Assembly: GCF_044704955.1 (NCBI RefSeq)
Contig: NC_091989.1
Span: forward strand, 9,858,001 to 9,922,000
Origin: Pristiophorus japonicus
Lineage: Eukaryota
Direction: 5' to 3'
Length of the DNA stretch: 64,000 bases
The translations under genes were made by a program, and so were the position numbers. This document shows, piece after piece, positions 1 to 64,000 of this stretch. Under the pieces are notes generated by a model. The model saw only the letters and a list, made by a program, of their open reading frames with translations, searched no databases and had not been told where the DNA came from. Numbering within the stretch: the stretch's first letter is position 1; each line of letters starts with the position of its first letter.

Positions 1-335
1 AGTACTGTTGGAAGTGTAGTAATGTAGGAAACGCAGCAGCCAATTGCGCACAGAAAGCTCCCACAAACAACAATGTGATAATGACCAGATAATCTGTTTC
101 TGTTATGTTGATTGAGGGATAAATATTGGCCAGGACACCGGGGATAACTCCCCTACTCTTCAAAATAGTGCCATCGGATCTTTTACGTCCACCCAAGAGA
201 GCAGACAGAGCCTTGGTTTAACGTCTCATCCGAAAGACGGCACCTCCAACAGTGCAGCACTACACTGGAGTGTCAGCCAAGATTGATGTGCTCAAATCTC
301 TGGAGTGGGACTTGAACCCATAACCTTCTGAACAG
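1..335 (-). mobile_element. Deu-domain SINE copy
   Basis: Reverse-complement match to 18178-18630. Confidence 0.85.
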
Positions 336-862
336 ATGGCTTTGGATTTGGCAATGTTAAGTAGATGTTGGACAAACAGTCATGCAGCACACTGATCGCT
401 GTGGAGTCTAAAGTGACTACGGGAGCCAGAGCTGTTGTCAGCATATATACGATAGCTCACCCTGTGTCTATGGATGTTTACGAGGGCAGCAAGTAGACGA
501 GGAATAGGAGGGAGCACAAGGAAGGAGCCGTGGAGCACTTCTGAGATGACCATGTGGGGACAAGACAAACCACTGCAGATAATGTGCTGGGTGCTTAGGA
601 TCAGGTAACATGGAGGTGGACCACATCGGAAAAAAGATGCAGGAGGATGTGGTGACTGACTAGGTCAAGTGCCACACAGTTTGAGACAGCCAAGGAGGGA
701 CAGCAAACCACAGTCATGGTCACCACAGGTGGTCCTGATGCAGTGGACAGGGTGGAAACCAAATGGAAAAGATTCCAACAGAGAATGGACAATGTGAGTA
801 TGCACCTGGGTGCCCATGGGGAGAGACATGATAATAATTCCTCATCAAAGGTCTAACTCGGT

Positions 863-1253
863 ATAGAAACATAAAAAATAGCAGTAGTAGGCCATTCGGC
901 CCTTCAAGTCTGCACCGCCATTCAATATGATCATAGCTGATCCTCTATCTCAACACCATATTCCTGCTTTTTCCCCATACTCCTTGATGCCTTTTGTGTC
1001 TAGAAATCTATCTATCTCCTTCTTAAATATATTCAGTGACTTGGCCTCCACAGCCTTCTGTGGTAGAGAATTCCACAGATTCACCATCCTCTGAGTGAAA
1101 AAATTTCTCCTCATCTCGGTCCTAAATTTCTTACCCCGTATCCTGAGATTGTGACCCCTTGTTCTAGACTTCCCAGCCAGAGGAAACATCCTCCTCACAT
1201 CTGTCTGTCCAACCCAGTCAGAATTTTATACTTTTCAATGAGACCTTCTCTCA
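863..1253 (-). mobile_element. CR1 LINE 3' fragment, ~20 nt from the KIN exon 5 donor
   Basis: RTRGHNLRIRG...FFTQRMVNLWNSLP ORF2 C-terminus; CR1 3' hairpin and tail. Confidence 0.9.
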
Positions 1254-1272
1254 TGAAGTATCAATGGCTTAC

Positions 1273-1454
1273 CTCCTCTTTTCCTTCTTTTCCTCTCCTA
1301 ACTAGCTCTTCAATAAACTTGGCATTTCTTTCCTCATCATCCAGCTCCTGCTTCTTCTTTTTCTCCAGTTCCTGTTGTCTACAAATGGTTTCTGGATCTC
1401 GATCGATGTATTGAACGTACCAGCCCTTTGGGGTTTCATCCACTTTGCAGTATC
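1273..1454 (-). CDS. KIN: KIN17 exon 5 (182 nt); no later exons found in this window, so the gene presumably continues past the left edge
   Basis: ttcAG|(G)YCKVDETPKGWYVQYIDRDPETICRQQELEKKKKQELDDEERNAKFIEELVRRGKEGKEE|GTAAG. Confidence 0.96.
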
Positions 1455-1874
1455 CTGAACAAATGAGAAAACAATGACAGTTGGGGTGATCGATTTGTGC
1501 AAGTTCATGTTTGATGTTTACAACTGACTGAACAGTACATTTAAAGCACACGAATTTCAAACAGCCCACCTGATCACTGAGGTTTAGTGTGAGGATGAAT
1601 ATGATGTGGACTGCTCCATTACAACTTGCTTGCCTCAAACTATGATTCTTCACGAAAACAATGAGACTTTCATCAGTTTTAATGCACTGTTGTCCAGCGA
1701 TGCCAGTCTTTGTTTTGCAATCTCCATTTTTGTGTTAAAGTGATGGAGAAACTTGATCCATACACCACAGATTGCAAAACTAATGCAGGGGCCATTTTTT
1801 TTTTAATAAAGAGGGTATAAAGAGGTAAAAAAAATAACTAGCCCAAGAATAACAATCATGCAGATATTACTCAC

Positions 1875-1997
1875 CTTCTCTGCCTAGCCATTTGGTGAAG
1901 TCAGTCAGTGTCTCCCACATTGTTGCATTCATATGTACATGCTCCCGGTGACTGATGTATTCATTGTAGATAACATTGTTGTGAACTCGTTTGGTTC
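1875..1997 (-). CDS. KIN: KIN17 exon 4 (123 nt)
   Basis: tttttAG|(G)TKRVHNNVIYNEYISHREHVHMNATMWETLTDFTKWLGRE(G)|GTGAG; winged-helix region. Confidence 0.96.
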
Positions 1998-2361
1998 CTA
2001 AAAAAACAGGCCATTTATCTTATTGCTAGAAGAAATTAATATCGTAGAAACAACATTTATGCTAATATTAGATCTATAGCAGAAGAAAAGAAAGACTTGG
2101 GATTTATATAGCGCTTTTCACGACCACCGGACGTCCCAAAGTGCTTTACAGCCAATGAAGTACTTTTTGAAGTGTAGTCACTGTTGTAATGCAGGAAATT
2201 AATATCAAGCTACGTCAAACACATGGGGGTGAGATAGTGGTGCTGGTACTCCCACATGTGGTGTCAGTGGTAGACATCTAATTCTCCATCCATCACTGCT
2301 ATTTCCCATGTGGAAAGGTCTCAAACGCAGATGAGCTGTCAGAGATAGATGCCAAAGAGGA

Positions 2362-2815
2362 TACATAGAAACATAGAAAATAGGAGCAGTAGTGGGCCAT
2401 TCGGCCCTTCGAGTCTGCACCACCATTCAATATAATCATGGCTGATCCTCTATCTCAACATTACATTCTCACTTTTTCCCCCATACCCCTTGATGTCTTT
2501 TGTGTCTAGAAATCTATCTCCTTCTTAAATATATTCAGTGACTTGGCCTCCACAGCCTTCTGTGGTAGAGAATTCCACATGTTCACCACCCTCAGTGAAA
2601 ACATTTCTCATCTCGGTCCTAAATTTTCTCCTCCGTATCCTGAGACTGTGACCCCTTGTTCTAGACTTCCCAGCCAGGGGAAACATCCAGTCTATCCAAC
2701 CCCAACCCCGTCAGAATTTTATATGTTTCAATGAGATCTCCTCTCATTCTTCTAAACTCTAGTAAATACAGGCCTAGTCGACCCAATCTCTTCTCGTATG
2801 ACAGTCCTGCCATCC
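2362..2815 (-). mobile_element. CR1 LINE 3' fragment
   Basis: ACATAGAAACATAGAAA tail; near-identical to 863-1253. Confidence 0.9.
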
Positions 2816-3411
2816 TTCACCACGAAGGAGTTGGTGGAGAATAAATCAGCAAGGAAGTCACTCCAGGTCACTAATAGACATTTCTTGAAATCTGCTCAAC
2901 AACAGTATTGCCAGTACTGTGGGCAGATTATCTGTACAACCTCAGCTACATAACGGCGTGTGCTTTGGGAACATTCTGAGGCGACAAGAAAAAAAACTTT
3001 CAATACCCAAGTTACATGAATGTTTAATTGAATCAGTAGAGCATTCACTTCACATGTTCTACAGCCCCCTTCCTTAGTAAACCTCCAAGTGGAAAATGAG
3101 AGATAGGGGCAAAAAAAACAGATTTTGCCATCATTCTGTAAGGAGACCACATACTGTCAACGAATAATACTGAGCAGACATGCTGAAAAGGGTTGGCATC
3201 CTGCTGGCTTTACATGCTTCATTCTTGGGAACAAATTGAAGCACTATTGGAGAGCAGTGTAAATATCAATACAATCTTATATTAAAAAAATACACAGCGG
3301 TGAACTAACAGCAAATACTGATCACGCTTATTATTAGTTCTCTTCTTTAAATTTCAGCCCTGTTGTGAGCCAAATTAGATCGAAAGAGATTGGCCATCGC
3401 AAAAAACTCAC

Positions 3412-3455
3412 CAAAACGTCTTCTCAGCAGCTCGAGAAATTCATTGCGGAACTCC
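3412..3455 (-). CDS. KIN: KIN17 exon 3 (44 nt)
   Basis: ttttccttccAG|EFRNEFLELLRRRF(G)|GTGAG. Confidence 0.95.
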
Positions 3456-3552
3456 CTGGAAGGAAAAGAAAACTGTATTCAATACACCACCAGGATACGG
3501 TAGCATTTGACATCAAAATGTCACAACTGCAGAGTTATAGAATAGAATTATA

Positions 3553-3889
3553 CGGGTACAACGTCTCAAATCCTGCTGTCCGAAAATCAGAATTGTCCGA
3601 AAACCGGACATTTTTGAGAAAATCCCATTTGATATTCAGTAAAACAAAATCCGGAATTATTGTCCAAAACCTGGCGGGCCGGACTAGTTATCGGCTTTGC
3701 CGCTATGTTTTAAACGATGATCGGTCCGAGCCTTGCCGAATGACCCTCGATCCGACCTGACCTACGCCACCATTAGTACTTTGTCTGTCTCGGTAGCATA
3801 CGTACACTCTTAATTTTCTTGTCCGAAATCCAGAAAAATCTGAAAATCAGCATGGTCTTGATGTTGCCGGATATGAGACGTCGTACCTG
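3553..3889. mobile_element. MITE (Tc1/mariner-pogo type), inserted in the tail of a CR1 3' fragment (3536-4165)
   Basis: TA TSD (3551-3552, 3890-3891); ~21-bp imperfect TIRs CGGGTACAACGTCTCAAATCC / GGATATGAGACGTCGTACCTG; internal TCCGAAA repeats. Confidence 0.8.
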
Positions 3890-5584
3890 TAAAAAAACGA
3901 GGCCATTCGGCCCATCGTGCCTGTGCCGGCTCTCTGAAAGAGCCACCAATTAGTCCCACCCCCATGTTCTTTCCCCAGATGTTTCTGCAAACGTTTCCTT
4001 TTATCAGTAGAGATCCAATTCCCTTTTGAAAGTTACTGTTGAATCTGCTTCCAGCAGCCTTTCAGGCAATTCATTCCAGATCATGCTGAGTAAAATAAAT
4101 TCTCATTACCCCACCCCTGGCTTTTCTTGACAATGATTTCAATTCTGGGTTCTCAAATCTCTAATAGGGTAGTTACACTACACAACTTGCACTCCTCTTG
4201 AAGTAATCTGTGCATTGAAGCAACACAGAATGAGTCCTGTAGCTGCAACACAAATGGCATTAGCTTGGCATTTTGCACAGAATCTGAGATCACCTGCAAG
4301 AAGCAGGCTCACACTGACTTATCGGCTTACAGTACAAGCTTGACCAGTGACAATGCTAGCTTTTGGAACTTTAAAAAGGAAAATTTTAAACAGCCCTGTG
4401 GACTGTCAAATTTTTGAGCATTAGCGGACAGTGCTAAACGTGGGGCAATGCTGTAAGCTCACAATGCTCTAAAAGCAGGCACTGGGGTGACATCAATAGG
4501 TGGAGTACAGAACTATTTCCTTGGTTTCCCATTCACTTATTAAAATTTGCTTCAGGCTTATGAGAAGAGTGGGATAGGGCTAGATAGATGCCTTATGTTG
4601 AGGAAAATACTAGCGCAGACTTGATGGGTTGGGTGACCTCTGTGTGCTGTAACATTCTATGTTATTATTACTACACAGAATATTACACAGAAATTAAAGC
4701 ACAGAATCAGACTATTTGGCTCAACCGGTCCATATCGTTGTTTATGCTCCACACGAGCCTCCTCCCACCCCTCTTCATCTAACTCTATCAGCATAAACTT
4801 CTATTCCTTGCTCCTTCATGGACTTAGCTAGCTTCCCCCTTAAATGCAGCTATGCTATTTGCTTCAACCACACCCTGTGGTAGTGAGTTCCACATTCAAA
4901 CCACTCTCTGAGTAAAGAAGTTTCTCCTGAATTCCTTCTTGGATTTATTAATGACCATCTTATACTTATGACCACTAGTTTTGGATTCCCAAGAGAAAAC
5001 CAGTTATTATGTTAAGAAATTTAAATAAAAATGTATACATTATTGCTATATTAAATATAGAGCACTGTTTCCAAAATGATGGCCTTGGTAATGTCGGGAA
5101 AGGTCCAATAGACTCTATTACAGAATTTAACAGCAATTGTTTAGGCAGGATTCAGACAGCAAATTGAATGATTTTTTTTAAATCATAGCTCCTTTAAAAC
5201 TAGATATATTGCAACAAAACTGTTCAAAGACAATTATCCAAAATGTGCAAAAGGGCAATATAGTCGAGTAACTGTTACTTCGATCAGAGAAGCCTATGCT
5301 TCATCCTTCTGTATACTTTATTACAACATTAAAATATATGAAAGTCACATGATAATGCAATACAGCAACTGGGACTCGCTACCACATGGAGTGGTTGAAA
5401 CAAATGGCATAGTTGCATTTAAGGGGAAGCTAGCCAAGTATATGATGGAGAAAGGAATAGAGGTTATGCTAATAGGGATAGATGAAGAGAAGTGGGAGGG
5501 AGGCTCATGTGGAGCATAAACATCAGCATGGACCAGTTGAGCCAAATGGTCTGTTTCTGTGCTGTAATTTATATGTAATATTCT

Positions 5585-6485
5585 TACATCCGTAAGTCAA
5601 AGGTCCTCCACCAGCCTGCCCTCGCCGCACAGCACTGCCCCCCCAATCATCAAAGTCGACAGCGCGGCCCTGGACAACGTGGACCATTTCCCATATCTCG
5701 GGAGCCTCTTATCAACAAGAGCAGACATTGACGACGAGATTCAACACCGCCTCCAGTGCGCCAGTGCAGCCTTCGGCCACCTGAGAAAAGAGTATTTGAA
5801 GACCAGGCTCTCAAATCTGCCATCAAGCTCATGATCGACAGGGCTGTAGTAATACCCGCCTCCTATATGGCTCAGACACATGGACCATTTATAGTAGACA
5901 CCTCAAGTCGCTGGAGAAATACCACCAACGATATCTCCGCAAGATCCTACAAATCCCCTGGAAGGACAGACGCACCAATATTAGCGTCCTCGACCAGGCC
6001 AACATCCCCAGCATTGAAGCACTGACCACACTTGATCAGCTCCGCTGGGCGAGCCACATAGTTTGCATGCCAGACACGAGACTCCCAAAGCAAGTGCTCT
6101 ACTCGGAGCTCCTTCACGGCAAACGAGCCAAAGGTGGGCAGAGGAAACGTTACAAGGATACCCTCAAAGCCTCCCTGATAAAGTGCAACATCCCCACTGA
6201 CACCTGGGAGTTCCTGGCCAAAGACCGCCCTAAGTGGAGGAAATGCTTCTGGGAGGGCGCTGAGCACCTAGAGTCTCACCGACGAGAGCATGCAGAAATC
6301 AAGCGCAGGCAGCGGAAAGAGCGTGCGGCAAACTTGTCCCACCCATCCTTTCCCTTAATGACTATCTGCCCCACCTGTGACAGGGACTGTGGCTCTCGTA
6401 TTGGACTGTTCAGCCATCTAAGAACTCATTTTACAAGTGGAAGCAAGTCTTCCTTGATTCCGAGGGACTGTCTATGACGATGATG
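5585..6485 (+). mobile_element. RTE (BovB/Expander-like) LINE 3' part
   Basis: MPDTRLPKQVLYSEL...GGQRKRYKDTLK...CPTCDRDCGSRIGLFSHLRTH; (ATG)n tail; TSD AATATTCT. Confidence 0.88.
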
Positions 6486-7209
6486 AATATTCTATGTAGT
6501 AATAATATCATAGAATGTTACAGCACACAAAGAGGTCACCCAGCCAATCAAGTCTGCACTTAAAAACTACTGAAAAAGATAATGGCTGCCACTTACTAAA
6601 TTCACGATGATTATAAGATGCTTTTTTTTTTATAAAGGGAAAGGTAAGGGAATAAAACAACAGTTATTTATAAACATCTCAGTGATTGTAAATTTGAGTT
6701 ACTTTGATATACTGGGTAACCCAATTCACTCAATCTTGATATTAATTTTAGTGAAATGGAAATGGAAACTAGAAGTGTATTGGTTTTGTGGGCACTTACA
6801 CAAACATAAGAAATCAACTTTGCAAGATAATTTACGAACTATTTTGAGCAATTTGCTATACTTTTAAGACATAGTTCACCTTTTGAATTTTTCCACACTT
6901 AAAATCATTACAGGTTTAAAAAAAAAGATTTTTCTTTCAGTGATATCAGATACCAGATTTTGAAAGGAGGTGATCAGTAGTGCTTCTATGGGGGTGTGAA
7001 TGGAGCAGGAGCGAATGTAAAAAGCTGAAATAAAGGAGGAACAACTGATCTGGACACAGCAAGGCAGGGAGAAAAGTTGAAAGAAATGGTGTTATTTTTT
7101 TCAGTTAAAACCTTGCGGACCACCCATAAACAATTAGCATGAGCTTCATTACATACCATCATACGGGGCAAAGTTTACATAGGGTCTTTAACTGTCACAC
7201 TGTACATAC

Positions 7210-7304
7210 TCTGAAAAGTAGTCCATGAACTGCTGTGGGTTCTCCGATGCCAGCAGAAGCTGCCGTTGGTGGGATTCGGACATACAGTGGCATTTGAAAC
7301 CATT
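7210..7304 (-). CDS. KIN: KIN17 exon 2 (95 nt)
   Basis: ttccAG|NGFKCHCMSESHQRQLLLASENPQQFMDYFS(E)|GTATGT; phase fits exons 1 and 3. Confidence 0.96.
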
Positions 7305-7787
7305 CTGGAATAAAACATAAAATCACGTAATTACATATTTCAGGGAAGAAAAGACCACTTGCCCATCGAGCCTGACCATCCAATTATTCCCTTTCTTTCT
7401 CAATATCATTTATATTATATCTATTTATAAAATAAAGTAATAAAAATGAATCCTTGCATGTGCAAAGAATCTGTCTGTTTTCTTATGGTAACTATTCAAC
7501 CACCTGAACTGGAAGTTTGTCACATATTCGTACACCGTCTATGAAGTCTCCTCTTAGTCGAGAAAAGAAAAGGTCCCAACATAAACAATCGTTCTTCAGA
7601 GCTTACTCCTTTCAATTCTGGCCTGAATCTTGTATTCCTCTGTGGAATCCACTTCAATAACAAGATAGCCCTTTTGCAGTAGGGGGAACCAAAACTGGAC
7701 ACAATCCAGATGTGGTCATAATAAGAATAAAAAGAAAACTTGCATGTGTATAGCTATAGCCAATTAAGTACTTTTGAAGTTTGGTCA

Positions 7788-8286
7788 CCGGGCCAACATC
7801 CCCAACATCGAAGCACTGAGCAGGCTCGACCAGCTCCGTTGGGCAGGCCACATTGTCCGCATGCCTGACACAAGACTCACAAAGAAAGCGCTCTACTCGG
7901 AACTCCAACTCAGCAAGCGAGCCCCAGGTAGACAGAGGAAACGTTTCAAGGACACCCTCAAAGCCTCCTTGATAAAATGCAACATCCCCACCGACACCTG
8001 GGAGTCTCTGGCCCCAGACCGCCCCAAGAGGAGGAAGAGCATCCGGGAGGGCACTGAGCACCTCGAGTCTCGTTGCCGAGAGCATGCAGAAAACAAGCGC
8101 AGGCAGCAGAAGGAGCTTGTGACAAACCAGATTCCCCACCCACCCTTTCCTTCAACCACTGTCTGCCCCACCTGTGACAGAGACTGTAATTCCCGTATTG
8201 GACTGTTCAGTCACCTAAGAACACATTTTTAGAGTGGAAGCAAGTCTTCCTTGATTTCGAGGGACTTCCTATGATGATGACGACGA
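7788..8286 (+). mobile_element. RTE LINE 3' fragment nested in a SINE
   Basis: QLRWAGHIVRMPDTRL...C2H2 end; ATGATGA tail. Confidence 0.87.
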
Positions 8287-8377
8287 CTGTTATAATGTAG
8301 GAAGCGCGGCAGCCAATTTGCACACAGCAAGCTCCCACAAACAGCAATGTGATAATGACCGGATAATCTGTTTTTTT

Positions 8378-8805
8378 AAATGTATTCGTTCATGAGATGT
8401 GGGCGTCGCCGGCAAGGCCAGCATTTATTGTCCATCCCTAATTGCCCTGGAGAAGAACCTCTGTTCTTTTGTTGGGGTTTGGTACAACCGAGTGGCTCGC
8501 TGGGCCATTTCAGAGGGGCAGTTAAGAGTTAACCACATTGCTGAGAGTCTGAAGTCGCATATAGGCCAGACCGGGTAAGGGCGGCAGATTTCCTTCCCTG
8601 AAGGACATTAGTGAACCAGATGGGTTTTACAACAATTCAATAGTTTCATGGTCACCATTACTAGTACCAGCTTTTTTTATTCCAAATTTCTTTAATTGAA
8701 TTTAAATTCCCCAGCTGCCATGGTGGGATTTGAACTCGTGGCTCAGGATCACTAATCTAGGCCTCTGGATTACTGGTCCGGTAACATCACTATGCTACCA
8801 CTCCT
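8378..8805 (-). mobile_element. Second tRNA-derived SINE family (another copy at 54808-55250)
   Basis: B box GAGTTCAAATCCC; 3' end GGATGGACAATAAATGCTGGCCTTGCCGGCGACGCCCACATC. Confidence 0.78.
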
Positions 8806-11800
8806 GGTTTTAGTGATGTTGATGGAGGGATAAATATTGGCCAGAACATAGACAAAAGATGAATTAAAATCATTGAAATAACTTCTCGATTTTTCAATTC
8901 GACCCCTCAAGAAATAAACCATCATGCTTGGTTTGCTTTTTTTATGGCCTTATTAACCTGTGTCACTACTTTTAATGATTTGTGCATTTGTACTTCCAGA
9001 TCCCTTTGCTCTTCTACCCCATTTAGATTCTTATTTTCCAAGTAATATGCGACCTCCTTATTTTTCTTACCAAAATGTCATATGCCACATGTGTCTGTGC
9101 TAAATTCATTTGACAATTATATGCCCACTCTGCAAGTCTTCTTATAATTTGTTGCAGTCCTCCTCAGTATTGACTATCCCCCCAATTTCGTGTCATCCAG
9201 AAATTTAGGATATTCTATCCTCTTACTGCGTTTTTTGTGGGATCTTGGTTGTACAAATGGCTGCCACATGTCCCCACATAAACAAGGGCACTGCAAAGTA
9301 TTCACTGTCTGAAGTGCTTTGATGTTTTTGAGAGATACAATAAGGCATTATATAAATGCAGCCTTTAATGCTTTAATTTTCTAAGATTCAATTCTTTCTT
9401 TTAATATGGCATTCTTTTATCTAATTCAATGCATTTATCCCATGGGCCTAAACCCGGTGCTGTAATCTATTACATGAGAAAGAGTTAAACATATTAAAAT
9501 CCTGATAAACATTGGCAACTGTCTCAGCCTTACTCACAAGGTCAGCAACTTCATCAAAAAAAAGCGAAGAGATTTGTCAAACAATCCTGATGGCCATCTC
9601 CCATTAATCGATATCCCACATTCTGATACTTAACTCTCATTCACCCCAATTGTCCTTACACTTCCTGTTTCACTCAAACACTTGGGGGGAGGATTTGACT
9701 TAGGCGTGAATGTAAAACATCTGCGACCAGTTATACGTCCTACCTGATATTCAGTTCCAGTGAGCTCAATGGAACTGAATATTGGACAGGGCGTATAGCA
9801 GGCAGCAAGTGCAAAACTGCCCATTTTGCATCCCCCCCTCTATTCTAAATTCTTTCTATAGGAACATAAGAAATAGGAGCAGGAGTAGGCCATTCGGCTC
9901 TTCGAGCCTGCACCGCCATTCAATATGATCATGACTGATCATTCAACCTCAGTACCCCACCCCAGCCTTCTCTCCATACCCCCTGATCCCTTTAGCCGTA
10001 AGGGCCACATCTAACTCCCTTTTGAATATGTCCAACGAACTGGACTCAACAACTTTCTGTGGTAGAGAATTCCACAGGTTCACAACTCTCTGGGTGAAAA
10101 AGTTTCTCCTCATCTCGGTCCTAAATGGCTTACCCCTTAGCCTTAAGACTGTGTCCCTTGGTTCTGGACTTCCCCAACATCGGGAACATTCTTCCTGCAT
10201 CTAACCTGTCCAGTCTCGTCAGAATTTTATACATTTCTATGAGATCTCCTCTCATTCCTCTAAATTCCAGTGAGTATAAGCCTAGCCGATCCAGTCTTTC
10301 CTCATATGTCAGTCCTGCCATCCCCGGAATCAGTCTGGTGAACCTTCGCTGCACTCCCTCATTAGCAAGCATGTCCTTCCTCAGATTAGGAGACCAAAAC
10401 TGCACAATAGTCAAGGTGTGGTCTCACCAAGGCCCTGTACAACTGCAGCAAGACCTCCCTGCTCCTATACTCAAATCCCCTCGCTATGAAGGCCAGCATG
10501 CCATTTGCTTTCTTTACTGTCTGCTGTACCTGCATGCCTAACTTCAATGACTGATGTAGCATGACACCGAGGTCTCGTTGTACCTCCCCTTTTACTAACT
10601 GGTCACCATTCAGATAATATTCTGCCTTCCTGTTTTTGCCACCAAAGTGGATAACCTCACATTTATCCACATTATACTGCATCTGCCATGCATTTGCTCA
10701 TTCACCTAACCTGTCCAAGTCTCCCTGCAGCCTCTTAACATCCTCCTCGCAGCTCGCACAGCTTAGTGTCATCTGCAAACTTGGAGATATTACATTCAAT
10801 TCCTTCGTCTAAATCATTAATGTATATTGTAAATAGCTGGGGTCCCAGCACTGAATCCTGCGGCACCCCACTAGTCACTGCCTGCCATTCTGAAAAGGAC
10901 CCGTTTATTCCCACTCTTTGCTTCCTGTCTGCCAACCAGTTCTCTATCCACGTCAATACATTACCCCCAATACCATGTGCCTTAATTTTGCACATTAATC
11001 TCTTGTGTGGGACCTTGTCAAAAGTCTTTTGAAAGTCCAAATACACCACATCTACTGGTTCTCCCTTATCCACTCTACTAGTTACATCCTCAAAAAACTC
11101 TAGAAGATTTTTCAAACATGATTTCCCTTTCATAAATCCATGCTGACTTGGACCTAACCTGTCACTGCTTTCCAAATGCGCTGCTATTGCATCTTTAATA
11201 ACTGACCCCAGCATTTTCCCAACCATCGATGTCAGGCTAACCGGTCTATAATTCTCTGTTTTCTCTCTCCCTCCTTTTTTAAAAAGTGGGATTACATTAG
11301 CTACCCTCCAATCAAAGAAACTGATCCAGAGTCCATGGAATGTTGGAAAATGATCACCAATGCATCTACTATTTCTAGGGCCACTTCCTTAAATACTCTG
11401 GGATGCAGACTATCAGGCCCTGGGGATTTATCGGCCTTCAGTCCCTTCAATTTCCCTAATACCATTTCCCTCAGTTCCTCCTTCTCGCTAGACCCTCGGT
11501 CCTCTTGTATTTTCGGGAGGTTTTTCGTGTCTTCCTTAGTGAAGACTGAACCAAAGTATTTGTTCAATTGGTCTGCCATTTCCTTGTTATGAATTCACCT
11601 GATTCTGACTGCAAGGGACCTACATTAGTCTTCACTAATCTTTTTCTCTTCACATATCTGTAGAAGCTTTTGCAGTCAGTTTTTGTTCCCTGCAAGCTTA
11701 CTCTCATACTCTATTTTCCCCCTCCTAATTAAACCCTTGCTCCTCCTCTGCTGAATTCAGAGTCCTCAGGTTTGCTGCTTTTTCTGGCCAATTTTATGCC

Positions 11801-12071
11801 TCTTCCGTGGATTTAACACGTTCCCTCATTTCCCTTGTTAGCCATGGTTGAGCCACCTTCCTTTTTCATTTTTACGCCACACAGGGATATACAATTGTTG
11901 CAGTTCATCCATGTGATCTTTAAATGTCTGCCGTTGCCGATCCACCTTCAACCCTTTAAGTATCATTCGCCAGTCTATAATAGCCAATTCACGTCTCATA
12001 CCGTCGAAATTTCCTTTCTTTAAGTTCAGGACCCTAGTCTCTGAATTAACTGTGTTATTCTCCATCTTAAT

Positions 12072-14343
12072 ATTGGTCCCTTAGAAGATGAGAAGGGGGA
12101 TTTAATAATGGGAAATGTGGAAATGGCTGAGACCTTAAACAATTATTTTGCTTCGGTCTTCACAGTGGAAGACACAAAAACCATGCCAAAAATTGCTGGT
12201 CACAGGAATGTGGGAAAGGAGGACCTTGAGACAATCACTATCACGAGGGGGGTCGTGCTGGACAGGCTAATGGGACTCAAGGTAGACAAGTCCCCTGGTC
12301 CTGATGAAATGCATCCCAGGGTATTAAAAGAGATGGCGGAAGTTATAGCAGATGCATTCATTATAATCTACCAAAATTCTCTGTACTATGGGGAGGTACC
12401 AGCGGATTGGAAAGCAGCTAATGTAACGCCTCTGTTTAAAAAAGGGGGCAGACAAAAGGCAGGTAACTATAGGCCGGTTAGTTTAACATCTGTAGTAGGG
12501 AAAATGCTTGAAACTATCATTAAGGAAGAAATAGCGGGACATCTCGATAGGAATAGTGCAATCAAGCAGACGCAACATGGATTCATGAAGGGGAAATCAT
12601 GTTTAACTAATTTACTGGAATTCTTTGAGGATATAATGAGCATGGTGGATAGAGGTGTACCGATGGATGTGGTGTATTTAGATTTCCAAAAGACATTCGA
12701 TAAGGTGCCACACAAAAGGTTACTGCAGAAGATAAAGGTACGCGGAGTCAGAGGAAATGTATTAGCATGGATAGAGAATTGGCTGGCGAACAGAAAGCAG
12801 AGAGTCGGGATAAATGGGTCCTTTTTGGGTTGGAAATCGGTGGTTAGTGGTGTGCCACAGAGATCGGTGCTGGGACCACAACTGTTTACAATATACATAG
12901 ATGACCTGGAAGAGGGGACAGGGTGTAGTGTAACAAAATTTGCAGATGACACTAAGATTAGTGGGAAAGCAGGTTGTATAGAGGACACAGAGAGGCTGCA
13001 AAGAGATTTGGATAGGTTAAGCGAATGGGCTAAGGTTTGGCAGATGGAATACAATGTCTGAAAGTGTGAGGTCATCCACCTTGGGGAAAAAAAAGTGAAA
13101 GGGAATATTATTTGAATGGGGAGAAATTACAACATGCTGAGGTGCAGAGGGACCTGGGGGTCCTTGTGCATGAAACTCTTTTTGGAGTTTATCTGCAAAA
13201 CAAAAAACATTAAACCGTGCCACCCGAAACTCTTTTGAGTTTACCTGCAAAACATAAAGACATTAAACGGTGCCACCCGACCTGGGTGACACTCCAGACA
13301 TTTACAAGGCCCTTTTTTTTTTTTTTTTGGGCACTAGAATCACAATTTTTCCCCAGTGCCCCCTATAAAAGGGAAGGGGACACTAAAAGCACCGGCAATT
13401 AAAACAAATTAACTTTAAAACGTAAAATCAAATTAAAATTTGGTTGCCGGGCGTGATGATGCACTCCAGTCCCTCCGGTGCCCACCTCTCGCGGAAGGCC
13501 GCGAGCGTACCGGTGGACACCGCGTGCTCCATCTCCAAGGACACCCTGGACCGGATGTAAGAGCGGAAGAGAGGCAGGCAGTCAGGTTGAACGACCCCCT
13601 CGACCGCCCGCTGCCTGGACCGGCTGATGGACCGTGCCACCCGAATCCCAAAAAGTTAGTTTGCAGGTGCAGCAGGTAATCAGGAAGGCCAATGGAATGT
13701 TGGCCTTCATTGCGAGAGGGATGGAGTACAAAAGCAGGGAGGCCCTGCTGCAACTGTACAGGGTATTGGTGAAGCCGCACCTGGAGTACTGCGTGCAGTT
13801 TTGGTCACCTTACTGAAGGAAGGATATACTGGCTTTGGAGGGGGTACAGAGACGATTCACTAGGCTGATTCCAGAGATGAGGGGGTCACCTTATGATGAT
13901 TTATTGAGTAGACTGGGTCTTTACTCGTGGAGTTCAGAAGGATGAGGGGTGATCTTAAAGAAACATTTAAAATCATGAAAGGGATAGACAAGATAGAGGC
14001 AGAGAGGTTGTTTCCACTGGTAGGGGAGACTAGAACTAGGGGGCACAGCCTCAAAATATCGGGGAGCCAATTTAAAACCGAGTTGAGAAGGAATTTCTTC
14101 TCCCAGAGGGTTGTGAATCTGTGGAATTCTCTGCCCAAGGAAGCAGTTGAGGCTAGCTCATTGAATGTATTCAAGTCACAGATAGATAGATTTTTAACCA
14201 ATAAGGGAATTAAGGGTTACGGGGAGAGGGCGGGTAAGTGGAGCTGAGTCCACGGCCAGATCAGCCATGATCTTATTGAATGGCGGAGCAGGCTCGAGGG
14301 GCTAGATGGCCTACTCCTGTTCCTAATTCTTATGTTCTTATGT
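12072..14343 (+). mobile_element. CR1 LINE copy B, 5'-truncated, inserted in opposite orientation inside copy A
   Basis: RT ORF 12108-13061; 3' hairpin and TTCTTATG tail ending at 14343; copy A resumes immediately after. Confidence 0.92.
13175..13645 (-). mobile_element. Tx1/L1-clade non-LTR 3' fragment(s) nested in CR1 copy B
   Basis: ISRSRQRAVEGVVQPDCLPLFR...GNQILI* matches the C-terminus of the Tx1-like copy at 46548-47305; CR1 is split at TGCATGAA|TCCCAAAAAG. Confidence 0.85.
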
Positions 14344-15499
14344 AACTCTACCATATTATGGTCACTCTTCCCCAAGGAGCCTCACATGACTAGATTGCTA
14401 ATTGATCCTCTCTCATTACACACGACCCAGTCTTGGATGGCCTGCTCTCTCGTTGGTTCCTCGACATATTGGTCTAGAAAACCATTCCTTATACACTCCA
14501 GGAACAACTCCTCCACAGTATTGCTACCAGTTTGGTTAGCCCAATCAATATGTAGATTAAAGTCACCCATAATAACTGCTATACCCTTATTGCTTATCCC
14601 TAATTTCCTGTTTGATGCCATCCCCAACCTCACTACTACTGTTTGGTGGTCTGTACACAACTCCCACTAACGTTTTCTACCCTTTGGTGTTTCGCAGCTC
14701 TACCCATACAGATTCCACATCATCCACGCTAATGTCCTTCCTTACTATTGCGTTAATCTCCTCTTTAACCAGTAACGCTGCCCCACCTTCTTTTCCTTCC
14801 TGTCTATCCTTCCTGAATATTGAATACCCCTGGATGTTGAGTTCCCAGCCTTGGTTACCCTTTAGCCATGTCTCCGTAATCCCAATTACATCATATCCGT
14901 TAACAGCTATCTGCGCAGTCAATTCATCCACCTTATTACGAATGCTCCTCGCATTGAGACTCAGAGCCTTCAGGCTTGTTTTTTTAACACTCTTTGTCCT
15001 TTTAGAATTATGTTGTAATGTGGCCCTTTTTGATTTTTGCCCTGCTCTCCACTCTTGTTTTTCGCCTTCCTACCTTTTGCTTCTGCCCCCATTCTACTTC
15101 CCTCTGTTTCCCTGCATAGGTTCCTATCCCCCTGCCATTGTAGTTTAAACCCTCCCCAACAGCACTAGCAAACATTCCCCCTCGAACATTGGTTCCGGTC
15201 CTGCCCAGGTGCAGACCATCTGGTTTGTACTGGTCCCACCTCCCCCAGAACCGGTTCCAATGTCCCAGGAATTTGAATCCCTCCCTCTTGCACTATTCCT
15301 CAAGCCACGTATTCATCTGTGCAATAACATATCATTGACTTTATATTTATATCATTAGACTTTGTTGTTGCCATTTTGAAGTGATTTCAGCCATTTTGGA
15401 ATAACTTACTTAAAAACCTAATTGCTTGAAGTCAAGCAATAAAATCCTAGCCAAGATAAAATGTTAAACTTTTAAACACTACATCATTCTCATTTTCCC

Positions 15500-15880
15500 T
15501 TTCGAATCTTTTCTCCTCTTTTCTAGAAAGTATCGATTCTTGCTGGCACTGGCTGCCCTCCAGTACTTAATTCAGGTAGCCACTCGTCAACTTTTAGACA
15601 ATGAGCAAAGACGAGCTACTCAACAATGGGGTCTTCACAACCAAAGTCAAACCAGTCCTCACCACCAAAGTCAAACCAGTCCTCACCAAACACGCACAGA
15701 GTTTCCAGCAAGAATTGATGGTTCGCGATCTTCAGCTATTGTCCCTTTCTGATCGAAAGATGTCGAAAACAATTTTAGCACTCTTTCCACACCATGACAT
15801 CTACTAACTGGACACAGGTCAGGGATCAAACACAAAGCATCCCTGACTTATATGGCTGTGCCAGTGAGTTGAGGTAATGA
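15500..15880 (-). mobile_element. Old degenerate tRNA-derived SINE, UCON3-like (second remnant at ~22300-22570)
   Basis: Blocks GGCTGCCCTCCAGTAC, GTCCTCACC, TTTCCAGCA, CTAACT..CACAG..CAGGGATCAAAC resemble my recollection of UCON3; not verified by alignment. Confidence 0.45.
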
Positions 15881-15924
15881 GGGAGCTTGCTGCAGCATTC
15901 CTAAGGCCAGGTTTATTGCATTTA

Positions 15925-16358
15925 TAGAAAGACTTCCATTAATATAGCGCCTTTCACGACCTCAGGACGTCTCATAGCACTTTATAGCCAATGAAATCCT
16001 TTTCAAGTGTCGTCACTGTTGCATTGTGGGAAACGCGGCAGCCAATTTGCGAACAGCAAGCTCCCACAAACAGCAATGTGATAATGACCAGATAATCTGT
16101 TTTTGTGATGTTGATTGAGGTATAAATATTGGACAGGAAAACTGACCCTTCAAAATAGTACCATGGGATCTTTTACGTCCACCTTAAGAGAGCAGACTTG
16201 GTTTGACGTCTCATCTGAAAGTCAGCACCTCTGACAAGTGCAGCACTCCCTCAGCACCGCACTGGAGTGTCAGCCTAGGTTTTTATGCTCAAGTCTCTGG
16301 TGTGGGGCTTAAACACATGACCTTCTGACTCACAGGCGAGAGTCTCACAGCTGACACC
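15925..16358 (-). mobile_element. Deu-domain SINE copy
   Basis: Reverse-complement match to 18178-18630. Confidence 0.85.
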
Positions 16359-17015
16359 ACTAGGTGTCCCAGTTTATGGCATTTCTCTAAACATACCAGA
16401 TATTTAACACATTAATAAAATTATTACTTTTGATCAAAAATAAATATTTCTGAAGAAACCCGGAAGTTTTAGAGATGAACAAGTGAGGTTCCCCATTAAA
16501 ACAAACATGCACAGTTCAATAAAAAGTGATGGCAATGTTTCTGGACAAATCACTAAGTGAAATTTCCCTTTCTTAAGGCTTCTGGATCCAGCTTCTAAAT
16601 GAGGCCGGTTGTCATCAGTTGTTCAAGTCTACCTGGCCCAATACCCTTCAAAAAGCATCGAGTGTAGCAATTATTAGGATACATATTTCCTGGTAGTATC
16701 AGGAAATAGATAGCTCTAATCTTCTCCAGCCTCAATCACCCCCCCACCCCCCGAGATCCCTGCGTTTCTCCAATAATGGCCTCTTATGCATCCCCGATTT
16801 TAATCACACCGCCATTAGTGGCCGTGCCTTCATCTGCCAAGGCCCGAAGCTCTGAAATTCCCTCCCTAAACCTCTCCGCCTCTCTCCTCATTTAAGATGC
16901 TCCTTAAAATTTACCTCTTTGACCAAGCATCTGCCCTAATATCTCTTTATGCAGCTCAGTGATAAATTTTATTTGATAATGCTTCTGTGAAACGCCTTGG
17001 GACATTTTACTACGT

Positions 17016-17308
17016 GTCAGCTGTGGCTCAGTTGGTCGCACCCTCGCCTGAGGCTAAAGGTTGTGAATTCAAGTCCCACTCCAGATACTTGAACACAAAA
17101 AATCTAGGCTGACACTCCACAGCAGTACTGAGGGAGTGCTGCACTGTCAGAGGGGCCGTCTTTCAATTATATGTTAAACCGAGATCATGTCTGCCCTCTC
17201 AGGTGGACGTAAAAGATCCCATGGTACTATTTCGAATAAGAGCAGGGGAGTTATCCCCCGTGTCCTGGGCCAATATTTATCCCTCAATCAACATCACTAA
17301 AAACAGAT
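17016..17308 (+). mobile_element. Deu-domain SINE 5' part, preceded by an L2 3' fragment (16690-17012)
   Basis: A/B boxes and Deu core. Confidence 0.82.
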
Positions 17309-18151
17309 GTCAAAATGCTTGGAACAACTGCGGCATACGGAATGGATTCCTTATCGAGGACCGCACAGTACAACCTGTAGGATCAAACCTCCCTCGCAAA
17401 CAGAGGACAACCATCAACCACCTCAGAACCGGTCACAGTACATAAGAACATAAGAAATAAGAGCAGGAGTAGGCCACCTGGCCCCTCAAGCCTGCTCCGC
17501 CATTTAATAAAATCATGGCTAATCTGATCACGGACTCAGTTCCACTTCTCTGTCTGCTCCCCATAACCCTTTATTACCTTGTCGCTCAAAAATCTGTCCA
17601 TCGCCACCTTAAATATATTCAATGACCCAGCCTCCACAGCTCTCTGGGGCAGAGAATTCCACAGATTTACAACACTCTGAGAGGAGAAACTCCTCATCTC
17701 AGTTTTAAATGGGCAGCCCCTTATTCTGAGACGATGTCCCCTAGTTTTAGTTTCCCCTATGAGTGGAAATATCCTCTCTGCATCCACCTTGTCGAGCCCC
17801 CTCATTATCTTACATGTTTCGATAAGATCACCTCTCATTCTTCTGAACTCCATAGAGTATAGGCCCAGCCTACTCAACCTTTGCTCATAAGTCAACCCCC
17901 TCATCTCCGGAATCAACCTGGTGAACCTCAATTAGATGCTGCCACCTTCTCTGTAGGTGGAAGATTAAAGCATTCCCATCGTGCGACTGTGGAGCTCCTA
18001 ATCAGACCCTGGAGCACATCATCGAGCACTGCCCTCAGAGGGAATTGACAGGCAGCCTACAAGATATCCACGCCGTTACACCGGGAGCTTTGGTCTGGAT
18101 ATCAGACTAAGATACTGACATTTGATTTGCTTTGTTACTCCCATACGAAAG
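17309..18151 (+). mobile_element. Ingi/Vingi-like non-LTR 3' fragment (split by CR1)
   Basis: Joined translation LPRKQRTTINHLRTGH.RCCHLLCRWKIKAFPSCDCGAPNQTLEHIIEHCP; 3' end CCATACGAAAG. Confidence 0.65.
17441..17930 (-). mobile_element. CR1 LINE 3' fragment nested in a Vingi-like fragment
   Basis: ORF 17536-17931 is the CR1 ORF2 C-terminus; CATAAGAA tail. Confidence 0.9.
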
Positions 18152-18177
18152 GCGGCTTAAAAAACAGATTATGTGGT

Positions 18178-18630
18178 CAGCCGTGGCTCAGTGGGTAGCA
18201 CCCTCGCCTCGGAGGTTGTGGGTTCAAGTCCCACTCCAGAGACGGAAACACGTAAATCCCGGCTGACGCTCCCAGTGCGGTGCTGAGGGAGCGCTGCACT
18301 GTCGGAGGTGCCGTCTTTCAGAGGCGACGTTAAACCGAGGCCCCGTCTGCCCTCTCAGGTGGATGTAAAAGATCCCACGGCGCTATTTTGAAGAAGAGCA
18401 GGGGAGTTATCCCCGGTGTCCTGGGGCCAATATTTATCCCTCAACCAACATCACTAGAAGGAGATTATCTGGTCATTATCACATTGCTGTGTGTGGGAGC
18501 TTGCTGTGCGCAAATTACCTGCCATGTTTCCCACATTACAACAGTGAACACACTCCAAAAAGTACTTCATTGGCTGTAAGGAGCTTTGGGCCGTCCTGAG
18601 GCGGTGAAAGGCGCTATATAAATGCAAGTT
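18178..18630 (+). mobile_element. Full-length tRNA-derived Deu-domain SINE (SacSINE1-like), ending ~60 bp from the KIN exon 1 donor
   Basis: A box TGGCTCAGTGG; B box GTTCAAGTC; Deu-like core ACGTTAAACCGAGGCCCCGTCTG...GATCCCA...GGGGAGTTATCCCCGGTGTCCTGG; L2-like tail GGCGCTATATAAATGCAAG. Confidence 0.85.
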
Positions 18631-18692
18631 ATTGTCCGCCGGGCAGCCCGAGGCCGGCCGGCCCGGCCGCCTCCCATGCAGCCCACGCTCAC

Positions 18693-18806
18693 CTCGTCCC
18701 GGCACTGCTTCTGGCACATCTGGCAGTACCATCGCAGCTTCTGCAGGCCCTTGGACTTGATGCGGTTGGCGATGGCCTTGGGAGTGAGGAACGCCGCCTT
18801 GCCCAT
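18693..18806 (-). CDS. KIN: KIN17 DNA/RNA-binding protein, coding exon 1 (114 nt)
   Basis: ATG at 18806; MGKAAFLTPKAIANRIKSKGLQKLRWYCQMCQKQCRDE is the KIN17 N-terminus and start of its zinc finger; GTGAG donor follows. Confidence 0.97.
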
Positions 18807-19320
18807 CGCTCGGACCCTCGGCACTCCACCGGCCGCCCAGGATCACCGCACGTCACCGCTCCCTGCGCACCGATGTGTGTAACGTCACCGCATTCCCCGC
18901 TACCTCACCACTCCCTGCGCACCGTGTGTGGAACGTCACCACATTTCCCTCCCGATGAAGATGCCGAGATATTTAAATATATATATTTTTTCTTCTATTG
19001 TACTTTTTTTTTAAATTATAATAAAAAAATCTTCAGGAGGGAGCATTTTTTCAAACAATTGCCCGCTGAGGAAGGGATGAAGAGCGAGAGAGGAGGGAGG
19101 GGGGGGAACACGGCGAAGGGCTGTCTGGGAATTGAAGTCGGGCGCCCCGTTCGCGCACAGCCTGAGGGGAGGGCGCGAAACTACAGCTTCCGGCGTGCAT
19201 TGCGCCGGCGGCGGGGGTCACGTGGCCCGGGCGGCGCGGTGGAAGGGAAGGTGGGGGGGGGAGACGACGCATGCGTGCTGGCTGCGGGCTGACCTTCAGC
19301 AGCGGAGCGGCGGATTCACC
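18807..19320. promoter_or_regulatory. Bidirectional CpG-rich promoter shared by KIN and ATP5F1C
   Basis: Divergent ATGs 514 bp apart; ZNF143-like ACTACAgcTTCCggcgTGCAttGCG (19180-19204), E-box CACGTG (19219-19224), NRF1-like ACGCATGCGT (19267-19276), ERR element TGACCTTCA (19290-19298). Confidence 0.88.
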
Positions 19321-19361
19321 ATGTTCGCGAGAGCCGGCGGCCTGGTCTTCGAGCCCCAATG
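19321..19361 (+). CDS. ATP5F1C: ATP synthase F1 subunit gamma, exon 1 (mitochondrial presequence)
   Basis: ACCATG; MFARAGGLVFEPQ(W)|GTAAAG. Confidence 0.93.
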
Positions 19362-19644
19362 GTAAAGCAACACTGAGGGCAGCGAGCAACAATATATATC
19401 TTTCTTTTAAACTTGAGAGAGCTGCAGTGCTACTTTTGTTGATCGTGGTAGGAGGTGCCAGGGTTGGGAGTAACCCGGCCTTCTGCTTGGAACTCCTCAG
19501 GCCCTGCACTGAGTGATTTGGAGAGCCTGCCTGGCTTTGAAATGCATTGCCCTCCTCCTCCTCCTCTTCTTCCTGCCAGCCCCCCACCCAATTCCAGGAT
19601 TTTATTTGCTGTGACCTCCCATTGCTGGTCACCTATAATGAAGT

Positions 19645-20730
19645 TCTTGCTTGGTGTATGTCCACAGATCCCTCAAGGTAGTAGGACAGGTAGATAAGCT
19701 GGTTAAAAAGGCACAAGTGAATGCTTTCCTTTATTAGCCGGGGTGTAGAACACCAGAGCAGGGGGGTGGTTATGCTTGAACTGTATAAAACACTAGGTAG
19801 GCCACAGCTAGAGTACTGCGCTTAGTTCTGGTCACTGCATTCATCATAGGCAGTCCCTCGGAATCGAGGAGGACGTGCTTCTACTCCCAAAGTAAGTTCT
19901 CTGGCGGCTGAGCAGTCCGATACAAGAGCCACAGACTCTGTTACAGGTGGGACAGACATTCGTCGAGGGAAGGGAAGGGGTGGGTGGGGCTGGTTTGCCG
20001 CACGCTCCTTCCGCTATCTGCGCCTGACCTCTTCACACTCTTTGCGTTGAGACTCGAAGAACTCAATGCCCTCCCGGATGCACTTTCTCCACCTCGGGCG
20101 GTCTTCGGCCAGGGTCTCCCAGGTGTCAGTGGTGATGTCGCTAGAATACAAGAGCAAGAGGGTTATGCTTGAACTGTATAAAACACTAGGTAGGCCACAG
20201 CTAGAGTACTGCGTGTACTTCTGGTCACTGCATTACAGGGACGATGTGACTGCACCAGAGAGGGTGCAGATGAGATTTATGAGGATGTTGCCAGCACTGG
20301 AAAATTTTGGCTATGTGGGAAGATTGGTTAGGCTGTTTTCTTTGGAACAGAGGAGGTTGAGGGGAGATTTAATTGAGGTGTATAAAATTATGAGGGGCTG
20401 AAATAGAGTGGATAGGAAGGACCTATTTCCCTCAGCAGAGGGGTCAATAACCGGGAGCATAGATTGAAAGTAGTTGTTAGAAGGATTAGAGGAGAGTTGA
20501 GAACTTTGTTCACCCAGAGGATGGTGGGGGTCTGGAACTCACTGCCTGAAAGGGTTGTAGAGGCAGAAACCCTCATCACATTTAAAAAGTACTTGGATAT
20601 GCACAACGCTGTGACCTACAGGGCTACGGACCTGGTGCTGGAAGATGGGATTAGGCTGGGTAGTTCTTTTTCGATGGACGCGATGGACCGAATGGCCTCC
20701 TGTGTCGTAATTTTCTATGGTTTTATGATT
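19645..20730 (+). mobile_element. CR1-type LINE 3' fragment in ATP5F1C intron 1, containing an RTE insertion
   Basis: LYKTLGRPQLEYC...RRLRGDLIEVYKIMRG; VGVWNSLPERVVEA. Confidence 0.85.
19842..20141 (-). mobile_element. RTE LINE 3' fragment with ~95-bp target-site duplication
   Basis: GGGACTGCCTATGATG tail; flanks 19746-19841 and 20142-20234 are duplicated. Confidence 0.85.
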
Positions 20731-20802
20731 CTTTCTGTGGGCGGGGGTGGGGGGAAACCTTTCTGGTTGATATAAATTGGGCATGTCTAATAATCTTAAA
20801 GT

Positions 20803-21268
20803 AAAAGAAAGACCTGCAAATATATAGCACCTTTCACCACCACCGGACGCCCCAAATAGCTTTACAGCCAATGAAGCACTTTTTGAAGTGGAGTCACTGT
20901 TGGAATGTAGGAAACACGGCAGCCAATTTTCGCACAGCAAGCTCTCACAAACAGCAATGTGATAATGAACAGATGATTTGCTTAAAGTGATGATGATTGA
21001 GGTTGATAAATAGGACACCAGAGATAACTCCCCTGCTCTTCTTCGAAATAGTGGCCGTGGGATCTTTTACGTCCACCTGAGAGAGCAGACGTGGCCCCGC
21101 AGTTTAATGTCTCGTCTGAAAGACGGCACCTCCGACAGTGCAGCACTCCCTCAGCACTGTATTGGAGTGTCAGCCTAGATTTTTGTGCTCCAATGTCTGG
21201 CGTGGGACTTGAATCCACAACCTTCTGTCTAAGACGAGGGTGCTACTAATTGAGCCACTGGCTGACAC
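20803..21268 (-). mobile_element. Deu-domain SINE copy
   Basis: Reverse-complement match to 18178-18630. Confidence 0.85.
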
Positions 21269-24200
21269 TCAAAGGCTGGACCTACATAGCAAATCTGTAT
21301 GGCAATCTTAAAATAAAAACAGAATATGCTGAAAATACACAGCAAATTTGTTAGCATTTACAAGATAACAAAGGGTACTTACTCTGTGGGACTCTACAAC
21401 AGCTGTATTATCCATTTGTGGTTTATAGAATGTGTACAGATGCGAGAGACTGCATGTATTAGAGCTTTATTCTCCATTGCAGAAAGGATGAAATAATGTA
21501 TTGGTTTGCTCATTTGGGTGGCAGAGTCACACTATACTATATTAATTCAAATGAATCTGCTAACTGCTTAATGGAAAATAATATTGTACAGTTATAAATA
21601 AGCTTATTGCATGCAATCACTAACATTTTTTATATGGTTGCAGTTCAGCTAGTAAAGAGTGATGAGTCTCAAAAAAATTATTTTGGAAATATACCGTATA
21701 AATGATTTCCTGAATTGGGCAAATCAGAATAGTAGGCTACTGGATGAACAGTTATTATGTAATGTTTAGTGATTCCTTGGTTCAATTTCATGTTGAATGT
21801 GTGGGAGTTATCTCACTGAACCTGCTCAATTGTGTACAGTATTAAGAGCGGGTCAATGAGTTTTGTGCTTTTTTTTCTCTCCTGTGTCTGTATTTGCTAG
21901 TTCCAGGTAAAATAATGAAGAATTGTGTTTAGTAAAAGTATTTTATGTTCACTTTACTGTCATTATGAAAAATGCAAATATATTAAGTCACAGGTATGAT
22001 GGGCGGTTTCTGCAATGACCAGTCTTAAAATTTGTAACAGCCAAACTGCTGCGTCCTCTTTGAGGATCCTTTCAAGATTTTCTAAAAGTGTTGGAATAAG
22101 AGATTTGTTTGTATATTTTTTTTCTGTCAGGGATGAACACAAAGTGCAGATTGTAGTGAGGGCCTACTGTCAACGTGTTTAGCTGGGTTGGACAATTTGC
22201 AGTTTTTCTGTCCTGTTTTTCCCCTTTATTCTTTCTTTCACGAAGGAGGTGACTTTGGCTGGGATTTAATACCAAAGGCTGCAACAAGCTACTAATATCT
22301 TGCCAATTCTACATGCACAAGTTAGTGCACTGAGTAGGCTGGGTCTTGAGTATTCTCATGACTGTCGCTGGACATGACAGTCAAGACCCACTTTGTTCTC
22401 TTCTGTTATCCGCAATTCCAGCAGCTGGTCAAGTATAGTGATGAGGGTTGGAACTCTGGTGTTTTTATAACTTAAGTTAGTCTAATTGTAGTGCTTGCTG
22501 CTGATCTTAGAGACTAGCTAACTTAGTACTGATCAAAAATTGAACCGAGCCATTTCTGCTGTGCATTGTCTGATTTCTTGTACTTGCCCACTAGTCAGTG
22601 TGGAAATGTTGAAGTAATGTACTAGTACAAACTATTTCCAGTGTTGTGCTGAATAGACAAAGTAGCACTTGTTGAAGTTTTGCCTGCAGCTTCCAGCTTT
22701 ACAAAGGCGCTGCCTTGATTTGTGAAGTAGGGTTTTCAGAATTGCCTCATTGTACATGAAGATGTACCACTATCGGAGTATCTAGTTGACGAGTTTGTAA
22801 GACATGCCCCAGTGTGGTGTCACAAATGCACACATGAACCTGGCTACATCATACTTGAGCGTCAGTCAAAATTGTTATGCCAGGACCATCAGTAATGCAT
22901 CCCACTTAGAAAGGTGATTACTTTTAGACAACAAAGGTGCTAAGAAATGTCAATACCTGTTTTTAATTAGATCAATTTTGTTTCTTACTAGTAATTGTTT
23001 TGCGTAATTGTTTACTTTGTGAATTTAGTGACTCATATACAATGGTGCTTTAGTCTGTATATCTTCAATAGTTCTTTTATATTTTCCTACAATCTATCAA
23101 TCTGTGGTGCTTAATTCTCTTCTGAATGAGGAGGAACATTTGTTTTAATTAATGTGAGGCCTCCTGTGATAAATGGTTCTATTTATACCCAGGCAAGGCA
23201 TTCAACTTTGCCACAGGTATCTCTCTGTGAGACCTATAGAATCATAGAAGCACAGAAGGAGGCCATTTTGCCCATTGTGTCTATGCCGGCCATAAAAGAG
23301 CTATCCAGCCTAATCCCACTTTCCAGCTCTTGGTTCCAGCACTTCAAGTGGGCATCCAAGTACATTTTAAATGCGATGAGGGTTTCTGCCTCTGCCACCC
23401 TTTCATATTGTCGGCACCTTTTTATATTAATAGTATACCGTCACCACTGACAGCACATTATATTGTAATGGTGTTCAACTCTATAGTTCCCATTGTGCAT
23501 GGAACCCAACTTGATTTATGGGTCCCCAGAGCCGAGATTAGAAGCACATAAAATAAACACTGCTTTCTATTGACCTTCCAGTGAGGGACAGGTGAAATGT
23601 GGGGTTGTAGTCATCTGAATAAGCACTGCTCTTTTGGAACCTCAGCAACGAGTAAAAGTGTCTTAAAATGATCCCTGTGCTCACAAGGCCAATTGTCATC
23701 ATGGGCTGTTGGGAATATCAAAAATAAGTAACTAAGCACAGAGGTGAGCATCTTTTGCTAGCCCTGCTAATGCATTCCATTATCAGTTTACCCATCACCC
23801 CTGTGCTCGCTGACCTACATTGGGTAAAGCAACACCTCGATTGTAAAATTCTCATCCTTGTTTTAAAATCCCTCCTCGGCCTTGCCCCTCCCTATCTCTG
23901 TAATCTCCTCCAGCCCTAACACCCCCCCCCCCCCCAAGATATCTGCGCTCCTCCAGGATTGCCCTCTTGTGCATCCCTGATTATAATCACTCAACCATTG
24001 GTGGCTGTGCCTTCAACTGCCTGGGCCCCAAGCTCTGGAATTCCCTCCCTAAGCCTCTCTACCTCTCTTTCCTCCTTTTTAAGACGCTTCTTAAAACCTA
24101 CCTCTTTGACCAAGCTTTTTTATCTCACAATACTCCTGTGAAACGTCTTGGGATGTTTCACTACATTAAAGGCGCTATATAAATACAAGTTGTAGTTAAT

Positions 24201-24502
24201 CTGGTTGCTTAATGCATGAACTAATTGCAACAAGATGAGTTAACTTTAAGAGCGTTGCCCATTTTAGTTATGTAGATTTATGCCTCGATCCCAAGATGCT
24301 GTGTTTTAGGCATGTGTCCAGGAAAATCAACCAACAGACAAGCCCAGGGTAGCTAATTCCTCTAGCATTGCCGTGTAGACAGGAAGGTTAAAACTCCTCG
24401 TTAGTTTTTTTTTTAACTCTTTGGGCATGTTCCCCCATCCTGTCCAGATAACATGCATTTTCTGTTGAGCTTTACTGAAGTCTAATTTCAATTATGTTAC
24501 AG

Positions 24503-24537
24503 GGGCCAAGTCCGAAACATGGCAACTCTGAAGGACA
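24503..24537 (+). CDS. ATP5F1C: ATP5F1C exon 2 (35 nt)
   Basis: ttacAG|(W)GQVRNMATLKD(I)|GTGAGT; includes the mature N-terminus ATLKD. Confidence 0.95.
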
Positions 24538-24839
24538 GTGAGTATCCTATTTTCTTATTATTACACAACATTGTTTTATATATTGAACAAGTCACATGTG
24601 AATGTCTTCAACCTGGGTGCTTTTGTAGTAGTACTTTCAAAGATTCAAGGATTCCTATGGTGCAGTAATACTGGATAGATTATGTAGCTGAAGTGTGTTT
24701 CTTCATTGATGTCTCACCAGATGAGCAATATAACTGGCTAAATTGGCATCGGTTTGGTTGGTGTGATCACATAGAAGGGGCAGTCTTGCACTACCTGATC
24801 TTCTCATTGGCTGTGGTTGCTTTTCCCTCCTTATAATTT

Positions 24840-26000
24840 TGGGAAAGTGGTCATTTAAAACGGAGGTGAGGAGGAATTTATTCTGTGAGGGTCGTGAATC
24901 TTTGGAATTTTCTACCCCAGAGAGCTGTGGAGGCTGGGTCATTGAATATATTTAAGGTGGAGATGGACAGATTTTTGAACGATAATGGAGTCCAGGGTTA
25001 TGGGGAGTGGAGTTGAGGCCAAGATCAGATCAGCCATGATCTTATTGAATGGCAGAACAGGCTCGAGGGGCCAAATGGCCTACTCCTGCTCCTATTTCTT
25101 ATGTAATGGCATAGTTGGATTCCTCCTGACACATTTCACCAGCTGTCAGAGGTTGATGAGCATATCTCAATGCATGTGAAATGAATGTCTATATTTGTGT
25201 GTCTGAAAATGGCACTATTTCCCTTATCTTTTTAAAAAAAAAACATACAGTACTATCACACTGTGCCAACATTTGTATTTCTGCATGCATATTATGTTTT
25301 TTTACTGGCGTGCAATTACTGATTCTAGATTTCACTGAGAGCTGCCATCAGTCTAGCATACATTTGCATTGAGAGATTTTGTATTGTAATGTGAGTCAAA
25401 CAAACTTAAACTGTTTGTAAAATTCCGAGTAAACGAGGATAAAGCAAGATTAACAGTTTTCTGTCTGAAAAAGTGAAGTATCATTAGAGCATAAGCAATG
25501 TTCTGAGTTTGATTTTTAAAAAGAATCTATTGTATGATTTACAAAGATCTTGCCAGGACTGGATAATATTAGCTATTAGGAATGATTGGATAGGCTGGGG
25601 TTATTTTCTTTGTCACTGGAGGCTGAGGGGAGATTTAATTGAGGTGTATAAAATTATGAGGGGCCTAGATAGAATGGATAGGAAGGACCTATTTCCCTTA
25701 GCAGCGAGGTCAATAACCAGGGGGCATATATTTAAAGTAATTGGTAGGAGGATTAGAGGGGAGTTGAGAACACTTTTTCACCCAGAGGGTGGTGGAGGTC
25801 TGGAACTCACTGCCTGAAAGGGTAGAGGCAGAAGCCCTCATACATTTAAAAAATACCTGAATATGCACTTGAAGTGCCGTAACCTACAGGGCTGCGGACC
25901 ACGAGCTGGAAAGTAGAATTAGGCTGGGTAGCTCTTGGTCGGCCAGTTCAGACACAATGGGCTGAATGGCCTCCTTCTGTGCCGTAAAGTTTTATGATTT
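24840..26000 (+). mobile_element. Two CR1-type 3' fragments (24840-25105 and 25540-26000)
   Basis: RLRGDLIEVYKIMRGLD; CR1 3' hairpins. Confidence 0.8.
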
Positions 26001-26468
26001 TAGATTTATTCTGAATGTTTGGAAACAAGGAGCACTCGATCCAAATATTGAGGACAAGGAGTGAGTCACTGTTAAACACAGGAATAAAATTGACTATTTT
26101 GTAAGTCCCCTCCCATCAAAATTTGTTTTACTTTTGAAAAGGTAGATGGGGACAAGTCTGAATTGGAATGAAAACCATGTTGAGGTAGAATTTCTCTGCT
26201 ATAGGAATTGTTTCCTTTTAATTGGATTGTTTAACTGAATGAATGATTTGGTCTTTAAAAACAGTTTCCATTGAAAGCACATTTCTGCCACAGTGTAGCT
26301 TTTCATATTCTTCCAGAGGAAACCAGCGTTGGAAGTAATGGAACATGACATTTATAGACAGATAGATCAAAGTGATTTCATGGAAAAATGTACTTTAGTC
26401 TTAGCCATGGAGTGTGAAAATTTGTCCCGGATAAACTACTGCTTGATAATATATTTGCCTATTTTCAG

Positions 26469-26600
26469 TCACCAGGCGCTTGAAGTCAATCAAAAATATC
26501 CAAAAGATCACCCAATCCATGAAAATGGTGGCTGCGGCAAAATATGCAAGAGCTGAGAGAGAGCTGAAACCAGCAAGAGTTTATGGAACAGGAGCTCTTG
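26469..26600 (+). CDS. ATP5F1C: ATP5F1C exon 3 (132 nt)
   Basis: ttttcAG|[43 protein letters not shown]|GTATGA. Confidence 0.97.
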
Positions 26601-27419
26601 GTATGATAACACTTGACAATTACACTAGTGATATAATAATTACTACTTCATTTAGAGATTGTGGGAAGGGATTTCTTGCCTAGTCACGGATACAGCATTT
26701 GTGGGCATGAACATTTAGCCTTATTTTTGTAGAAGCCTCATCTGTGCAGTGCTTTGAGGGACTGCCAGCTTAATCAATTAATTCACTTTATACTGCCTGC
26801 TGTTCTCGCCAAAACAAAGTATGGTTTGCTAATTTAATATTTGAGAAAGTTCCATTCATTTGCAAATGAATATTAGTTCTTTTTCTTAGTCAAACTTGCA
26901 AGCTGGAGATTCTGCAAATGAGCAGCTAATCGGACACTTGACTTGCAGGGGAGTTATCCCCGGTGTCCTGGCCAATACTTATCCCTCAACTAACATCACT
27001 AAAACAGATTATTTGATCATTATCACATTGTTGTTTGTGGGAGCTTGCTGTGCGCAAATAGGCTGTCGCGTCTCCTACATTACAACAGTGACTACACTCC
27101 AAAACATGTAACGCGCTTTGTGGTCATGACATTCATGATATAAATGCAAGTCTTTCTTTACGACTAAGATGCTTTTAATACATTGTGCAGCCTGCATCAT
27201 TTGGTGGTTCCACAGGATTGACTAATTTCTTTGTAGACATGTGCTGCCCATTTCAAGTAATCTTTGTGCACTTCTGTTTATGATCCATGAATGTTGCTTA
27301 ATTTTAAAATTCTATTTTTTTGCTATTTCAAAATGGAACTACAGTAGTTAAGAGAGATATCAAGTATACAAGCAGGAAATTGGTAACAATAAACTTGGAG
27401 GCATAAAGAGAGGCTACAA

Positions 27420-29470
27420 AAACAACTTGCTTTTATATAACGCCTTTAAGAAAATGTCTCGAGGTGCTTCACGGCAACAACAACATGTATTTATAAAGCG
27501 CCTTTAACGTAGTAAAACATCCCAACGCGCTTCACAGGAGTATTATAAGACAGAAAAAAATTGCCATCGACCCATATAGCGAAATTAGGGCAGGTGACCA
27601 AAAGCTTGGTCAAAGAGGTAGGTTTTAAGGAGTGTCTTGAAGGAGGAAAGAGAGTTTAGGCAGGGAGTTCCAGAGCTTGGGACCTAGATAATAGAAGGCA
27701 CGGCCACCGATGGTTGAGCGATTATAATCAGGGATGCTCAAGAGGGCAGAATTAGAGGAGCGCAATATCTTGCACTTGTGTGTGTGGCGGGGTGGGTGGG
27801 GGGGTTGGGGCTGAAGGAGATTACAGAGCTACGGAGGGGCGAGGCCATGGAGCGATTTGAAAACAAGGATAAGAATTTTGAAATCGAGGCGTTGCTTAAC
27901 TGGAAGCCAGTGTAAATCAGCGAGCATAGGGGTGATAGGTGAGCAGGACTTGGTGCGAATTAAGACATGGGCAGCCGAGTTTTGGATCACCTCAAGTTTA
28001 CATAGGGTAGAATGTGGGAGTCCAGCCAGGAGTGTGTTAGAATAGTCAAGTCTAGAGGTAACAAAGGCAAGGATGAGGGTTTCAGCAGCGGATAAGCTGA
28101 GGCAAGGGTGGCGACAGGCGATGTTAGAGGTGGAAATACGCAGTCTTAGTTATGTTGCGGATATGTGGTCGAAAGCTCATTTCAGGTTCAAATGTGACAC
28201 CAAGATTGCGAACAGTGTGGTTCAGCCTCAGACAGAAGTTGGGGAGAGAGATGGAGTTTGTGGCGGGGACCGAAAACAATGGCTTTGGTCTTCCCCATAT
28301 TTAGTTGGAGAAAATTTCTGATCATCCAGAACTGGGTGTCGGACAAGCAGTCTGACGATTTAGAGACCTTGGAGGGGTCGAGAGAAGTGGTCATGAGTGT
28401 ACATGTGGAAAGTGACGCTGTGTTTTTGGATGATGTCGCCAAGGGGCAGCATGTAGATGAAAATAGGAAGGAGCAAAGGATAGATCCTTGGGAGATACCA
28501 GAGGTAACGATGTGGGAGCGGGAAGAGAACCCATTGCAGGTGGTTCTCTGGCTGCGATTAGATAGATAAGAATGGAACCAGGCGAGTGCAGTTCCACCCA
28601 GCTGGACGATGGAGGAGAGAAGTTGAAGGATGGAGTGGTCAACCAGGTCAAAGGTTGCAGACAGGAGTGTAATCAGACAAAGTTGACATCGAGCCAAAGA
28701 AGGATTTATTTGGAGAGATGATTAAAAGCTTGGGTCAAAGAGATAGATTTTAAGGAGGGAGAGATTGAGAGGGAATTCCAGAGCTTAATGCCAAGGTGAC
28801 TGAAAGCACAGTCACCAATGATGGGATGAAGAGAGTGGGGGGATGCACGAGGCCAGAGTTGGACGAACACAGAGTTCTTTGACGGTTGTAAGGCAGGAAG
28901 AGGTTACAGACGGAAGGGCGAATCCATGGAGAGATTTGAACACGAGGTTGAGAATTCTAAAATCGGGGTGTTGGTCAGCGAGTGCAAGGGTGAAGGGTAA
29001 GTGGGACTTGGCATGAGTTAGGATACGAGCAACAGAGGTTTGGTTGAGCTCAAGTTTATGGAGGAGAGTGGAAGATTTGAAGCCAGCCAGGAAAGCATCA
29101 GAATAGTCGTGTTTGAAGGCAACAGAATCATGGATGAGGGTTTCAGCTGAGGCAGGGGCAGAGATGGGCAATATTATGGAGATGGCATTAGGCGGACTTT
29201 GTGATGGAGAGTGTATGGAATTGGAAGCTCAGCTCTGAGGGTCAAATAGGATGCTGAGGTTACAAACTGTCTCGTTAAACCTGAGACAGTGGACTGGGCG
29301 GGGATGGAATCGGTGGCAAGGGAACAAAGTTTGTGGCAGGGGCTGAAGACAATGGCTTCAGTCTTCCCACTGTTTAATTGGAGGAAATTCTAGCTTATCA
29401 AGCATGTCGGCCAAACAGTTTGATGACAAGAGTCCTTGGAGGGGCTGAGAGAGATGGTGGTGAGGTTTGT
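27420..29470 (-). mobile_element. Two adjacent L2-type LINE 3' fragments
   Basis: LSATFDLVDHSIL, GISQGSIL, FLQLNMGKTKAIVFG; tail with GGCGCTTTATAAATACA. Confidence 0.78.
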
Positions 29471-29631
29471 GTGTCTTGCTGTGTGCAAGATAGCTGTTGT
29501 GGGTTGCTTACATAGCAGGCTCTGCACTTCAAATAATTTTACCCTAAAAGGTGCTTTTAAGTGTTTTGATGGATGTGATCAGGCACTACATAAATGTAAG
29601 TTCTATTAAAGACCTTTTGCTTTTTTTAAAG

Positions 29632-29836
29632 CTCTGTATGACAAGGCAGAAATCAAAGCTCCTGAAGACCAAGCCAATCATCTGATCATTGGGGTATCCT
29701 CTGACCGTGGACTCTGTGGTGCTATCCACAGTAGCATTGCTAAGCTCATAAGAAATCAAATAAAGGAATTGACTGCTGCAGGGAAAGAGGTTAAGGTTGT
29801 AACTGTTGGTGACAAGCTGAGAGCTCTGCTGCACAG
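29632..29836 (+). CDS. ATP5F1C: ATP5F1C exon 4 (205 nt)
   Basis: tttaaAG|[37 protein letters not shown]...[10 protein letters not shown](R)|GTATGT; DRGLCG signature. Confidence 0.97.
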
Positions 29837-30559
29837 GTATGTCTTGGCTTTGAGTCTGAAAGCATATCCTTGCTTGATAACAAATGACCTTGAATGGCCC
29901 ACTCTTGGCTAAAACACTATGGCCTTGAAATGACACTGGGCGAATGCTGTGAATGCTCAGCACCATTAATTTCCTTGTCTTGCTATTTTAGTAGAGGTGT
30001 TAATCTGTCATTTTAAATGGCTTACTGTCTTTTTGTAACATAGCAGGGAGAGGTGAATATCTTAAATATTAATTATTTTCCGACAGCATAATTTAAGGGC
30101 CAGTGTTGTAACTACTTCAGCTGCTGATTTTGCTCCTGACTCTCTTTCCATTTTACGTTGGATATTGAATATATTACTCTCCTTGTAAAGTGCAAAATTC
30201 CTCATTCCAGAGTAATAGTGTCTTCAGTCTTGTTTTATCAAGAGTTTAGAGACAATTCTTCAGATTGCTTGCAAAATATGAATCTATTCATAAAAATTGA
30301 ATGGGGGAGGGTTTAAATCAGTGACAGCAATGAAGATTTATATGCAAAATCATCCCAAGTTATTATTGCATTCACTTTTGTACGGTAATATTCCAATACT
30401 GGTTTTTGCAGTACCTGTACCGTGGTTTGATAAATTGGAAGCAAAGGGGATAGGATTGCAGAAGTTGTAAAACCAAAATTCTGTGAATGTGTTGGGAAAC
30501 TATTTAGCAATTTTTCCGAACAAACAGAAGGCTGACTCTGTTTTTGCTTTAAATTGTAG

Positions 30560-30703
30560 AAACCATGGACAGCACATCCTGATGATGTTCAAGGAAGTTG
30601 GCCGGAAAGCACCAACATTTGGTGATGCTTCAATTATTGCCTCTGAGCTCCTGAACTCGGGCTTTGAGTTTGATAAAGGTTCTATTGTATTCAACAAATT
30701 TAG
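30560..30703 (+). CDS. ATP5F1C: ATP5F1C exon 5 (144 nt)
   Basis: ttgtAG|[47 protein letters not shown](R)|GTAAGT. Confidence 0.96.
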
Positions 30704-30845
30704 GTAAGTTGGTTAGAAAGAATGCATAAAATTCTATTTTAAAGTTTCTTCCATAAGACCACCTTTGATTGTCCTCCCCATCCAACTTAACCACTTGGCT
30801 GCCTTTCCTGGCCAATGTGCCTATCGACATTCTTAATGCTTTTCT

Positions 30846-33230
30846 TTAACGAGAAAGAAAGACTCTTAAGAGAAGGATGAACCACCCATGGCTAACTAAG
30901 GAAGTAAAGGATGGTATCAAATTGAAAACAAAGGCATACAATGGTACGGAGAACAGTGGAAGGCCAGAGGAGTGGGATATCTTTAGCAAAGAACGACTAA
31001 AAAAAAAAAATGATGGAGAAGATAGCTTATGAGAGTAAACTAGCAAGAAATATAAAAGCAGACAGAGCTTCTACAAGTATATAAAAAGGAAGAGGGTAGC
31101 TAAAGTAAACATTGGTTCTTTAGAGGATGAGACTGGGGAATTAATAATGGGAAACAGAAATGGCGAAGACTTTGAACAAATATTTTATATTGGTCTTCAT
31201 GGTAGAAGACACTAAAAGCATTCCAATAATGGATAATCAAGGGGCTATAAGGAGAGAGGAACTTAAAACAATCACTATCACTAAAGAAAAAGTATTCCGT
31301 AAACTAATGGGACTAAAGGTGGACAAGTCCCCTGGACCTGATAGCCTGCATCTTAGGGGCTTAAAAGAGGTGGCCGCGGAGATAGTGGATGCATTGGTTA
31401 TAATCTACCTAGATTCTGGAGAGATCCCAGCGGACTGGAAAACCGCAAATGTAACGTCTCTATTTAAGACAAGAGGGAGACAGAAAGCAGGAAACTATAA
31501 ACCAGTTAGCCTAGCATCTGTCATTAGGAAAATGCTGGAGTCCATTATTAAGGAAGTAGTAGCAGGACATTTAAAAATCATAATGCAGTCAAGCAGAGTC
31601 AACATGGTTTTATGAAAGGGAAATCGTGTTTCACAAATTTGTTCGAGTTCTTTGAGGATGTAACGAGCAGGGTGGTTAAAGGGGAATCAGTAGATGTCGT
31701 GTATTTGGATTTCCAGAAAGCATTCAATAAGATGCCACATAAAAGGTTACTGTACAAGATAGGAGCTCACAGGGTTGGAGGTAATATATTCACATGGATA
31801 GAGGATTGGCTAACTAACAGAAAGCAGAGTTGGGATAAATGGGTCATTTTCAGGTTGGCAAACTGTAACTAGTGGGGTGCCACAGGGATCAGTGCTGGGG
31901 TCTCAACTATTTACAATTTATATTAATGATTTGGATGAGTGCTGATGATACAAAGATAGGTGGGAAAGCAAGTTGTGAGGAGGACGCACAGAATCTACAA
32001 AGGGATATAGATAGGCCAAGTGAATGGAGAAAAAATTTGGCAGATGGAGTATAATGTGGGAAAATGTGAGATTATCCACTTTGGCAGGAAAAATAAAAAA
32101 TCAAATTATTATTTAAATGAGAGAGATTACAAAATGCGGTGGTATAGAGGGATCTGGGGGTACATGAAACACAAAAAGTTAGCATGCAGGTATAGCAACT
32201 AATCAGTAAGGCAAATGGAATGTTGGCCTTTATTGCAAGGGGGATGGAGTATAAAAGCAGGGAAGTCCTGTTACAATTGTACAGGGTGGTGGCAAGACCA
32301 CGCCTGGAGTATTGCGTACAGTTTTGGTCTCCTTATTTAAGGAAGGATAGACTTGCTTCATAGAAGCAGTTCATAGAAACATAGAAAATAGGTGCAGGAG
32401 TAGGCTATTCGGCCCTTCGAGCCTGCACCGCCATTCAATGAGTTCATGGCTGAACATGCAACTTCAGTACCCCATTACTGCTTTCTCACCATACCCCTTG
32501 ATCCCCCTAGTAGTAAGGACTTCATCCAACTCCTTTTTGAATATATTTAGTGAATTGGCCTCAACAACTTTCTGTGGTAGAGAATTCCACAGGTTCACCA
32601 CTCTCTGGGTGAAGAAGTTCCTCCTCATCTCGGTCCTAAATGGCTTACTCATTATCCTTAGACTGTGTCCCCTGGTTCTGGACTTCCCCAACATTGGGAA
32701 CATTCTTCCTGCATCTAACCTGTCTAACCCCGAGGTTAGAGAAGGTCAGAGAAGGTTCACGAGGTTGATTCATGAGATGAAGGGGTTGTCATATGAAGAA
32801 AGGTTGAGCAGGTTGGGCCTATACTCATTGGAATTTAGAAGAATGAGAGGTGATCTTATTGAAACATATAAGATTCTGAGGGGACTTGACAGGGTAGATG
32901 CAATGAGGATGTTTCCCCTTGTGGGGAATCTAGAACTAGGGGGCATAGTTTCAGAATAAGGGGTCGTCCATTTAAAATGGAAATGAGGAATTTCTTCTCA
33001 GGGTCGTGAATCTTTTGAATTCTCTACTTCACAGAGCTGTGGAGGCTGGGTCATTGAATGTATTTAAGGTGGAGATAGACAGATTTTTGAACGATAAGGA
33101 AGTCGAGGGTTATGGGGAGTGGGCAGGGAAGTGGATTTGAGGCCAGGATCAGATCAGCCATGATCTTATTGAATGGCGGAGCAGGCTCAAGGGGCCAAAT
33201 GGCCTACTCCTGCTCCTATTTCTTATGTTC
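30846..33230 (+). mobile_element. CR1 LINE (5'-truncated, frameshifted) in ATP5F1C intron 5, with an inverted CR1 3' fragment nested at 32372-32730
   Basis: RT fragments 31160-32202; ORF2 C-terminus at 32745-33130; tail at 33230. Confidence 0.9.
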
Positions 33231-34656
33231 TGTTTCCAAAGCACCCCTCCTTTTCAAAACCACGTTCCCATTACCCCATTCAAAAAGCCTAGATCTGTCT
33301 ATCCTCTCCCAACTGTTGCTCGATCTCCAAGGTCCATGAATGTGGCATCGGTTCTCCGCTTAGAGCCGACCTCTCCCCAATCTTCCTGTTGCAATCCCTT
33401 CAGTCTGGCTTGTGCCCTGTTCACAGCACTGAATCCATGCCGGTCAAAGTCACAAATGATATCCTCTACAATTGTGACAACAGTGCAATGTCTTTCTGTT
33501 GTGCAGCTCCACTGTGCTGCTCTTGCTCTTGCGTGATTCCATCTCAGGCTACCCAGTTCAGCCACCATATCTCCGGCAAAGGCTTCATAATCACTGCCAG
33601 AGCTCTCCAAGAACCTATCCTATTGATGACACTGTTTGCAGGCACATGGTCAGCTTTTATATGTATGCTGATGACATCCCACCTCATCGCCACATCCCTC
33701 AATCTACCAATGCGCGGCCAATCTAACATTGGAAGTGGCTGAGTGGAAAAGAAATTCCAGCTGAATGTTGGGAAGATCAGGATCATTCTTTTCAGCCCCC
33801 ACCATAAATTTTAGAGTTTCAACCTCCGATCCTATCAATCATCAAGACTGTTTATTTCCATCTCCACAGTATCATCTACATCTGACTCTTAACTGCCCTC
33901 TGAAATAGCCTAGCATGCCCCTCGGATGTACCAAACCGCTCCAGGGACTGCAACGGTTCATGGGCAATAAATGCTGGCCTTGCCGGTGACGCCCACATCC
34001 CATTATTTTTTTTTTAAACCCTGCTATGATCAACAGCTCGTGTTTTAAAAGCCTATCCTTACAATGTCTTCGGCCGAGAAATTCACCCTCTTGAAAGTTA
34101 TCAGCGTCATTGTGGGGAAACGCCGTTTAAACCAATTAGAATGTAACCCATTGCAATGTAATATTAAAAAGTAAATATATATTCTTACAGGAGTTCAGGA
34201 GGGGCAATGTGATGTTTAATGAGCGGTGTTGAATTCGCTCGAGGGAGAGGTGAAAGAGATGTGGGAATGAGTATGGTCTTAATACCTGTCATGCCCAGTC
34301 TCCGCAAAGCAATCAACAAAACAAACTGAATCCCGAATTACATTGACAGGTTATTAGAGTATTAGTCTGAGACTATCGTGTGAAGCTACATGGTGCTCTG
34401 GCCAGCATAATGTTCCTTTCTGGTTACCACAACATCCAAAACCTGGAAGTGATCGAGAAAGACCAAAATGCAAATTGTTGAAATTAGTGGATTGCTATTC
34501 GGGCAGCTGCTTCGTGGTGTTGGAGTCACATGGCATTCACCAATATTGAGCCCTGCACGTTTTGGTGATCTACACATTCAACTTGAAATTGCTTCTAAAG
34601 GTGTCTACCAGTTGCATCTTAAATGGTGCCACAAATAATTTTCTCTCTGTTTTTAG

Positions 34657-34721
34657 GTCTGTAATCTCTTACAAGGCTGAGGAGAAACCAGTCTTCTCCT
34701 TTGACGCTCTTACAAATTCCG
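34657..34721 (+). CDS. ATP5F1C: ATP5F1C exon 6 (65 nt)
   Basis: tttttAG|SVISYKAEEKPVFSFDALTNS|GTAAGT. Confidence 0.95.
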
Positions 34722-35240
34722 GTAAGTTGCTGTGTTGTCTGCAAGGCAGATAAATGAATATGGTGTTACTCAGATGCATTGATTCACCTTGTTGAGTTTT
34801 CACTTTCTCTCATTATTGCTGAATGTGATTACTAAATATAAAGTTGATATTGGTAGTGCCACCGAGTCTAAATAAATCCCCTCTGAAGAGATAGTTGTAC
34901 ATTATGCTCTAACTTAACTTTGCAAAAAATAATCATGGAATCATAGAAATTTACAGCACGGAAGGAGGCCATTTCGGCCCATCGTGTCCACACCGGCCGA
35001 CAAAGCTATCCAGCCAAATCCCACTTTCCGCAGCCATAAAATGCTCTATTTAAGAAATTGAAGGTTATATTTTAATAAAAAATGCAGAGAGCAGGATAAT
35101 GGCATAAATCTTAAACTTGTTTCAGTAGTCATATTTGCACAAAGAGTTGCAATGATCCTGTGTCAGTGCCACAAATATTATGTAACCCATCCATGTTTGT
35201 GATAACCTAGCCACTAATCATTCTTTGACTTTATTTCTAG

Positions 35241-35396
35241 AGAACATGAGTGTTTATGATGACATCGATGCTGACGTTCTGCGCAACTACCAGGAGTTTT
35301 CTCTGGTGAACATCATTTACTTCAGCTTAAAGGAATCCACCACAAGCGAGCAAAGTGCCAGGATGACTGCTATGGATAGCGCCAGCAAGAATGCTT
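35241..35396 (+). CDS. ATP5F1C: ATP5F1C exon 7 (156 nt)
   Basis: tttctAG|[51 protein letters not shown]|GTAAG. Confidence 0.97.
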
Positions 35397-35786
35397 GTAA
35401 GAAATTGTTCAGAGATTTCAGAAAAGGTGTCTTGTGCTCTAGCTTTCATAACGGTTCTCCAAATGGATGAGCTGTTACAGACCGGGAAGGGCGTCCTATT
35501 CGATTGAGTTAATGGAGCTGAGATGGAGCACCAAAATTTGCCTTGAGGCTTCTGGGTTATGGAGAGGAAATGAAATTCCTTCTGATTACTAATCAGTAAT
35601 CCTTGTATGTGGCCATTGGAGGAGGGTGGAGAGGAAGTAGGATTGACCATGATTGAATAGCCTGTTGATACTGTCACAGTGCACACATGAATAATGGCCA
35701 TTTGAGCATGGTCCTGGAGGATAGCCACTTCCAATAGATTCATATCCATCAAAAGACAATACCTTAAGAAGCGGAGCAAATTAATT

Positions 35787-36380
35787 TGGAGGGGTGGGGT
35801 GAGGGGGAGTGGGGTGGGGTGGGGGGGGAGNNNNNNNNNNNNNNNNNNNNNNNNNNNNNNNNNNNNNNNNNNNNNNNNNNNNNNNNNNNNNNNNNNNNNN
35901 NNNNNNNNNNNNNNNNNNNNNNNNNNNNNNNNNNNNNNNNNNNNNNNNNNNNNNNNNNNNNNNNNNNNNNNNNNNGAGAGAGGGAGGGTGGGGNNNNNNN
36001 NNNNNNNNNNNNNNNNNNNNNNNNNNNNNNNNNNNNNNNNNNNNNNNNNNNNNNNNNNNNNNNNNNNNNNNNNNNNNNNNNNNNNNNNNNNNNNNNNNNN
36101 NNNNNNNNNNNNNNNNNNNNNNNNNNNNNNNNGGGGGGGTGGGGTGGGGGTGGTGGTGGGGGGAGGTGGTGGAGGGGGGGAGAGGTGGTGGGGGGAGGGT
36201 GGGGTGGGTGGTGTGGTGGGATGGTGGAGAGAGGGGAGGGAGGGGGGGGGGAGGAGGGTGGGGTGGGGGGTGAGGAGGGGGGAGGGGGCTGGGTGGGGGG
36301 TGGGTTGGTGGGGGGAGTGAGGGGGAGGGGTGTTGAGGGGGGTGGGGGAGAGGGCAGGGTGGGGCGGAAGGGAGGGAGAG
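35787..36380 (+). repeat. G-rich low-complexity tract containing two N gaps (35831-35975, 35994-36132)
   Basis: Runs of GGGG separated by T/A; unresolved bases. Confidence 0.9.
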
Positions 36381-37417
36381 AGATTGAGAGATTATCATTT
36401 GGCCTTTCCTCTACATCCATATTGTTTTTGAGGAAGAAACTCCAGGTCCTAGGTTGGTTTTCCGGGATGGGATGATGGTGTTTTGGAATGGTGGGGTTGG
36501 TACAGCTCCTCAGTTGTTTCACGGCTGTGTGGATTGCTGTTTATAATCCAAATGCTGACTTTGTAGTGAGAAGGAAGATTTCATAGATACTTTAAAAAAA
36601 AAAAATTCTAAATTGTGCATTTAAAATTTGACTTGGGCCAAACCATCCACTGTTTCATCTCATCATTGGCCATCTTCTCTGCTCCCAGGGATTGATTTTT
36701 GCTGTTCAATAAAATTTTGAATTTAACATTTTGCACCCCAGATCACTTGTTTGACACAGTTTGTACAGCAGATGTTCAAAATTGTGACGAGTGGGGTTGA
36801 AACACAGGCCACATTTTTCTCTCTCCTCTTCGCCCCCCCCCCCCCCCAAATCAGTTCTGAGCAGAGAACACGTGCTTCCCATGCATATGGAGACAAATTC
36901 TGAGGGAGAGTAAAACCTCTTTTTTTTTTACCCCCTTTGCACAGCAGTTAAGTATCTCCTTCCCACATTACAACAGTGACCACACTCCAAAAGTACTTCA
37001 TTGGTTGAAAAGCGCTTTGAGACGTCCAGTGGTCGTGAAAGGTGCTATATAAATGCAAATCTCTTGTCCTGAGTTTCAGAATGGCGTTTAGCAGAGAGTT
37101 CAGGAGCAATTCATTTGATACACGTGTTGTGTCTCTATAAAACCAGGGAAGGGGAAAAAAATCCCTGACACGGATCCTCTCCTTAAGTCTCCAAAATGTC
37201 TACATAGATTAAAAACTTGAACTCGGGAATAGAATTAATGGGCAATAAATGCTGGCCTTGCCAGCGACGCCCACATCCCAGTAACGAATTTTAAAAAATG
37301 CAGAATATTATGTTTTTACTGTAAGAGCGAGCTGCTGGAGTTCCAGATGTTGGGTACAAGTAGGGCAAATATACAAGGGAAGTAAAGAAACTTAAATAAA
37401 ATTGTTATTTCTTTTAG

Positions 37418-37514
37418 CTGAAATTATTGACAAGCTGACGTTGACGTACAATCGCACTCGCCAAGCTGTCATTACCAAGGAGCTGATTGAGATTATCTCT
37501 GGTGCTGCTGCCCT
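37418..37514 (+). CDS. ATP5F1C: ATP5F1C exon 8 (97 nt)
   Basis: cttttAG|[31 protein letters not shown](L)|GTAAGT; gamma-subunit C-terminal signature. Confidence 0.97.
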
Positions 37515-38907
37515 GTAAGTATTGCGGTTGCACGATGGATAGTTTGATATGAATTTCCGTATGGGGAAAAAATAACAGTTAAAGTGAGCTACTTATAAGA
37601 AATATGTACCATAAACAATTGGGTGTGAAGGTGCAGAATGAGAATTCGGTAATGTGAAATCTAAGTCCTGGGATGCGAAAGCTTTACTTGGAAAATAACT
37701 ACGCCAGGATTAAATTTTTCGGCCAGGAGCTTTGTTACACGGTTGAGATTCTTAAAACGCCCTAAGGCTGCATAAACTTATGGTATAGGTATATGTTCAA
37801 ACACACATATTTCATTCCATGATGTTCTGAAAGTCAAACCATTTCAGAGTTTCTAAAACAAAACCTTTTTATTATTATGTTGAGTCCAATATTTCTCTGC
37901 AACAATCATTGCTATTTCTGTCTTTTCCCTCTTTCATCGCCCCTTCATTCCTTCGCTAGGTACACGGTCAATGGCGATCAATGACGACTATTTTTGGTTA
38001 CAACTTCCAAAACGGGAATGGATTTGAATTGTATTTCTGAGACTCCACAATTTGGAGTACCACTTTTACAATAAAATCAAATGCACAAAATTCTCAAATT
38101 GACGGATGGTGCTTGTCTCTACATGAGCCACCTACTCTAATTATGTTTGCTTCCAATACCATTTAAGATTCCTCCTTTTCAAACAACTATCAAATTCCCT
38201 TTCAAACAAGAATTTATGGACTCTCAACAATTGGTTGTGCCTGGGAATTCCACTGTTTCTAACCTCCCCATTGTTTTCTGTGTATATCTTCAGTTTGTTT
38301 CCTCGTTGTCTCGCTGACCACTGGAAACAGTGTTACGTATAATCCTTCTTGAAGACCTCTATTAGGCCCCCCCCCTTTTACCTCCTTCGATGCACATGGG
38401 AATCCCTCTGCTTCCAACTCCATTTAAATCTTACATTTCCTTTCCCTGTTCTTCCAAAAATGTATTACTTCGCACATTTCTGTACAATTAATTGAATCTG
38501 CCGCCTATCTGTGCTAGCTGATCTATGTCCTCCTGCAGTCTTTCGTAATTCTGGTCACAGTTTGCATTAGGAACGTAGGATTATCGGTGGATGTGCACTA
38601 TCGATAAGCTTTGGTTGCTATTTTCACTATAGTTTGTCACTGCATCAATTCTGTTTTTTATCACGTGTGGCTTTAAATTATATGCTGCTGTAGTTTCATT
38701 AGTAGCTGTGTGCATTTCATTTGTTTTTGCTCATCATTTTCATATTACATTGAGTACTGCTGTGGCTACATTGCATATATAGTTTTACGCATCTGGCTTG
38801 CTGTTTTTGTTTGCTACTTTGGGCTTAAATTGGCTACTTCCATGACTGAATTGCATGTACAGCTTCATGAATCATTGTGTTTCCCTTTTTCTTTCTACGA
38901 TTACAAG

Positions 38908-38948
38908 GAGTTTTTAAGTTTGCTGCAGCATTTTTGGCCCACAAAGAG
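38908..38948 (+). CDS. ATP5F1C: Candidate ATP5F1C cassette exon 9 (41 nt; gives C-terminus ...AALSF*, stop at 38915-38917)
   Basis: Polypyrimidine tract + acAAG acceptor, AAAGAG|GTAATG donor, TGCATG at 38852-38857; position and size parallel the mammalian liver-type exon 9. Confidence 0.65.
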
Positions 38949-39736
38949 GTAATGGTTTAATCCTGGCACTTGCCGTGTGTTGGTAGAGGTGGCAAAAATG
39001 AACTGTTTTGTTATCTTCATAACCAAAGGTCTGCAGTGTTAAATATAGAATGGCTGGTTGTAAGTTGAAAGATTAATTTTTCTGTTCTGCCTACTAGTTT
39101 AGTGTAAGACATTGACGAGAGAAGAAAATTAATCTTTTCTCTATTACAGTTTGTTACAAATTTAGTCTGGCAATGCAACTAGGAGTGGTAAGGTACAAGT
39201 TCCAGGTCACAAATGGGAAGTATTTGACTTTCATTCAGCACCATTCCGATGGAGCTGCCTATCTTGACAACTTGCAGTAGGAAGCACTGAAAGCACAACT
39301 GCATGGGGCGGTTCATTATAATATAAATGTTCATTGAAACTTTGTTTGTGTACCATTTACATTTATTTTAAACAATATAGAAGTGGACTATAGTTAATGG
39401 TAGGTTTGAAAGTAAATATTTCATACTTTTCACACCAACAGAAACTCATCTTCGACGTGATGTGAACATAGGAACAGGAGGAGGCTATTTAGCCCCTCGA
39501 GCCTGTTCCGCCATTCAATGAGATCATGGCTCATCTGTGACCTAACTCCATATAACCAACCGCCTTTGCCCCTTAATACCTTTGGTCAACAAAAATCTGT
39601 CAATCTCACATTTACAATTAACAATTGAGCTAGCATCAACTGCCGTTTATGGGGAAAAAAATAAATTTTGTACTTTGTTTCCAATGGAATTAATCTTGAA
39701 AAGTTCAGTTACTTACATTGTGTGTCCATTTTGCAG

Positions 39737-39740
39737 GTAA
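39737..39740 (+). CDS. ATP5F1C: ATP5F1C last exon, coding part (G+TAA; exon-9-skipped form ends ...AAL*, 292 aa); 3' UTR runs to ~39880
   Basis: ttttgcAG|GTAAAA completes the CT+G codon and supplies a stop; AATAAA ~115 nt downstream. Confidence 0.85.
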
Positions 39741-39853
39741 AAATGGTGATCCAGAAAGATGCCAGTGAAAACGCGTTCCTGTTGGAAGATGTTGATGAGA
39801 CAGTATTTCTGTTAAATTTGTGGGAATCGTCCAAAGTTTGTAAATTATAATAC

Positions 39854-39859
39854 AATAAA
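39854..39859 (+). terminator. ATP5F1C polyadenylation signal AATAAA
   Basis: Canonical hexamer followed by a U-rich downstream element (39881-39898). Confidence 0.75.
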
Positions 39860-40782
39860 AACCTTACAGTGAACGGCTCCTTTGCATTTTTATATTTTCC
39901 CAGTTAGTAGATTCCCCTTTAACGTTGGTTATGCAACACAATTGTTAACTGTTGAATGCAGTTTTAACTGAGAAAGGTACAGTTTGCAAATAAGTAGCGT
40001 TACATAAATCTTGTACTTCAAGGAAAACATTTTAGTTATCTACCTAATGTTTGTTTGTGTCAGTACACTGCATTTTCATGTGGAAGGATATGGGTTAACC
40101 TTCATGATTCCTTTACACAGTGAATCTTTAATTGTTTTTTTGAAGAACACAGGGTGCCAAAGGTAGTTCACGTACTTATTTGGGGAGAAATCCGCAGACA
40201 AGCCAACCTACACACCAAGTATCCAGCTCAAGTATGATCTTGGCAGAGGGTTGAGAACAGATTATATCCTGGTTCTAGGACTCTAAACTTAATAAATTGG
40301 ATTTATTAAGCAAAATGTAGAAATTGCTGAACAAAAGAAAGACCACGGTAAATCTAGTTCGCCTTCGACCATCCTATTAGTCGCACGATACAACGATAAT
40401 GGAGTTGTTGACTAATCATCATCACGTCCATAAATGACACAAGAAAAACTCCAATGATGGAGAGCTTTGAGAACCATAGGACCAGTTACCTTTCGTTTCC
40501 ACTCCTGCCAAACTTATCACTTCTTGTCTCAAATTAAAAGGACTTCTATTCGATTACATTATGAAGAGAATACTGCATTTCTCACCAGTACTTTGAAGGC
40601 AGTTTAAAAATATATGAAAACTTTGAGAATTCTTGTAACTTGGAATACACAGTGAGAAAAATCTTGTAAGAGTTGGGATAGTTATTGAGTGTTAACACTG
40701 TTCACCCCAGCCCCCGTCAGTAAAGTGAAGGGGTGACGTTAGAATGAGGAAGACAACATTTATGAAAACCTTTGGAAAGACT

Positions 40783-41181
40783 CATAGAAACATAGAAAAT
40801 AGGTGCAGGAGTAGGCCATTCGAGCCTGCACCACCATTCAATATGATCATGGCTGATCATGCAACTTCAGTACCCCATTTCTGCTTTCTCTCCATACCCC
40901 TTGATCCCTTTAGCCATAAGGACCACATCTAACTCCCTTTTGAATATATCTCAGCGAACTGGCCTCAACAACTTTGTGGCAGAGAATTCCACAGGTTCAC
41001 AATTCTTGAGTGAAGAAGTTTCTCTGTCCTAAATGGCTTACCCCTTATCCTTAGACTGTGACCTCTGGTTCTGGACTTCCCCCAACCTTGGGAACATTCT
41101 TCCTGCATCTAACCTGTACAATCCTGTCAGAATTTTATATGTTTCTATGAGATCCCCTCTCATTCTTCTAACTTCCAGTGA
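40783..41181 (-). mobile_element. CR1 LINE 3' fragment
   Basis: CATAGAAACATAGAAA tail; similar to 9862-10270. Confidence 0.88.
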
Positions 41182-41644
41182 ATTTCAACCTATTAACAGC
41201 CTTTTCCAAGATTGATGGAGAAGACTAAACAATAGGGAAAGGAAACCCAAGGTTTAGCCATGAGCCTGCAGGTGGTTACAAGGAAGGCACTGTGTGCCAC
41301 TCCCTGGAAATAGCCCCATAAATCAGTATTGCAGCAGACCAGCAGGTAGGACTAAGTTTCAGTCTATGGTCGCCTTCGCAGTCACTGGCTGTGCCAGCCC
41401 TCTGCTGCATGGTAGCTGTGCAGGAGTTTGTGTAGCAAATGGCACAGCTCTGCATCCATCTCTTTGGTAATTTGTGAAGATAGTTTTATGCAGTAGATGA
41501 GCTAGGGTCCCAGATATAGCTTGTGGCATCTTGGATGCATCGAATCAAGCTATCCTGATTTTGATCTCTGCCACATTATCTTTCATATGGCATGATTCCA
41601 GTTAGTTAAACATTCACATATCATAATGGCACCATTAGCCCTAC

Positions 41645-41892
41645 TGTCATGTATCTTACATTATTATATATAACTGTATCCTAACATGCTATACATGACT
41701 GTAATAAGATATGACCGGTAACCACCAGCATACCTTACCACCAGGTGTGCACTTGCAAGGGACAGGTATATAAGGACAGGTCTCAGGCAAGTGGAGCATT
41801 CCAGAGCTGTGAAATAAAGGTGCAGGTCCAGAGTGAGCTTGACTTCACTACATGCTTCGTGTGAATCTGTACTGAGGGGGCAGGACTTTACA
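41645..41892 (+). repeat. 5' LTR of Gypsy element
   Basis: TGTCATG...TTTACA; TATATAA and AATAAA motifs; 8 mismatches to the 3' LTR by eye. Confidence 0.95.
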
Positions 41893-41927
41893 GTGGCGAC
41901 GAGTTATGGGATTACAGAATCTACAGA

Positions 41928-44900
41928 ATGGCGAACAACGGATCAGTACAATGCGGGAGACAATTGGGAGGACTTTATAGAAAGGCTCCAGCAAAGCTTT
42001 GTAACCAAAGACTGGTTAGGCGATGATAAGGCCGACAGGAGAAGAGCCCATCTCTTGACCAGCTGTGGCTCGAAAACATACGCTTTAATGAAGGATCTGT
42101 TGTCACCCGAGAAACCAGCAAGCAAGTCGTTTGAAGAATTGAGCACACTGGTAAGAGACCACCTGAAGCCAGCGAGCAGCCTACACATGGCCAGACGCAG
42201 GTTCTACAACTGCAGACGCTGTGTGGGCCAGAGCATACCCGACTTTGTGGCGGAAATTCGGAGGTTGGCTAGTTTTCTGTGAGTTCTCCGATAAACTGAG
42301 GAGAGAAATGCTGAGAGACTTTTTCATTGAAGGAATAGGCCACGCAGGCAAATTCCGAAAGCTCATAGAGACCAAGAACCTGACCTTAGAGGCAGCAGCA
42401 CTGGTTGCACAGACATTCTTGGTAGGGGAAGAAGAAACGAGGTTGATTTACAATGCAGGTACAACAACTAACGAAATATCGGAACAAGAAGTTCACAGCA
42501 CTAAACAAGCTGCTATCCCTACACACAGACAAAACTGGGAGAACAGGCTCTCGACAGCAGGCAGAAGCCTTCTAGGGCCTCAGGAACGGCCGTTCACACC
42601 TCATCAACCCACAATGCGAGCAATCAACTACAAACTGAGAGAAGCTCGAGAGATCAGCCAAACGCAGCTCATTCTTTGGGAACACTGAACAATGGAACAG
42701 GTCTGTGCTGGAAGTGTGGGGGTGGGCACTCGTCAAGGGGATGTCGATTTCAACACCATTTTCAGAAATTGTGAATATACAGGGCATTTGGCCTGCATGT
42801 GCAAAAAAAACGGCAACTCGGCTGGTATACGAATCGGATGGGTCGGAAAGCGGACCAGAAGATGGTGGGGACAGTACCCGGGACACCGATGTACAGCGGG
42901 TCAACACGATCAATGGCCGCTGCTCCTACAACAGGACGCCTCCTATAATGATGAGAGTCCTACTCAATGGGATATCTGTCAACATGGAGCTGGATATAGG
43001 AGCGAGTCAATCTCTCATGGGCGCTCAACAATTTGAACAACTGTGGCCGCATAAAAGAGACAGACCAAAACTCAGAAGGGTCAACACCAAACTAAGGACC
43101 TATACCAAAGAAATCGTACCAGTCCTCGGCAGCGCCATACTCTCTGTCACATACAAAGGGACAGTGAACCGACTTCCCCTGTGGATTGTCCCCGGAGACC
43201 CCCCAGCACTGCTGGGGAGAAGCTGGCTGGCAAAACTAAACTGGAAATGGGATGATGTCCATGCCATGTCATTAGAGGAACGGACCTCCTGCTCAACAGT
43301 TATAAAGCGATTTGAACATTTCTTTCAGCCAAGTGTGGGCACTTTCAAAGGGGCCAAAGTCAAAATCTACATCACACAGGATGCTAGACCGGTCCAGCAC
43401 AAGGCCAGAACTGTACCCTATGTGATGAGGGAAAAGATTGAACACGAACTAGACAGGCTTCTGCGGGAAGGCATTATCTCACCTGTGGAATTTAGCGACT
43501 GGGCAAGTCCCATCGTCCCAGTCATGAAGCCTGCTGGATCCGTACGAATCTGTGGGGACTACAAATCTACCATAAACAGAGTCTCCCTACAGGACCAGTA
43601 CCCGCTGCCCAGAGCGGAGGACTTATTTGCCACATTGGCTGGAGGTAAACTTTTCTCAAAATTAGACCTCACATCTGCATATATGACGCAAGAATTGACC
43701 GAGGAATCCAAGCTACTCACCACCATCAACACACATCGAGGCCTTTTCATGTACAATCGATGCCCATTCGGCATCAGGTCGGCAGCTGCCATATTCCAGC
43801 GCAACAGGGAGAGTCTACTCCAGTCCATCCCGGGGACGGTTGTATTTCAAGACGACATACTTATCACGGGCAGGGACACCGACTCCCATCTCCGTAATTT
43901 GGAGGAAGTACTAAAGCGGTTGGATCGGGTAGGCCTACGAGTCAAGAAATCCAAGTGCCTGTTTCTCGCACCCAAGGTTGAATTTTTGGGCAGAAGGATT
44001 GCCGCTGATGGAATCCGCCCAACAGAGTCCAAAACAGAAGCAATTCGCCTGACCCAGGCCCCGGAATGTCTCAGAACTGCGCGCCTTTCTCGGGCTACTC
44101 AATTACTTTGGGAACTTTATGCAGAACTTAAGCACGCTGCTGGAGCCTCTCCACGTGCTACTCAGGAAGGTGTGCGAGTGGTTTTGGGGGGACGCCCAGG
44201 AACGCGCCTTCAATAAGGCACGCAATCTTCTGTGTTCCAACAGTGTTTTGATTTTCTTTGATCCAGGTAAAAAGCTAGTTCTCACATGCGATGCATCAGT
44301 GTATGGGGTCGGGTGCGTTTTGCAACATGTCAATAGTGCGGGCAAATTACAACCCATAGCTTATGCCTCCAGGTCACTTTCGCGGGCGGAGCGCGGGTAC
44401 GGAATGGTAGAGAAGGAGGCGCTCGCGTGCATGTACGGTGTCAAAAAGATGCACCAATGCCTTTTCGGGGCCAAGTTCGCGTTAGAAACCGACCACAACC
44501 GACCACAAGAGCAAGGCTATAAACGCCAAAGCCTCGGCGCGAATTCAATGGTGGGCACTCATGCTACGACTATACCATAAGGCACAGACAACTGTGCCGA
44601 CGCGCTCAGCAGGCTACCCCTGGCAACCACGGAAGGATCTGACGAACAGGACTGTGAGATAGTCATGGCAATCAATGCCTTTGAGTCCACAGGTTCGCCC
44701 ATGACGGCTTGCCAAATCAGAGCCTGGACGGCCAGCGACCCCACATTATTCTTAGTAAAAAAATGTGTTCTAACCGGTGACTGGGCAGAGGCTCGCGATG
44801 CCTGCCCCGAGGAGTTAAAACCCTTTCACAAGCGCATGCATGAGCTATCATTACAAGCAGACTGCCTGATGTGGGGCAGCCGAGTAGTCATGCCTTGCGA

Positions 44901-46067
44901 GGCGGAGAGGCATTTGTCCGGGAGCTCCACCGCGAGCACCCGGGGATCGTTCTCATGAAGGCCATAGCCAGATCCCACGTCTGGTGGCCTGGTATTGATG
45001 CGGACTTGGAGTTCTGCGTCCAAAGGTGCACCATTTGTGCCCAACTCAGCAATGCCCCCAGGGAGGCTGCCCTGAGCCCCTGGCGCTGGCTTACCAAACC
45101 ATGATCGTGGGTGCACATAGACTATGCGGGCCCATTCATGGGCAAAATGTTCCTCGTAGTTGTAGATGCATTTTCAAAGTGGATCAAATGCACCATTTTA
45201 AACTCGAGCACAATCTCCACCATTGTGGAGAGCCTCGCAACCATGTTTGCAACGCACGGAATCCCTGACATATTGGTCAGTGACAATGGTCTGTGCTTCA
45301 CCAGCGCAGAATTGCAAGACTTTATAATTGACCACGGCATAAACCATGTCAAGACGGCACCGTTCAAGCCGGCCTCCAACGGCCAGGTAGAGAGAGCAGT
45401 GCAAATCATTAAACAAGGCATGCTTAAAATCCAAGGTCCCACGCTGCAGAGTCGCCTGTCGCGACTGCTGCTGGCATACAGATCTCGTCCGCACTCACTG
45501 ACTGGGATTCCCCCCCCGCGCAACTGCTGATGAAAAGGACTTTAAAAACAAGGCTCTCATTAATCCTCCCAGACATGCACAAAATCATTGAGGCAAAGCG
45601 CCGTAAGCTGACTGAGTACCATGACAGAAATTCGAGGGGGTGATGGAATGAGATAGGGGACAAAGTGTTTGCGCTAAACTATGGCAGGGGTCCCAAATGG
45701 CTTGCAGGGACAGTAACGGGCACGGAAGGAAACAGGCTACTGGTAGTACAAATGGACAATGGCAAAACCTGCCGGAGGCATGTAGACCAAGTCAAAAACA
45801 GATTTACCAACAACACTGCGGAACCAAAGGCAGACTACAATGTGGAACTCGCACCACACCTGGTGGACAGACAGAGGGAACAACCTGAGGAAAGGGCAAT
45901 CCCAACAAACAGCCCAGGCGAGTCAACAACAATCACACCAATCGAAACAGACAGCCAGGCGAGATACCAGCAACCACCAAGAAAAACAGACACCAAGGCA
46001 AACAACTGAACCACAACTCAGACGCTCCACGCGAGAGCGTAGACCACCTGAGAGACTGAACCTATAA
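41928..46067 (+). pseudogene. Frameshifted gag-pol of the Gypsy element
   Basis: Protease LDIGAS; RT motifs WASPIVPV, CGDYK, PFG, FQDD; RNaseH LTCDAS...EKEALAC; integrase HIDYAGP...SDNG...NGQVER; split over several ORFs. Confidence 0.92.
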
Positions 46068-46094
46068 AGACAATAAGACATTGGGGGAGGGTGA

Positions 46095-46342
46095 TGTCAT
46101 GTATCTTACATTATTATATATAACTATATCCTAACATGCTATACATGACTGTAATAAGATATGACCTGTAACCACCAGCATACCTTACCACCAGGGGTGC
46201 ACTTGCAAGAGACAGGTATATAAGGACAGGTCTCAGGCAAGTGCAGCATTCCAGAGCTGTGAAATAAAGGTGCAGGTCCAGAGTGACCTTGACTTCACTA
46301 CATGCCTCGTGTGAATCTGTACTGAGGGGACAGGACTTTACA
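46095..46342 (+). repeat. 3' LTR of Gypsy element
   Basis: Follows PPT GGGGGAGGGTGA; followed by TSD CCTAC. Confidence 0.95.
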
Positions 46343-46547
46343 CCTACTGTCCCAGCTTCCTTTGGGAAGAGAAGCCTCCACATGCATCAGTTCAACACAT
46401 CCACTACTTTGGAAAAACAGTTTATTCTAAAGAGTACAGACAGCAATGCTTCACTAACACTTCTCATTGTATCTCCAATATTTCTGAAGAAGAGTCTGAA
46501 TAGCTTGGATCCCACTCTAATGTATGCACCAGGTTTACAGAGCTGTT

Positions 46548-47305
46548 GACACGCCATGGCGCACCATCTTGCCATCCGGAGGAGGCGGGGGTTCCCAATG
46601 GAGTGCACTCTACGTGGGAGTCCTCCCTCTATTTATTGGGGACTTGGCCTGGAGGGTATTGCACGGAGCAGTCCCGTGCAATAAGTTTTTAAGCCGGTTC
46701 ACAGGCTCCCAGGCCGCCTGTAATTTCTGCGGTCTGGAAGAGTCCGTGTTCCATGTTATTGAGTGTGCGAGGTTGCAGCCCCTCTTCCAATATTTGAAGG
46801 GGCTGCTCCTCAAATTCTGGTTGTACTTCAGTCCCACACTCCTGATCTTTGGGCACCCTGTGCGGAGGGGAGCGGGCAGGTCGGAAGACCTCCTCGTAGG
46901 ACTGCTCCTGGACCTGGCCAAGGTGGCCATTAGCCGGTCCAGGCAGCGGGCGGTCGAGGGGGTCGTTCAGCCCGACTGCCTGCCTCTCTTCCGCGGTTAT
47001 ATCCGAGCCAGGGTGTCCACCGGTACGCTCGCGGCCTTCCGTGAGAGGTGGGCATCGGAGGGACTGTAGTGCATCATCACCCCCGGCAACCAAATTTTAA
47101 TTTGATTTTAATGTCTAAAGTTTAATTTGTTTAAGTTGTCTGCTTTAGTGCGTGCCACCCCCGCCCCTCCCAAACCCCTTTTAGCCAGGTGGCACTTGTA
47201 TAATTTGTGTTTTAGTGCCCGGAAAAAAAAGGGGCACTTGAAAAGTGTTTGGAGTGTGCCCCCCACCCTTAATCAGGGGGCACGTGATTACTTGTTTCTA
47301 CAAAA
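46548..47305 (+). mobile_element. Tx1/L1-clade non-LTR retrotransposon 3' fragment
   Basis: zf-RVT-like WRVLHGAVPCN...CNFCGLEESVFHVIEC; 3' UTR with three GTGCC...GGCAC hairpins. Confidence 0.82.
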
Positions 47306-47310
47306 ATAAG

Positions 47311-47545
47311 TGCAACAGCTCTGCAACGAGTGGCTTAGCCAGTCACGTGATGTTCACAAGACTCAATAAAACCCCAGCCAGTTGGGTCTAGGTCATCCAC
47401 GATGAGGTATCCAGTTGTGAGCCTAGTGGATGAACTGGTAATGTGTAGTGTGATTGTTAAACTTTTGCTAATAAACCAACTAGTTCTCAATAGCAATGTG
47501 TTGCCATGACTACTTAAGCAAAGAACCCATGAAGCAAATAGATCA
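47311..47545 (+). mobile_element. Possible solo-LTR remnant
   Basis: LTR-like layout (GTCACGTGA, AATAAA twice); termini not resolved. Confidence 0.35.
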
Positions 47546-48326
47546 TCTTATGTTTGGATAAATTAACAATGGTTGTTGGATCTTTTAAGAGGACAAAATG
47601 TCCCAGAAGCAATAGCAGCTGAAATAAAAACTGGAAATGCTGGAAACACTCATTGGGTCAGGCAGCATCTGTGGAGAGAAAGACTTAATGTTTCAGGTCG
47701 ATTGACATTTCATCAGAACTGGAAGATGTTAAGAGACGAACAGCTTTTAAGCAAGTGCAGAGCCAGGGTAAAGGGGCGGGGCAGGAGTGATTAAATGACA
47801 GAAGTAATGGTGCACTGCAAAACGATGTGATGATGAAACAAGTATAGGCAGCTGAATAGCAAAGGCAAGTGAAACATGGAAAATCTGGCAAAGAAGGTTT
47901 GTGGTAGTTCAGGAATATGATAGAATAAAGGCAGGTAGACTACAGTGGTGCGGACCACCCCACCAACGGTACGGATAGGGAATTCCCCACAAGTACTAGC
48001 CCACACCTCCACTCCCAGTGACTCTGGTGCAGCCACCCTCCATTACCAGTGTGAGCGGCCTGATAGAAAATGGGAGTGCGGGTTAAGGTCTAAAATTGTT
48101 AAACATAACATTAATTCCTGAAGGCTGTAAATTGCCTAAGAGAAAGTTGAGGGGCTATTCCTCCAGCCTGTATTGAAACAGTGTAGGGCGAAGGACAGAG
48201 AGGTCAAAGTGGGAGTGGGATGGAGAATTAAAGTGGCAAGCGACTGGAAGCTCGGTCACAATTGCAGATTGAACAAGGATGTTAACAAAGTGATCACACA
48301 GTCTACATTTGGTCTCCCTAATATAG

Positions 48327-48903
48327 AACATAGAAACATAGAAAATAGGTGCAGGAGTAGGCCATTCGGCCCTTCGAGCCTGCACCGCCATTCAACAAGG
48401 TCATGGCTGATCACCCACCCCAGCACCGCCTCCCCACGCCCCCCCCGCCCCCCCCCCCAGCCGCAAGGACCACATCCAACTCACTCCCAAACACATCCAA
48501 TGAACTGGCATCAACAACTCTCCGTGGCAGGGAACCCCACAGGCCAACAACTCCCCGAGTGAATAAGTCTCTCCCAATCCCAGCCCCAAACAGCCCACCT
48601 CCCATCCCAAGAGCGTGCCCCCCACCCCCCGGCTCCGGACCCACCCAACACCGGGAACACGCCCCCCGTTCCCAACCCGCCCCGTCCTGTCAGAATCCTT
48701 CCGAAATGCCGAACACCCCCGGATGTCGAGCCCCCAGCCCCGGCCACCCCGGAGCCACGCCCGTGCGACGCCAACCACACCACATCCACCAACCACTATC
48801 TGCGCAGTCAACCCGTCAACCCCACTCTGAACACTCCCCGCACCGAGGCACAGAGCCCCCAGGCCCGCCCCTCCAACACACTCCCCCCCCCCCCAGACCT
48901 CCG
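48327..48903 (-). mobile_element. Internally deleted CR1 retrocopy with A-to-G hypermutation
   Basis: Nearly intact 3' tail at 48327-48410; 3' ORF2 segment 48410-48697 and EN segment 48695-48903 show massive T>C (+ strand) relative to CR1 copies at 9900-10230 and 14807-15010. Confidence 0.88.
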
Positions 48904-49446
48904 TTTGAACTGGTGCTCTCTCCACTCTCTCTCCTGTGACAGTGGGAACTGGTGCTCTCCACTCTCCCATCCTGTAACAGTTTGAACTGGTGCTCTCTGC
49001 ACTCTCCCATCCTGTGACAGTGGAAACTGGTGCTCTCCACTCTCCCATCCTGTGACAGTGGGAACTGGTGCTCTCCACTCTCCCATCCTGTAACAGTTTG
49101 AACTGGTGCTCTCTGCACTCTCCCATCCTGTGACAGTGGAAACTGGTGCTCTCCACTCTCCCGTCCTGTGACAGTTTGAACTGGTGCTCTCTGCACTCTC
49201 CCATCCTGTGACAGTGGGAACTGGTGCTCTCTCCACTCTCCCGTCCTGTGACAGTGGGAACTGATGCTCTCCACTCTCCCGTCCTGTGACAGTTTGAACT
49301 GGTGCTCTCTCCACTCTCTCTCCTGTGACAGTTTGAACTGGTGCTCTCTCCACTCTCTCTCCTGTGACAGTTTGAACTGGTGCTCTCTCCACTCTCTCTC
49401 CTGTGACAGTTTGAACTGGTGTTCTCTCCACTCTCTCTCCTGTGAC
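48904..49446 (+). repeat. 37-39-bp minisatellite, ~14 copies
   Basis: Unit TTTGAACTGGTGCTCTCTCCACTCTC(T/C)(C/A)TCCTGTGACAG. Confidence 0.95.
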
Positions 49447-51620
49447 TACAAGATACCACATTGTTTGCAGCGAATAAAGTATACTAAGATGGAAAAAGTA
49501 CAAGTAAATTGCTGTTTTTCCCAGAAGTAGCATTCAGTGGAAAGGGAGGAGGTGAAAGTACAGGTGTTGCCAGGGAAGTGGTGCAGGTGATGCAAGGTGT
49601 TATGGAGGGAACAATATTTTCGTAATACTGGAAGGGAAGGGGAGGGGAAGGTATGTTTCGTGGTGGCATTTTGCTTGAGGTGACAGAAAAGGCAAAACAT
49701 TAACTGTTGAATGTGGTGGGTGATTCTGGGAGGGAAGAGAAGGCGTGAGGGCATAAATGCAGGAAATGGGATGAACACGGTCGAGGCCCCTGTCAAGCAC
49801 ACTGTGGGGTATCCTCCACTGAGGAAAAAGGAAGACATTCTGGAAGCTCTGCTATGGAAAGTCATCATCATCATCATAGGCGGTCCCTCGAACGAGGATG
49901 ACTTGCTTCCACGAGGGTTCACAGATGTTTCAATGAAGGACCCGATATTCCAGTCCTGGGTTCCAGTTGAGGGGGTGGAAGATGCCTGTGCGTGAATTTT
50001 TTTTTAACGTGTGTTGACCGTTGCACATCAACCACCACACGGGCTTGACAGAGCTCGGTCTTTATCCAGTGGCAAGGATTAACCAGGACCGACTCGAGAC
50101 CTGCCCTGCTGCACGAACCTAGTGCGCGCACATATCGCAGTGTGGGCTGGTCCCTGCTGCCCCTGGGCCCTCAGCTCTTCTGGACACTGTACCATCATTC
50201 GCCGCACCTCCACCCACGGTGTTCCAGGGCCCGGTGCTCCAGCTCTATAGCCCCGATCTATGGTGGTGTTCTCACACAGGTCAGGGCAGCCCACGCAGAG
50301 GCAGGGATAGTGTTGCGTTGACTGTATCCATCATTGTATCTAACCTGGAGACACCTCCGAGATCAATGGGATTGGCTGGACCATTTTAAACTGGAGTAAT
50401 TAAAAAATATATACGCTAGGATTTACCAGGTGAAATTAGATTTGGCTCCTTTAAGTAGAGCTGGTGTCCCTGATCCATTTGCAGACTATTTCAACTGATA
50501 GAGGATGCAAACAGAAAATTTGACTGAGTGCTTCTTGGTGGGGGGAATCAAAAAATACTTAATCGGTCCACAAATATCCAAAATATGGACAAAAAATCAT
50601 GGTACAAAAAAAGCATCGTTAAAACCATGCATTTCGTATCAATTTTTTAAAAACTTACGGTTTTTATTCCCCAAAGTCATAATGCGGTCCATGTCATCTG
50701 CATTGTTTCCTACATAACCAGAGAGATCTTCAATGGACACTCCAACATCAGGCCGTTCCCTCACCTCCAGTCTTAGCATTATTGGAACAGATGCGACAGA
50801 GCTGGCAAAACTGGAATGGAATAGAGTCCTTGCAGACAGCGGGGTGGAAGGATTGTAAGGGTTACTAAATACCTAGTCTCCCGTTACACAGTTCTTTGAC
50901 GTCAGCATTTAGAAGAAGAAAATTACACATGGCACAGGGTTTTGGTTCAACCAAGATTCATTTGTTTTATTGAACATACACATATAACTACCTCCCTAGT
51001 ATAAATCACTATGATCTATGTGGAACTAACAAACCCAGAATACAAACCCCTACAAAAGGTCATTTACATCGGCACAACTTGACAGTTAAACCCGTCTGTG
51101 ATTTTACTGTTACACATAAAGCTACCCAGACCCAATCATAAAACCCTTCTATGATTTGGCTGGAACCAACATACAATCACCAATTCCTCGGCTATCTTCT
51201 GAGGTTGACTGTAGGCCCTTTTCTTGGTTGCAGCTCATGTCCCGAAGACTGGCTGGCTTCTGTAGCGGTTCCTGCACTGCTCTTTTGAAAATGGGTCTTC
51301 TTTGTTCCAAAAACCAACTTGCAATCTTGGAACAGATTTAACACAAATGTGAACTCTTGATGGTTAATTGTCCATGATTACTTTGGCCACTGCCTTGTCT
51401 GTCGGGTGAGGTCCTTTACAAAGTAACCTTACAAAGCGACTTAATTGTTGGTTTCTAGTAGCATTCATATCCAAATGGTTCAGGGTCCAGTCCATTGTTC
51501 AGGCCGAACCTGATATCAGCCTTTCTGGAGCCACAGTCCAAGGTACGTTTTTTAAACAATGTAACCCCTTAAGGTAAATGAATATGTGAATGTTCCTGTA
51601 TCTTTTCAGACAAAAAAAAC

Positions 51621-52278
51621 CATCATCATCATTAGCAATCTCTCAGAATCGAGGAAGACTTGATTCCACTCCTAAAGTGAGTTCTTTGGTGGCTGAACAG
51701 TCCAATACGAGAGCCACAGACCCTGTCACAGGTGGGACAGATATTCGTCGGAGGAAGGGGGGGGGTGGCACTGATTTACCACACACTCCTTCCGCTGCCT
51801 GCGCCTGACCTCTTCACACTCGCAACGTTGAGATTCGAAGAGCTCAACGCCCTCCCGGATGCACTTTCTCCACCTAGGGCGGTCTTCAACCAGGGACTTC
51901 CAGGTGTCAGTAGTGATGTCGCACTTCACCAGGGAGGCTTTGAGGGTGTCCTTGTAATGCTTCCGCTGCCCACCTTTCGCTCATTTGTTATGAAGGAGCT
52001 CCGCGTAGAGCAATTGCTTAGGGAGTCTCGTGTCTGGCATGCAAACTAAGTGGCCTTCCCAGCGAAGCTGATCGAGTGTGGTCAGTGCTTCAATGCTGAG
52101 GATGTTAGCCTGGGCAAGGACACTGATGTTGGTGCGCCTGTCCTCCCAGGGGATTTGTAGGATCTTGATGAGACATCATTGGTGGTATATCTCCAGCGAC
52201 TTGATGTGTTTTCTGCACATGGTCCATGCCTCTGATCCATGCAGGAGGGCGGTATTACTACAGCCCCGTCGGCAGCGG
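51621..52278 (-). mobile_element. RTE LINE 3' fragment
   Basis: Same family as 5585-6485; (CAT)n on + strand at 51621. Confidence 0.85.
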
Positions 52279-52439
52279 GACAGAAAAACCATTGAAGGTG
52301 TGAATGTCCCTCTATCTTTTCAGACAGAAAAACCATTGAAGGTGTGAATGTCTTTTCTGTTGCTCTGATGATGAATGTCTCTCTTTGGCTGCCATTGTCT
52401 GGTGATTTAGATAGATGGCAGATATCCTGCATCATTGTC

Positions 52440-53550
52440 CCACATGATGTTTGATGGTTTGGCTGCAATGCATGAATTAACAACATAGGAATCTGGGGGA
52501 AAACTCTCCACTGGCTGGAATCATACCTACTACAAAGGAAAATGGTTGTGGTTTGATGGAGGTCAATCATCTCAGCCCCAGGACATCGCTGCAGAAGTTC
52601 CTCAGGGCAGTTTGCTAGGCCCAACCATCTTCAACTGTTTCATCAATGACTGTCCCTCCATCATAAGGTCAAACATGGGGATGTTCACTGATGATTTCAC
52701 AGTATTCAGTTTCATTCGCAACTCCTCAGATAATAATGCAGTCCATGCCTGCATGCAGCATACCTGGATGACATTCAGGCTTGGGCTGATAAGTGGCAAT
52801 AACATTCGTGCCACACAAGTGCCAGGCAATGACTATCTCCAACAAGAGAGCATCTAACCGCCCCTTGCCATTTAACAGCATTACCATCACCGAATCTCCC
52901 AACATTAACATCCTGGGGTTCACCATTGACCAGTAACTTAGCTGGACCAGCCACATAAATACTGTGGCAACAAGAGCAGGTCAGAGGCTGGGTATTCATC
53001 AGTGAGTGACTCACCTTTTGACTCCCCAAAGCCTTTCCACAATCTACAAGGCACAAGTCAGGAGTGTAATGGAATATTCTCCACTTGGCTGAATGAGTGC
53101 AGCTCCACAACACTCAAAGAAGCTCGACACCATCCAGGACAAAGCTTGATTGGCACCCCATCCACCACCTTAAACATTCAGACCCTCCATCACCGGTGCA
53201 TCGTGGCTGCAGTGTGTACCATCTACAAGATGCACAGCAGCAACTCGTCAAGGCTTCTTCGGGAACAATTCCCAAACCCGCGACCTCTAGATGGACAAGG
53301 GCAGCAGGCGTATGGGAACACCATCACCTCCAAGTCACACGCTATCCTGGCTTGGAAATATATCGCCATTCCTTCATAGCCACAGGGTCAAAATCCTGGA
53401 AATCCCTCCCGAACAGCACTGTGGGAGTACCTTCACCACACAGACTGTAGCGGTTCAAGAAGGCGGCTCACCACCATCTTCTTGAGGACAATTCGGGATG
53501 GGCAATAAATGCTGGCCTTGCCAACAATACTCACATCAATAAAAAAAAAT
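52440..53550 (+). mobile_element. CR1/L2-group LINE of a distinct family, 3' part
   Basis: AEVPQGSLLGPTIFNCFIND...MFTDD; 3' end GGATGGGCAATAAATGCTGGCCTTGCC + polyA. Confidence 0.78.
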
Positions 53551-56500
53551 GTATCAGTTGAGTTGGAATCAATCCTTTGGAAGGACATCAGCCCAAACTT
53601 CTAGGAAATCTACAATAGATTGCTTGAGAATTTATAAGGGCATAATCTATGAACAGAGAAGAGAAAATGACTAGCGATTATATATTTTCTGAAGAACCAA
53701 CCCAGGATTCGATAAACCACCCAAATCACTGCACATCAAAATAAGTCACTCCAACTTCATATAGATTATTGATCAGGCCATATTTGGAATATTGTATGCA
53801 GTTTTAGGTTTCCTAAGTTCATTAGGAGCTTGATGAGTAGGAGATGGTGCAGAGAAGTGACAAGAATGAACCTGGGATTCTAAATTATGAAGAAAAGTTC
53901 ACAAAATTGATCATGCTTCCAGTGGAGAAGAGAGAGCAAACATGGTGCAAGTGTTTGAGAGGCTGAGAAGGATGGATATGCAAGTAGATTATTTAACTTA
54001 GACAGCGAGCGCCGCACCAAAGTCCAAGAGTATAAAATGCTCAATCAAACCTTGGTCTTAGATTTTGTTTTGCTCCACAGACTCACCTCTAAAGCATTTA
54101 ATGCTGAGTTGATTAACACCTTTAAAAGGAACTAGAGATATGTCCAGTTCGGAATCCAAGTCAATGAACACATTCTTTTCATCAAACGAAAACAGAAAAT
54201 GTTAGAAATACTCAGTAGCTTAGTCAGCAATGGTGGTGAGAGCAAACAACAGTAACAACTTGAATTTATATAGCACCTTTAACGTAGTAAAACGTCCCTA
54301 GGCGCTTCACAGGAGTATCAGGAGATAAAAAATTTGACGCCGAGCTGCATAAGTAGAAATTAGCGCAGGTGACCAAAAGCTTGGTCAAAGAGGTATGTTT
54401 TAAGGAGCGTCTTGAAGGAGGAAAGAGAGGTAGAGAAGCGGAGAGGTTTAGGCAGGGAGTTCCAGAGCTTGGGGCCTAGGCAACAGAAGGCACGGCCACC
54501 AATGGTTGAGCGATTATAAACAGGGATGCTCAAGAGGTCAGAATTAGAGGAGCGCAGAAACAAATTGCCATCCCTTGCCATTAATTTCCTGCCTGATTGG
54601 AGTCCCTGTTGATTCTCCCTTCTTTTTTATGCTTATCTTGCAGTTTTCAGTTCCAGCAAAGGGTTACTCCCAAAACACAAACTTGTGTTTTCTCATCGTG
54701 GATTTGCTGTGTACTGGCAGCAGTTTTTTCTTTTTGATTTAGGAATGTGATCAAGTGGTTAGAGATAATTAAATGCTGTGTGGCAAGTGTTGGTTCCCGT
54801 AATCTTTTTCTTCTTATTCGTTCACGGGATGCGGGCGTCGCTGGCAAGGCCGGCATTTATCACCCATCCCTAATTGCTCTCGAGAAGATGGTGTTGAGCC
54901 GCCTTCTTGAACCGCTGCAGTCCGTGTGCTGACTTTGTCGTGGTGGTTTGTTCGAACTGAGTGGCTTGCTGGGCCATTTCAGAGGGCAATTAAGAGACAA
55001 CCACATTGCTGTGGATCTGGAGTCACATACAGGCCAGACCGGGTAAGGACTGCACATTTGGGAACCAGATGGGTTTTTACAACAATCTGATAGTGTCATG
55101 GTCACCATTAAAAAAAATTCCACATTCATTAAATTAACTGAATTTAAATTCCACAGCTGCCATGGTGGGATTTGAAGTCATATCTCCAGATCATTGGTCC
55201 AGGCCTCTGGTTTACTAGTCTAGTAACACAACCACTATACTGCCATAGCCCTCGATACCAGGATTGTAGAGATGTGAATGCTTTTCAATGTAGTTGGTCA
55301 AGAGTATACAATGGAGGATGTAAAGTTAGATGTGAGTTTGCTTGATTTAGCTTGGCGAAGGGAAAGATTTTTCAGAACATTTCTCAAGAGATGATGTAAG
55401 TTGATGAGAGACTGAATTGCACATGATCAAGGAAGAGCAGGGGATTTAACCCTGGGGCCAATATTAATCCATCAATCAATATCACTAAAAAACAGATTAT
55501 CTGGTTATTATCCCATTGCTGTTTGTGGGAGCTTGCTGTGCGCAAATTGGCTGCTGCATTTCCTGCATTACAACAGAGACTACAATTCAAAATGCCTTGG
55601 GACATCCTGAGGTCATGAAAGGCGCTATATAAATGCAAGTATTTCCTTTCTTTCTCATTATTACATAAGAACATACGAACATAAGAATTAGGAACAGGAG
55701 TAGACCATCTAGCCCCTCGAGCCTGCTCCGCCATTCAACAAGATCATGGCTGATCTGGCCATGGACTCAGCTCCACTTACCCGCTGGAACAATTGGTTGT
55801 TAGTGTTATCAATTACTGAGAATCATCAAAGCAAATCTCTACCACGGATTCTTGTTACACTCATTAACATTTTTTCCCAATTTTTAATTGCAATAAGTGC
55901 AAAACCAGATAAGTTAAGAGATTGGCAAGCTGCAGGTTTTAATTCAAATAACCAGTGAAAGCCTAACACCAAGTAAGAGTTGTGCTTGGATTGGTTAGTC
56001 TGGTTCTTAAGTGGACTATCTGGAAATTTCTAAAGTGTAATCTGGATACAAAAGTCTGTTTTTAAATAAAGACTTACCCTTATTTCTTATTCTGTAGAGG
56101 CATTGATTATTATTGTATGAATTAATTTGTATAAGTAACAAAAGAAGCTGTGATTTGGCAACAGGTAGCATACTTACCTAATTCATGTTATTTTTCTTTT
56201 GGGAAATATCCTGGGATGTTTTCTACTTTGAAGGCACTACATAAATAAAAAATATAAGCAAAATACTACTAGAAACACACTGCATTCATCCAACATTTAT
56301 AGTTTTACCATTTTATTTTGCTGTATAAAAGTGAAGTTGTTATTACTGCAGAACTATATGAATAAAGACGCATTTATATAGCGATTTTCACAACCACGAG
56401 AGGTCTCAAAGCACTTTACAGCCAATGAAGTCTTTTGAAATGTAGTCACTGTTGGAATTGAAACAGTAGAGATTGTAAACATATTATGGAAAGCGGACAC

Positions 56501-57055
56501 ATTCTATAAAAGCAACAATAAGAATGGCTCACTATGTTTGCCTACATTAGCACATTGGCTATACTTCAAAAAAATTAGAGGGAACATTGCTTACAACCCT
56601 TCGAGATCTGCGTGCCTCTAATTCTGGCTTCTTGAGCGTCCCCGATTTCCATTGCTCCATTATTGGTGGCCGTGCCTTCAGCTGCCGAGGCCCGAAGCTC
56701 TGGAATTCCTTCCCTAAACCTCTCCATCTCTCTCCCCTCCTTTAAGACATTCCTTAAAATCTACCTCTTTGACCAAGCTTTTGGTCATCCGCCCTAATAT
56801 TTCCTTACGTGGCTTGGTATCAAATGCTGTTTGGTTACGCTCCTGTGATGCGCCTTGGGACGGTTTACTACGTTAAAGGTGCTACATAAATGCAAAAGCA
56901 AAATACTGTGGACGATGGAAATTTGAAATGAGAACAGAAAATGCTGGAAATACTCAGCAGGTAGACTACATCTGTGGAGAGTGAAACAGAGTTAATGTTT
57001 CAGGTCGATGCCCTTTCATCAAAAGGTTAGAGATGTAACAGGTTTTAAGCAAGTG

Positions 57056-58755
57056 CATAAGAACATAGAAAATAGGAGCAAGGGTCGGCCATATGGCCCC
57101 TCGAGCCTACTCTGCCATTTAATACCATCATGGCTGACCTGGTCATGGACTCAGCTCCACTTCGCTGCCCACTCCCCATAACCCCCTATCCCCTTATCGT
57201 TTAAGAAACTGTCTATTTCTGTCTTAAATATATTCAATGTCCGAGCTTCCACAGCTCTCTGAGGCAGCGAATTCCACAGATTTATAACCCTCTGAGAGAA
57301 GAAACTCCTCCTCAACTCAGTTTTAAATGGGTGGCCCTTTATTCTAAGATTATGCCCTCTAGTTCTAGTCTCCCCCATCAGTGGAAACATCCTCTCTGCA
57401 TCCACCTTGTCAAGCCCCCTCATAATCTTATACATTTCGATAAGATCACCTCTCAATCTTCTGAATTCCAATGAGTAGAGGCCCAACCTACTCAACCTTT
57501 CCTCATAAGTCAACCCCCTCATCCCCGGAATCAACCTAGTGAACCGTCTCTGAACTGTCTCCAAAGCAAGTATATCCTTTCATAAATATGGAAACCAAAA
57601 CTGCACGCAGAATTCCAGGTGTGGCCTCACTAATACCTTATATAGCTGTAGCAAGACTTCCCTGCTTTTATACTCCATCCCCTTTGCAATAAAGGCCAAG
57701 ATTCCATTGGCCTTCCTGATCACTTGCTGTACTGCATACTAACCTTTTGTGTTTCATGCACAAGTACCCCTAGGTCTCACTGTACTGCAGCACTTTGCAA
57801 TCTTTCTCCATTTAATTAATAACTTGCTCTTTGATTTTTTTATGCCAAAGTGCATGACCTCACACTTTCCAACATTATACTCCATCTGCCAAATTTTTGC
57901 CCACTCACTTAGCCTGTCTATGTCCTTTTGCAGATATTTTGTGCCCTCCTCACACATTACTTTTCCTCCCATCTTTGTATCGTCAGCAAACTTGGCTACG
58001 TTACACTCGGTCCCTTCTTCCATGTCGTTAATATAGATTGTAAATAGCTGGGGTCCCAGCACTGATCCCTGCGGCACCCCACTAGTTACTGATTGCCAAC
58101 CAGAGAATGAACCATTTATCCCGACTCTCTGTTTTCTGTTCGTTAGCCAATCCTCCTCTATCCATGCTAATATATTACCCCCAACCCCGTGAACTTTTAT
58201 CCTGTGCAGTAACCTTTTATGTGGCACCTTGTCAAATGCCTTCTGGAAGTCCAATTACACATCCACTGGTTCCTCTTTATCCACCCTGTTACATCCTCAA
58301 AGAATTGCAGCAAATTTATCAAACATGACTTCCCCTTCATAAATCCATGCTGTCTCTGCCTGACCGAATTATGCTTTTCCAAATGTCCTGCTGCTGCTTC
58401 TTTAATAACGGAGTCCAACGTTTTCCCAACCACAGATGTTAGGCTAACTGGTCCATAGTTTCCTGCTTTTTGTCTGCCTCCTTTTTTAAATAGGGGCGTT
58501 ACATTTGCGGTTTTCCAATCCGCTGGGACCTCCCCAGAATCCAGGGAATTTTGGTAAATTACAACCAATACATCCACTATCCCTGCTGCTACTTCTTTTA
58601 AGACCCTAGGATGCAAGCCATCAGGTCCAGGGGATTTATCTGCCTTTAGTCCCATTATCTTACTGAGTACCAACTCCTTAGTGATTGTGATTGTGTTAAG
58701 TTCCTCCCCTCCGCCACGGCCCCTTGACTATCCACTGTTGGGATATTGTTAGTGC
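57056..58755 (-). mobile_element. CR1 LINE (RT and 3' end), inserted in a Penelope-pLTR-like remnant (56895-57055, resuming ~58756)
   Basis: ORFs 58197-58673, 57754-58254 and 57151-57564 ([14 protein letters not shown]). Confidence 0.92.
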
Positions 58756-58975
58756 AGGGGCAGGGAAAGGAGGAGAGGGGAGGAAAGAACAAAAGGGAAG
58801 GTCCGTGATGGGATCAAAAAGAAACACTTGCATTTATGTAGTGCCTTTTACAACCACCGAACATCCCAATGCGTTTTGCAACCAATGAAGTACTTTTTGG
58901 AATTTAGTCACTATTGCAATATGGGAAACGCGGCAGCCAATTTGTGCACAGCAAACTCCCACAAACAGCAATATG

Positions 58976-59420
58976 ATCACACTCGATCAGCTTCGCTGGG
59001 CAGGCCACATAGTTCGCATGCCAGATACGTGACTCTCTAAGCAAATGCTTTATATGGAGCTCCTTCATGGTAAACGTGCCAAAGGTGGGCAGCGGAAACG
59101 TTATAAGGACATCCTCAAAGCCTCCCTGGTAAAGTGCGACATCACCACTGACACCTGGGAGACCCTGGCCGAAGACCGACCGAGGTGGAGAAAGTGCATC
59201 CGGGAGGGCGTTGAGACTCAAAGAGCGTGAAGAGGTCAGGCGCAGACAGCGGAAGGAGTGCGCGGCAAACCAGCCCCACCGACCCCTTCCCTCGACGAAT
59301 GTCTGTCCCACCTATAACAGGGTCTGTGGCTCTCATATTGGACTGTTCAGCCACCAGAGAACTCACTTTAGGAGTGGAAGCAAGTCTTCCTCGATTCCGA
59401 GGGACTGATTATAATGATGG
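58976..59420 (+). mobile_element. RTE LINE 3' fragment nested in a SINE
   Basis: LYMELLHGKRAKGGQRKRYKD...; TGATT/ATGATG tail. Confidence 0.85.
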
Positions 59421-60003
59421 ATAGCGACCAGATAATCTGTATTGATTAAAAGAGCAAAGGAATGCTGGTGTGAGGCAAAAGGAGACGGTAATGTGACAAA
59501 TAAAAGAAAAAGGTAAAGAAACAAAAGATGGGTATAGGGGAGGTTTCAATGGCAATAGCTACATAAATACAAGTTGTTGTTGTCTATGCTATCTGCTTCA
59601 ACTACTCCAACTGCATGAATTATAAAACATTTTTTTTCCAAAAATATACTTTATTCATATAAAATTTTCACAATACATTGGAAAATAGTTCAGTATCTTG
59701 CAGTCAGCAATTCCATACAATTCGTTTAGATGCTGACAGCAGTTCCATACAATGCACTAGCGTGCATTTTATTTCAGGCTACAGTTCAGTACAATCTGTA
59801 AATCATGTTACATGTAGTACTGTGCAAATAAGGGTATTACATGGAGCAGATAAGAACAGGTTTACATTACATTCCAGGATACATTTCAATATCGATCACG
59901 AATCACGTTACATGTAGCACTATGCAGATGAAAGCAGTACACGGAATGGATGGGAATACATTTACATTTCTTTACAAGTTACTAAACAGTGCAGAAACTT
60001 TCA

Positions 60004-60625
60004 TTATCATCATCATAGGGTACTGAAGTTGCATGTTCAGCCATGAACTCATTGAATGGCGGTGTAGGCTAGAAGGGCCGAATGGCCTACTCCTGCACCT
60101 ATTTTCTATGTTTCTATCATCATAGGCAGTCCCTCAGAATCGAGGAGGACTTGCTTCCACTCCCAAAGTGAGTTCTCTGGTGGCTGAACAGTCTGATATG
60201 AGAGCCACAGACCCTGTTACAGGTGGGACAGACACTCGTCGGGGGTAAGGGGTGGGTGGGGCTGGTTTGCCGCGCGCTCCTTCCGCTGCCTGCGCTTGGC
60301 CTCTTCACGCTCCTTGCGTCGAGACTCTCAAAGAGCTCAGCACCCTCCCGGATGGACTTTCTCCACCTCGGGCGGTCTGCGGCCAGGGTCTCCCAGGTGT
60401 CAAGTGGTGATGTCGCACTTTTACCAGGGAGGCTTGGAGGGTGTCCTTACGACGTTTCCGCTGCCCACCTTTGGCTCGTTTACCATGAAGGAGCTCCGTA
60501 TATAAAGCATTTGCTCAGAGAGTCTCGTATCTGGCATGCGTGCTACGTGGCCTGCCCAGCGAAGCTGATCGAGTGCGGTCAGCGCCTCAACACTGGGGAC
60601 CGCTGGTCCGGGTGGAGGACACCGG
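60004..60625 (-). mobile_element. RTE LINE 3' fragment immediately upstream of the TAF3 promoter, with a 100-bp CR1 tail (60018-60117, +) inserted in its (ATG)n tail
   Basis: DQLRWAGHVARMPDTRL; CATCATAGG duplicated on both sides of the CR1 piece. Confidence 0.82.
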
Positions 60626-60714
60626 TCGCGGACACATGGCACAACACAGGTCTTTCTCAACACGGGGTGGTGGAGGAACATCCTGAGGCTCTGAAAGGCA
60701 CTTTACTAAATCAA

Positions 60715-61094
60715 GCGGACCAATCATTTCCCTCTGCAGCCAGCAGGCTGCGATTGTGGTGGAGGGAGGGGCCGGTCTCCAGGCAACAGCCTGACGAGTC
60801 GATGCGGGGAAATGACATCGATCGATGGCCGATTGCGGCCCGGCGCTCGATGGGTCGCGCCTAGCGGCGGCGGCGGCGAGGAGAGAAAAAAAAAGCCCAA
60901 GATGGCGGCCGGGCAGTGAGGGGCCGAGCGGCGGCTCAGGGGGGAGGACACACACACAGAGAGACAGAGAGAGAGAGAGCCCGGGGCCAGGCCAGGCCGG
61001 CGCGCTGCACCGCCCCTGAGGGGGGAGGACGAGGATTGTGTGTGTGTGTGTGTTGCCCGGGGAGGGGGCCCGCCGGCCGGCCGGCCCGCGAGCG
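60715..61094 (+). promoter_or_regulatory. TAF3 CpG-island promoter / 5' UTR
   Basis: CpG-rich; CCAAT box at ~60720; YY1 consensus CAAGATGGCGGC at 60898-60909; (CA)n(GA)n and (TG)n microsatellites. Confidence 0.8.
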
Positions 61095-61260
61095 ATGTGT
61101 GACGGCTACGGGCGCGCCCTGCTGCGGGTGGCGGTGGCGCAGATCTGCCAGGCGCTGGGCTGGGACGCTGTGCAGCTCACGGCCTGCGACATCCTCACCG
61201 ACCTGCTCAACCGCTACATCGAGCAGCTGAGCCGGGGCTGCCACCGCTACAGCGAGCTGT
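61095..61260 (+). CDS. TAF3: TATA-box binding protein associated factor 3, coding exon 1 (histone-fold/BTP domain start, 166 nt)
   Basis: MCDGYGRALLRVAVAQICQALGWDAVQLTACDILTDLLNRYIEQLSRGCHRYSEL|GTGAGT; matches the TAF3 N-terminus and KIN-ATP5F1C-TAF3 synteny. Confidence 0.95.
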
Positions 61261-61289
61261 GTGAGTAAAGCCAGGCCGGGCCCTCCGCC

Positions 61290-61326
<37 letters not shown>

Positions 61327-61345
61327 CAAACCCACACTCAATCAC

Positions 61346-62503
61346 CGTGGGGCACGGCAAGAGTCCAGGGGGGTTCACGTGGGGCACGGCAAGAGTCCAG
61401 GGGGGTTCACGTGGGGCACGGCAAGAGTCCAGGGGGGTTCACGTGGGGCACGGCAAGAGTCCAGGGGGGTTCACATGGGGCACGGCAAGAGTCCAGGGGG
61501 GTTCACATGGGGCACAGCAAGAGTCCAGGGGGGTTCACGTGGGGCACGGCAAGAGTCCAGGGGGGTTCACATGGGGCACAGCAAGAGTCCAGGGGGGTTC
61601 ACGTGGGGCACAGCAAGAGTCCAGGGGGGTTCACGTGGGGCACGGCAAGAGTCCAGGGGGGTTCACGTGGGGCACGGCAAGAGTCCAGGGGGGTTCACAT
61701 GGGGCACAGCAAGAGTCCAGGGGGGTTCACGTGGGGCACGGCAAGAGTCCAGGGGGGTTCACATGGGGCACAGCAAGAGTCCGGGGGGGTTCACGTGGGG
61801 CACGGCAAGAGCCTGGGGATGTTCACGTGGGGCACAGCAAGAGTCCAGGGGGGTTCACGTGGGGCACAGCAAGAGTCCGGGGCTGTTCACGTGGGGCACA
61901 GCAAGAGTCCAGGGGGGTTCACATGGGGCACAGCAAGAGTCCAGGGGGGTTCACGTGGGGCACAGCAAGAGTCCGGGGCTGTTCACGTGGGGCACAGCAA
62001 GAGTCCGGGCTGTTCACGTGGGGCACAGCAAGAGTCCAGGGGGGTTCACATGGGGCACAGCAAGAGTCCAGGGTTGTTCACGTGGGGCACAGCAAGAGTC
62101 CGGGCTGTTCACGTGGGGCACAGCAAGAGTCCAGGGTTGTTCACGTGGGGCACAGCAAGAGTCCAGGCTGTTCACGTGGGGCACAGCAAGAGTCCAGGGG
62201 GGTTCACGTGGGGCACAGCAAGAGTCCAGGGCTGTTCACGTGGGGCACAGCAAGAGTCCGGGGCTGTTCACGTGGGGCACGGCAAGACTCCAGGGCTTAC
62301 TAACATGGGGCACGGCAAGACTCCAGGGCTGTTCACATGGGGCACGGCAAGACTCCAGGGCTGTTCACATGGGGCACGGCAAGAGTCCAGGACTGACTAA
62401 CATGCGGCAGAGCAAGACTCCAGGGGCTATTCACACGGGGCACAACAAGATCTGGGGGGTTATTAATATGGGGCACAGCAAGACTCCAGGGGGGTTATTA
62501 ACA
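61346..62503 (+). repeat. 32-bp GC-rich minisatellite, ~36 copies, in TAF3 intron 1; degenerate units resume at 63372-63440
   Basis: Unit CACGTGGGGCACGGCAAGAGTCCAGGGGGGTT, with CACATG/CACAGC variants. Confidence 0.97.
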
Positions 62504-63371
62504 TAACATAAGAAATAGGAGCAGGAGTAGACCATTTGGCCCCTTGAGCCTGCTCCGCCATTCAATAAGACTATGGCTGATCTGATCTTGGCCTCAACTC
62601 CACTTCCCTGCCTGCTCCCCATAACCCTGAACTCCCTTATCACTCAAAAATCTGTCTATCTCCACGTTAAATATATTCAATACCAGCCTCCACAGCTCTC
62701 TGGGGCAGAGAATTCCAAAGATTCATGATCCTCTCAGAGAAGAAATTCCTCCTCATATTCTGAAACTATTCCCCCTCGTTCTAGATGCCCCCATGAGGGG
62801 AAGCATCCTTTCTACATCTACCCTGTCTAGTCCCCTCTGAATCTTATACGATTCAATAAGATCACCTCTCATTCTTCTAAATGCCAATTGAGTATAGGCT
62901 CAAACTTTCTTCATAAGACAACCCCTTCATCTCAGGAATCAACCTCGTAAACCTTCTCTAAACTATCTCCAAAGCAAGTATATCCCTCCTTAAAAATGGA
63001 AACCAAAACTGTATGCAGTACTCCAGGTGTATTCTCACCAACACCCTGTACAGTTGTAGCAGGACTTCCCTACTTTTATACTCCATCCCCCTTGCAATAA
63101 AGAACAACATTCCATTTGCCTTCCTTATTACTTGCTGCACCTGCATGCTAACTTTTTGTGTTTCATGTACAAGGACCCCCAGATCCCCCTCTACCTCAGG
63201 ATTTTGTAATCTCTCCCCATTTAAATAATAATTAGCTTTTTTATTTTTCCTACCAAAGTGGATACCTCACATTTTCCCACATTATATTTCATCTGCCAAA
63301 TGTTTGACCACTAACTTAGCCTATCTATAATCCCTTTGCAGATTCTTTGCGTCTTCCTCACAACTTGCTTG
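62500..63371 (-). mobile_element. CR1 LINE 3' fragment inserted in the degenerate end of the TAF3 minisatellite
   Basis: ACATAACATAAGAAA tail; KANGMLFFIARGMEYKSRE; repeat units resume after 63371. Confidence 0.9.
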
Positions 63372-63597
63372 ACATGGGGTACAGCAAGACACCAGGGGTT
63401 ATTAACATGGAACACACGTAGACACTATGGTTTATTAACAGTGCATCAATTGTGTAGATGACACTTTGTAATTATTACTAATCAGTTTGTGGTATATTTT
63501 AGGGATTCCAGTGTCTTGTAAACTTTTACCTGTAGAAACAGTTTTTATTAACACGTCTTGCAAAGACATCACAGGAGTATTTTTGGTTATTACATAT

Positions 63598-64000
63598 CCC
63601 GTGGCTCAGTGGGTAACACTTTCGCCTTTGAGTCAGAAGGTTGTGGGTTCAAGTCCCACTCGAGAGACTTGGGCACAATAAATCTAGGCTGACACTCCAG
63701 TGCAGTGCTGTACTGTCAGAATTGCTGTCTTTCGGTTGAGACATTAAACCGAGGCCCCGTCTCTCAGATGGACGTAAAAGATCCCATGGCACTATTTCGA
63801 AGAAGGGCAGAGGAGTTATACCTAGTGTCCTGGACAATATTTATCCCTTAAATCAGCATTACTTTAAAATTACTTTATCTGGCCATTATCATATTGTTGT
63901 TTGGGGGAGCTTGTGGTGCGCAAATTGGCTGCCGCGTTTCCTACATTACAACAATGACTACTTTTAAAAAGTACTTCATTGGCTGTAAAGCTCTTTGGGA
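63598..64000 (+). mobile_element. Deu-domain SINE copy (runs off the window end)
   Basis: A/B boxes and Deu core. Confidence 0.85.

What the first reader, a model, noticed from the sequence alone, without database searches (positions are those of the whole stretch)
48410..48903. Genomic fossil of an A-to-I hyperedited LINE RNA (ADAR-like A>G hypermutation)
Seen: this C-rich stretch aligns by eye with unedited CR1 copies in the same window, but with one-directional T>C changes on the + strand, i.e. A>G on the element's sense strand. Over 48695-48903 versus 14807-15010 I count roughly 45-50 T>C among ~70 T's, and only 1-2 C>T. The endonuclease peptide LKALSLNARSIRNKVDELTAQIAVNGYDVIGITETWLKGNQGWELNIQGYSIFRKD becomes LGALCLGAGSVQSGVDGLTAQIVVGGCGVVGVARAWLRGGRGWGLDIRGCSAFRKD (K/N/E>G, I>V, Y>C, T>A). 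Many surviving T's sit in TC/TG context (sense A preceded by G or C). The last ~85 nt (3' hairpin and tail, 48327-48410) are almost untouched. Known: ADARs deaminate most A's in long dsRNA and disfavour a 5' G, inosine is reverse-transcribed as G, and CR1 RT is thought to need its own 3' tail. Ordinary decay and APOBEC editing give C>T / G>A instead. Inference: a hyperedited transcript was retrotransposed in the germline, recording RNA editing in DNA and hinting at ADAR acting on shark LINEs.
Basis: partly seen in the sequence, partly recalled or inferred. Interest (0 to 1): 0.88.

Follow-up and report, generated by a model that had tools for sequence, protein, structure and literature searches.

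The report
Jumping-gene family born from RNA editing
More than 900 copies (likely about 2,000) of a parasitic DNA element in this vertebrate genome share the same roughly 145 one-stranded A-to-G changes, which the RNA-editing enzyme ADAR likely made once on a jumping-gene RNA that was then copied into the germ line and multiplied, so a burst of RNA editing likely founded a whole mobile-element family.

Summary
Against its closest parent CR1-type LINE, the window copy has 108 A>G changes and 2 T>C. It belongs to a family with 914 exact junction matches (about 2,300 copies estimated) that shares one editing pattern: 144 A>G against 18 other changes. Editing falls with the 5' neighbour, U 30/30, A 55/70, C 29/44, G 30/67, as expected for ADAR; 3' G is not enriched. 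The element resembles SVA in layout: a 37/38-nt VNTR, a 159-nt unedited spacer, an edited endonuclease fragment, a 2.4-kb deletion, an edited 3' end and an unedited terminal 59 nt with tail. Five further, differently edited single LINE insertions show that edited RNA is written back repeatedly. Short-read contigs carry the edited letters. Best reading: one ADAR-hyperedited LINE RNA landed behind a VNTR and became a non-autonomous family mobilised in trans. The enzyme, the duplex partner and the source locus are inferred. This scan found scattered ADAR-like fossils in other genomes before; none of those shown was described as an amplified family. Ten literature searches found no such family.

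The parts
48323..48345 (-). CR1-type 8-nt microsatellite tail, 3' end of the element
   Evidence: sequence; 29 of 30 junction-ascertained copies have it
48337..48395 (-). unedited terminal 59 nt of the parent LINE (likely RT recognition region)
   Evidence: 0 of 11 A edited in the family majority; role inferred
48396..48694 (-). hyper-A>G 3' part of the parent LINE (end of ORF2 region and 3' UTR), segment B
   Evidence: 58 A>G, 2 T>C in the window copy's segment B versus parent majority
48694..48695 (-). junction of an internal deletion of about 2.36 kb, 2-3 nt microhomology
   Evidence: 914 exact genomic matches to a junction 22-mer, control 0
48695..48903 (-). hyper-A>G fragment of the ORF2 endonuclease N-terminus, segment A (333 nt in most family members, 209 nt here)
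   Evidence: 50 A>G, 0 T>C; the unedited counterpart gives a weak Exo_endo_phos hit below cut-off, the edited one none
48903..49446 (-). 37/38-nt VNTR, 14 units, 5' part of the element; joined directly to segment A by a second deletion of about 280 nt shared with three other copies
   Evidence: TRF; same VNTR upstream in 17 of 30 junction-ascertained copies; window-type junction in 4 loci
   Evidence: 89.5% to parent reference
9865..12072 (-). unedited parent-type LINE copy, downstream piece, contiguous in LINE coordinates with 14344-15325
   Evidence: 89.8% to parent reference, positions 1830-4085 versus 833-1826

Best explanation
The window copy is one member of a non-autonomous, VNTR-headed retrotransposon family whose LINE-derived body carries about 145 shared sense-strand A-to-G changes, likely made in one burst by ADAR on a double-stranded LINE RNA, then likely reverse-transcribed into the germ line and likely amplified in trans by the parent CR1-type LINE through its unedited 3' end. 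Steps: (1) shown: shared A>G pattern, strand bias, 5' neighbour order, architecture, copy number, variable 5' truncation, common tail. (2) Inferred: a LINE transcript paired with an inverted or antisense copy and was deaminated at about two thirds of its A. (3) Inferred: the RT read inosine as G; the product, 5'-truncated and lacking 2.36 kb, came to lie downstream of an unedited spacer and VNTR. Whether the deletion came before or after editing is open. (4) Inferred: transcription entering through the VNTR made composite RNAs that ORF2p copied about 2,300 times; some copies became sources themselves. (5) Shown: the write-back also happened in at least five other single insertions with different patterns.
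For: Family majority (29 copies) versus closest parent majority (20 copies for segment A, 16 for B): A>G 144, all others 18, T>C 0; 144 of 211 A edited; 5' U 30/30, A 55/70, C 29/44, G 30/67. No TA dinucleotide survives in the edited span, 4 survive in the 159-nt spacer. None of 59 copies has more than 8 edited sites back at A. Counts: junction 914, 3' probe 922, spacer 691, controls 0; detection rates 12 of 30 and 23 of 60 give about 2,300-2,400 copies. Independent insertions L174 (97 A>G/6 T>C), L178 (90/2), L182 (57/3), L183 (52/1), L197 (332/20 over 3.3 kb), same 5' order when pooled with L175, P=4e-23; five ordinary copies show 5-28 A>G with 11-34 G>A. Mirror-strand probe 0, unedited probe 27,629. 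Four exact short-read contigs span 6-15 edits each of L197. Secondary sources: window-type deletion in 4 loci; L036/L037 share 2,189 nt including about 1.25 kb upstream of the VNTR but not their 3' flanks. Upstream G depletion is the published ADAR mark (PMC4365171, PMC2873906).
Against: No 3' G enrichment in the family (P=0.53). A after G is still edited 45% of the time. No duplex partner was identified: the parent has no long internal inverted repeat, and the source locus and true 5' end were not found. No RNA evidence: all runs laid were contigs of uncertain type. Human L1 RNA showed no editing by ADAR1 in culture (PMC5224506). Edited G return to A more often than ancestral G (151/6677 versus 150/10878 outside CpG), one edited site is A in 37% of copies, and residual A gain G more often than T gain C (107/7537 versus 71/13358), so a few changes may be later or mosaic. 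The mirror control (0 versus 4-5) is weak on its own. Clear target-site duplications were not found.
Confidence: 0.85

Rival explanations
1. The A>G burst was made by the LINE reverse transcriptase itself, misreading A under a biased nucleotide pool (low dTTP) or on a modified template, with no deaminase involved; later amplification as above.
For: Also strand-specific, clustered and tied to reverse transcription; would not predict 3' G enrichment, which is absent in the family. Pool-bias hypermutagenesis by retroviral RTs is recalled, not checked here.
Against: 68% substitution with almost no other errors or indels; a graded 5' neighbour order repeated in both segments and in independent insertions; local on/off stretches, such as L197 about 15% edited in its last 800 nt and 27-55% upstream.
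Confidence: 0.07
2. The changes accumulated gradually over many retrotransposition cycles of one source lineage (mild editing each round or a biased mutation process), not in one burst.
For: A few polymorphic edited sites and extra A>G at residual A; copies with parent-like states at several diagnostic sites (L185, L194) and a possibly re-edited copy (L175).
Against: Only 18 non-A>G differences separate family from parent; none of 59 copies has more than 8 edited sites back at A; all 11 hits of a probe for an unedited junction were fully edited members; single insertions show that one round can give 50-330 edits. GC-biased conversion would be strand-symmetric, but T>C is 0 of 135.
Confidence: 0.05
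3. A deaminase other than ADAR, or ADAR acting on the DNA strand of the RNA:DNA hybrid, made the changes.
For: ADARs can edit DNA in hybrids in vitro (PMC12925331); 3' G preference is missing.
Against: Editing of first-strand cDNA would appear as T>C on the sense strand, which is 0 with the mirror probe empty. APOBEC gives G>A (PMC4866542). The reverse direction is excluded because the A-rich form is the 27,629-match form with the open RT and endonuclease frames.
Confidence: 0.02
4. Sequencing or polishing artefact.
For: G-rich, homopolymer-rich sequence; the window's own insertion was not bridged in the contigs laid.
Against: More than 900 copies on both strands with one shared pattern; independent short-read contigs hold the family form and the edits of L197.
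Confidence: 0.01

Closest known systems
ADAR-type A>G hypermutation fixed in retroviral DNA (Rous-associated virus, avian leukosis virus, BLV; PMC12925331 and PMC8025556, passages read)
   Same: Dense sense-strand A>G recorded in DNA after reverse transcription; about half of the A changed in the avian cases.
   Different: Somatic or cultured viruses, short LTR regions, no inherited multicopy family. Here it is a germline LINE, 0.7-3.3 kb edited, and one product amplified about 2,000-fold.
APOBEC DNA-editing fossils in endogenous retroelements (PMC4866542, PMC2873906, passages read)
   Same: Clustered, unidirectional, strand-biased changes relative to a progenitor, fixed in vertebrate genomes.
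   Different: G>A made on cDNA, chiefly in LTR elements; here A>G made on the RNA strand of a LINE.
SVA composite retrotransposons (PMC3287187, passages read)
   Same: Non-autonomous, composite, VNTR of similar unit length (36-42 nt there, 37/38 here), similar copy number (about 2,700 there), 5' truncation, transduction-like 5' extension, LINE-mobilised (inferred here).
   Different: No hexamer head, Alu-like part, SINE-R or poly(A); the 3' end is the LINE's own tail; no homology tested or expected; the body is hyperedited.
Bipartite non-autonomous LINEs and LINE-derived SINE bodies (Kojima 2018, PMC5786205, passages read)
   Same: Internal deletion joining an upstream LINE piece to the LINE 3' end.
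   Different: ORF-less bipartite forms were reported there only for RTE, Ingi, Vingi and R2 and usually keep the LINE 5' end. This one is CR1-type, keeps an internal ORF1/ORF2-boundary piece, has a VNTR head, no tRNA head, and is edited.
Hyper-edited RNA in inverted repeats (Porath et al., PMC4365171, passages read)
   Same: Most A edited in repeats; G depleted upstream.
   Different: Seen in RNA only; downstream G enrichment is present there and absent in this family.

Membership tests
ADAR hyper-editing product | A>G dominates on one (the transcribed) strand | tested here: met
   144 A>G, 0 T>C, 18 others in all; five singletons 52-332 A>G versus 1-20 T>C
ADAR hyper-editing product | G depleted 5' of edited A | tested here: met
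   30/67 after G versus 114/144 otherwise, P=1.2e-6; six other loci pooled P=4e-23. The full U>A>C>G order as the ADAR preference is recalled.
ADAR hyper-editing product | G enriched 3' of edited A | tested here: inconclusive
   not met in the family, P=0.53; weakly met in six pooled loci, P=0.016
ADAR hyper-editing product | Long double-stranded RNA substrate | tested here: inconclusive
   no long internal inverted repeat in the parent; partners are abundant in principle (27,629 probe matches; 7 of 29 family copies sit next to antisense parent sequence), but the founder's partner was not found
ADAR hyper-editing product | Dependence on ADAR enzyme; inosine in RNA | not testable with these tools
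   needs RNA or genetics
CR1-clade LINE (parent) | ORF2 with RT nearest to CR1 RTs; ORF1 with esterase domain; 8-nt microsatellite tail | tested here: met
   RVT_1 E=1.7e-30 and Lipase_GDSL_2 E=2.8e-13; relatives from elasmobranchs, birds and turtles; tail in sequence. That these features mark CR1 is recalled; no clade tree was built.
Non-autonomous LINE-mobilised element | Shared 3' end with a LINE, variable 5' truncation, dispersed copies, no intact ORF2 | tested here: met
   2.36-kb deletion removes most of ORF2
Non-autonomous LINE-mobilised element | Target-site duplications | tested here: inconclusive
   best shared word 0-7 nt in 11 copies versus 4-5 nt in controls
SVA | Hexamer head, Alu-like region, SINE-R, poly(A) tail | tested here: not met
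   anatomy versus PMC3287187; works like SVA, is not SVA
tRNA- or small-RNA-headed SINE | Pol III small-RNA head | tested here: not met
   no tRNA in 4 loci, no Rfam hit in 3 loci; the true 5' end is unknown, so a distant head is not excluded
APOBEC-edited retroelement | G>A on the sense strand | tested here: not met
   4 G>A versus 144 A>G

The most novel reading that the evidence does not exclude
One ADAR-hyperedited RNA molecule founded a successful retrotransposon family of about 2,000 copies: RNA editing rewrote two thirds of the adenosines of a LINE fragment in a single generation, and the product, fused to a VNTR, became an SVA-like element outside primates, shared by two organism labels and seeding tandem arrays of up to 80 kb. 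Editing may have helped rather than stopped it, by removing most editable A and weakening pairing with the many parent copies.
Probability: 0.65. Interest if true: 0.9.

Novelty: new variant of a known kind. Interest (0 to 1): 0.82.

Why it matters
[quoted passage not shown] This genome gives a countable natural case: rare hyperedited insertions (4 clearly independent hits against 27,629 unedited matches of the same probe) and one that became a family. It shows RNA editing acting as a heritable mutagen at genome scale, raising G from 212 to 359 and CpG from 13 to 40 in about 700 nt and creating 4 G-quadruplex motifs where the parent has none. It also makes two questions testable: which 3' bases the CR1 RT needs (compare singletons edited near the end with the family's intact end), and whether editing restricts or promotes mobilisation. 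Such families would look unrelated to their parents in ordinary repeat annotation.

Tried and rejected
Single-fossil reading: rejected. Unedited deletion precursor: 0 of 11 probe hits; a single diverged copy could be missed. Edited undeleted precursor: the one hit in the deleted region, L197, has a different pattern (59 of 94 A unedited or discordant in segment B; 44 of 120 discordant in segment A). Local inverted copy as the cause in singletons: L197 and L182 lie inside antisense LINE copies, but 7 of 29 family copies do too, the host copies are at 94-95% and 87-89% identity to the parent, and editing in L197 extends beyond the overlap. Source locus and 5' end: upstream flanks of 22 fetched copies plus the window were compared; no shared head was found except the L036/L037 pair. 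The two giant arrays were considered as sources; L187's flanks form one contiguous target, which favours expansion after insertion. Origin of the 159-nt spacer: no non-family match in loaded loci, 30 of 30 motif hits were family members. tRNA and Rfam heads: none. Run X10 (organism C) covers the tail but not the edited body; a hole proves nothing. Folding of the last 118 nt gave different structures for parent and family majority and was not informative. Literature searches returned nothing on such a family. Repbase and Dfam could not be searched, and no supplements were read, so the family may be catalogued without its origin being noted.

Full report
Observation. The C-rich stretch is real and homologous to LINE copies in the window. 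Over 48695-48903 versus 14807-15015 there are 52 T>C among 73 aligned T and 2 C>T, and both quoted peptides are correct. Nine homologous window copies gave 59-84 T>C against 3-13 C>T. The two reference pieces at 14344-15325 and 9865-12072 are contiguous in LINE coordinates and look like one interrupted copy.

It is a family. A search of the own genome (5.9 Gb) with 48325-48905 scored 40 of 3,332 candidates; the 39 non-self hits cover the whole query at 92-93%. The 29 fetched share the same changed positions and lie 1.5-4.3% from their majority (chosen for likeness to the window, so biased low). Thirty copies picked by the junction motif are 88-97% identical including gaps. Exact probes gave 914 (junction), 922 (3' part) and 691 (spacer) matches with reversed controls at 0. 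The junction probe was intact in 12 of 30 spacer-picked copies and the 3' probe in 23 of 60 sampled loci (the two samples overlap in part), which implies about 2,300-2,400 copies, roughly 1,500-4,000 (my arithmetic).

Anatomy, on the element's sense strand (window minus). A 37/38-nt VNTR; a 159-nt unedited spacer; 333 nt from the ORF1/ORF2 boundary and endonuclease start; a deletion of about 2.36 kb with 2-3 nt microhomology; the last 358 nt of the LINE; the 8-nt tail. Copies end at the tail (29 of 30) and are 5'-truncated at variable points; 17 of 30 reach the VNTR. The window copy lacks the spacer and the first part of segment A; three other loci share that second junction with different flanks, so a deleted copy itself served as a source. 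L036 and L037 share 2,189 nt at 96.8%, including about 1.25 kb upstream of the VNTR, but not their 3' flanks, which resembles 5' transduction. No common 5' head, tRNA or Rfam family was found. The parent has an RT domain and a GDSL-esterase ORF1; its top named RT relatives by identity are elasmobranch (72-86%), with bird and turtle proteins near 50%. That this marks CR1 is recalled.

Spectrum and context. Against its majority (20 copies for segment A, 16 for B) the family majority has 144 A>G and 18 other changes: 0 T>C, 4 G>A, 4 C>T, 10 transversions. In the edited span 144 of 211 A are G; in the last 59 nt 0 of 11. By 5' neighbour: U 30/30, A 55/70, C 29/44, G 30/67 (G versus rest P=1.2e-6), with the same ranking in both segments. 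By 3' neighbour there is no G preference (50/70 versus 94/141, P=0.53). The window copy alone gives 108 A>G, 2 T>C and U 24/25, A 35/43, C 23/32, G 26/50 (P=2e-4). Upstream G depletion and downstream G enrichment are the published ADAR marks (PMC4365171; PMC2873906); only the first is met in the family.

One burst or many steps. None of 59 copies has more than 8 edited sites back at A. A probe with the parental A next to the junction gave 11 hits, all edited members. Against a perfectly clean single founder: edited G return to A at 2.3% versus 1.4% for ancestral G outside CpG; among 104 distinct copies one edited site is A in 37%, and residual A gain G at 107/7537 versus T>C 71/13358. G-run misalignment, subfamily structure, conversion by parent copies or slight re-editing could each explain this; it is unresolved.

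The process recurs. A probe forcing five TA>TG changes plus a parent-type base gave 16 hits: 11 family members, one ambiguous short copy (L175, 31 A>G, 1 T>C, edited to 22 nt from the end) and four undeleted LINE ends with parent-type diagnostics. These are L174 (97 A>G, 6 T>C), L178 (90, 2), L182 (57, 3) and L183 (52, 1). A probe in the deleted region found L197, 3,283 nt with 332 A>G and 20 T>C. Their patterns differ from the family and from each other (for example L178 versus family 34 of 94 sites discordant). Pooled over these six loci, 5' neighbours are U 180/294, A 221/449, C 96/320, G 118/542, and 3' G is weakly enriched (P=0.016). Five ordinary copies show 5-28 A>G with 11-34 G>A. The unedited form of the probe has 27,629 matches and a mirror probe for sense T>C has 0. 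These loci were ascertained by edited TA sites, which inflates the U class slightly.

Independent sequence data. Contigs of runs X1 and X5 (organism A, two studies) and X7 (organism B) carry the edited form; one X7 contig of 268 nt spans the junction with 12 differences. The likeness filter excludes unedited copies by design, so this shows presence only. Four low-depth contigs match L197 exactly across 7, 15, 10 and 6 edited sites. The window's own insertion was not bridged, and no expression could be shown.

Mechanism. Shown: pattern, architecture, copy number, recurrence. Inferred: ADAR on a LINE RNA paired with an inverted or antisense copy; inosine read as G by the RT; landing behind spacer and VNTR, since the spacer keeps 4 TA sites and the edited span none; mobilisation in trans through the intact 3' end. 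The sense-strand direction points to the RNA and not the first-strand cDNA. L178 shows that one insertion tolerates edits up to 22 nt from the end, so the family's intact end is better read as a condition for amplification than for insertion; this is untested. Confidence in the whole account is 0.85; RT misincorporation (0.07) and gradual accumulation (0.05) are the main rivals.

Comparison. A>G hypermutation in retroviral DNA is known (PMC12925331, PMC8025556), as are APOBEC fossils (PMC4866542), SVA (PMC3287187) and bipartite LINEs, reported as ORF-less forms only for RTE, Ingi, Vingi and R2 (PMC5786205). Human L1 RNA was not found edited (PMC5224506), and a review lists ADAR's role in Alu subfamily evolution as undetermined (PMC4982230). 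All nine papers were seen as keyword passages only, with no supplements. Ten searches found no retrotransposon family derived from a hyperedited RNA; most subscription papers, Repbase and Dfam were out of reach. This scan's notes list eight similar scattered fossils in other genomes (unchecked); look-ups for an amplified family or this sequence returned nothing.

Verdict. Observation confirmed; interpretation right in mechanism, incomplete in scale. New variant of a known kind; interest 0.82.

Noticed in passing
G000:C7:about 46,347,000-46,428,159 (L176, L240, L248-L250, L254-L259, L272): One family copy carries a VNTR array of about 81 kb (read whole to 46.385 Mb, then sampled at six points, far end read); a 4-nt word recurs at both flanks. 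Suggests a retroposon-seeded satellite.
   Followed up: partly
G000:C4:about 158,337,300-158,367,240 (L187, L241, L251-L253): A second copy has a VNTR array of about 30 kb; its two flanks match one contiguous stretch of another repeat, favouring expansion after insertion.
   Followed up: partly
L036:250-2436 and L037:318-2451: Two copies share about 1.25 kb of sequence upstream of a 1-2 unit VNTR but have different 3' flanks: likely 5' transduction from a secondary source.
   Followed up: partly
3' flanks of L090-L119: 10 of 29 family copies have parent-type LINE sequence directly 3' (7 antisense, 3 sense, one of these with both), against about 20% window coverage by related LINEs; possible preference for inserting into LINEs.
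   Followed up: partly
L228:648-5882: The 3.3-kb hyperedited copy L197 sits inside an oppositely oriented LINE copy of the same subfamily (94-95% identical to the parent); its last 800 nt are only about 15% edited, the rest 27-55%.
   Followed up: partly
window 26500-37500: Exons of an ATP synthase gamma-type gene on the + strand (Pfam ATP-synt E=1.1e-8 for 35216-35386, below cut-off); the element lies about 11 kb past the last coding exon found.
   Followed up: partly
window 12073-14343: About 2.3 kb of other, oppositely oriented LINE pieces interrupt the parent-type copy 9865-15325.
   Followed up: no
window 35790-36390: G-rich low-complexity stretch around the N runs; aligns only spuriously with the edited element.
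   Followed up: partly
L125, L126, L128, L131, L136, L137 and L124, L127, L129, L132, L138 (G000:C1, first 3 Mb): Near-identical parent LINE copies cluster near the start of C1, suggesting segmental or tandem duplications.
   Followed up: no
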